From the NCBI RefSeq assembly GCF_000010625.1, contig NC_010296.1, positions 4,320,001 to 4,352,000 on the forward strand: a stretch of DNA of 32,000 nucleotides. The letters run 5' to 3'. A program made the position numbers and the translations under genes. This document shows positions 1 through 32,000 of this stretch, piece after piece. This stretch comes from Microcystis aeruginosa NIES-843. GTDB taxonomy: Bacteria > Cyanobacteriota > Cyanobacteriia > Cyanobacteriales > Microcystaceae. The notes under the pieces were generated by a model. The model did no database searches. It saw nothing but the letters and a program-made list of their open reading frames with translations, and was not told the origin of the DNA. Position 1 is the first letter of the stretch, and each line of letters opens with the position of its first letter.

Positions 1-129
1 CTGGGTTGTAATAAACCTGCACCTGTCAGCATCCCACACCCCATCTTCCCACTTCCCCCGATTGAGTTAGCGGGTTCGGCTTCGATCTGTCAGAATACAA
101 GTATTGAAACAACCCTTTTAAGAGGCTTC

Positions 130-1308
130 ATGGTGGAAGTTAAAGTCGTCCCCCCGAAACGCAATTGGGTTCAGACGTGGTGGCAATCCCTGAATTCCTT
201 ATCCCGCTTACTGGTGATTGCTCTAGCTGCACCACTTGTCGTCCTGAATGTCTGGGCATTATCGGCAATTTTTGGCTATTTTGAATCTTTATTTGTTATT
301 TTACTGATAGCGGCCGTTCTATCTTTTCTCTTGGGTTATCCGGTGACTTGGTTGGAACGTCAGGGATTAAAACGGGGTTTAGCTGCGATCGTGGTTTCCC
401 TGATCACGATTTTAATTTTTGTGGCCGTGGGCATAACCCTAGTTCCCTTAGTCTTCACCCAAGCACAGCAATTTGTCAACAGATTGCCAGAATGGTTAGA
501 CTCGGGACAGCGCCAACTGATGCAACTAGATACCAAAATCGACACGATGAATCTACCGATTCCGATCAGTTTCGATGGTCTGATCGCTCAGTTTAACAGT
601 CGTTTAGGGGCAGAATTGCAAATTTTAGCGGGAAGAAGCGTTAATTTAGCCCTTAATCTCACCGTTTTTACTGTGGTGCGGGTGCTTGATGTGCTGCTAA
701 CCATTATCCTCACCTTTTATCTGCTTCTCCACAGTCCCGATATCTGGAGGAGTATTATCCAATGGTTGCCCAAACCCGTCCAACAACCCTTTTCCCTAAC
801 CCTACGCTTAAGTTTTCAGAATTACTTTGTCGGACAGGTGATTTGTGCCACCTGCATGGCCCTGGGATTAGTCACGGCATTTTTATCGATTAAAGTCCCT
901 TTTGGTCTCCTATTCGGTCTGTTGATTGGCACCATGGCTTTAATCCCTTTTGGGGGAACTGTAGGCATTGTCACGGTGACAGCTTTACTAGCTTTGCGCG
1001 ATATTGGTTTAGCTCTACAAGTTTTAGCCGTGGCTGTAGTGGTGCAGCAAATTGTCGAAAATGGCATTGCTCCCCGGATTTTGGGCAGTGTCACCGGGTT
1101 AAATCCCTTTTGGGTGTTGGTCTCGGTCTTGACGGGGGCGCGAGTGGGCGGTTTACTGGGGGTGATTGTCGCGGTTCCCATGGCAGTAATGATCAAGGAA
1201 GCTTTGGAGGTGATCCGTCAAGTGACACCAGAGGAGACAAAACACGGGATAATTAAACCCTCTCTCCCCCTAGAATCAGAATCCTCTAGCGAGGTGGTTT
1301 CTCGCTGA
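130..1308 (+). CDS. AI-2E family transporter (PerM-like permease)
   Basis: 392-aa ORF that is hydrophobic throughout with several predicted TM helices. Its length and C-terminal motifs (GTVGIV..., NGIAPRILG..., NPFWVLVSVL) are typical of the AI-2E/PerM family. The overlapping ORFs 348-596, 360-545 and 822-1196 are shadow frames. Confidence 0.8.
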   Translation: MVEVKVVPPKRNWVQTWWQSLNSLSRLLVIALAAPLVVLNVWALSAIFGYFESLFVILLIAAVLSFLLGYPVTWLERQGLKRGLAAIVVSLITILIFVAVGITLVPLVFTQAQQFVNRLPEWLDSGQRQLMQLDTKIDTMNLPIPISFDGLIAQFNSRLGAELQILAGRSVNLALNLTVFTVVRVLDVLLTIILTFYLLLHSPDIWRSIIQWLPKPVQQPFSLTLRLSFQNYFVGQVICATCMALGLVTAFLSIKVPFGLLFGLLIGTMALIPFGGTVGIVTVTALLALRDIGLALQVLAVAVVVQQIVENGIAPRILGSVTGLNPFWVLVSVLTGARVGGLLGVIVAVPMAVMIKEALEVIRQVTPEETKHGIIKPSLPLESESSSEVVSR

Positions 1309-1735
1309 AGAATGACTGACGGCATGATCTAGGGCGATGTGAGCAGTAATATTGGCCGGGATAAATCGGCAATTTTCTCGCAGGTTCTTGGCTTTTCTCC
1401 CTCGATCGAGTTATGATATCCATATTGGTAGATTAACTCCACTTGCCCTGATCGCCGTCCCTGGCGGATGCCTTGCTGGTCTCTGGGGCCTAGCTTATTG
1501 GGAGATTAGCTAACCAATTATCTCTAAACTCCGATAATTTTAAGAAAAGGTCAATGTCTATCCCGATAAATAAGCAAAAAATCGATATTTTGGTTAAATA
1601 GGCTACATTAACAGCCAGCTTTCTATCGTAAGCTCGAAGTTAAGACATAAAGTCAATATCACCCTCCGATTGCAATGAAAAAATGTTTGGATCGCTTAAG
1701 GTTTAAGCCTTTCAGACATTTTTTTTTGTGGATTG

Positions 1736-1770
1736 ATACTAAATCCAGTTATTAAAAACTGATTTAGTAT
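1736..1770. repeat. Minimal 35-bp palindromic member of a small MITE family (ATACTAAATCC...GATTTAGTAT)
   Basis: The sequence atactaaatccagttattaaaaactgatttagtat is a near-perfect hairpin. Its arms match the termini of the ~105-109-bp copies at 3920-4027, 15620-15724 and 17187-17295. Confidence 0.55.
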
Positions 1771-2024
1771 GACATGGACAAAAACCAACAGACCATGATC
1801 TGGAGAGATCGTCAAGAAAAGTATCAGAGTGAACTCTTGGAAAAGAATTGGTAAAATATAATTAGTAGGGAGAGTATTGCTGTTAATGTTTCGCTTTTTA
1901 ACGAGACGTTAACCAAGCTCAAAAGCAAAAAATAGCAGTAATTTGCCAAAAGCTCAAGGCCAATGGCTGACTGCTCTATACATCTCTCGTATTCTTTACT
2001 TGTCGAGTTCAACACGACCCCTTT

Positions 2025-2219
2025 ATGGAATCAAGCAACCCGTCAGGGAAGACTTCCGAACCTCCTAGTCATAGGTGGGCCAATTTACTCGGAACCATGA
2101 TCGCAATTCTGACCCTAACGTTACCCTTGTTAGCGATTGGATATAACTCCACGCCTAACTATACCGAAGAACCCCTTACCGGTAACACATCCTACTCCCT
2201 AACGAGGCAAATGAGGTGA
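2025..2219 (+). CDS. Hypothetical small membrane protein
   Basis: 64-aa ORF with one clear hydrophobic helix (LLGTMIAILTLTLPLLAIG). I recognise no family, so this is weak. Confidence 0.25.
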   Translation: MESSNPSGKTSEPPSHRWANLLGTMIAILTLTLPLLAIGYNSTPNYTEEPLTGNTSYSLTRQMR

Positions 2220-2380
2220 CAGAATTGAGATAGACGATTGCCAAAATAAAAATTTTTTTCTTCGTCCCGATCCCCCTTATGGGTAAAATTTGGATCGGAG
2301 TTGATCAAAGTGTGTTTTAATTTTGCTTGCGCTTTTAGGTGACTCTAAAGGCGCTATTGTCTTGTATTTGGAGAAAGCTT

Positions 2381-2890
2381 GTGGATTTATCGCGCATTCC
2401 TGCCCAACCGAAACCAGGTTTAATTAACGTTTTAGTGGAAATTACCGCCGGCAGTAAGAATAAATACGAGTTTGATAAGGATTTAAACGCCTTTGCTCTC
2501 GATCGCGTTCTCTATTCTTCGGTACAATATCCCTGTGATTATGGTTTTGTTCCCAATACCCTCGCCGATGACGGCGATCCTTTAGATGGTATGGTGATCA
2601 TGGATCAGCCTACTTTCCCCGGCTGTGTGATTACGGCGCGCCCTATTGGTATGTTAGAAATGATCGATGGTGGTGATCGCGATGAAAAAATCCTCTGTGT
2701 TCCCGCTAAAGATCCTCGTTATGCTGAGGTAAAATCCCTCAAAGATGTCTCTCCCCATCGCTTGCAGGAAATCGCCGAGTTTTTCAAAACCTATAAGAAT
2801 CTAGAGAAAAAAGTCACAGAAATTCTCGGTTGGAAAGATGTGGACGCAGTAACCGCTTTAGTTGAACAGTGTATTGCTGCTTATAAGTAA
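2381..2890 (+). CDS. ppa: Inorganic pyrophosphatase (family I)
   Basis: The translation (V/M)[33 protein letters not shown]...[45 protein letters not shown] is nearly collinear with cyanobacterial Ppa. I place the start at the GTG at 2381, in frame with the 2339 ORF-track start, because homologues begin at MDLSRIP. Confidence 0.93.
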
Positions 2891-2922
2891 GGTTTGCGGC
2901 AAAAAGTTTGTTGGTGGGGTTA

Positions 2923-3051
2923 GTTATCAGTTATCAGTTATCAGTTATCAGTTATCAGATGTGAGTTTTCAGTTCACTGATTACTGTTTACTGTTTACTG
3001 ATCACTGAAAAAAGCTTCTCCCTACACCCCACACCCCACACCCCACACCCC
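2923..3051. repeat. Cluster of STRR-like heptamer tandem repeats
   Basis: (GTTATCA)x5 lies at 2923-2957 and (TTTACTG)x~2.5 around 2983-2999. (ACACCCC)x4 at 3024-3051 ends 5 nt before the nanE-like ATG. Confidence 0.9.
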
Positions 3052-3056
3052 AATTT

Positions 3057-3740
3057 ATGCGAATAGAAACCTTAAAATCGGGTTTAATCGTCTCCTGTCA
3101 AGCGCCAGTGGAGTCATCTCTGCACGATCCTGTAATTATTGCCGCCATGGCTCATGCTTGCGTGGATAGGGGTGCTTGTGGGGTAAGAATTGATAGTCCC
3201 GCTCATCTGAAAGCCACCCGTCAACAATTGCCGGATATACCGATAATTGGACTCTGGAAACGCAATTATCCCGATTGTTCGGTATATATTACTCCCAAAT
3301 ATCAAGATGCTCTCGCCATTGCCGATGCGGGTGCCGATATAATTGCCTTGGATGCTACCCCCAGAAAGCGTCCTAATGATGAAAATTTAGCCACAATTAT
3401 CGATCGTATTCATCAGGAAACTGGTAAATTAGTCATGGCAGATATAGACTCGATCGAAAGTGCTATTTATGCCGTGGCAGCTGGTGCTGATATTGTCGGT
3501 ACAACTCTTTACGGTTACACAGAAGCAACTAAAAATCTGCCACCGCCGAGTTTTTCTTTCCTAGAAGAATTAGTTAATAAGTTGTCAGTTCCTGTTATCT
3601 GTGAAGGAGGAATATCGACTCCAACAGAAGCAAAAAAAGCCCTAGAAGTTGGTGCATATTCGGTAGTTGTTGGCACGGCAATTACAGGGATTGATTTAAA
3701 AACTACCGCTTTTTTACAAGGAATTTTATCAAAAGATTAA
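3057..3740 (+). CDS. nanE: Putative N-acetylmannosamine-6-phosphate 2-epimerase
   Basis: 227 aa. The opening GLIVSCQA, then ...GVRIDSP...IIGLWKRNYPDCSVYITP...ADIIALDAT...LVMADI...ADIVGTTLYGYT...PVICEGGISTP...AYSVVVGTAIT, matches the NanE TIM-barrel family pattern. Confidence 0.75.
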   Translation: MRIETLKSGLIVSCQAPVESSLHDPVIIAAMAHACVDRGACGVRIDSPAHLKATRQQLPDIPIIGLWKRNYPDCSVYITPKYQDALAIADAGADIIALDATPRKRPNDENLATIIDRIHQETGKLVMADIDSIESAIYAVAAGADIVGTTLYGYTEATKNLPPPSFSFLEELVNKLSVPVICEGGISTPTEAKKALEVGAYSVVVGTAITGIDLKTTAFLQGILSKD

Positions 3741-3919
3741 TGGGAGGGAAAAAACCAAAAAGTTTCGCCGCACCTCCTAAAATAGCGACAACCAAAGCGA
3801 TTAAAATCCGCCGGTTTGTGAATTGCTGATAGGCAATCCCTGCGGTCAATCCGTTAACTTTTTCGTCACTACAATGGATAAACCCGTTAACTTTTCTTAA
3901 CGTAACCATGTTTATTGTA

Positions 3920-4027
3920 ATACTAAATCCGTTGAGTATAGGTAACATATGAGGAGAGGCAAAAGACAATAGGCACTCATGCAAAACGGAGAGTAAATAA
4001 TCAGTTTTTAATAACCAGACTTAGTAT
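3920..4027. repeat. Small MITE-like element (108 bp)
   Basis: Its termini are ATACTAAATCC / (A)GACTTAGTAT. The internal sequence is shared with the copies at 15620-15724 and 17187-17295. Confidence 0.6.
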
Positions 4028-4057
4028 AATATGTCTTAGTAATAAAATCATCAAATT

Positions 4058-5107
4058 CTAACTGCGCCACCGTAAAATTTGTGCTTTAATGGGGTTGACA
4101 AAATCCCGTTTTTCTGCTTGAGATTTTTCGTATTCCTGCTTGAGGCGATAATACCATTTGGCCTGGGTATCGGCATCATCAATTAACATCAAAGCTGGAT
4201 GATAACTAAGTCCTTCCTGTTGTTTAATCACCACATCGCGATCCTGTTTGAGGAATTGTAGAGTTAAATAACGCAAAAGAGGGGTTAAAAATGCCAACCA
4301 AGGAATCGTATAGTATAAACTTTGATGGACTTCGCAGTGATTTTCATCGATGGGAGTAATTGCTGTAAAAGCACAGGCCAAATAGCGATCACCTCGTAGT
4401 ATTTCTGTACGCACCGAGGGCAATTCAAAAACAATTTCAATCGATACTTTACTACCCAAAATTTTATAAGGTTTCGCACTTACTGGCATATCATAGGGGG
4501 CAAGACGAAAACCGAGGGGAACAGGTTCGTATTGTTTTTCTTTGACCCGAAATTGGCGCGGACCGCTGCGCCACCACCAAGAAGTATGAACGTAGGGACC
4601 GTGGGCCGGATCCATCAATCCCACCACTGCATGGTCAATATTGCAGTCAAAAGTGATAGTTTCGGCTACTTTGGGGGTAAGTTTGCCAAAATCGGCAATA
4701 GTCGGCACAGGGGGCAGATTTTCTCGATTAATTTCTCTTTTTGAGTCTGCCGGAATAAACACCCAGATATGACCTTGTATTTCACGACAGGGATAACTGG
4801 TGACACAAATTCTGCTAATATCAAGGCGATCGTGTTCAGTTAATGAGGGGATTTCAGAACAAACGCCATCGCTAGTATTAAATTTCCAGCCATGATAGCA
4901 ACAGTATACCCCATCCCCTTCAATCCAGCCATGGTGCAGCGGAATGCCACGATGGGGGCAAATATCCCGCAATGCGAACACTTCTCCATCCTCTCTCCTG
5001 CCAACAACAATCGGTTCACCTAGCATTTTTTTGGCCATTAGCTGACCGGGTTTAAGTTTATTTGCCGGTGTGGCCACATACCAAAAGTCGCGCAGTAAGC
5101 TAGTCAT
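4058..5107 (-). CDS. Rieske [2Fe-2S] oxygenase, PaO/LLS1-like
   Basis: 349 aa. The Rieske motif CPHRGIPLHHG-x16-CCYHGWKF is present, followed by a C-terminal region typical of the pheophorbide a oxygenase (PaO)-like family in cyanobacteria. Confidence 0.85.
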   Translation of the reverse strand: MTSLLRDFWYVATPANKLKPGQLMAKKMLGEPIVVGRREDGEVFALRDICPHRGIPLHHGWIEGDGVYCCYHGWKFNTSDGVCSEIPSLTEHDRLDISRICVTSYPCREIQGHIWVFIPADSKREINRENLPPVPTIADFGKLTPKVAETITFDCNIDHAVVGLMDPAHGPYVHTSWWWRSGPRQFRVKEKQYEPVPLGFRLAPYDMPVSAKPYKILGSKVSIEIVFELPSVRTEILRGDRYLACAFTAITPIDENHCEVHQSLYYTIPWLAFLTPLLRYLTLQFLKQDRDVVIKQQEGLSYHPALMLIDDADTQAKWYYRLKQEYEKSQAEKRDFVNPIKAQILRWRS

Positions 5108-5298
5108 AGGATTTGTCTGGAGAGCTTCGATCGTTCATCCTATCATCAGAAATGAAGATTATGAGACTGGAAGCATAACTTTGCAGTAATTAGGAGGATG
5201 AGATTGCAGTAGGCAAGGCTGAAACCCCTATTCTCTCGTTGACGAAACTCTACTCCTCATCAATGGAAACATAACGCTTCAGTGAGTCCAGAAAATTT

Positions 5299-6720
5299 GG
5301 CTCTTCGTTACCCTTTATGCTAAATCAACATACAAGATGCCAAGATAACATACTTCTAACCCAAAAATTCCGAAAGTTTCTAAAGCCATAGCCTCTCCGT
5401 TTTATTAGTTTAAGTTTATTGTTGATTCCCTCGACCACCCCATTCGTTGTCCTTCGCTCGAAATAACTAATGATTTCTCCAAACCAGTTTCGGATTGTTT
5501 GACAACTCTTGGTAAAAACACTGGAGGATTTTGCCAACCATTCCGAGATGGATAGCAGTCCCTCTGTCGGATTCTTTGAGGTTTCATAAATCTTTCTGAA
5601 TTCTTCCTTTAATTTCTGCATCTTTTTCAAATTTGGGAATTTTTCTTTGATAGCTTCTAGTTTAATTTTTTGGGGTTCCGTTAAATCTTCTTCATTTTTT
5701 AACAGGCTATATTTACTTCGCTTTAAAACTTCTAGCTTCGCTTCTTTTTCCGCTTTCTGTTTTTTATTTTTCTGCGCTTCTACGGCTCTTTTTTCCGCTC
5801 TTCTCTGTTCGTCTAACTCTTGATTAATTTGTTTCATTACATGGAATCTATCGGCGACTACCTCGGCCGATGGCATCAATTCTTTCACCAAATTTTTATA
5901 GGGCAACCAAAGGTCTATGCTCACTTCTTCAATTTGCTCTAACACCTCTTTTCCCCACCCAGTAAGCGTTTCCCTCAACTCTTCTTGTGTTCGCTTCTCT
6001 AGAATAGCTATTAGTTTTCCCGTATCTAAATTTACTAAAACCGCACAGTAATTTTTTTGTCCTTTGACTAGAGCGATTTCATCAATTCCTAGCCTTTTTA
6101 ATTTCGATAAATCTGGCTCTGTAATTTCTTCGGCGATGTCCTCTACCATTCTTTGAATCTCTTCTTCCGTTACGTTATTTCTTCGGCTAACATTTAAAAT
6201 ATCTCCTTCTTTTAATTGTTCGAGTATATTCTCGGCTAGTCTTTTCGTATAGGTTCGTTTCTTGGCGACAAAATCTAACTCTTCGCTAAAGGGTCTCTGA
6301 CAATTACCGCACTTAAATTGACGACGATTAACCTGTAGGTACACTGGTTGTCCTGAGATTGGTAAATCTTTGACTAAATGTCGATGATTTTGGTGGAGTT
6401 TATCGCTCTCTAACCCACAACGAGGACAGGTTGCTTTTTTATTTTTCGATTCGACTGGTCAAACTATACCGATATTTTCTAGGTGTCGATAGCCTTGAAT
6501 ACAGGTTCCTTCTAGGTTCAAAAATTTGTCAAGTATCATAAGTAAAATAATCTCGTTTTTGGCTATTATATCAAATCTTAACTCGATTGTCTATCTTTTG
6601 GTATTAACCTGTTTGTGCCTTAAGTCCTTCCCTGTATGGATTTCAGCTACTTTTGAGCGTAGGCGCTCTCATCGAATTTTATTTTAAGTTAATTATTTGC
6701 ATAACAATTCCCGAAGAGCC
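5299..6720 (-). mobile_element. ISL3-family insertion sequence (1422 bp) with 8-bp target-site duplication
   Basis: The terminal inverted repeats are GGCTCTTCG... at 5299 and ...CGAAGAGCC ending at 6720. They are flanked by a perfect direct repeat GAAAATTT (5291-5298 and 6721-6728). The element carries an ISL3-type transposase frame. Confidence 0.9.
5325..6539 (-). pseudogene. ISL3 transposase interrupted by an in-frame TGA at codon 27
   Basis: Reading from the ATG at 6539 gives MILDKFLNLEGTCIQGYRHLENIGIV*PVESKNKKATCPRCG...QPVYLQVNRRQFKCGNCQRPF. This continues in the same frame into the 339-aa ORF 5325-6344. The stop is the TGA at 6459-6461 (minus strand). The zinc-finger N-terminus and the DRFHVMK region are typical of ISL3 transposases. 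Confidence 0.8.
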
Positions 6721-6897
6721 GAAAATTTGATGACCTTTCCTGCTGGAATTTTACAAAAGTTTACTTAAAATGATTCAGTTCTGTCTAATTATAGCGTTTC
6801 CTGTTCGCAAGAGGTACATTATCGATATTGAAAAGCTTAATCAGCAAAGGTTTAACTGTGCCACACAGGTATGAGAAACGCTATATAATCTGTTTGA

Positions 6898-7968
6898 TTA
6901 ATCTAAACTTTTCGTTTTCCTTAGATTTTCCTCTAATTTATCTAAACGTGGGATAATCCATTGATTTTTCCAGTATTTAATCAGTTGATTACGATCTAAA
7001 ATCTTCCATTGTAGTTGATTGGATTCTCCTAATAAATACTCTTGCCAATTCTCAGCTAGTGGACAACTATAATATCCTCTTTGCCAACCAATACTTAGCA
7101 TATCTTCTGAAAATCCTAGTTCTCTTAGTCCTTTTTTTAAAACTCTTAGTTTCCAATTTGGACCTTGACCAAATTTATAAGTATCAAAAATGGTTTCTGG
7201 AACGACTTGTTTAATTAATTCCCAACTTCCGTTAGCCGTTATATGTAAATGGCTTTGACCTTTTGTATAACCTATAAATTTCCAGTTCATTAAACGGTTA
7301 TATATTGCTGATTTTCCAAATGCTCCTAAAGTATCTATATAAACTAAATCAGCTTGTTTATTTTGTCCAGAAATAATGGATACTCTATTGTTATACTTTT
7401 CATAGAAGTGCTTTCTAACTTCAGGGAACATCAAACATAAAGCAATTAATTTACTGCTGAGAACTAGATTATAAGGAGGTACAGCACCTAAAATATAAGC
7501 AGTCATACAATTATATAATCTCTCTAGCTTTTGATCTTTTGTCCAAGTGATATACTGATCTCTAACTCCTAAACCAATAATTGGATCACTGAGTCCAAAA
7601 ATACCAATTAATTTATTATTTTGTTCATCAAAAACTAAAAAACGTATTCTTCTACCATAACCAGTTGTAACAGGGATTGACCAAAAAGAAGTAGCATAAG
7701 TCCAAAGTTCTCTTTGTTTCTGGGTGTTCACAACTTCTAAGTAAGGATTGATTTTAAGAATATTTATTTCTTCAGGTTTAGCTAAACAATTTTTAAATTC
7801 CTCCTCATATTTTAAACCTTTTGAGTTCGTATGTTGAGCTAATCGATTTTGCATAAATCGTAAATCATCAACTATTAACTTTTGAGAGTCAAAATCCCAT
7901 TCAACTCCATATTCAGATAACTTTGATAACAATTGATCTCGAACGTGATCTTTTTGGTGTTTTTTCAT
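6898..7968 (-). CDS. DUF4338-like protein (Druantia DruA-like domain)
   Basis: 356 aa. The core GRRIRFLVFDEQNNKLIGIFGLSDPIIGLGVRDQYITWTKDQKLERLYNCMTAYILGAVPPYNLVLSSKLIAL...VYIDTLGAFGKSAIYNRLMNWKFIGYTKG matches the DUF4338 pattern as I recall it (GRRLRYLV...G.LGFS..AW.L..RD.WIGW...NLAS..LAL...ETFVD...YRAANW..VG.T.G). Its ATG lies 2 nt after the HerA stop. The assignment is from memory and needs an HMM check. Confidence 0.55.
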   Translation of the reverse strand: MKKHQKDHVRDQLLSKLSEYGVEWDFDSQKLIVDDLRFMQNRLAQHTNSKGLKYEEEFKNCLAKPEEINILKINPYLEVVNTQKQRELWTYATSFWSIPVTTGYGRRIRFLVFDEQNNKLIGIFGLSDPIIGLGVRDQYITWTKDQKLERLYNCMTAYILGAVPPYNLVLSSKLIALCLMFPEVRKHFYEKYNNRVSIISGQNKQADLVYIDTLGAFGKSAIYNRLMNWKFIGYTKGQSHLHITANGSWELIKQVVPETIFDTYKFGQGPNWKLRVLKKGLRELGFSEDMLSIGWQRGYYSCPLAENWQEYLLGESNQLQWKILDRNQLIKYWKNQWIIPRLDKLEENLRKTKSLD

Positions 7969-7970
7969 GT

Positions 7971-9749
7971 TTAAAAATGGAACTCATCCGAGGATTGAAG
8001 ATTATTAGCATTTTGAAATTGACTGAATTCTGTAAACATCTGAACAAATAAAGGAGAACCCGTAAAAGACAAAGGGGAAACCGGACCGAGAAACATAAAC
8101 GGATATTGTTTATTACTTTGAGGGTCAACAAATGATTTGTATAAGCTTAAAGCCTGTTTATCACTTACTAATTCTTCAATTTGTCTGTATTCACTACCAG
8201 AAGTTAAACCATATCCAAAAGCGTAAAGTCTTAATTGACCGACAATTTCTTTATGTAAAGATGCAATTGTTTGAGTAATAAACATATAACCCAAGCCGTA
8301 TTTTCTTGTGGTTCTTACACCATCTACAAATGTTCTTGTTAGGTTGGACATTTCACTATTATCATCATTACCAAAAGAGGATTTAACAAAGCGATGAGCT
8401 TCATCAAGACAAATTAAACAGTTTAATTTTTTATCCTCTTTAAAGGCATTTTCTCCCGCTACTTTTAAAATTGTGCTAATCTCTTTAAGAATCAGTGCTT
8501 TGATTTCCTCATTATCTGCGAAAGTTGTACCCTCACCCTTAATATCTAAAAATACAATAGGCTTTTGCTCATCACTAGCAGATTTTTGAACAATATGCCA
8601 CAATGAGCTTCTATGATTACCTTGACTATCATTTTCAAGAAATAAATCTAATACAGGTTGCCAAATTTCTTGTTGAACTCTTTTAAATTCCCTTTCATTA
8701 TCTATAAGCTCTTTAAGAGTATCTTGTAAACGCTGTCTTGGCTGAGAACTAGCATAGATCCTTTGTAGAGCATTATTATCTTGTATTAATGACTGTAAGA
8801 CATTTAATAATAAGTCATCACCACCATTTTTTAGCTCTACTTTTTGATGGGATAAAATATCTCTAATAATTCGAGATACTTCATCAGAAGCATAGTCTTG
8901 ATTTTCTTTACCTCTAACTCCAATATTTCTATAAAACTCTGTTTTTAGTAAAAGAGAGCAAAATAAATTTACAGCATTATTTTTAGTTCCTAATCTAATT
9001 TGATTAGTTAAACGATAAACTTCAACTTTTCTACCTAACTTTCGGAGCGAGTCATGCAGTTTAAAGGGCAAATCTGTCTCACTTGCAAATTGATTTTGAG
9101 GATCTATGAAAATGATGCCCATATTTTTGTGTCTAGCATAACCCAGAAGCATATAAGCGGCTAAACCAGACTTACCAGAGCCACTTTTTCCAAAAACTCC
9201 GATATGATAAGCTTCTCCTGCTCCTCCTTCTCCTCTATCAAAATGTTTTAACCAAAGAGGCATTTTAACATCAGTAGCATAAGCATTACCTAAGTAAATA
9301 ATTTGATTTTTGTATTGCTCTAAAAGCTTATCTAAAATTTCATCTCGAACTGAAATAATAGGCGTACCCGTTGCCGGGGAAGTTCCTAACGTTCCTGCGG
9401 TGATTTTTCCATCTGGCGCAATACTAAAACAAGCCTGAACGTTTAATTTAGCTGTTCTCACATCTGCTTTTTCACTAAGATGAGGAAGTGAACCTCTACG
9501 CTTAATAATACCTCTAAAGGTTAAATCTTCATGCCAGCGATTTTGAGTTTCTATCTCACTAATTTGTCCGATAACCACTAAATTTTCTTGATCTTGCGGT
9601 TGAACCAGACAGACTAACTGCCCTAAATTTCTCTTTTTCTCACTTTTTTGATTAATATCTATAATAATTTCTGTCGTGTTACTCGGTGAACCAACGCTAC
9701 CGATGTTAAATTGATCTGAGTGATTGTTGAGTTTGTCAAGTAAATCCAT
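7971..9749 (-). CDS. HerA/FtsK-superfamily ATPase (DUF87-type, HerA-like)
   Basis: 592 aa. It has an N-terminal barrel-like region, Walker A GVFGKSGSGKSG and Walker B LICLDEAHRF, followed by YMFITQT...LRLYAFG. This is the HerA architecture. Confidence 0.8.
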   Translation of the reverse strand: MDLLDKLNNHSDQFNIGSVGSPSNTTEIIIDINQKSEKKRNLGQLVCLVQPQDQENLVVIGQISEIETQNRWHEDLTFRGIIKRRGSLPHLSEKADVRTAKLNVQACFSIAPDGKITAGTLGTSPATGTPIISVRDEILDKLLEQYKNQIIYLGNAYATDVKMPLWLKHFDRGEGGAGEAYHIGVFGKSGSGKSGLAAYMLLGYARHKNMGIIFIDPQNQFASETDLPFKLHDSLRKLGRKVEVYRLTNQIRLGTKNNAVNLFCSLLLKTEFYRNIGVRGKENQDYASDEVSRIIRDILSHQKVELKNGGDDLLLNVLQSLIQDNNALQRIYASSQPRQRLQDTLKELIDNEREFKRVQQEIWQPVLDLFLENDSQGNHRSSLWHIVQKSASDEQKPIVFLDIKGEGTTFADNEEIKALILKEISTILKVAGENAFKEDKKLNCLICLDEAHRFVKSSFGNDDNSEMSNLTRTFVDGVRTTRKYGLGYMFITQTIASLHKEIVGQLRLYAFGYGLTSGSEYRQIEELVSDKQALSLYKSFVDPQSNKQYPFMFLGPVSPLSFTGSPLFVQMFTEFSQFQNANNLQSSDEFHF

Positions 9750-9780
9750 TGTCTTTTTCCTGTAATTTGATGAAGATTGA

Positions 9781-10935
9781 TTAAGTTCTGTAAGATTGGG
9801 TCAACAATTGGAGAAAGTCAGGGTTATCACTAAATTGATATTGTACCACGGCTCTTAACGCTTCTAAACCATCACTAATACTTTTAGCCATCAGATCCGC
9901 TAAATATTGAGGATAAGGTTCTTTGATCTCTGTTGAAACAACTTGTTCTTTGATAGCTTTTAATACTTTGGCTAATTCAATTTCTGTATTAGCACAGCTT
10001 TCTTTCATTTCTATCCTATAAGCTGGCGACCATTGATAAGGTTTATAATAAGTAAAATATACTTTTCGGCTTTTAGGCAAAATAATAGCTTGGTTTAAGT
10101 CCTCTTTTATCTTGTCTCGCTTACCTTGAAAATCAAATTTACCTGAAACTGAAATATATAAATCGTTCCAAACTCGCTCTGTTTTTGTGGTTTGACCCAC
10201 AGGTAACGGTTTAGTAAATTCACCGGCATTTAAAATTAATGTCATGCTGGTTTTATCGTCAAGCTTGAGGTCAAAGTTTTTTAAAACACTTAAGCCAATT
10301 TCTTGAGAAGAATCATATTTAACCATATATACTATATTGGGATTGGTCATCGCTTTTTTAAGAGAATCTATCAAGCTAAACCTATTAATGATATCCCATG
10401 TAGCTTGTTGAAAATGCGGTTCATCCAACGTTGACATACTGGTTAAGCTGTTAATTCCGATAACTGGTGTTTGATGAGAACCATCGGCAATAATCACATC
10501 ATGTGGTGTTTGACTAATAACTAATAATTCTAAAGCTGTCATCGCTCCTCTAGTCACTTTAGGATTACTCTCAGAACTGTGCGGGAGAACATCTTGCCAA
10601 TTTTTGTATTGAACTGAACCCCATTTTCGCTGATCTTCTCTAACTAATCCTTCAACACCAACACCAACTGCAATTAAAGTATCAGCACCAATAGATTTTT
10701 CAATAGCTTGTCCACCGTCAACCGCTGCAACAGAAGGAATAGGTGGGTTTTCTAAATCGTCAACTCTACAAATTAAATCATTATCATCTAAGATTTGATG
10801 CAGGGTTTTTCTTTGTTGTTGTAATTCATTGAAAAGTGGCTTGATTTTTTCTGCTATTTTAGGAGCATCTTCCAGAATGTCTTCTAGTAATTCATCTGGC
10901 AAGTTAGCATAGTTATCATTTTTATTGTTAGTCAT
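9781..10935 (-). CDS. NurA-like nuclease
   Basis: 384 aa. It carries VAAVDGG (D73) and VIIADGSH (D151), about 78 aa apart, which resembles the two catalytic Asp motifs (xDGS ... LDGS) of NurA. It sits directly upstream of the HerA gene with a 31-nt gap, the canonical NurA-HerA arrangement. Confidence 0.6.
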   Translation of the reverse strand: MTNNKNDNYANLPDELLEDILEDAPKIAEKIKPLFNELQQQRKTLHQILDDNDLICRVDDLENPPIPSVAAVDGGQAIEKSIGADTLIAVGVGVEGLVREDQRKWGSVQYKNWQDVLPHSSESNPKVTRGAMTALELLVISQTPHDVIIADGSHQTPVIGINSLTSMSTLDEPHFQQATWDIINRFSLIDSLKKAMTNPNIVYMVKYDSSQEIGLSVLKNFDLKLDDKTSMTLILNAGEFTKPLPVGQTTKTERVWNDLYISVSGKFDFQGKRDKIKEDLNQAIILPKSRKVYFTYYKPYQWSPAYRIEMKESCANTEIELAKVLKAIKEQVVSTEIKEPYPQYLADLMAKSISDGLEALRAVVQYQFSDNPDFLQLLTQSYRT

Positions 10936-11101
10936 GTTTAGAAAATCATAAAAAAATAATCTAAAGGCCAGAAAATCACGGGCTTGATATTTTTAGCTCA
11001 CGACAGAGCGTTTTGTCTGACATACCGTAAATTTACCGAACATCAAGCCAGCTTGTCAGGTTTAGCTTTTGCCCGTTGCTGAAAGCTATCAAAATTAACT
11101 A

Positions 11102-11175
11102 TGGACGTAACTGGATTCGAACCAGTGACCCCATCGATGTCAACGATGTACTCTAACCAACTGAGCTATACGTCC
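11102..11175 (-). tRNA. tRNA-Val (anticodon GAC)
   Basis: The reverse complement GGACGTATAGCTCAGTTGGTTAGAGTACATCGTTGACATCGATGGGGTCACTGGTTCGAATCCAGTTACGTCCA folds as a cloverleaf. The acceptor stem is GGACGTA/TACGTCC, the D-loop AGTTGGTTA, the anticodon stem CATCG/CGATG with loop TTGACAT, and the T-arm ACTGG-TTCGAAT-CCAGT. CCA is not encoded. Confidence 0.9.
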
Positions 11176-11221
11176 GCACGGATCGCTATTATAACACGAT
11201 TGCTCCTAATTAGGCAAGCCC

Positions 11222-12157
11222 CTAGGCAGTAAATTGATAGCCAATTAACTTATAAATTAACTTGGCAGTGGTAAATTCCGAGACCACCGAATCACTAATC
11301 GGGGCCAATTCCATCACATCGCAGCCAATCACCTGATGAGTTTGGAAAAGACGACGGAGAAAGCCTAGGGTTTGATGCCAACTTAACCCCCCCGGTTCAG
11401 GTGTTCCCACCCCCGGAATTAAAGCCGGATCTATGCCATCCACGTCTATGGTTAAAAATACCTTCTCGGTGCTAATTTTGGCGATCGCTTTTTCGATCCA
11501 ATTCGGATCACCGGCGATATCTCGATCCCAAACCACGGGAATCTGTTGTTTAGCAATTAATTCGGCTTCTTCCCGACAAATAGCCCGAATTCCCACGGGT
11601 AAGGTCGGTAAACCCATTTCTAACACCCGACGCATCACACAGGCGTGGTTATGGTGCGATCCTTCGTACTCAAAACGCATATCGCCATGGGCATCAATTT
11701 GAACCACCGTAAAAGGTTCCGATAAAGCCTGTCGGTAAGCTTGTACTACTCCCGTAGTGATAGCGTGTTCACCCCCGACGGCGACGACAAATTTATCATC
11801 GGCAATTAAACGAGAAACTGTAGCTGTGGTGACGGCTAACATCTCCTCGGCGGACAATTGCGGTTGTTGACGGGTATCGGCGATCGCATCATGGGTATAG
11901 ATGCCCACTTCTAAACAGGTTTCCCTCTTAAGTTCCTCATCATAGGCTTCCAATTGTTGGGAAGCGGTAATCACCGCCGCCGGTCCAGTTTCACAACCCT
12001 TGCGATAGGTGGTGGTGGCCTCGTAGGGAATCGGCAGGATCACGGCCTTAGCTGTGGCGTAAGTGGCGATCGCTTCACTCCCTAAAAATTGTTCGCTACC
12101 GGTGGCGCAAGACAATAACATGGGCAAGTCACAGAAAATTTTAGTCCAACTTTCCAT
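11222..12157 (-). CDS. speB: Arginase-family ureohydrolase (agmatinase/guanidine hydrolase-like)
   Basis: 311 aa with the ureohydrolase metal-binding motifs GGEHAIT, QIDAHGD, SHHNH and TIDVDGIDP. The true start may be the internal MLLSCATG Met. The symbol reflects family-level assignment only. Confidence 0.85.
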   Translation of the reverse strand: MESWTKIFCDLPMLLSCATGSEQFLGSEAIATYATAKAVILPIPYEATTTYRKGCETGPAAVITASQQLEAYDEELKRETCLEVGIYTHDAIADTRQQPQLSAEEMLAVTTATVSRLIADDKFVVAVGGEHAITTGVVQAYRQALSEPFTVVQIDAHGDMRFEYEGSHHNHACVMRRVLEMGLPTLPVGIRAICREEAELIAKQQIPVVWDRDIAGDPNWIEKAIAKISTEKVFLTIDVDGIDPALIPGVGTPEPGGLSWHQTLGFLRRLFQTHQVIGCDVMELAPISDSVVSEFTTAKLIYKLIGYQFTA

Positions 12158-12611
12158 TATAAATATTTTGACTATTTTTGTCTATCTCAACTGACCCCAA
12201 ACATATCTACTGTAATAGCAAAAAACCCTGATCCATCAATGGATACATCCCTTAACTTTTCTTGGTGTACCCGTGTTTATGGTAATATTTATCAATCGAC
12301 AGGGAGGGAGCATATTTGCTGAAACCGAGTTAGATTTATGGGGAGTTTCCTTGATTTCTACCAGGTAAGAGGGCATCAGAAATTCTCTTAATCCCTCCCA
12401 AAGCACAGGTTATGGCCTTTTGTCAAGGGGGAAGTTCAGATCTTAATTGAAAATATAAGTAGAGATTAGCGATCGCTAAATTGGAAGCCATGAGTAAATT
12501 TACTTTATATTATGACTGCGATGGTAGTTTAAAAACTCTTGAACTGCCTTTAATCCTTGTCAATTCTCTCTGCATAGCTTCAAATACTTGACATTTTTAG
12601 TATATTTGAAT

Positions 12612-12799
12612 GGTTCTTCGTTACTTGGTATGGTTCGATCAGGGGGCAGAAATCGGCTAAATCCTTATCTGGCAAGGGACTTAATTGATTAGCTCGTTCT
12701 AGATTGAAAACAATTGGCAAAAATCGCAGCCATGTCTTTCTATATAAGGGTTTCACCCCTTATAACTCCCGTCCATTGCATAACACAAACCGAAGAACC
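12612..12799. mobile_element. MITE (188 bp) derived from the ISL3 element, with 8-bp TSD
   Basis: Its termini are GGTTCTTCGTTAC... and ...CCGAAGAACC. It is flanked by the direct repeat ATTTGAAT (12604-12611 and 12800-12807). Its end, tgcataaca...ccgaagaacc, matches the IS end at 6699-6720. Confidence 0.85.
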
Positions 12800-12912
12800 A
12801 TTTGAATTACTCATTAGGGATAACTATCTGACATTAAACAGGAATCTTGACTCTTCTGGTTTCTGTGTGGAAACGAGGTCTATACTGATAGTCTATGCCG
12901 CAAAATAGTCCT

Positions 12913-13099
12913 GGCTCTTCGTTACTTGGTATGGTTCGATAGGGGGGCATAAATTGACTAAATCCTTATCTGGCAAAAGACTTAATTGATGAGTTCGCTT
13001 TAGATCAAAAACAATTGACAAAAATCGCTAAACGCCTTTCTATATAAGGGTTCCATCCCTTATAACCCCCGTCCATTGCATAACAATTACCGAAGAGCC
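12913..13099. mobile_element. MITE (187 bp), second copy of the same family, with 8-bp TSD
   Basis: Its termini are GGCTCTTCGTTAC... and ...CCGAAGAGCC. It is flanked by the direct repeat ATAGTCCT (12905-12912 and 13100-13107). It is collinear with the copy at 12612-12799 and has no coding capacity. Confidence 0.85.
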
Positions 13100-13198
13100 A
13101 TAGTCCTAAAAGTCTTGCCTGATAAGTATTTCACGATTTCATAAGCAAAAATTATCACACAAAGTCGAGAAGATCCGAATCTTCTTTACATTATGTTA

Positions 13199-13228
13199 TT
13201 GAAGGGTTTCATTTGGGAATGATATAAT
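13199..13228 (+). promoter_or_regulatory. Candidate sigma70-type promoter for the GIY-YIG/DGQHR operon
   Basis: TTGAAG (13199-13204), an 18-nt spacer, then an extended -10 TGaTATAAT ending at 13228. This lies ~64 nt upstream of the ATG at 13292. The call rests on sequence pattern only. Confidence 0.35.
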
Positions 13229-13291
13229 TGCACGGAGAGATTACAAGTTCAAAAGCGGGAATGGGCTAATTCTGAGTCTCAGCATATCATC

Positions 13292-13846
13292 ATGGAAGAA
13301 ACAGTTCACGACAATTTTTTCAAAAAATTTACTGTGGTAACAGCTACTAGATCTGCTGCAGATTATCTCCCGGAGTCATCGGGTGTTTACGCTTTCTATC
13401 ATGCGTTTGATTTTTCTGAGCATGATTTGTGTGGTAATATCAAGACTCGCTTGCAAAATACAGTGTTTAAAACAAAATTTTCTGAGAATAATGATAGAAG
13501 CAAATTTACCATAGATATCTGTGGAGAGCCAGTTAGTTTATCTCAGAATATGGAATATTTTCTTCAAGAAATTTCTCAACCAAAGGAGCGAAGAATTCTG
13601 AAAGAGTTTCTAATTTCATGTAGCATTTTACAGCATCCAGAATATATTGGCACGGCAAACAATTTAAGAATGAGATTTCTTCAACACTTGGAAAGAGAGG
13701 ATGGTTTTTTATCAAAACATGGAAATTCAAGATCGAATAACGAATTTTTGTTTATTTCCTTTCCTTGTCCGAAAAATATTTCTAGACAATTGGAAAGCTT
13801 ATTAATTCAATTATGTCAACCCAAATTCAATACTCAAAGGAGTTAA
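13292..13846 (+). CDS. GIY-YIG-superfamily nuclease-like protein with atypical insertion
   Basis: 184 aa. It shows SGVYAFY (GIY-like), then EYIGTANNLRMRFLQH (YIG, then R and H), then FLFISF...QLESLLIQLCQPKFN (catalytic Glu and terminal Asn). About 80 aa separate the GIY-like and YIG strands instead of ~10. Alternatively the true first strand is FLISCSI, just upstream of YIG. Confidence 0.55.
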   Translation: MEETVHDNFFKKFTVVTATRSAADYLPESSGVYAFYHAFDFSEHDLCGNIKTRLQNTVFKTKFSENNDRSKFTIDICGEPVSLSQNMEYFLQEISQPKERRILKEFLISCSILQHPEYIGTANNLRMRFLQHLEREDGFLSKHGNSRSNNEFLFISFPCPKNISRQLESLLIQLCQPKFNTQRS

Positions 13847-13849
13847 AAT

Positions 13850-15460
13850 ATGGAACTAGATAATCAGTCTCCAGAAACTATTGAATATAAAGCAATCACT
13901 GGTAAGTTTGGTGAAGTTAGATACTTTATAACAACCTTAGAACAAAGTGATGCAGTAGAAAACATTCGATTTGCTGACGAGATACAAGGCAGCTGGAGCT
14001 TCTCCGAAAGAGTCCAGAGAAAACTCGATGAAAAAAGAGCGGAAACAGAAATATTTTCCTACTTAGCTCAAGGGGGAATTAGGTTTTTTAATTCAATTGT
14101 AGTCGTCCTTTTGCCAAACTCAAATGAGCAACGAGAGTTCTGGGATTTTTCTACAGTTAGTAGTCAAGGTAAAACTGTAGAAAAATGGGTTAATTTAAAA
14201 CTGTACAAAAACGTTGCTAGAATTGTCATTGATGGACAACATAGATTACTTTCTCTAAAAAGATACTGGAATGCTCACACAGGCAAAGAACCATTAAATT
14301 CTCAACAGTTAAAAGATAGCTTTGATTGCTCTGAAACCTTTGATATACCAGTTGTTTACTTAGTATTTAGAGAACTTGGAAGGGTAGGCTATAGCAATGC
14401 AAGCGAAACTATTAGAGATGATATTATCAAAGCGACTCGTAATATTTTTACAGTTATAAACAAAACTGCAAAATCTATTGATAAACAAACTCAATTATTG
14501 CTAGATGACAGTAAAATATCAGCATTAATTCCCAGAAAAATTTTGGAAGAAAAAGTGCTTGAAGACAAATATGTTAAATGGTCTTCTACAAACAGTTTAA
14601 ATCAAGCAGATCCTTATCTAACTACACTAAATTTAATTAGTGAATGTACTATGGAAATTTTAAAAGACTCCCCGCAAGCTTTAAAAAAATCATTTAATTC
14701 ACCTAATGAGCGACAAATGGCTTTAAAAGATTACTATGATTCTCATCCTAATTTGTCACAAATAGGCACAAAAGCTGTACTTAATTGGTTTTTTAACGAA
14801 CTTCAACCATTTAAGGATTGGATATCACAGCTAAATTATTTAGAGGTAGATGTGCCGATTCAACCAGATCAACCGCAGCTGAAACCTAGCCAGAAAGCAG
14901 CGATAAAAAGGTTACGGCAATCCAGTATTTTATACACAGTTTTGGGACAAAAAATACTCTTTTTTGCAGTTTCGAGATATTTACTTAGAATAAGAAAAGA
15001 GTATCGGATTACCGCCACTCTTAGCGCTATCTCAGATAGTATTAAGAAAATGGATCAAGAAGGTTTTTTTCAAAGAAACCAACCACACTGGTCTAATATC
15101 ATAGTACAGCCTAATGAAAATCTGAGCATTCTTACTAAAGGTTCTGGAGCCGATAAATGTGTAGAACTTGTCAAAATAATATTATCTGATACCTCTGATG
15201 GTGTAAGAGAGCTAATAAAAAAGACCAAAGAGGAAATTAGTCCTGATGTTAACTGGAATGAACATTTAATTTCTAAATGGAAAAAAGAGTTTCATGTCAT
15301 CCTACCTAGAGTAGATTTGATTGATGAGCAACTACAAGAATCGTCTGAATCGGAGGATTTATTTTCTGAAGTTAGAGAGAAGCTAGACTCTTTTGAAGAA
15401 GAAGAAAACGAATTTGCTAAAATTGAATACGATGGGGATATTTTTCAAGAAAATGAATAA
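13850..15460 (+). CDS. DGQHR-domain protein (DndB-like, ParB/Srx fold)
   Basis: 536 aa with the exact motif VIDGQHRLLSLKRYW, followed by IFTVINKTAKSI (the F..xN..K element seen after DGQHR in DndB-type proteins). It has a strongly acidic C-terminal tail. It starts 3 nt after the upstream stop, with AGGAG inside the upstream gene's end. Confidence 0.7.
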   Translation: MELDNQSPETIEYKAITGKFGEVRYFITTLEQSDAVENIRFADEIQGSWSFSERVQRKLDEKRAETEIFSYLAQGGIRFFNSIVVVLLPNSNEQREFWDFSTVSSQGKTVEKWVNLKLYKNVARIVIDGQHRLLSLKRYWNAHTGKEPLNSQQLKDSFDCSETFDIPVVYLVFRELGRVGYSNASETIRDDIIKATRNIFTVINKTAKSIDKQTQLLLDDSKISALIPRKILEEKVLEDKYVKWSSTNSLNQADPYLTTLNLISECTMEILKDSPQALKKSFNSPNERQMALKDYYDSHPNLSQIGTKAVLNWFFNELQPFKDWISQLNYLEVDVPIQPDQPQLKPSQKAAIKRLRQSSILYTVLGQKILFFAVSRYLLRIRKEYRITATLSAISDSIKKMDQEGFFQRNQPHWSNIIVQPNENLSILTKGSGADKCVELVKIILSDTSDGVRELIKKTKEEISPDVNWNEHLISKWKKEFHVILPRVDLIDEQLQESSESEDLFSEVREKLDSFEEEENEFAKIEYDGDIFQENE

Positions 15461-15467
15461 CTGAACT

Positions 15468-15504
15468 ATTAAACGCCAAGTAATTTGAGAATAACGCAAT
15501 TGTA
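15468..15504 (-). other. 37-bp internal fragment of a HepN (DUF86) gene
   Basis: attaaacgccaagtaatttgagaataacgcaattgta matches 18344-18380 inside the HepN pseudogene with one mismatch. That region encodes QLRYSQIPWRL. The fragment starts 8 nt after the DGQHR stop codon (7-nt gap). Confidence 0.6.
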
Positions 15505-15507
15505 TCG

Positions 15508-15582
15508 GTAGGGTGCGTTCCCTAATGCAACTTCTACCGCTCCACAGATCGATTTTTGGGGAACGCACCATGCACATTGATT
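15508..15582. repeat. REP-like hairpin element (GTAGGGTGCGTTCCC...GGGGAACGCACC)
   Basis: An ~11-bp inverted repeat, GGTGCGTTCCC / GGGGAACGCACC, is separated by ~35 nt. A near-identical copy lies at 21015-21094. Confidence 0.6.
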
Positions 15583-15619
15583 GAAGTTGTAAGTCTAGGC
15601 GTTGCAGAATCAAGGTATG

Positions 15620-15724
15620 ATACTAAATCCGTTGAGTACAGGCTAGTTATGAGGAGAGGCAAAAGGCAAGAGGCAAAAGGCAAAGGGGAATAAATAATCA
15701 GTTTTTAATAACCAGATTTAGTAT
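15620..15724. repeat. Small MITE-like element (105 bp)
   Basis: Same termini and core as 3920-4027. The internal region is a heptamer run, (AGGCAAR)x4. Confidence 0.6.
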
Positions 15725-15855
15725 GAATGCCAACTGTGCATCGTATCCAAAAGTTAGTTTGGGTCTAGCGGCAAGATGTGGGCAGAGTAGTCAAGTGAAG
15801 TGTCCCATGCCTGAGCCTCACCTTGTATAGAGCCGACAAATGACTTTAGGATACA

Positions 15856-16119
15856 ATGACTGTAAAAGCTAGTAGCCAGTTGGATATATTTGTTATGGCA
15901 TTAATATCCGGTGTTGTTCACAGTGATCCCGACATTCTAGGGGGAACCCCTGTTTTTGTAGGAACTCGTGTGCCGATGAGAACCCTACTTGATTATCTTG
16001 AGGCTGGTGATTCATTAGAGGTATTTCTAGACCATTTTCCCAGTGTCAGTCGAGAACAGGCGATCTCAGCCCTTGAATTAGCAAAGGAAATGTTGACAGC
16101 CTATGCGAATCCTGCTTGA
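15856..16119 (+). CDS. DUF433-family antitoxin-like protein
   Basis: DPDILGGTPVFVGTRVPMRTLLDYLEAGDSLEVFLDHFPSVSREQAISALE is the typical DUF433 core. The start may be the ATG at 15895. It overlaps the next gene by 17 nt. Confidence 0.8.
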   Translation: MTVKASSQLDIFVMALISGVVHSDPDILGGTPVFVGTRVPMRTLLDYLEAGDSLEVFLDHFPSVSREQAISALELAKEMLTAYANPA

Positions 16120-16429
16120 TGAATGCGCCCCACGCCCGTTAAAGCGTGAGCTTGCCGATTACGAGGTATGCACAGTTGTTGAGATGGGATGGTCAGGGAA
16201 AAAGAACGGTGAGTTGCTGAGGCTGATGAGTCAGGAGGGTTTCACGATTCTCCTCACTACAGATCAAAATTTGCGTTATCAGCAAAATTTACAGCAAGCT
16301 GGAGTGGCAGTTATTGTTCTTGTAGCAACCAGCAACAAACTTTCTGACTTACTTCCCCTAATGCCAGATGCCTGTAGCGTATTAGATAAAGTCTCTCCAG
16401 GAGAAGTGATTGAAGTTGGAGGCTCCTGA
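16103..16429 (+). CDS. DUF5615 (PIN-like/Mut7-C-like) toxin-like protein
   Basis: 108 aa opening with MRILLDECAPRPL, then ILLTTDQNLRYQQNL. This is the usual partner of DUF433 genes. Confidence 0.75.
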   Translation: MRILLDECAPRPLKRELADYEVCTVVEMGWSGKKNGELLRLMSQEGFTILLTTDQNLRYQQNLQQAGVAVIVLVATSNKLSDLLPLMPDACSVLDKVSPGEVIEVGGS

Positions 16430-16467
16430 AAGTTGTGTTGGCGAAAGCAGCATAACTCCGCATCCCT

Positions 16468-17082
16468 GGCGATATCTCGATCCCAAATCACGGGAATCTG
16501 CTGTTTAGCGATTAATTCGGCTTCTTCTCGACAAATAGCCCGAATTCCCACGGGTAAGGTCGGTAAACCCATTTCTAACACCCGACGCATCACACAGGCG
16601 TGGTTATGGTGGGAGCCTTCGTACTCAAAACGCATATCGCCATGGGCATCAATTTGAACCACCGTAAAAGGTTCCGATCAAGCCCGTTGGTAAGCTTATA
16701 CTACTCCCGTGGTGATAGCCTGTTCACCCCCGACGGCGACGACAAATTTATCATCGGCAATTAAACGCGAAACTGTAGCTGTGGTGACGGCTAACATCTC
16801 CTCGGCGGACAATTGCGGTTGCTGACGGGTATCGGCGATCGCATCATGGGTATAGATGCCCACTTCTAAACAGGTTTCCCTCTTAAGTTCCTCGTCATAG
16901 GCTTCCAATTGTTGGGAAGCGGTAATCACCGCCGCCGGTCCAGTTTCACAACCCTTGCGATAGGTGGTGGTGGCCTCGTAGGGAATCGGCAGGATCACGG
17001 CCTTAGCTGTGGCGTAAGTGGCGATCGCTTCACTCCCTAAAAATTGTTCGCTACCGGTGGCGCCAGACAATAACATGGGCAA
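16468..17082 (-). pseudogene. Truncated, decayed duplicate of the ureohydrolase gene (5' two-thirds only)
   Basis: The region is collinear with 11513-12157 with only a few percent divergence. It has a premature TAA (Q->stop after ...ITTGVV), GGEH->GGEQ, loss of the MESW ATG, and abrupt loss of homology at 16468. The two ORF-track pieces 16696-17082 and 16279-16662 are its fragments. Confidence 0.85.
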
Positions 17083-17186
17083 GTCACAGAAAATTTTAGT
17101 CCAACCTTCTATTATAAATATTTTGACTATTTTTGTCTATTACAGCCTTTCTCATCAACCGGAACTGACCTCATACATATCTACTA

Positions 17187-17295
17187 ATACTAAATCCGTT
17201 GAGTATAGGCTACATATCAGGAGAGGCACTCATGCAAGAGACACTCATGCAAAAGGGAGAATAAATAATCAGTTTTTAATAACCGGATTTGGTAT
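17187..17295. repeat. Small MITE-like element (109 bp)
   Basis: Same family as 3920-4027. It begins directly after the end of ureohydrolase-upstream homology (17185), separated from it by 1 nt. Confidence 0.6.
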
Positions 17296-17472
17296 AAGTA
17301 GGGAGGCACAATTATTTGTAGGATGGGTTAGCGGTAGCGTAACATGAACCGGCGTTGGGTTTCATGCTTCAACCCAACCTACGTTCATCTTATATTTAAT
17401 TCCACCCACCTACTTATTGAGATAACTGCTGTAACGATAGCTTAACACCCTCTACCACTGTCAACCTAACTT

Positions 17473-18015
17473 CTAATTAGGTTGCTTAGGTTTTTCAAGT
17501 TGCTCTTTAACTAATTCTAAGGGAAGTTTTAACACTCTAGCAATTTGTTCGACGGTTAAGCCTTCTTTCATCAATTCTGTAGCGATTTCGAGTTTAGATT
17601 CTTCAGCAAGATTAGATTTTTGTAATTGATTTTCTGGTAGTTGATTACAGATATGACCTTTATTAATTTGTACGGGATTTATTACATTAAAGTTATGAGA
17701 GACATTATAATAATATCTTCGCAGACTAGACCTAAGATTAGCTTTATTAATTTCTTCTCCTAAAATTTCCGATAAGGTTTTCCATAGCTTACCGGCTACA
17801 TCCTTGACATATTTCTCGGAACGATGATGATTTTTAGCGATTTCTGTGTATTTTTGGTGATTAATCACCCCTTCTAAGATTTCAGACTGAACATCATCTA
17901 AATTTTCTCCTGTATAGGAGAAGATGAGATTATCAACAGTTGTAATTAAAGAGTGAATATCAAAATTGTTCATTGTTAAACACAGAATCCAGATTAATAA
18001 GCTTTTACCTGACAT
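17473..18015 (-). CDS. Hypothetical HTH-like protein, paralog A
   Basis: The N-terminal domain DNLIFSYTGENLDDVQSEILEGVINHQKYTEIAKNHHRSEKYVKDVAGKLWKTLSEILGE resembles the N-terminal module of many cyanobacterial STAND/vWA-MoxR-associated proteins. The C-terminus LTVEQIARVLKLPLELV is HTH-like. The likely real start is MNNFDIHS at 17973. It is ~95% identical to 18974-19513. Confidence 0.6.
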   Translation of the reverse strand: MSGKSLLIWILCLTMNNFDIHSLITTVDNLIFSYTGENLDDVQSEILEGVINHQKYTEIAKNHHRSEKYVKDVAGKLWKTLSEILGEEINKANLRSSLRRYYYNVSHNFNVINPVQINKGHICNQLPENQLQKSNLAEESKLEIATELMKEGLTVEQIARVLKLPLELVKEQLEKPKQPN

Positions 18016-18169
18016 TATATGACATTATCAGTTGTACGGTCAATTTAATATTATTTTTAGATTTAAGTTATTTTTCTTAATACTGCTTTATATAGCTTTA
18101 AAACGCTCTCATTCCCTCGAAAAAGAACCCAGTAACGTCGGTTAAATTGCCTTTTTTATATAACTCATT

Positions 18170-18196
18170 CCCCCTTAATTGAATAAGTTGAGGGGG
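18170..18196 (+). terminator. Conserved hairpin, copy H1 (CCCCCTTAA-loop-TTGAGGGGG followed by a T-rich run)
   Basis: The hairpin cccccttaattgaataagttgaggggg is followed by attttta. It is preceded by an orphan PEP-CTERM 3' tail fragment (18100-18150). Confidence 0.5.
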
Positions 18197-18207
18197 ATTT
18201 TTATAGA

Positions 18208-18557
18208 TTAATTTTCGGCTTCATTTTCTAAAATTTCCTGTAATTGTGAACGCAATGGAGTTAGATTATTTTCAATCGTCCGCCAAGCAATTGCCAATTC
18301 TACCCGAAAATATTCATGAAAAATGACATTTCGCATATCTCCCATTAAACGCCAAGGAATTTGAGAATAACGCAATTGTACCTCACTAGGAATATTTCTA
18401 GAGCCTCACCAATAATTCCTAAATTATAAAGAACTGCTTTAAGAGTCACTCGATTTGAGCTAAAATCTTCAAAGGTCATATTAGCCGTCCATTCCAAGAT
18501 TTCATCAATGGATTCAATAATATCTTGAAGACGAAGTTGCCAATCTCTAAAAGGCAT
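18208..18557 (-). pseudogene. HepN (DUF86) toxin gene, frameshifted
   Basis: The N-terminal 70 aa are in one frame. The conserved remainder, (S)RNIPSEVQLRYSQIPWRLMGDMRNVIFHEYFRVELAIAWRTIENNL...AEN*, continues in another frame to the stop at 18208. The shift lies near 18395-18410 (gaggct/ctagaaat). Confidence 0.75.
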
Positions 18558-18837
18558 TAATCACATCCTTTAATACAGGTTGTCGTAAATGTTCTTTTAA
18601 AGAATCTTGAGTACCTAAATCAACAGAACATCCTAATATATCTTCTAAGTAAAGTCGTACCTCGATAAACTCAAATAACCCTACCGCTTTACTAAATTCT
18701 ACCAATAAATCTACATCACTGTCAAAACGTGCTTCATCCCTTGCTACTGAACCAAATAGAGACAGAGATTTTACCCCTAGTTTTTCTAATTGTTCTCGGT
18801 GTTTCGCGAGAATTGTTAGTACCTCATCTCGTTTCAT
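18547..18837 (-). CDS. MNT-type nucleotidyltransferase antitoxin
   Basis: 96 aa with LFGSVARDEARFDSDVDLLV (the GS-x-D-x-D motif). It overlaps the HepN start by 11 nt. Confidence 0.85.
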   Translation of the reverse strand: MKRDEVLTILAKHREQLEKLGVKSLSLFGSVARDEARFDSDVDLLVEFSKAVGLFEFIEVRLYLEDILGCSVDLGTQDSLKEHLRQPVLKDVINAF

Positions 18838-18973
18838 GGCTATTTCCTGAAATCTGATTCCTTCATTGTAACCTTAATGGTTGTCTCGTTGATATTGGCT
18901 CTCATGATGAAGTTTATTAAAATAGAAATTATTATTGAACTTAGAAATGCTCTGCCAGTGCCAAATACCACCA

Positions 18974-19513
18974 TTAATTAGGTTGCTTAGGTTTTTCAAG
19001 TTGCTCTTTAACTAATTCTAAGGGAAGTTTTAACACTCTAGCAATTTGTTCGACGGTTAAGCCTTCTTTCCTCAATTCTGTGGCGATTTCGAGTTTATAT
19101 TCTTCAGCAAGATTAGATTTTTGTAACTGATTTTCTGGTAGTTGATTACAGATATGACCTTTATTAATTTGGACACCGTTAACGACATTATTGTTAGCGA
19201 CATTATAATAATATCTTCGCAGACTAGACCTAAGATTAGCTTTATTAACTTCTTCTCCTAGAATTTCCGATAAGGTTTTCCATAGCTTACCGGCTACATC
19301 CTTGACATATTTCTCGGAACGATGATGACTTTTAGCGATTTCTGTGTATTTTTGGTGATTAATCACCCCTTCTACGATTTCAGACTGAACATCATCTAAA
19401 TTCTCTCCTGTATAGGAGAAGATGAGATTATCAACAGTTGTAATTAAAGAGTGAATATCAAAATTGTTCATTGTTAAACACAGAATCAAGATTAATAAGC
19501 TTTTACCTGACAT
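18974..19513 (-). CDS. Hypothetical HTH-like protein, paralog B
   Basis: 179 aa, near-identical to 17473-18015 apart from a short central indel and substitution patch (ANNNVVNGV versus SHNFNVINPV). Confidence 0.6.
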   Translation of the reverse strand: MSGKSLLILILCLTMNNFDIHSLITTVDNLIFSYTGENLDDVQSEIVEGVINHQKYTEIAKSHHRSEKYVKDVAGKLWKTLSEILGEEVNKANLRSSLRRYYYNVANNNVVNGVQINKGHICNQLPENQLQKSNLAEEYKLEIATELRKEGLTVEQIARVLKLPLELVKEQLEKPKQPN

Positions 19514-19678
19514 TATATGACATTATCAGGTGTACGGTCAATTTAATATTATTTTTAGATTTAAGTTATTTGTCTTAATACTGCTTTATATAGCTTTATA
19601 TAACTTTAAAAGCCTTGACAGAAAAGTTTTGGATGTTTATTTTATGAGTAAAGTTTATCTCGGTTTAATTTGTTTAAC

Positions 19679-20530
19679 ATGGCTATCTCTAAAGTGAAGA
19701 AAAGATCGATAAATCGGCGAGTTGCAACAGTTTCAGCGTATACAGTTTTGCTTATAGGGATAACTACAGTCCCTAGTTATGCTTTAACCCTAATTGGGAA
19801 CAATGACCAACTAGCTTTGTATGGAAAGCTTAGAGAAAATTTTACTACACTCACAGGCACTACTTCCAGTGTACTTGTAAATCTCGGAAACGGACTAGAG
19901 GAGACAGGTGAAATAAGCTTTGCACTTGACCCAAGTGGTAATAGTTATTTTGATTACGATTTTGACGCAGGGACAGCAAGTGCCTATTTAGAATTATTAG
20001 CAACATTTCCATTGCAACAGTCAATAGGTGCAGACCCAATAAAAATAGTTATCAGTGAATCGGGAAATATTACAGAAACTCTAGAGGTTTCAACTGTTTT
20101 AGGGGATGTTGTTTGGGAAGCTTATTTTAATGGAACTATAACCCAACCTGGAGGAACGCCTCAATCAACAAATGGAAGATTAGATGCCACCTCACCTCAA
20201 ACTATTACAACACCGATCTTAACCGTGAGTAGTCGTACTATTCTTTTTGGTGGTGGTACAGTTTTAAGTGGTCCGTTTGCCGGAGTAAAATTTTTCAACA
20301 GCAATTTTTGGTTTCAAAAGAACACTAATACTAATGAAACTAACACTTGTAATTTGATCATTAGACCTAAACTGCTTCAGAACAATGTAATACCAGACTG
20401 TCAGGCAATCCCCGAACCCACCTCAACCCTAAGTCTCCTTTCCCTGGGAATACTTGGTGCAGGTGCAACCTTAAAACGCAAAGTAAAACGCTCTCATTCA
20501 ACCGAAAAAGAACCCAGTAACGTCGGTTAA
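19679..20530 (+). CDS. PEP-CTERM sorting-domain protein
   Basis: It has an N-terminal signal-like segment and the C-terminal motif IPEPTSTLSLLSLGILGAGATLKRKVKR (PEP, then a TM helix, then a basic tail). The ORF track starts at the TTG at 19670; I prefer the ATG at 19679. Confidence 0.8.
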   Translation: MAISKVKKRSINRRVATVSAYTVLLIGITTVPSYALTLIGNNDQLALYGKLRENFTTLTGTTSSVLVNLGNGLEETGEISFALDPSGNSYFDYDFDAGTASAYLELLATFPLQQSIGADPIKIVISESGNITETLEVSTVLGDVVWEAYFNGTITQPGGTPQSTNGRLDATSPQTITTPILTVSSRTILFGGGTVLSGPFAGVKFFNSNFWFQKNTNTNETNTCNLIIRPKLLQNNVIPDCQAIPEPTSTLSLLSLGILGAGATLKRKVKRSHSTEKEPSNVG

Positions 20531-20554
20531 ATTGCCTTTTTTATATAACTCATT

Positions 20555-20583
20555 CTCCCTTAATTTTAGACCAGTTGAGGGGG
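20555..20583 (+). terminator. Conserved hairpin, copy H2
   Basis: ctcccttaattttagaccagttgaggggg is followed by attttta, ~25 nt after the PEP-CTERM stop. Confidence 0.55.
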
Positions 20584-20699
20584 ATTTTTATGCTCTTACT
20601 TCTCCCTCTTGTATTTTTAACTGAATATTTGCTATAATAAACAAAGGGTAAGCATAAATCATCTTCAAGCGATAGAAACTATTATTGAGGAACGACAAA

Positions 20700-20963
20700 A
20701 TGAACTTAGAAATGCTTGGACAAAACACTTCTCAAGCTGAAGTAACTCATATTTCTTTCCATGGAATATGGATTCTGGCAAACAATGAAGAAATGTTTAT
20801 TTCTTATCAAGATTTTCCCTAGTTTCAAGATGTCCCTATTAGAAAAATTTTAAATATACAAGAGCCTTTTCCTAATCATTTTTATTGGCCAGATTTAGAT
20901 GTAGATTTAAGCAAAGAAATTATTAAAAATCCTGAGAGATTTCCTTTAAAAGCTAAAGCCTAG
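20700..20963 (+). pseudogene. DUF2442-family gene with in-frame amber codon
   Basis: The translation is MNLEMLGQNTSQAEVTHISFHGIWILANNEEMFISYQDFP*FQDVPIRKILNIQEPFPNHFYWPDLDVDLSKEIIKNPERFPLKAKA. The TAG at 20820-20822 occupies the position of the conserved Trp (FPWF). An upstream DUF4160-like C-terminal remnant (…LQAIETIIEERQNELRNAW) overlaps the start. Confidence 0.7.
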
Positions 20964-21014
20964 TTTTTATCCTTAATTAAGTGCGATGCCGAAGGCACTG
21001 CGTAGCAGCACGCT

Positions 21015-21143
21015 GATCTTGTAGGGTGCGTTCCCTAAGGCAACTTCTACCGCTCCAGCGATCGATTTTTGGGGAACGCACCATGCACATTGATTATTGC
21101 GATCGCCGATCTTGTAGGGTGCGTTAATGAAATGTAACGCACC
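21015..21143. repeat. REP-like hairpin element plus a second short hairpin
   Basis: 21015-21094 is near-identical to 15508-15582. 21108-21143 repeats gatcttgtagggtgcgtt and forms a perfect 9-bp stem, ggtgcgtta...taacgcacc. Confidence 0.55.
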
Positions 21144-21191
21144 TTATTTTTATTGGTTGTCCTTCTGTATCCCATAGGATACACTTAAGGC

Positions 21192-21482
21192 ATGATTGAA
21201 ATTCGCCAGACCGAAACCTACTCTCAGTGGTTTAGCAATTTGCGGGATCACCAAGCAAAAGCACGTATAGACATTCGTGTTCGTCGCCTGTCTATGGGCA
21301 ATCCAGGCGATGTTAAACCAGTAGGAAAAGGTGTATCGGAACTGCGGATCGATTATGGCCCAGGCTATCGGGTGTATTTCATTCAGCGAGGCGAGACCTT
21401 GATCATCCTCTTGGCAGGAGGAGATAAGCAAACTCAAGAACGGGACATCAAAACAGCATTAAATTTAGCACAAGACTTATAG
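21192..21482 (+). CDS. RelE/ParE-superfamily addiction-module killer protein (HigB-like)
   Basis: 96 aa. The pattern MIEIRQTETYSQWFSNLRD..AKARIDIRVRRLSMGNPGDVKPVGKGVSELRIDYGPGYRVYF...ILLAGGDKQTQERDI is typical of this family. Confidence 0.85.
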   Translation: MIEIRQTETYSQWFSNLRDHQAKARIDIRVRRLSMGNPGDVKPVGKGVSELRIDYGPGYRVYFIQRGETLIILLAGGDKQTQERDIKTALNLAQDL

Positions 21483-21491
21483 GAGATTTTC

Positions 21492-21782
21492 ATGGCTACT
21501 ATCCAAACCTATCCTTGGGATGCGGCAGAACATCTCGAAACAAAAGAAGATATAGCTGCATATCTTGAAGCAGCTCTTGAAGATGGCGATCCAAGCTTAG
21601 TGGTAGCAGCATTAGGTGATATTGCTCGATCTAAAGGGATGACACATATTGCCCGTGAAACAGGGTTGGGGCGTGAAAGTCTCTATAAAGCTTTGTCAAT
21701 CGAAGGCAATCCAGAGTTTGCCACAGTTCTTAAGGTCTTACAATCACTTGGGTTACGCCTCCAAGTCGTACCAATTGCCTAA
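21492..21782 (+). CDS. Addiction-module antidote protein (HigA-like HTH)
   Basis: 96 aa. The pattern PWDAAEHLETKEDIAAYLEAALEDGDP...IARSKGMTHIARETGLGRESLYKALS..GNPEFATVLKVLQSLGLRL is characteristic. It starts 9 nt after the toxin gene. Confidence 0.85.
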   Translation: MATIQTYPWDAAEHLETKEDIAAYLEAALEDGDPSLVVAALGDIARSKGMTHIARETGLGRESLYKALSIEGNPEFATVLKVLQSLGLRLQVVPIA

Positions 21783-22071
21783 CTTCACCGTTATACTGAA
21801 TCGGTTTTTAATAGCATGATTAACTCCCAATCCCACTGGAAAAACCCGCTCCCTTTTCCCCACTTTCCACTCCCCCATACCTGTTAAACGGGATTTAGGA
21901 TCAGAGCGATCGCTAGATAAAAGGTTAAGTAATGTTAAGATCATAATTCTTCATGAAGAAAGCGCATGATCGCCGAGTAACTGTAGTCAAAAATACCAAA
22001 TTTTGCCCCAGTCACAATAAAGTAGGGATCAAGCGCATTCGATCGAAGCAAGAATTTTCTCCCCAGTATCT

Positions 22072-22872
22072 ATGAATCAATCAGAAAGTTGCGGTAAGGT
22101 CTATCTCGTTGGTGCGGGTCCCGGAGATCCCGGTTTGTTGACCTTAAAAGCGAAAGTTCTCCTAGAAAATGCCGATGTTGTCCTCTATGATGCCCTAGTT
22201 AGCCCCTCGATTCTAGCCATGATTAACCCCCGGGCCGAACAAATCCATGCGGGTAAGCGTCGCGGTCGTCATTCTCTGGTACAGGAGGAAATCACCGCTT
22301 TACTGATCGATAAGGCCCGGACTAATGCCGTGGTTGTTCGTCTCAAAGGGGGCGATCCCTTTGTTTTCGGTCGCGGGGGTGAAGAAATGCTCGATCTGAT
22401 CGCGGCTGGAATTAGCGTCGAGATCGTGCCGGGGATCACTTCAGGAATTGCCGTGCCTGCCTACGCCGGTATTCCCCTCACCCATCGCGATTATAGTTCT
22501 TCCGTTACCTTCGTCACCGGCCACGAGATGGCGGGTAAATATCGTCCTCAAGTTAACTGGTCAGCGATCGCCCATGGTGCGGAAACAATTGTCGTTTACA
22601 TGGGTGTGCATAATTTACCCTATATTATCGGCGAGTTAACCAAGGCTGGCAGAAGTCCAGAAACACCGATCGCCCTGATTCGCTGGGGAACAACACCGCA
22701 GCAACAGCAGTTAATCGGTACTTTCACTACGATTATGGACCAGATCGAAGCCACCGGCTTTGAGTCCCCAGCGATCGCTGTTATCGGGGCAGTGGTGAAC
22801 CTTCATGATCTCTTACAAGCGGGACAACCTTTGCTATCCAGGACAATCCCCCCTACACCCATTTCTCCCTGA
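22072..22872 (+). CDS. cobA: Uroporphyrinogen-III C-methyltransferase
   Basis: 266 aa with VYLVGAGPGDPGLLTLKA, VVLYDALV, VVRLKGGDPFVFGRGGEE and VPGITS motifs. Confidence 0.9.
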   Translation: MNQSESCGKVYLVGAGPGDPGLLTLKAKVLLENADVVLYDALVSPSILAMINPRAEQIHAGKRRGRHSLVQEEITALLIDKARTNAVVVRLKGGDPFVFGRGGEEMLDLIAAGISVEIVPGITSGIAVPAYAGIPLTHRDYSSSVTFVTGHEMAGKYRPQVNWSAIAHGAETIVVYMGVHNLPYIIGELTKAGRSPETPIALIRWGTTPQQQQLIGTFTTIMDQIEATGFESPAIAVIGAVVNLHDLLQAGQPLLSRTIPPTPISP

Positions 22873-22882
22873 TTCGGTTCCC

Positions 22883-23302
22883 ATGCGTCAATATCAAAAA
22901 TCCCTGACGATTACCACCAGTCCCAAGAATTTCCATCGTCTGACTGCCCCCATAGAAGCGATCGTGGCTGAATCGGGCATAACGACGGGATTATGCAGTA
23001 TATTTGTCTGTCACACCTCCGCTTCTTTGCTGATCCAAGAAAATGCCGATCCCGATGTTCTCACCGATTTGGCCAATTTCTTCGCCAAGTTAGTGCCGGA
23101 AGATAGCAGTCTCTACTATCACTCTACCGAAGGGCCAGACGATATGCCCGCTCACATTCGCTCGGTGCTAACCCGGACATCGGAACAAATCCCGATCGCT
23201 AGGGGTAAATTAGTTTTAGGCATCTGGCAAGGTATCTATCTCTGGGAACACCGTCAGAGTCGTCACCAAAGACAAGTGGTGGTTCATATCACCGGGGTCT
23301 GA
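22883..23302 (+). CDS. YjbQ/UPF0047 family protein (secondary thiamine-phosphate synthase-like)
   Basis: MRQYQKSLTITTS..., CSIFVCHTSASLLIQENADPDV, DDMPAHIRS and GIWQGIYLWEHR are typical of the family. The start is set at the ATG at 22883 to avoid a 68-nt overlap with cobA; it is in frame with the ORF-track start at 22805. Confidence 0.8.
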   Translation: MRQYQKSLTITTSPKNFHRLTAPIEAIVAESGITTGLCSIFVCHTSASLLIQENADPDVLTDLANFFAKLVPEDSSLYYHSTEGPDDMPAHIRSVLTRTSEQIPIARGKLVLGIWQGIYLWEHRQSRHQRQVVVHITGV

Positions 23303-23434
23303 AGCTTTGCGTATAGTTTTGTAATAGAAACTTTACTCGTATCCCTCATCGGAGTAAGATTTTTTCCGTGTACGATCAAATTGTTCGCTTTTTGAACAAA
23401 GAACTTCATATTTCGTAACAAAAGGAAACAATTT

Positions 23435-23929
23435 ATGCGAAAATTGTTCGCTCTGGCCCTGGTGCTATCTCTCTGGTTCACCTTTGCCGCTCCAGCGTCG
23501 GCTGATTTGTCTAATCTGACCCCTTGTAGCGAAAATCCCGCTTTCCTACAAAAAGCGAAGAGTTTCCGCAACACCACTCCTGACCCCGAATCGGGAGCCA
23601 AACGCGCTCAAACCTACTCCCAAGCTCTCTGTGGACCTGAAGGCTATCCTCACCTAATTGTTGATGGTCGTTGGGATCACATGGGCGATTTCTTTATCCC
23701 TAGCATCCTATTCCTGTACATTACCGGTTGGATCGGTTGGGTTGGTCGGGCCTATTTAATCGCCGTGCGCGACAGCAAAGATGCCGAAATGAAGGAAATC
23801 ATCATCGATGTTCCCCTCGCTCTCAGCAAAATGTTAACGGGTTTTCTCTGGCCCTTGGCGGCTTTACAAGAAGCCACTTCCGGTAAATTAACCGTTAAGG
23901 ATTCGGAAATTACCGTTTCCCCTCGTTAA
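23435..23929 (+). CDS. psaF: Photosystem I reaction centre subunit III
   Basis: 164 aa with a signal peptide, then [25 protein letters not shown]...[22 protein letters not shown]...[11 protein letters not shown]. This is a strong PsaF match. Confidence 0.95.
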
Positions 23930-23974
23930 TTTTTGTGTCAAACCCTTGACTTTTTATTCCCTAGGAGAACTCAG

Positions 23975-24103
23975 ATGGAAGGACTTACTAAATTTCTCTC
24001 GTCCGCACCCGTGTTAATTATGGCGCTGCTGACTTTCACCGCCGGGATTTTAATCGAATTTAATCGCTTTTATCCCGATCTCTTATTCCACCCGCTAGGT
24101 TAA
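23975..24103 (+). CDS. psaJ: Photosystem I reaction centre subunit IX
   Basis: A 42-aa ORF absent from the ORF track: [42 protein letters not shown]. This is the canonical PsaJ sequence, in the canonical position after psaF, with GGAG upstream. Confidence 0.9.
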
Positions 24104-24124
24104 AGGCAATCTCAGGTGATTAAA

Positions 24125-24154
24125 GGGGATACAGAGTCCACTGTATCCCTTTTT
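24125..24154 (+). terminator. Rho-independent terminator of psaF-psaJ
   Basis: The stem is GGGATACAG / CTGTATCCC with loop AGTCCA, followed by TTTTT. Confidence 0.7.
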
Positions 24155-24239
24155 AAGGGCAACGATCGGAGGGACTGGGGGAATATTAAGAAAAGAAAGG
24201 CACTGGAGACGACAGGCTCTAAAAATCGATAAGATACAG

Positions 24240-25871
24240 GTGTCTGCAACCACAGAGGTGGGACAAACCATGCTGTTAGATAGAGATTTGATGCTAGGAA
24301 AGCGTCTGCGGTATCAAGAATTACAAGAAAAATTAAAAGAGATTTGGCAGGGAGAAAACGTTCCCGAATCGGATGAATGGGATTATGATATCCTAGTTGT
24401 CCCTTCTTTTAGTATCGATCAGAGAGTCGGTCAAAAAGTAGCGGGTTTTTTACATTACGAAGAAAGATTATTATTTTCTCTGATTCGGTTGCGACACCCG
24501 AAAACTCGTTTAATCTATGTAACAGCGCAGCCACTGGCGCGGATGGTGATTGATTATTACCTGCAATTGTTGCCTGGGATTCCTTTTTCCCATGCTAATA
24601 ATCGTCTGTTATTACTGACAACTCACGATAACTCTTTTCAACCTTTAACCCAAAAAATTCTGGAAAGACCGCGCTTAGTAGCAAGAATCCGGCAAGCGTT
24701 GCGTCGAGATCGTGCCTACATGGTTTGTTTTAATTCTACTAATTTAGAGCGAGAATTGTCTTTACAATTAGATATTCCTTTATTTGCCTGTAGTCCAGAC
24801 TTATTGTATTGGGGTTCTAAAAGTGGCAGTCGCGAGATTTTTGGTCAAGGCAATATTCCCCATCCTGACGGTAGTTTACAGGTAAATACGGTCAAGGATT
24901 TGTTATACGAAGCCGCTAGTTTGTGGTCCCGTCAACCGCAACTAAAACGCATGGTAGTTAAGTTAAATGAGGGGTTATCGGGAGAAGGAAATGCAGTTTT
25001 AGATTTACGTCCTTTAGCGGAAATTGTTGATAGTAACAGCCTAGATTTAAGCGAGAAAATGAATCTCTTGGCCAAACAATTAGAGAAAATGAGTTTTCAA
25101 GCAAGGGATGAAAATTGGGACAGTTTTTCCGGCAGAATTGCTGAATTAGGGGCAATTGTCGAAGCTTTTATTGAAGGAGAAGAAAAGCGATCGCCGAGTG
25201 TGCAGGGTTATATTACACCCACGGGAGAAGTGAATATTCTTTCCACTCACGATCAAATTTTAGGCGGTCCCGATGGTCAAATTTATCTAGGTTGTCATTT
25301 TCCTGCCGATGAAAATTATCGCCTACAATTACAGGAATTAGGCCTAAAAATAGGGGAAATTCTGGCAGCCAAGGGGGCAATTGAACGCTATGGAGTTGAT
25401 TTCGTCGCTGTGAAAAATCCAGAAACTTTAGTCTGGGATTTACAGGCGATCGAAATTAATCTGCGAAAAGGAGGAACCACCCATCCTTTTATGACTTTGA
25501 AACTTTTAACTAATGGTAAATACGATCGAGAAACTGGATTATTTTTCAGTCAACCTCACCAGGAAAAGTATTATATTGCCTCCGATAATCTCCACAAAAC
25601 CCAATACAAAGGTTTACTTCCCGATGATTTAATGGATATTATTGCTAAACATCACTTGCATTTTGATAGTAGCAGTAAAACAGGAACAGTTTTTCATCTC
25701 ATGGGTGCGCTGTCGGAATTTGGTAAATTAGGGTTAACTTGTATCGGCAATTCTAGTGAGGAAGCTGCGGCAATTTATCAGCGTGTGGAACAGGTGTTAG
25801 ATTGGGAAACAGAGCATAGTTCCATAAATTTAGGTTATTATTATTCTGGATTACCGATCACTTGGATATAA
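24240..25871 (+). CDS. Conserved hypothetical protein, possibly ATP-grasp/peptide-ligase-like
   Basis: A 543-aa ORF with good coding character. The central and C-terminal region (VVKLNEGLSGEGNAV..., GVDFVAV..., AIEINLRKGGTTHP) resembles ATP-grasp ligases. The family assignment is tentative, and the start may be the ATG at 24270. Confidence 0.5.
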   Translation: MSATTEVGQTMLLDRDLMLGKRLRYQELQEKLKEIWQGENVPESDEWDYDILVVPSFSIDQRVGQKVAGFLHYEERLLFSLIRLRHPKTRLIYVTAQPLARMVIDYYLQLLPGIPFSHANNRLLLLTTHDNSFQPLTQKILERPRLVARIRQALRRDRAYMVCFNSTNLERELSLQLDIPLFACSPDLLYWGSKSGSREIFGQGNIPHPDGSLQVNTVKDLLYEAASLWSRQPQLKRMVVKLNEGLSGEGNAVLDLRPLAEIVDSNSLDLSEKMNLLAKQLEKMSFQARDENWDSFSGRIAELGAIVEAFIEGEEKRSPSVQGYITPTGEVNILSTHDQILGGPDGQIYLGCHFPADENYRLQLQELGLKIGEILAAKGAIERYGVDFVAVKNPETLVWDLQAIEINLRKGGTTHPFMTLKLLTNGKYDRETGLFFSQPHQEKYYIASDNLHKTQYKGLLPDDLMDIIAKHHLHFDSSSKTGTVFHLMGALSEFGKLGLTCIGNSSEEAAAIYQRVEQVLDWETEHSSINLGYYYSGLPITWI

Positions 25872-26001
25872 CTAGACTGATTTACTGGGTATAATTTTTT
25901 TTTCAGAGATTTAATCATCCAAGCAGGCAGTTTCTGGCAGCCAATGACCGATAGTTTTACCTTGGTTAAAAGTTGTCTTGACTGCGATGCACTTAACGGG
26001 T

Positions 26002-26241
26002 TTAAATGGCTTCTAAATATTTGCTATCGAGCAGAAATGAGCCTCGATCGAATTTTACACCCCAATAACCCCCCGGCCGGCGATCGATAACCGTGCCGAT
26101 ATCGTCGATATTGAGTAGCTCCGGCGGCCGTAACATAGGCATGGGATCGGCGGTTTTCAGGTAAGGGGGAATGGCAATCAGACGGACTTTTCCCCCGATG
26201 CTAATTTCACTCATGGTACTGGCTAGATGCGATCGTGACAT
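26002..26241 (-). CDS. DUF3148 / SipA-like small protein
   Basis: IGGKVRLIAIPPYLKTADPMPMLRPPELL...GTV...YWGVKFDRGSFLLDSKYLE matches the conserved cyanobacterial DUF3148 (SipA-like) pattern. The likely start is MSEISIGG at 26214. Confidence 0.65.
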   Translation of the reverse strand: MSRSHLASTMSEISIGGKVRLIAIPPYLKTADPMPMLRPPELLNIDDIGTVIDRRPGGYWGVKFDRGSFLLDSKYLEAI

Positions 26242-26505
26242 CGTATCTCAACTTAGCATATTTCAAATCATTCTAAAGATAGATTCCCTAGGGAATAGGT
26301 ATTCTGTAAGCTGTTGCCATCCGCCTTTGGCGTTGGGTTGGGCTGTTGCCTGACCTAGCGGCGAGCGGAGCGATCGCTATCGGTACAATCAAAAAGACCC
26401 AAAATCTTAATCGCTAGTTAGGGAGAGGAATGTAAAGATTTATTAAATATAGAGAAATTGCGGCATGAGATATGATTGATATGGTTGCCTATTAGTCTAA
26501 GTCAA

Positions 26506-26742
26506 ATGAACATTGAACAAGTTATCATTAAAAACCTAAGAAAACTTCCCTTAGAAAAACAACAAGAAGTGTTATCCTTCACCGAATCTCTCACCTCAAG
26601 AATTTCCCTCCCTTCCCCAGATTATAGTCTCACTCCCCAGGAAAAAGCTCAAAAATGGCAGAAAGTAATCGCTAAACTTCCTAAAACAAGTGCGAATTTA
26701 CCTGATGAAGCTTTACACCGTGACACTATGTATGAAGACTAA
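26506..26742 (+). CDS. VapB-type antitoxin (DUF2281-like)
   Basis: MNIEQVIIKNLRKLPLEKQQEVLSFTESL is the typical N-terminus. Its stop overlaps the toxin ATG by 1 nt. Confidence 0.65.
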   Translation: MNIEQVIIKNLRKLPLEKQQEVLSFTESLTSRISLPSPDYSLTPQEKAQKWQKVIAKLPKTSANLPDEALHRDTMYED

Positions 26743-27194
26743 TGACTCAATATTTACTGGATACTAACATTTTGCTTCGGGCGGCTGATACGTCTTCAGC
26801 AACTTATTCTCTTGCTAATAATGTAATTACTCAAATCGTCGAAACAGCTAATGAATGTGTTATTATTCCTCAAGTTTTAATTGAATTTTGGGTAGTTGCA
26901 ACCCGACCCCTTGATGTTAATGGTTTAGGTTGGACTCCAGCACAAGCTACAAATTATGTCAATGATTTATTAGATAACTTTACATTAATTGCAGAAACGC
27001 CGGATATTTTTCCCCTTTGGTTTCAATTAGTCACCATCTACAACATTAAAGGAAAACGCACTCATGATATTAGGCTTCTTGCTGTCATGAAAGCTTCTAA
27101 CATTACCCATTTATTAACCTTTAATCCTGATGACTTTATCCCTATTCCCAATATTACCATCGTTCATCCTCAAGATTTCATTAATTCCCAATAA
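26742..27194 (+). CDS. vapC: PIN-domain toxin (VapC family)
   Basis: 150 aa opening with MTQYLLDTNILLRA, with conserved acidic positions later (…THDIRLLAVM…LTFNPDDF). It appears intact. Confidence 0.85.
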   Translation: MTQYLLDTNILLRAADTSSATYSLANNVITQIVETANECVIIPQVLIEFWVVATRPLDVNGLGWTPAQATNYVNDLLDNFTLIAETPDIFPLWFQLVTIYNIKGKRTHDIRLLAVMKASNITHLLTFNPDDFIPIPNITIVHPQDFINSQ

Positions 27195-27466
27195 TTAAGC
27201 AGCCAATCCGACATACCGCGCCACAATCCCTCACGGAAGGCAATAGGTCGCTTGAGAAGGGGTAAAACAGGGGAAAACACCTGGGACTCCTTCCCCTGTG
27301 AATCCCTAAGCTAGGGAGAGGAATGTAAAGATTTATTAAATTGTATATTTTAATACAGTTGTGGGGGGGGGAATGTGTATAATCCCGTTGTCTCCCTTTG
27401 GTGTTGGGTTGGGGTGTTGCCTAACCTAGCTGGGAGGGGATAACCGCACTATTGAGAAGAAAAAAA

Positions 27467-28219
27467 ATGAAAAACAGCATCTCAGCCGCGATTCTTGGAG
27501 CGGCTGTAACCACTGCACTAATCGGACTATCTACAAGTCCTGCTCACGCTGCTCCTCCTGCTGCTCAACTTAGCTTCAAGTTCGACTTTTTAACTTCGGA
27601 CGGTGATTTATTTAAACTGAATCTGACTACGGAGGACACGCTGACTACTGTGACTGATGTACCCGCTTACACTGATCCAACCAGTGGTTTAACTTCTCCA
27701 AAATATACCTTTACAGGCTACAAAATCCTTGACGTGACGGGAACAGTTACTGAAAAAGGCATCACTAACCCTATTGCTAATATACTTCCCGCAGGCTCTG
27801 GCGTTTTTAATGCACCTGTCGATGGTGTTCCAACCATAGACCAGATTCCCCACTCGCCGACGGATAACCTTTACAATCCCAATGGTGGCTTTGCTCCAGG
27901 AGTGCTTCCAGCAGGGTATAAAGCTGGTAACTTTTCTTTTGGAGGTCTAGCTTTCCATGTAGGGGGTACTGAAAATGAAGATTATCAAGTATTCACCCGG
28001 CCGGATTTTGATAGCACCTTCAAGCGGCCGGGGCCAGGCTATGACTATGGCGGTTGCCCCGGTAGCTGCAAAGGGGCTATACAAATTGTTCCTGAACCCT
28101 CCTCAACCGCTGGACTTTTAGCTATTGGCTCCTTTGGTGCATTAGGCGCAGCTTCAACCCTGAAACGCAAACTAAAATCCTCCAAAACATCAGAAAACGA
28201 AACCACAAAAGTAGGCTAA
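27467..28219 (+). CDS. PEP-CTERM sorting-domain protein
   Basis: It has a signal peptide (…STSPAHA) and the C-terminal motif VPEPSSTAGLLAIGSFGALGAASTLKRKLK. The ATG at 27467 is preferred over the TTG at 27452. Confidence 0.8.
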   Translation: MKNSISAAILGAAVTTALIGLSTSPAHAAPPAAQLSFKFDFLTSDGDLFKLNLTTEDTLTTVTDVPAYTDPTSGLTSPKYTFTGYKILDVTGTVTEKGITNPIANILPAGSGVFNAPVDGVPTIDQIPHSPTDNLYNPNGGFAPGVLPAGYKAGNFSFGGLAFHVGGTENEDYQVFTRPDFDSTFKRPGPGYDYGGCPGSCKGAIQIVPEPSSTAGLLAIGSFGALGAASTLKRKLKSSKTSENETTKVG

Positions 28220-28243
28220 ATTGCTGACAAAATACGATAAATG

Positions 28244-28269
28244 CCCCTTCATTCAGTCAGTTGAGGGGG
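28244..28269 (+). terminator. Conserved hairpin, copy H3
   Basis: ccccttcattcagtcagttgaggggg is followed by tttatt, ~25 nt after the PEP-CTERM stop. Confidence 0.6.
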
Positions 28270-28314
28270 TTTATTGTATAATAGGGACATGATTAAATCA
28301 AGAGGATTTTGGTT

Positions 28315-28569
28315 ATGCAACAGGTGACGATTGAGCTACCCACCACCATAATTAATGCTCTAGCCGCCTACAATCAAGAGCATAAGGTATCTTCTTCTGA
28401 TACAGTACAAACGGCTATAGAATCATTTTTAATAGCGAAAGGCTATTTATCCAAACCGAAAAAATCTTTTCACTTATCTCCCGCACCCAAAGGAAGTGGC
28501 TATACTGACACATCCATCAATCATGACGCTGTTTTAGCCGAATTTACAGCTTGCCTCTATATAGATTAG
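28315..28569 (+). CDS. RHH/CopG-like antitoxin
   Basis: MQQVTIELPTTIINAL...KGSGYTDTSINHDAVLAE is typical of cyanobacterial VapB-like antitoxins. AGAGGA lies 8 nt upstream of the ATG at 28315. Confidence 0.55.
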   Translation: MQQVTIELPTTIINALAAYNQEHKVSSSDTVQTAIESFLIAKGYLSKPKKSFHLSPAPKGSGYTDTSINHDAVLAEFTACLYID

Positions 28570-28796
28570 GATTTGAACAAGCCACTCATTTCACACAAAA
28601 TTGCTTAGAATCTGCTAATCTGATCAATCCGACAGAAGATCAGTATTTCGCAGCCATAGCAAAAGCTAAACAATTTCCTGATCAAACTATTACTATTGTT
28701 GATGCTTTGACTGCTATCATCTCAATCGAATTAGATCTACCTGTTTGGAGCTATGATTATCATTTTGATATAATGCGGGTGAAAGTATGGAGATAA
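28551..28796 (+). pseudogene. N-terminally truncated PIN-domain (VapC-like) remnant
   Basis: Only the C-terminal PIN half is recognisable (TITIVDALTAIISIELDLPVWSYDYHFD). It lacks the N-terminal xLDT acidic motif and is 81 aa rather than ~130. It abuts a PEP-CTERM tail remnant. Confidence 0.5.
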
Positions 28797-28858
28797 CCCT
28801 CAAGTGCCAACTAAAACCCTCCAAACCCTCAGAAAAGGAAACCACAAAAGTCTCCTAA
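28796..28858 (+). pseudogene. Orphan PEP-CTERM 3' tail remnant
   Basis: It translates as TLKCQLKPSKPSEKETTKVS*, paralleling the real tail TLKRKLKSSKTSENETTKVG* at 28157-28219. No PEP motif or gene body lies upstream. Confidence 0.5.
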
Positions 28859-28885
28859 AAAACATTAATAAAAAACTTGCGATCG

Positions 28886-28911
28886 CCCCTTAATTCAGTC
28901 AGTTGAGGTGG
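28886..28911 (+). terminator. Conserved hairpin, copy H4 (slightly degenerate)
   Basis: ccccttaattcagtcagttgaggtgg is followed by ttttgttttttt. Confidence 0.5.
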
Positions 28912-29007
28912 TTTTGTTTTTTTATATATCTTCCTCTTACACATTAGTCGCTCGAAAATGATAAGATAGATATAATAAACCAGATTGAGTCTGAGGAAAA
29001 ATCAAAA

Positions 29008-29262
29008 ATGCAATTTATTCAGACTAAAGCCAAAATCAAAGATGGACAATTAATTATCGAGCAACCCCATCAAGATTTGCCAACAGACACAGAGATTGAA
29101 GTTGTTATTATTGTTCCCGATCAAAATGAACAAGTAGAATTTGAACAAGCTCGTACTAAGATGCAAGCTGCATTTAAAGAAGCAGGTATCGACACTGATG
29201 AACAGATTTTAGAGCTTATTCGTAAAGTGAAGCAAGAACTATTTCAGGAGCGGTATGAATGA
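29008..29262 (+). CDS. Putative antitoxin
   Basis: An 84-aa acidic ORF that overlaps the downstream PIN gene by 4 nt (ATGA). The call rests on position. Confidence 0.55.
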   Translation: MQFIQTKAKIKDGQLIIEQPHQDLPTDTEIEVVIIVPDQNEQVEFEQARTKMQAAFKEAGIDTDEQILELIRKVKQELFQERYE

Positions 29263-29694
29263 GGAGAATTTTTTTAGATGCAAATATTTATATTATTGGT
29301 CAATTAAAACCCCTCTCACCACAAGAGCGAATTCTTACATGGTTAGGATATTATACCCCCAATAATCAATCTTCAATCAAAGTTATTATTTCCCAGGAAC
29401 TCATTAACCAAATTTTACGAGTTGGCAAAAGCAGCCAAAATAGTAGATCAAATCTGGCAGAATCTTAATTGCTTATGTATACCAGAAACGATTGCAATGA
29501 AAGCAGAAGCAAGTCAGATAATTGCAGAAAAATTAGTGCCTTCTGAAGATGTTTTTATCTATCTAACTGCCAAATATGGTGCGGCAGAAATCTTTTTGTC
29601 TGAAAATCGAGAATTAATCAAAATTATTGCTGATTTTGATTGTTTAACATCAGAGGAATTTCTTGATAAATATCTGCGACAAATGCCCCCTTAA
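29259..29694 (+). pseudogene. PIN-domain toxin gene, frameshifted
   Basis: The N-terminal part MRRIFLDANIYIIG... (29259-29468) and the C-terminal part ...AKAAKIVDQIWQNL...IFLSENRELIKIIADFDCL (29422-29694) are in different frames. The shift is near 29415-29425. Confidence 0.7.
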
Positions 29695-29712
29695 TTCAGT
29701 CAATTGAGGGGG
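29686..29712 (+). terminator. Conserved hairpin, copy H5
   Basis: cccccttaattcagtcaattgaggggg is followed by tattttt. The PIN stop codon lies inside the 5' arm. Confidence 0.55.
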
Positions 29713-29859
29713 TATTTTTGGCCTAACTCTCTCAATTCCCATGATTTCAAGGAGTATGGTTTATCCTTTCATCCGATATCTGCTACAATACAGATACAGG
29801 AAATAACATTTTGATCAGTAGGGTAGAAGTCTTTTCCGTTATCTTAGAAGGTAAGCATC

Positions 29860-30153
29860 ATGAAAAATTTAGAAGAAATTAAAGCGATTTTGGGTCAAGT
29901 TAAGTCCTTAGTAAAAGAAAAGTATCATGTCAGTGAATTAGGTATTTTTGGAGATTATGTAAAAGGAGAAGTGCAGGAAAATAGTGAAGTTAATATTCTG
30001 ATAGATTATACAGAACCGCCTAGTTTACTAGATTTAGTAGATCTGGAATATTATTTAAGTGATTTACTTAAGGTAAAAGCGGATGTTATCAGTAAAAATG
30101 GATTAAAAGGAAGAAGGAGAGAAAGAATTTTATCCGAGGTTATTTATGTATGA
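29860..30153 (+). CDS. MNT-type nucleotidyltransferase antitoxin
   Basis: 97 aa with GIFGDYVKGE...NSEVNILID. It overlaps the HepN start by 4 nt. Confidence 0.85.
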   Translation: MKNLEEIKAILGQVKSLVKEKYHVSELGIFGDYVKGEVQENSEVNILIDYTEPPSLLDLVDLEYYLSDLLKVKADVISKNGLKGRRRERILSEVIYV

Positions 30154-30499
30154 CGCAACGGGAATTTAGAGATTTCTTGCAAGACATTCTAGAGGCAATT
30201 TGTCAACGAGAAAAGATGACTCAGGATCTAAGCTTTGCAGAATTTCCAACTAAGATAGAAATATTTCTTTCGGCAGTAAAATTAATTGAAATAATCGGGG
30301 AAGCAGTCAAAAATATTCCTGATGAAGTGAGAGTTAATTATCCCAATATTCCTTGGAAAAACATCGCAGGTATGCGGGATAAATTAGTTCATGACATGAA
30401 TATTGGGCAATTGATGAAAAAGTCGTCTGGAAAGTGATTCAAAACAATCTCCCCCAGCTAAAGAGAATCATTATCAGTATCATTGAGAAATTACAATAA
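30150..30499 (+). pseudogene. HepN (DUF86) toxin gene with C-terminal frameshift
   Basis: The R-x4-H motif is retained (MRDKLVHD). After HD the ORF ends as MNIGQLMKKSSGK* at 30437, while the family-typical tail WAIDEKVVWKVIQNNLPQLKRIIISIIEKLQ* continues in the +1 frame to 30499. This is consistent with a 1-nt indel near 30395. Confidence 0.6.
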
Positions 30500-30610
30500 A
30501 TTTTCCTTCCTCCTTTAAAAACCCACCTCCCCACTTCCCACTTCCCCATTCATAATTATTCCCACTTGCAAGAGTGCCTTTTTGAACCTTTCCCTAAAAA
30601 GGTCTTAATT

Positions 30611-31510
30611 TTAGGGAAATACAGTTAAAGGAATCCATTCGTAGGTGTTGACAATGCCTTGAAAATAATCATTAATAGTTTCTCTGGAATAGGGAACAAC
30701 ACCCTCTTCACCAAACCAACGTTCATAAATTGTCACCGCTTGTTGTTGGTCACTAACGATCCCTTCCATGAATTTTAATAGGGTATAATTCACTGTATCG
30801 CGCCATTTAGAATCATTTTCGGGTAAAGTACAGGCATAGGATTCGTAGGCGTAGGGATAGGAGGGAACTATGGCTAAATTATTGGGATTTTTAGCGCTTT
30901 TCCTTAAACCTTCCAGGGTAATGCCATCACTGGCAAAACCATCAATTTCTCCCGCTTCTAGTTTTTGTAAACCCTCGCCACGATTTTTAACTTTGACCAA
31001 AATAGCGGCGGGTTGTTGAGTTTTAATTACTGCTTCATTAGTAGTATTGGCAATTACTCCAATGCGTCTGCCTGCCAGGCTACCGATGTCATCGAGATTA
31101 CTACCTTTGCGGGTGAGCAATTGAGTACCACCGGCAAAGTAACTAACAGAAAAATCCACTTCATTTTCTCTTTTCCAAGTAAAAGTAGTGGAGCCACATT
31201 CTATATCTATAACCCCTGTTTTCAACTTTTCAAAGCGATTTTGGGGAGTAATCTCAACAATTTTTAACTTAATTGGTTTTCCTAACTTCCGTTCGGTTTC
31301 CTTGCGAATTAACTCTAACATATCAAGGCTGTAACCCACCCACTTGCCCTGGGAGTTGACAAAACCAAAGGGAATAGCATCTTTACGAGCGCCCGCAGTA
31401 ATTACCCCAGTTTTTTGAATGCGATCGAAGATTGCTCCCGCAAGGCTAGAATGGTTACTGGTGAGGGTTAAAGCTACTGTCATCGTCATGACGGCAAGTG
31501 TACGCTTCAT
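30611..31510 (-). CDS. Amino-acid ABC transporter substrate-binding protein (family 3 SBP)
   Basis: 299 aa with a signal peptide. The patterns GVITAGARKDAIPFGF...GKWVGYSLDM, DIECGSTTFTWKRE and DGFASDGITL are typical of polar amino-acid binding proteins. Confidence 0.85.
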   Translation of the reverse strand: MKRTLAVMTMTVALTLTSNHSSLAGAIFDRIQKTGVITAGARKDAIPFGFVNSQGKWVGYSLDMLELIRKETERKLGKPIKLKIVEITPQNRFEKLKTGVIDIECGSTTFTWKRENEVDFSVSYFAGGTQLLTRKGSNLDDIGSLAGRRIGVIANTTNEAVIKTQQPAAILVKVKNRGEGLQKLEAGEIDGFASDGITLEGLRKSAKNPNNLAIVPSYPYAYESYACTLPENDSKWRDTVNYTLLKFMEGIVSDQQQAVTIYERWFGEEGVVPYSRETINDYFQGIVNTYEWIPLTVFP

Positions 31511-32000
31511 TTTTTTTCCTAATCTGAAAGTGGCTCAAGTCTGGGACTGTTTCAGGAGACTGAGAGTTTCCCAGAGGAAGATTTTTCAGAGGAGATTGCT
31601 GGGGACAAAAAAAGAGGAGAGATGTTACTCTCTCCCCCTTTCAGTTTTTTCGACAGCATTTTAAATTGTTTTTTCAGTTGTCGCTGTCGGGCCGAACCAC
31701 CCTTGCCTTTGTCGTTACGTCCCTGACGGCGGGGGGACTCCCATCGCTTAAGTCGCATAGTTTTTAATTCAAATTTGGTTAGTTATCTGTATTGTAACAG
31801 GGTTAGCGTCAGTTTGGGTTAAGGAAATGAACTGACGGGGTGTAGGGTGTGGGGTGTGGTGCGATTCGTTGGCTAGAAACTAGACAGTAAGACGTTTAGA
31901 GGATTAGCCGCTTGGTAAATGTAGTACCTTGATAACTTTATAACCCTACAGGTGCGGGTTAGTAATAACCTTAGTCCTGTCCTCTAGATGCCTAGAGTGA

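Follow-up and report, generated by a model that had tools for sequence, protein, structure and literature searches.

What do a NurA-like nuclease, a HerA-type ATPase and a DUF4338 (DruA-like) protein do together, encoded as they are in one compact block of the Microcystis aeruginosa NIES-843 chromosome? The block (Table 1) lies in a window of 32,000 nucleotides, by which we mean the whole stretch of DNA analysed, and a first-pass annotation made from the sequence alone had proposed it as a horizontally acquired candidate defence system. We find that the NurA-HerA-DruA trio is a conserved unit and not a local accident, and that it is probably a so far undescribed DNA-targeting defence module, the case for a defence function being circumstantial.

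Table 1. Features of the three-gene block and of its upstream side, in window coordinates
Feature	Position	Strand	Description	Basis
Three-gene block	6898..10935	(-)	nurA, herA and druA-like gene, intact and co-oriented	ORF list
nurA	9781..10935	(-)	NurA-family nuclease, RNase H-like fold, 384 aa	ORF and fold match
NurA DGG motif	10711..10719		D73 at 10717..10719	Read from sequence
NurA DGS motif	10477..10485		D151 at 10483..10485	Read from sequence
herA	7971..9749	(-)	HerA/FtsK-superfamily ATPase, presumed hexameric DNA translocase, 592 aa	Pfam DUF87
HerA Walker A	9168..9191		GKSGSGKS	Read from sequence
HerA Walker B	8388..8408		LDEAHRF	Read from sequence
druA-like gene	6898..7968	(-)	DUF4338/DruA family, 356 aa	Pfam DruA
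DruA GRRIRFLV	7633..7656			Read from sequence
DruA RDQYITW	7543..7563		Family motif RD at 7558..7563	
DruA GNAT motif-A-like stretch	7438..7488		Contains NLVLSSKLIAL	
DruA GNAT motif-B-like stretch	7264..7314			
Upstream intergenic region, tRNA-Val to nurA	10936..11101	(-)	Presumed operon promoter	Inference
Sigma-70-like match	11059..11030		Weak	
tRNA-Val	11102..11175		Adjoins the block	

The genes lie exactly where the first-pass annotation had placed them, with gaps of 31 nt (nurA/herA) and 2 nt (herA/druA-like). The operon promoter is presumed to lie between tRNA-Val and nurA because this is the sole non-coding stretch upstream of the three tightly spaced genes; it contains a weak sigma-70-like match, found in a scan in which such sites were no commoner than in shuffled sequence. 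GC content is 0.31–0.36 along the block and 0.33 overall, compared to 0.43–0.48 in flanking housekeeping genes and 0.397 in the whole window, so the AT-richness originally remarked upon is real. The reported lack of HIP1 sites (GCGATCGC) also holds for the block, the window as a whole containing 13 against 0.19 expected by chance, but is not specific to it since none occurs anywhere in positions 1–11480, native genes included. Of the neighbours cited as signs of horizontal acquisition the tRNA-Val gene is indeed adjacent, but the ISL3 copy is an insertion specific to the strain (another Microcystis lacks it at this position), the toxin-antitoxin-like genes are at least 5 kb distant, and no integrase or att repeat was found at the trio locus in the window, which leaves this part of the argument weak.

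All three family assignments hold. Gene 1 is a NurA, weakly by sequence and clearly by modelled fold: the Pfam NurA match is sub-threshold (E = 0.019, 14.9 bits, compared to a family cut-off of 21 bits), while structure searches with its AlphaFold2 model (pLDDT 86.7) return solved NurA structures as best matches, including S. solfataricus NurA 2ygk (E = 3.3e-11), the T. kodakarensis HerA-NurA complex 9x1m (7e-11) and P. furiosus NurA 3tal. The AvDG of the NurA profile aligned to P. furiosus NurA, and homologues of the window's protein carry the NCBI name NurA. The two Asp motifs pointed out earlier are present, with 78 residues between the catalytic-type D73 and D151, and D73, E136, D151 and H154 are invariant among 45 homologues. 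Gene 2 passes the Pfam DUF87 cut-off of 23.2 bits (45.6 bits, 1.2e-11), is matched by the PADLOC HerA model at 1.4e-11 and carries both Walker motifs as previously read; its family profile matches the solved HerA-type chains 9c1m, 8wiv, 4d2i (S. solfataricus HerA), 8wet (TdpA) and 8xau.

Gene 3 contains the three core motifs by which DUF4338 had been recognized, and is a full-length DruA homologue (Pfam PF14236, 5e-69, 233 bits; PADLOC DruA1, 1.8e-85). Its AlphaFold2 model (pLDDT 87.5) begins at the N-terminus with a small alpha/beta domain, continues into a GNAT-like core and ends in a long C-terminal helix, and Foldseek matches in the PDB, almost all of them GNAT acyltransferases, suggest a GNAT-like fold, weak as they are (E = 7.5e-3 at best, with per-target TM near 0.5). 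DUF4338 has independently been assigned as a GNAT (PMC10853773). In the motif-A-like loop the window protein has SS where the family consensus is GG. The hypothesis, offered in the first-pass annotation, that DUF4338 could act as a sensor or regulator finds in this GNAT-like fold its sole new handle.

Members of more than 10 bacterial phyla carry the trio as a single unit, its hosts including Cyanobacteria, Chloroflexota, Patescibacteria, Proteobacteria, Bdellovibrionales, Actinomycetota and Rhodothermales among others, and it is also present on some IMG/VR contigs. Among 61 species genomes found via their NurA gene, druA adjoins nurA-herA in 58, the remaining three being interrupted by contig ends, and pairwise DruA identities track those of NurA (r = 0.92) and HerA (r = 0.88; Mantel p <= 0.001). 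Metagenomic loci were sampled with a bias to similarity, as the 80 DruA proteins most similar to that of the window; the 59 that could be assessed comprise 48 linked to NurA/HerA, nine canonical Druantia type I loci and two without partners. In Geitlerinema and Chloroflexi, a DruA 63% identical to the window's lies beside another NurA-HerA lineage, whose NurA and HerA have no BLAST similarity to those of the window; DruA has re-associated independently with this second, unrelated NurA-HerA lineage. Judged from sequences and structure models, the HerA, NurA and DruA/DUF4338 proteins are co-inherited as a unit.

The trio also looks horizontally mobile, as in 46 of 56 loci it has a lower GC content than its flanks (with a median of -6 points), a block of ~81% nucleotide identity between the window and other cyanobacterial orders spans exactly the three genes and stops at gene boundaries, and synonymous sites are unsaturated (same codon 0.656, compared to 0.55 expected). 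It is on these grounds that the proposed horizontal acquisition can be maintained. Serine recombinases flank the trio in three loci, and the herA copies of Argonema and Okeania carry internal deletions. Three Microcystis genomes have the trio at one and the same chromosomal site, and Patescibacteria, with their reduced genomes, retain it.

In 10 genome loci the operon directly adjoins a gene for a type IIG restriction-methyltransferase; this gene is upstream of druA in the Patescibacteria and, in the other loci, downstream of herA, with start and stop codons overlapping or no more than 6 nt apart in nine of the ten. A hot-spring lineage has a Dam-like D12 methylase whose gene overlaps the stop codon of herA, and N6_N4 methylases lie near the trio in others, the adjoining DNA methyltransferases being of three unrelated classes that differ by lineage. 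R-M/methyltransferase genes are fused to the operon in ~20% of loci; none adjoins the window's copy. Most flanks across loci are housekeeping singletons, not defence islands.

PADLOC includes no model set that covers the trio, which matched none of its named multi-gene systems, and in the literature searched we found no paper linking NurA with DruA or Druantia. The best structural matches are the HerA-NurA end-resection complexes, known from Sulfolobus, Pyrococcus and Thermococcus and in a bacterial form from Deinococcus radiodurans and Thermus, in which the same two families are adjacent and co-oriented, the NurA fold, the conserved Asp/Glu/Asp/His positions and the HerA Walker motifs all agree, and Mre11-Rad50 is occasionally linked, as it is to the trio. 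However the trio has very low sequence similarity to the characterised proteins (~12–13% in fold alignments), an extra obligate DUF4338/DruA gene unmentioned in descriptions of HerA-NurA, methyltransferase/R-M genes recruited in many lineages, a foreign composition, and a patchy and shuffled distribution.

Until now DruA was known solely from the Druantia anti-phage system. Gene 3 is 33–39% identical to canonical plasmid-borne DruA of Druantia type I (DruABCDE), including 33.5% over 97% of its length to that of a Ralstonia plasmid DruA-E operon, and in both settings DruA occurs together with a large DNA motor driven by ATP. However DruB, DruC, DruD and DruE (DUF1998 helicase) are absent from the window and the trio loci, and the trio has a HerA ring as its motor and NurA as a nuclease of its own; the NCBI/PGAP label 'Druantia anti-phage system protein DruA' is therefore misleading for trio druA genes. 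Sir2-HerA and DUF4297-HerA, which are known anti-phage systems, likewise combine a HerA-family hexameric ATPase and an effector in a compact operon, and gene 2 or its family profile shows matches to PADLOC HerA models and to the solved chains 8xau, 8wiv and 9c1m, but the trio has NurA as effector in place of the Sir2 NADase or DUF4297 nuclease, and DruA is an additional subunit.

In phosphorothioate-based defence TdpAB is a HerA/NurA-like pair (An et al. 2025, via PMC12914056; PDB 8wet/8wfd), and TdpABC resembles the trio in its HerA-like ATPase (TdpA), NurA-like nuclease (TdpB) and third gene giving self/non-self information; TdpB is among the structural matches of the NurA model, at 1.6e-5, and the HerA profile finds TdpA at 2e-7. 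TdpC, however, is a DNA phosphorothioation enzyme, to which the GNAT-like DUF4338 protein has no similarity. DndFGH variants in which DndF carries a fused DUF4338 domain (PMC10853773) also join a DUF4338/GNAT-like domain to a HerA/FtsK-type motor (DndH), and the Geitlerinema-type HerA matches the PADLOC DndH model at 1.9e-11, but the trio lacks the DndF kinase-like core, DndG and any phosphorothioation link, and its DruA is free-standing.

We propose, with somewhat better than even confidence, that the trio is a mobile restriction-like module in which HerA-NurA is the motor-nuclease and DruA a specificity or regulatory subunit, the defence reading being drawn from the R-M/methyltransferase genes, the composition and the module shuffling. 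In solved HerA-NurA complexes, the HerA hexamer takes up double-stranded DNA at a free end and feeds it into the NurA dimer, which degrades it. In the trio this machine would act on incoming phage or plasmid DNA, and DruA may decide when or on which DNA it does so, either by sensing a feature of the invader or by attaching an acyl group to a target, be it protein or nucleic acid. Where a lineage has a methyltransferase gene fused to the operon, methylation would provide self-protection as well, while for a bare trio, as in the window, protection could come from a circular chromosome without free ends.

As signs of a conflict system we counted the methyltransferase/type IIG neighbours, low GC, the ~81% block, the herA deletions and the IMG/VR contigs, and as precedents TdpAB, Sir2-HerA and DUF4297-HerA. 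Counted on the other side were the links to Mre11-Rad50 described below, the housekeeping flanks, the fixed Microcystis site, the retention in Patescibacteria, the window copy's lack of methyltransferase, integrase and att repeat, the weak GNAT fold matches and the SS for GG substitution. The original observation is confirmed and its interpretation partly supported, nothing that the first-pass annotation had named as contrary to it having been found.

The main rival, which we consider distinctly less probable, is a role in DNA double-strand-break repair or recombination, in which HerA-NurA would resect ends as in archaea and Deinococcus and DruA would be a regulatory acyltransferase or loader replacing or aiding Mre11-Rad50. 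Mre11-Rad50 does extend the operon in two loci (L026 and L027, from one Anaerolineae and one Rhodothermales genome), forming DruA-NurA-HerA-Mre11-Rad50 five-gene operons. Among relatives of the window's NurA that have no DruA, the nearest (40% identical) lies in a canonical NurA-HerA-Mre11-Rad50 operon (L005), and one locus adjoins dnaX-recR-recO (L004). While housekeeping neighbours, a fixed site and retention in reduced genomes would also suit repair, low GC in most loci, a homology block ending at gene boundaries, herA decay in some cyanobacteria, the recruitment of three unrelated methyltransferase/type IIG R-M classes into or beside the operon, and a third gene common to an anti-phage system argue against it. 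Thermus without its HerA homologue is UV and heat sensitive (PMC5448004), but in Deinococcus or Thermus damage resistance after deletion of nurA or herA is modest or even improved, and 'controversial' is the word used for the repair role (PMC9960219).

It is very unlikely that the trio is a mobile element's own DNA-handling machinery, pumping or processing DNA during, for example, transfer, replication or packaging and not serving host defence or repair. HerA does belong to the FtsK/VirB4-type pump superfamily, with weak VirB4/TraC/CedD matches, and the IMG/VR contigs, serine recombinases, composition and codon data are in keeping with mobility, but no relaxase, coupling protein, capsid, terminase or replication genes flank the trio in the window or most loci, the conserved and transferred unit is three genes only, and a nuclease partner suits degradation better than transfer. 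That druA is an orphan Druantia type I remnant with no functional link to an unrelated nurA-herA, as its NCBI name and its identity to true Druantia DruA might suggest, is for practical purposes refuted by the synteny statistics across many phyla, along with the 2-nt gap, the three-protein co-variation (r = 0.88–0.92), the second NurA-HerA association and a window without DruB-E, whose largest ORF is 592 aa.

DruA is the one component common to the trio, Druantia type I and FtsK-like loci, DruA-like genes lying near FtsK-like ATPase genes on haloarchaeal and Hymenobacter plasmids; in some actinobacteria an XRE-type HTH is fused to DruA.

Our ORF calls agree with the first-pass annotation in placing three tightly packed, co-oriented minus-strand genes at this locus, separated by only 31 nt (nurA–herA) and 2 nt (herA–druA), and all of the motifs it quoted were found with the spacing it gave. 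The block was also correctly described as AT-rich, with a GC content of 33% compared to 43–48% in the flanking housekeeping genes and 39.7% across the whole window. The reported lack of HIP1 (GCGATCGC) sites is true of the block but is not specific to it: 13 sites are present in the window compared to an expected 0.19, all at position 11481 or beyond. As the whole stretch 1–11480 contains none, including native-looking housekeeping genes of 43–48% GC, their absence from the block is not diagnostic. A scan for promoters and terminators returned no more sites than were found in shuffled sequence.

Features of the window discussed in the text
Feature	Coordinates	Strand	Description
nurA (gene 1)	9781–10935	minus	intact ORF, 384 aa
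herA (gene 2)	7971–9749	minus	intact ORF, 592 aa
druA-like (gene 3)	6898–7968	minus	intact ORF, 356 aa
ISL3-family transposase	5325–6539	minus	DDE_Tnp_ISL3, 4.5e-68
AI-2E-family transporter gene	130–1308		5.6 kb from the trio
Second low-GC islet	13292–15460	plus	~33% GC; 184-aa and 536-aa proteins
Toxin-antitoxin-like small genes	15856–16429, 18547–18837, 26742–27194, 29860–30153		none adjoins the trio

To judge from its profile matches, gene 2 is a HerA-family ATPase of the FtsK-HerA superfamily, related to the solved HerA hexamers. It exceeds the Pfam cut-off for DUF87 (PF01935; 45.6 bits against 23.2, E = 1.2e-11) and retains intact Walker A (GKSGSGKS, 9168–9191) and Walker B (LDEAHRF, 8388–8408) motifs as first annotated, with G187, G190–K193 and D449–E450 invariant among 15 family members. 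The single sequence gave only marginal matches to the PDB and a family profile was therefore needed; this reached 9c1m (4.5e-9), 8wiv (1.1e-8), 4d2i (1.5e-7), TdpA 8wet (2e-7) and 8xau (9e-7), structures which include S. solfataricus HerA and TdpA.

Gene 1 was likewise annotated as NurA, and here the sequence score falls short (14.9 bits against the 21-bit cut-off of Pfam NurA PF09376, E = 0.019) but the other evidence does not. The Pfam domain is present in many homologues of 35–85% identity, which NCBI names NurA. Searched against the PDB with Foldseek, the AlphaFold2 model of gene 1 (pLDDT 86.7) has NurA of Sulfolobus, Thermococcus and Pyrococcus as each of its ten best matches (E = 3e-11 to 7e-8), the next best being TdpB. 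The protein is thus predicted to adopt the NurA-type RNase H-like fold. D73, E136, D151 and H154 are invariant among 45 homologues, and D73 aligns to the AVDG aspartate of P. furiosus NurA; this Asp-Glu-Asp-His set follows the NurA pattern and represents the putative metal-binding residues. The pairing of nurA with herA recurs throughout the genome loci compared, except in a few where herA is deleted, missing or cut off. Gene 1 also matched the PADLOC model PDC-M60C (E = 5.7e-4), but genes 2 and 3 have no matches to PDC-M60 models, and the trio therefore does not correspond to that candidate system.

The assignment of gene 3 to the DUF4338/DruA family is secure, with matches to Pfam DruA (PF14236; 233.1 bits against a cut-off of 27, E = 5e-69, covering profile positions 10–297 of 297) and PADLOC DruA1 (285.5 bits, 1.8e-85); no NCBIfam model matches either gene 1 or gene 3. 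The family motifs GYGRRxRFLV, RD, LGAxPPYN..KL and SxYNRL..IGYT are all present in gene 3, and are conserved from cyanobacteria to the plasmid-borne DruA of Druantia type I. DruA serves as the signature of Druantia type I; we know of no mechanism for it. The family comprises approximately 1,670 clusters at 50% identity, some actinobacterial members carrying an XRE-type HTH at the N terminus. Structural matches of the AlphaFold2 model (pLDDT 87.5) in the PDB are nearly all GNAT acyltransferases and are weak (best E = 7.5e-3, TM 0.42–0.57 per target), in agreement with PMC10853773, where DUF4338 was independently assigned as a GNAT-like domain. Conservation across the family includes stretches that resemble GNAT motifs A and B, the motif-A-like loop reading SS in the window's DruA compared to GG in the family consensus; a DruA profile found no match among PDB sequences even at E = 10.

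The trio is conserved as a unit. In a neighbourhood survey of the kind proposed in the first-pass annotation, a scan with a NurA alignment, taking one genome per species, returned 61 loci, whose six-frame ORFs were searched with HMMs built from in-house alignments. In 58 of these druA adjoins nurA-herA, the other three being truncated at the end of a contig. The loci belong to Cyanobacteria, Chloroflexota, Patescibacteria, Gamma-, Alpha- and Deltaproteobacteria, Bdellovibrionales, Actinomycetota (including Streptomyces and Leifsonia), Rhodothermales, Zixibacteria and others. Gene order is nurA-herA-druA in Cyanobacteria and druA-nurA-herA in most other phyla, and druA is convergent in several actinobacteria. 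Pairwise identities of DruA are correlated with those of NurA (r = 0.92) and HerA (r = 0.88; Mantel p <= 0.001), nearly as tightly as those of NurA and HerA with each other (0.96).

Separate look-ups gave the same picture in Geitlerinema sp. PCC 7407, Planktothrix agardhii, a Chloroflexi MAG and Parcubacteria. The DruA proteins of Geitlerinema and Chloroflexi are 59–63% identical to gene 3 while the neighbouring NurA and HerA show practically no similarity by BLAST to those of the window, and further NurA/HerA size classes are found in metagenomes. DruA has therefore been combined with several NurA-HerA lineages; such re-pairing, a typical trait of modular conflict systems, strongly supports a functional link. 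We are close to certain that the trio forms one functional module, and whole lineages of bacterial NurA-HerA have DruA as their third partner.

The reverse comparison, starting from DruA, used a narrow alignment to scan metagenomes, giving at least 549 confirmed relatives among the 600 pattern matches listed. The best 80 of these are the loci most similar to gene 3, a sample biased towards its relatives: 48 are linked to NurA/HerA, nine are canonical Druantia type I loci with DruB–E, two have no recognised partner and 21 are too short to judge. Despite this bias, the sample identifies NurA-HerA as one of the main genomic settings of the DruA family, and most of the genes resembling gene 3 in it adjoin NurA-HerA, fewer belonging to Druantia. 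The trio loci themselves contain no matches to DruB, DruC, DruD or DruE. The automatic annotation 'Druantia anti-phage system protein DruA' is thus misleading for the genes of the trio, for which the present assignment offers a correction.

More distant DruA genes, 33–39% identical to gene 3, are found in textbook DruA–E operons on plasmids of Ralstonia and Nitrosococcus, and adjoining a DruE-like helicase gene in Meiothermus. On plasmids of Haloplanus (L080) and Hymenobacter (L081), DruA-like proteins of 705 and 1052 aa are encoded near very large FtsK/SpoIIIE-type ATPase genes, in Haloplanus as one co-directional run with a DruE-like helicase gene on the opposite strand, and DUF4338 thus recurs with FtsK/HerA-superfamily pumps beyond NurA-HerA. 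The metagenomic contig L147 (944–6802) carries genes for an 850-aa protein combining Ser/Thr-kinase and ORC/Cdc6-like ATPase domains, a 357-aa protein and a 422-aa DruA, with an N6_N4 DNA methylase convergent to this set. What these settings have in common is a machine that acts on DNA and is driven by ATP. Free-standing DUF4338 genes, 25–28% identical to gene 3 and lacking NurA and HerA, are present in Pelagibacter phage Mosig (L079, 4617–5915) and in IMG/VR contigs of 134–152 kb (L182, L184, L185), and proteins of the giant viruses Faunusvirus, Yasminevirus and Dasosvirus match the DruA model by fold (E down to 2e-15). These viral genes may be counter-measures, or may reflect independent use of the enzyme.

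None of the described systems compared here accounts for the trio. In Druantia type I DruA is accompanied by DruE, a large DUF1998/YprA-type helicase, whereas the window lacks this gene and has no ORF longer than 592 aa; the archaeal-type HerA-NurA-Mre11-Rad50 operon has adjacent mre11 and rad50, both absent from the window; and in Sir2-HerA and DUF4297-HerA the effector beside herA is Sir2 or DUF4297, neither of which occurs in genes 1 or 3. A direct precedent is TdpABC, which combines HerA-like and NurA-like genes with a third, self-marking gene (PMC12914056). That third gene encodes the phosphorothioation enzyme TdpC, whereas the third gene in the window is DUF4338, and Pfam and PADLOC searches found no DndC- or TdpC-like gene in the operon. 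PADLOC matched separate parts (HerA, DruA1) with no system specific to the trio, and the literature searched, to which few subscription journals belonged, yielded nothing linking NurA with Druantia or DUF4338 with NurA-HerA; within this scope the combination is undescribed, as the first-pass annotation had suspected. We class the trio as a HerA-based motor-effector system sharing a subunit with Druantia type I.

With regard to function, we lean towards a restriction-like role in defence. By analogy with solved archaeal and Deinococcus complexes, HerA-NurA would load at free DNA ends and then degrade the DNA, with DruA governing target choice or activation and, where a methyltransferase is fused into the operon, methylation adding self-protection. 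A DNA-end-resection repair module with DruA as its regulator is a possible but distinctly less probable role, which is supported by the variants of the trio with Mre11-Rad50, its housekeeping flanks and its retention in genome-reduced lineages. It is harder to reconcile with the trio's base composition, its shuffling of modules, the decay of its genes, its recruitment of methylases, and the mild phenotypes reported for bacterial nurA and herA mutants (PMC9960219). The role of bacterial NurA-HerA has been described as controversial because knock-outs barely alter resistance to DNA damage (PMC9960219). The idea that HerA of Thermus hinders the uptake of DNA was discarded, as the Thermus study shows the opposite, with transformation reduced in the mutant.

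The census of neighbours bears on both roles. No fourth gene is common to all trio loci, and the only recurring neighbours are methyltransferase and restriction-modification (R-M) genes, together with Mre11-Rad50, which follows herA in two of the 58. A type IIG restriction-methyltransferase of approximately 1060 aa (PADLOC 6.5e-200) is encoded directly beside the operon in ten genome loci, with a start/stop overlap or a gap of at most 6 nt in nine, the tenth having a gap of 166 nt. Its position is upstream of druA in Patescibacteria and downstream of herA in Actinomycetota, Chloroflexota and Eremiobacterota. N6_N4 methylases lie 25–630 nt from the trio in three further loci, and in a hot-spring lineage the stop codon of herA is overlapped by the gene for a Dam-like D12 methylase. 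Apart from these, the genes closest to the trio are for the most part unrelated genes of housekeeping function; HTH regulators, serine recombinases and R-M genes occur in small numbers.

In that lineage the hot-spring metagenome contigs suggest that the operon is extended to as many as six genes. A gene for a 523-aa DEAD/ResIII helicase lies upstream of druA in L103, L108 and L113, a 169-aa gene lies between the two in L113 and upstream of druA in L105, and the D12 methylase gene follows herA in L103, L104 and L113.

Nucleotide comparison points to movement of the trio among cyanobacterial orders rather than ancient vertical descent. Alignments of the window to Planktothrix, Cylindrospermum, Microcoleus, Aphanizomenon, Rivularia and Dapis are limited to the three genes, ending within a few tens of bases of the trio ends, with a best-matching span of approximately 6932–10938 at ~81% identity. 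Where a residue is conserved and its codons are degenerate, the codon is also identical in 65.6% of cases, compared to 55% predicted from codon usage alone; synonymous sites are thus unsaturated, as would be expected from transfer among orders. The GC content of the trio is below that of its flanks in 46 of 56 loci (median −6 points). Internal deletions of herA in Argonema antarcticum (L019), where a 544-aa HerA-DruA fusion ORF is left, and in Okeania sp. (L022) indicate that some cyanobacterial lineages are apparently losing the system. The compared protein P0040 looks like an N-terminal NurA fragment joined to DruA.

Within Microcystis the site is conserved, in the order Rieske-protein gene, trio, tRNA-Val and agmatinase-family gene. 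The window is 99% identical to Microcystis genomes, the same locus being present in AP019314.1, and look-ups via the agmatinase and Rieske proteins on either side yielded no arrangement other than this one, apart from very short contigs. Horizontal acquisition had been proposed from the proximity of a tRNA, an IS and toxin-antitoxin modules. The tRNA-Val does lie beside the trio, but we found no integrase, no repeat of the tRNA 3' end and no direct or inverted repeats around the block, and a classical genomic island at this tRNA was rejected. The ISL3 element (~5300–6720) lies just downstream of druA, the N-terminal zinc-finger part of its transposase running on upstream via an in-frame TGA; the same site in Microcystis ichthyoblabe (L016) lacks the element, which is therefore a recent, strain-specific insertion. 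The toxin-antitoxin-like genes, none of them adjacent to the trio, comprise a DUF433/PIN-like pair, two MNT-type nucleotidyltransferases, one matching PADLOC PDC-S09 at 3e-27, and one PIN protein.

If the defence reading is true, it adds a widespread system in Cyanobacteria (including the bloom-forming Microcystis and Planktothrix), Chloroflexota, Actinomycetota and candidate-phyla-radiation bacteria. The locus also suggests a specific hypothesis, in which much of the NurA-HerA found in bacteria would serve immunity or would be under the control of DruA. With three genes, the trio is a far more tractable setting for the study of DruA than Druantia type I, which has five genes and spans roughly 10 kb. 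A more specific proposal, which we consider improbable, is that DruA is a GNAT-fold enzyme placing acyl marks on nucleic acid, above all host DNA, and would fill the part of the methyltransferase in restriction-modification. NurA-HerA-DruA would then be a new restriction system based on acyl marks, as would Druantia type I by extension, and the viral DUF4338 genes, in large genomes of the cyanophage and pelagiphage type and in giant viruses, would be mark-copying counter-measures. There is a parallel in Mom of phage Mu, a GNAT-fold protein that modifies DNA. The proposal is compatible with the evidence since DruA is the sole component common to several motor-nuclease systems and since viruses carry stand-alone copies of it.

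Two other features of the window were noted. Of the two proteins encoded by the second low-GC islet, one (184 aa) has a weak GIY-YIG match and the other (536 aa) is DndB-like (Pfam DndB 1.3e-11), and PADLOC matches neither; the pair is retained next to the agmatinase-family gene in further contigs of Microcystis (L193, L194) and may be another uncatalogued DNA-targeting pair. A gene of the AI-2E transporter family, present in the window, also directly follows druA in Geitlerinema sp. PCC 7407 (L008, 9503–10618), which is probably coincidence.

Follow-up and report, generated by a model that had tools for sequence, protein, structure and literature searches.

SspE and DndI, the described systems that most resemble the locus reported here, each join a phosphorothioation (PT)-sensing ParB-like NTPase (DUF262) to an HNH nickase (DUF1524) in one polypeptide (PMC11662687, PMC9646914). 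In Salmonella, DndI is found next to dndH and dndA (PMC11662687). A ParB-like NTPase sensor also controls the nuclease of GmrSD/BrxU, for which a split form of GmrS plus GmrD is known, and the target of GmrSD is modified phage DNA (PMC4619093). Menshen (NsnABC) is built on a ParB + ParBDB sensor, and NsnA, DndB, SspE and GmrSD have all been described as sensors of this kind (PMC12065111). DndB, the regulator of dndBCDE, is presented as an ATP-modulated regulator in Salmonella by PMC4507180, as that work is cited in PMC10853773.

Among cyanobacteria, dnd genes are present in Microcystis, where they lie scattered, and in Microcoleus (PMC2442094, supplementary file 9; PMC8546630). For Microcystis, Nostoc, Anabaena and Trichodesmium, Frangeul et al. 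(2008) listed a DGQHR-motif protein encoded beside DndC as the possible DndB (PMC2442094). Although dnd modification genes abound in cyanobacteria, DndFGH are absent there, and because of this absence cyanobacterial PT systems have been proposed to serve antioxidant or epigenetic rather than defensive roles (PMC8569181). Outside the cyanobacteria, too, the majority of sspBCD and dnd modules have no known restriction partner (PMC8092258, PMC10853773).

The locus studied here is a two-gene unit, or dyad, in a 32-kb stretch of DNA (the window), encoding a small GIY-YIG protein followed by a large DGQHR protein (Table 1). Rather than being entirely new, the pair is a candidate for the restriction partner that dnd systems seem to lack. 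The earlier note on this DNA had not recognised the pair as a described system; consistent with this, no published description was found in the literature searched, and PADLOC-DB v2.0.0 has no model for the pair, its families giving no match to either protein at E ≤ 1. A PHROGs scan of both proteins likewise returned no matches. In what follows, clade A denotes the window copy and ~26 close relatives, and clade B the group at 60-65% identity that was placed as its sister in a neighbour-joining tree.

Table 1. Features of the dyad and of the segment that contains it (window positions)
Feature	Position	Strand	Basis and remarks
Left copy of 682-bp direct repeat	11504..12185		5' two-thirds of agmatinase/speB + 28 nt; self-BLAST 97% identity, repeat finder
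Promoter-like TTGAAG-18-TG-n-TATAAT (extended -10 TG)	13199..13228	+	Consensus scan, 10/12 matches; 63 nt 5' of first start codon
Putative GIY-YIG nuclease gene	13292..13846	+	184 aa; ORF call, Pfam, invariant catalytic set, UvrC profile alignment, AF2/Foldseek, dN/dS
Shine-Dalgarno AGGAG for DGQHR gene	13838..13842	+	Formed by last nuclease-gene codons, 7 nt before ATG
DGQHR (DndB-family, ParB/Srx-like) gene	13850..15460	+	536 aa; ORF call, Pfam DndB, TIGR03187, invariant motifs, AF2/Foldseek, dN/dS
Right copy of 682-bp speB repeat	16459..17140		Truncated pseudogene copy, far edge of inserted segment

Both ORFs were recovered at exactly the coordinates that had been claimed for them, and the 3-nt spacing with a Shine-Dalgarno sequence inside the upstream gene was seen in the sequence. 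This junction, with either AGGAG or AGAAG as the Shine-Dalgarno sequence, was kept in all intact loci (14/14), and the two genes are predicted to be translationally coupled. The near-consensus extended -10 promoter of the earlier note was also present, as a consensus match only. Since the upstream DNA of the operon is not conserved between genera (it could not be aligned, and no conserved operator was detected in it), this site is considered a putative promoter. The cassette is sharply bounded, and conservation sets in no more than ~25 nt 5' of the first start codon. The 682-bp repeats bound a 4.3-kb segment containing the pair; an arginase-family Pfam match extends over 11222-12157. The pair was indeed AT-rich as noted (GC 33%, against 38-48% in the flanks), and HIP1 (GCGATCGC) was absent from 12477-16834, although the absence is weak evidence because positions 1-11480 are also without GCGATCGC.

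The small protein had been described as carrying the elements GIY...YIG...R..H...E...N with an insertion of ~80 aa. The Pfam GIY-YIG profile (PF01541) scored below its cut-off (E=3.6e-4, 21.2 bits, cut-off 22.6), covering residues 117-179 only, and a precomputed match to it was present in 18 of the 62 listed homologues. In a PDB profile search the UvrC GIY-YIG domain aligned with both halves of the protein, leaving ~80 residues between them; this insertion (residues 38-115) separates β1 (GVYAFYH) from β2 (YIGTA). The alignment equated Y33, Y118, R128, H132, E168 and N180 with UvrC Y19, Y29, R39, Y43, E76 and N88, and G31, Y33, Y118, I119, G120, R128, H132, E168 and N180 were invariant among 38 homologues of the small protein. 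The GIY and YIG motifs and the catalytic Arg, His/Tyr, Glu and Asn expected of the GIY-YIG superfamily were thus all found. An AF2 model (pLDDT 68) placed β1 at 31-37 and β2 at 118-122 in the order β1, insert, β2, α, β3, α, and its best Foldseek matches were R.Eco29kI and UvrC (target TM 0.68, probability 0.92, E only 0.1-0.4). The invariant residues and the two-piece UvrC alignment bear out both the motif assignment and the insertion, and the small protein is predicted to be a GIY-YIG (URI) nuclease with an intact catalytic set. With the UvrC N-terminal domain, R.Eco29kI and the single-gene GIY-YIG defence systems Uzume, PD-T4-3 and PD-Lambda-1 it has the catalytic residues and probably the core fold in common. 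It differs from all of these in the β1-β2 insertion and in its obligate DGQHR partner, and the PADLOC models of the three defence systems did not match it.

The large protein matched Pfam DndB (PF14072; E=1.3e-11, 44.6 bits, cut-off 29.1) and, at the borderline, TIGR03187 DGQHR (58.8 bits, cut-off 58.85). Q56-R57, D128GQHR132 and F200xxxN204 were invariant across clades A, B and the outgroups, and all lie in the predicted N-terminal ParB-like domain, in which the NTP-binding motifs are intact. In the AF2 model (pLDDT 79), residues ~260-481 were helical and ParBDB-like, and residues 492-536 formed a conserved tail that is acidic and disordered. The exact DGQHR, the F..xN element, the helical C-terminal half and the acidic tail reported earlier are all in agreement with these results. 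Searches of the full-length model against the PDB with Foldseek gave noise only, with no match to SspE, DndI or BrxU, and the DGQHR profile, run against PDB sequences, picked up only spurious IL-33 matches. Against viral models, Foldseek returned two unnamed proteins (E=1.4e-5 and 2.9e-5) and, more weakly (E ~1e-3, TM only 0.2-0.3), an HNHc-domain protein and two cyanophage proteins. Neither DUF262 nor DUF1524 had a Pfam match in the pair, which carries DGQHR and has its predicted nuclease encoded separately as a GIY-YIG protein. The DndB equivalog model TIGR03233 detected nothing at E ≤ 1 in the window protein, and relatives scored 15-65 bits against a cut-off of 328; for the window protein itself the score is put at 20-38 bits. 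The score with TIGR04172 (DNA phosphorothioation-associated DGQHR protein 1) was 20.6 bits, below the 450 required. Because it falls so far under the DndB equivalog cut-off, the large protein is, judged by profile scores, not an ordinary DndB; many family members are labelled 'DndB' by NCBI.

The pairing of the two genes, the conservation of which was one of the tests set by the earlier note, held at every locus with readable upstream DNA. The GIY-YIG gene was located 2-6 nt 5' of the DGQHR gene in 20/20 genome loci with upstream DNA, the same arrangement was found in 11 metagenome loci, and these were the sole genes common to all loci compared. The two proteins have co-evolved, their pairwise identities being correlated with r=0.91, and both genes are under purifying selection (dN/dS 0.13 for the GIY-YIG gene and 0.16 for the DGQHR gene). 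The distribution of the pair was patchy, dS was unsaturated (low) across distant hosts, and the genes were AT-rich relative to their hosts; the pair appears to have spread horizontally among cyanobacteria. Decay was seen in ~5 of 21 genome loci. A housekeeping role in repair was rejected, since the pair is patchily distributed, has foreign GC and unsaturated dS, and occurs in part as pseudogenes. Searches of phage, plasmid and IMG/VR sequences revealed no close homologues of the pair, and a phage- or plasmid-borne origin is thus not supported. Broadening the profile for a third round of protein searching brought in no further relatives.

Patchy distribution, foreign GC, low dS across distant hosts, sharp cassette boundaries, decayed loci and a conserved acidic tail would also suit a selfish or addiction cassette, in which a GIY-YIG toxin or homing-type endonuclease would be held in check by the DGQHR protein, with the tail as a possible DNA mimic. 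Homing endonucleases are often of the GIY-YIG type, and the top NCBIfam match of the small protein was 'group I intron endonuclease' (E=5.7e-4). However, no target-site, intron or intein context was observed, the flanking repeats were not shared between loci, and a 536-aa partner with NTP-binding motifs and a DNA-binding domain exceeds the needs of an antitoxin. Together with the operon-embedded position of the sister clade, which argues for a role inside dnd systems, these observations make a selfish cassette very improbable.

As the earlier note had stated, the window copy has no dnd, dpd or ssp genes in its vicinity; DndC, DndD and DndE were absent from the entire window, and in ~26 clade A loci no dnd, ssp or dpd gene was within 8-10 kb. 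In clade B the operon order was dnd_assoc_4, GIY-YIG, DGQHR, DndC, DndD, DndE (Synechocystis PCC 7509 and others), with dnd_assoc_4 present in 5/5 loci and DndC in 4/4 with sufficient downstream sequence, and in L056, L043, L041 and L057 the dyad takes up the DndB position at the start of dnd operons. Deeper relatives, including those in other phyla, adjoin Dnd or Ssp modification genes. The order was SspC, SspD, GIY-YIG (HMM E=1e-41), DGQHR in L035, and GIY-YIG, DGQHR, a ParB-like gene, one other gene and DndCDE in L047 and L049. In L030 the dyad is situated between DndH and DndA/canonical DndB, DndC, DndD. The nearest DGQHR outgroups (L022, L028 and L034) pair with NsnB (PADLOC 3e-75) and a third gene in a Menshen-like arrangement. 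A 167-aa ORF 5' of the L022 DGQHR gene was considered as a GIY-YIG gene and rejected, as it is not homologous and looks non-coding.

Because clade B heads dnd operons and the deeper relatives adjoin Dnd or Ssp genes or pair with NsnB, the window pair is best regarded, on gene order and phylogeny, as a detached, horizontally spreading offshoot of a PT-linked module, and as a probable copy of the first genes of cyanobacterial dnd operons. The same loci lend no support to the earlier proposal of a pair that stands alone, unconnected with DNA modification. That proposal had also been said to fail should the large protein lie beside dndCDE in relatives, and this siting was largely found, in clade B.

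The position of the clade B dyad can be read in another way. In L056, L043 and L052-type loci the DGQHR gene is directly 5' of DndC with no other DndB in view, so that the protein may regulate modification instead of sensing DNA for restriction. The DGQHR protein would then be a cyanobacterial DndB limiting PT, the GIY-YIG protein a modification accessory (for example, nicking DNA for DndCDE access) and the window copy a rearranged piece of a dnd operon with no part in restriction. The possible-DndB listing of Frangeul et al. and the scattering of Microcystis dnd genes (PMC2442094), the NCBI names and the regulatory role attributed to Salmonella DndB (PMC4507180, through PMC10853773) would agree with this. 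DndB and the window protein have the PF14072 match and the DGQHR, QR and FxxxN motifs in common. Against it stand the scores far below the equivalog cut-off and the coexistence of the dyad with a separate DndB-like or ParB-like gene in L030 (canonical DndB), L046 and L047/L049, or with a second DGQHR gene in L057/L041. DndB is ~360 aa in length, whereas the window protein has 536 aa with an acidic tail, has an obligate GIY-YIG partner and is not in a dnd operon; siting immediately 5' of dndCDE is seen in sister clade B only. A repressor would not need an obligate partner whose nuclease active site is intact, and the compactness of clade A across many genera with unsaturated dS points to horizontal spread, unlike a random operon fragment. 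A DndB-like regulator is thus considered unlikely.

The reading that the pair is a split, nuclease-swapped analogue of SspE/DndI, in which a ParB-like NTPase sensor controls a PT-linked nickase, possibly in trans, is the most likely one and is given about an even chance. Like SspE and DndI, the pair combines a predicted ParB-superfamily NTPase (D-G-Q-x-R), a helical DNA-binding domain and a nuclease with a genomic link to Dnd or Ssp, and the L030 dyad occupies the slot near dndH and dndA that is held by DndI in Salmonella. It differs in having a GIY-YIG nuclease encoded by a separate upstream gene and a DGQHR (DndB family) sensor, in place of a C-terminally fused HNH nuclease and DGQQR (DUF262); the window copy is also without modification genes in cis. 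Membership of SspFGH or PbeABCD was rejected, as there was no PADLOC match and the published features of SspF, SspG and SspH differ (Walker A ATPase, FtsK-like).

Under the SspE/DndI-like model the two genes would encode one two-subunit enzyme. The DGQHR protein would be the sensor and switch, its ParB-like NTP-binding and helical ParB-associated DNA-binding domains binding DNA and reading its state, and the co-translated GIY-YIG protein would be the nicking or cutting effector. A clade A copy would read PT marks written by dnd genes elsewhere in the genome; PT-marked self DNA would be spared and unmarked invading DNA nicked. That the two proteins form a complex, hydrolyse NTP, nick DNA, sense PT and act in defence is inferred from the domains and contexts described above. 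The ~26 clade A loci with no nearby dnd gene would be unusual for a modification-dependent nuclease and count against this model.

Those loci favor instead the original suggestion of an autonomous, PT-independent restriction-like defence, a two-polypeptide GmrSD analogue. Such an enzyme would attack phage DNA bearing some other feature, such as modified bases. The unit is compact, AT-rich, horizontally transferred and often decayed, as is typical of accessory defence genes, and in this strain it has a defence-island context, the window containing, near the dyad, a DUF433/PIN pair as well as genes resembling DruA and HerA. PT-independent GmrSD and Menshen are likewise driven by ParB-like sensors (PMC4619093, PMC12065111). 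GmrSD/BrxU differ from the pair in ParB subfamily and nuclease fold, and Menshen in its NsnB (ABC ATPase, DUF3696) and NsnC and in the DUF262 type of NsnA; the window pair has neither NsnB nor NsnC, its predicted effector being a GIY-YIG DNase, and tblastn queries with NsnB/NsnC-like sequences found no match in clade A loci or the window. Against autonomy, physical linkage to PT modification genes is seen in the sister clade and, where the flanks are long enough, in nearly all deeper relatives. One clade A locus (L046) abuts a canonical dndB, dnd genes are known from the host genera, and no homologues of the pair were found on phages, plasmids or IMG/VR contigs. Full autonomy is considered unlikely. 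Of the earlier sensor-plus-nuclease proposal, the functional logic stands, a split GmrSD/SspE-like enzyme being the best analogy, and the independence from modification systems is not supported.

With free-standing copies as well as copies at the head of dnd operons and beside Dnd or Ssp genes, the dyad is a concrete, testable candidate for the missing PT restriction partner. The combined proposition, that the dyad is the long-missing restriction arm of cyanobacterial PT and that detached clade A has become an autonomous, PT-free mobile two-gene nuclease defence, is more speculative and improbable as a whole. If true, the dyad would be a new split, GIY-YIG-armed counterpart of GmrSD/SspE. The dyad also indicates that a ParB-type sensor can work with an effector of the GIY-YIG class, and it bears on phage resistance in Nostoc and bloom-forming Microcystis and on how readily these can be manipulated genetically.

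The defence-island context, which also speaks for the SspE/DndI-like model, extends to other loci: in L024 the dyad is followed by an RdrA-like gene, and a PD-Lambda-5/PDC-M38-like gene is located 3' of it in L029. Most Nostoc loci had housekeeping rather than defence neighbours, which counts against that model. A topoisomerase IA gene adjoins the pair in six loci.

The two open reading frames lie exactly where the earlier note had placed them and are separated by 3 nt, with an AGGAG at 13838-13842 formed by the final codons of the GIY-YIG gene. This junction, AGGAG or AGAAG followed by TAA or TAG, 2-3 nt and ATG, was kept in 14/14 intact loci. The extended -10 promoter noted earlier was recovered as TTGAAG-18-TG-n-TATAAT at 13199-13228, a consensus match 5′ of the pair. 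The region is indeed AT-rich (33% GC in the pair versus 38-48% in the flanks) and HIP1-free (12477-16834). HIP1 absence around the pair says little, because positions 1-11480 also lack such sites. That longer stretch is devoid of HIP1 (GCGATCGC) despite the housekeeping genes there (pyrophosphatase, NanE-like, Rieske), and the remaining 20.5 kb of the window holds 13 sites.

The assignment of the small protein to the GIY-YIG family, with an insertion between the first two strands, was borne out by comparison of 38 homologues, in which G31, Y33, Y118, I119, G120, R128, H132, E168 and N180 were invariant. The Pfam GIY-YIG model matched the C-terminal half only (E=3.6e-4, 21.2 bits against a cut-off of 22.6), and in a profile search of PDB sequences the UvrC GIY-YIG domain aligned in two halves, one with residues 26-35 and the other with 116-181. 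In the AF2 model (pLDDT 68), an inserted helix, a hairpin and two helices separate β1 (31-37) from β2 (118-122). R.Eco29kI and UvrC topped the Foldseek list with non-significant E-values.

The large protein passed the Pfam DndB cut-off (E=1.3e-11) and scored 0.05 bit below that of TIGR03187 DGQHR. As described previously, it combines a DGQHR motif with a helical C-terminal half (~260-481) and an acidic tail (492-536, also disordered); Q56-R57, D128GQHR132 and F200xxxN204 were invariant in its family. This layout agrees with the ParB plus ParBDB architecture reported for DndB, SspE, GmrSD and NsnA (PMC12065111). A DndB-type regulator working with a modification accessory is a reading that we consider unlikely.

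The pairing was strict. By tblastn, the GIY gene was immediately 5′ of the DGQHR gene in 20/20 species-representative genome loci with upstream DNA (Microcystis, Nostoc, Calothrix, Microcoleus, Chroococcus, Pelatocladus, Mojavia and Dendronalium), and the order was the same in 11/11 cyanobacterial metagenome loci. All-against-all ORF clustering found these two genes to be the only ones common to all loci, among diverse, mainly housekeeping neighbours (APRT, MFS transporter, RtcA, topoisomerase IA). Pairwise identities of the two proteins were correlated (r=0.91), and dN/dS was 0.13 for GIY-YIG and 0.16 for DGQHR, reflecting purifying selection on both. The dyad is thus a real, co-evolving unit. 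Synonymous sites were far below saturation (pS about 0.35) even between Microcystis, Nostoc, Microcoleus and Chroococcus, GC stayed at 32-35% regardless of host flanks, and conserved sequence began roughly ≤25 nt 5′ of the first ATG. Taken with the purifying selection, variable neighbours and strict pairing, these sequence comparisons indicate a compact 2.2-kb cassette that spread horizontally in recent time. About five loci were decayed, by frameshift (L006), a split gene (L012), internal deletions (L016, L020) or reduction to a relic (L021); close homologues were not found in phage, plasmid or IMG/VR collections. Such spread and decay might also mark a selfish or addiction cassette, an explanation that we regard, set beside the modification-linked relatives described below, as very improbable.

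An exhaustive HMMER scan returned 1451 representatives at E≤1e-3 and 32 at E≤1e-30. Generic DndB-like proteins first appeared at ~1e-29, which on these scores marks out the 32 as a distinct clade, well separated from them. Contexts were examined for this clade and for the metagenome loci. Cyanobacterial clade A comprises the window and about 26 loci of at least 72% identity; clade B, also cyanobacterial, whose DGQHR proteins are 60-65% identical to that of the window and whose GIY proteins have 184-186 aa, is its sister in a neighbour-joining tree, with L035 as the next branch. In a uniform tblastn table, dnd_assoc_4 was present in 5/5 clade B loci and DndC in 4/4 with sufficient downstream sequence. 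Because L041 and L057 carry a second DGQHR gene, some clade B dnd loci encode two different ParB-like proteins. By the same method, none of dnd_assoc_4, DndC, DndD or DndE was detected within 8-10 kb of any clade A locus. L046 is exceptional in clade A, having a divergent canonical DndB N-terminus 5′ of the dyad, and the L021 relic adjoins a DndD-like ABC ATPase that also flanks L041 and L057.

The contexts of the outgroup DGQHR proteins (465-488 aa in L030, L031, L032, L047, L049, L024, L029, L022, L028 and L034) are tabulated below, and those of L030, L031, L032, L047 and L049 include Dnd genes. A triad resembling Menshen occurs in L022, L028 and L034, with a DGQHR (DndB-type) sensor where Menshen has the DUF262-type NsnA; in L028 and L034 it adjoins DndA, DndE or DndD, and a GIY-YIG-like gene of 181 aa lies 5′ of it in L034. 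This triad may be a PT-linked Menshen variant. More distant plasmid DGQHR genes (26-28% identity) were found 3′ of SspB, SspC and SspD or 5′ of SspFGH-like genes, each with a small 5′ gene bearing weakly detectable GIY, YIG, R and E-like motifs. Kinship with SspFGH itself, which has been described as including a Walker A ATPase and an FtsK-like protein, was judged absent. From the contexts of clade B, outgroup and plasmid relatives, therefore, the dyad is old, widespread and typically inside or beside PT modification loci.

These relatives run counter to the earlier proposal of a stand-alone module: independence from DNA-modification systems holds in cis for clade A and not beyond it. An autonomous, PT-independent type IV-like system accordingly seems rather unlikely. 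The accompanying sensor-plus-nuclease analogy was reasonable, short of that independence. The pair, real and well conserved, fits best among the PT-system-associated modules that combine a ParB-like NTPase with a nuclease. To the best-supported model of its mechanism we assign about an even chance: by analogy, the two proteins would assemble as a two-subunit nuclease with a putative defence role, in which the DGQHR protein would bind DNA and NTP, read the PT state of the DNA and gate the GIY-YIG nickase. It would be a split analogue of SspE/DndI with a different nuclease, DndI being a DUF262 plus HNH fusion beside dndFGH that serves as PT-sensing ATPase and nickase. In clade B the dyad would work for the operon that contains it. 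Clade A, to which the window copy belongs, is a detached and mobile offshoot; it may cooperate in trans with dnd genes located elsewhere in the genome, or alternatively may have become autonomous. For Microcystis, action in trans is plausible given that its dnd genes already lie scattered over several contigs (Frangeul et al. 2008, PMC2442094).

The same authors noted a 'DGQHR motif' protein beside DndC in Microcystis PCC 7806, Nostoc punctiforme, Anabaena 7120 and 29413, Trichodesmium and others, and were unsure whether it was DndB; dndBCDE is present in Microcoleus too (PMC8546630). Krishnan et al. (2024) reported URI/GIY-YIG nucleases bordering Dnd neighbourhoods and proposed that the true restriction components are nucleases that have gone unrecognised. 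A GIY-YIG plus DGQHR/DndB pair was absent from PADLOC-DB v2.0.0 and from the literature searched. The pair is of value chiefly because it offers a testable candidate for the restriction arm missing from cyanobacterial and other 'solitary' PT systems.

Features of the window and gene arrangements at loci carrying relatives of the pair
Locus	Feature	Position	Strand	Remark
Window	ISL3 transposase	5325-6344		in 5165-11099 block
Window	DruA-like protein	6898-7968		in 5165-11099 block; PADLOC 1.8e-85
Window	HerA/DUF87-like ATPase	7971-9749		in 5165-11099 block
Window	384-aa protein without family	9781-10935		in 5165-11099 block
Window	speB (agmatinase), intact	11222-12157
Window	682-bp direct repeat, left copy	11504-12185		in intact speB
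Window	~190-bp repeat, two copies	12611-12801, 12912-13101		87-89% identical; 5′ of operon promoter
Window	GIY-YIG gene	13292-13846	+	184 aa, ORF
Window	DGQHR gene	13850-15460	+	536 aa, ORF
Window	Further short repeats	15468-15724; 17187-17295/18344-18380
Window	DUF433 (87 aa) and PIN-like/DUF5615 (108 aa) genes	15856-16429		overlapping; just 3′ of dyad
Window	682-bp direct repeat, right copy	16459-17140		in truncated speB
Window	96%-identical duplication	17474-18100, 18975-19598		spans two ~180-aa genes
Window	Duplicated ~180-aa genes	17473-18015, 18974-19513	-
L056 (Synechocystis PCC 7509)	PF27807 dnd_assoc_4 (153 aa), GIY-YIG (184), DGQHR (538), DndC, DndD, DndE			one co-directional operon
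L043 (clade B)	DndC			start about 60-130 nt past DGQHR stop
L041 (Brasilonema), L057 (Nostoc), clade B	second DGQHR gene (533-544 aa)	L041:9751-11385; L057:11748-13349	-	divergently transcribed, between dyad and dndC; ahead of DndC, DndD, DndE
L035	SspC, SspD, GIY-YIG, DGQHR			GIY-YIG 196 aa, E=1e-41 to GIY HMM
L030	DndH C-terminus, GIY-YIG, DGQHR, convergent DndA, canonical DndB, DndC, DndD			DndH PADLOC 2.9e-189
L031, L032	GIY, DGQHR, 245-aa gene, convergent DndE and DndD
L047, L049	GIY, DGQHR, ParB-like gene (364 or 348 aa), unknown gene, DndC, DndD, DndE
L024	C-terminal GIY fragment, DGQHR, RdrA-like gene
L029	GIY, DGQHR, PDC-M38/PD-Lambda-5-like gene			GIY E=1.4e-9, insert included
L022, L028, L034	DGQHR, NsnB, 252-294-aa gene	L022:917-4755, L028:5001-8965, L034:580-5286		NsnB PADLOC 3e-75
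L002	topoisomerase IA gene	L002:2303-4510		just 3′ of pair in L006, L010, L016, L018, L020

In the window, the two 682-bp repeat copies are 97% identical, cover the 5′ two-thirds of speB and enclose 4.3 kb that contain the pair together with a DUF433/PIN-like gene pair, a probable toxin-antitoxin module. As a sequence arrangement this looks like the footprint expected of Campbell-type single-crossover integration of a circle with a speB fragment. The layout recurs in Microcystis LEGE 91341, whose locus L015 matches the window from the pair onwards, across the DUF433 gene and into the truncated speB copy, omitting 16180-16430, most of the PIN-like gene; L001 (Microcystis sp. LSC13-02), 96-99% identical to the window over shared parts, stops short of the truncated copy. 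The ~190-bp repeats are missing from the equivalent position in L001, which has similar sequence elsewhere (1414-1600), and are probably MITE-like Microcystis repeats.

In LEGE 91341 (L015, L019) the DGQHR gene is divided between two contig ends at about residues 187-198, which points to a break in the assembly or to a repeat or IS insertion within the gene. The topoisomerase IA gene (722-745 aa; Toprim, Topoisom_bac and zinc ribbons) adjoins the dyad in 6 loci in two arrangements and also matches the PADLOC DpdF model (E=1e-24); a functional link, an integrative-element marker and plain synteny are candidate readings. The second duplicated gene (18974-19513) had no family match; a C-terminal HTH-like region is present in the first, which weakly matched a phage repressor PHROG and Csa3. 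The block at 5165-11099 is an insertion relative to L001 and L019, Microcystis loci that are otherwise syntenic with the window, and its DruA and HerA-like ATPase genes, unaccompanied by other Druantia genes, may form an uncatalogued defence cassette.
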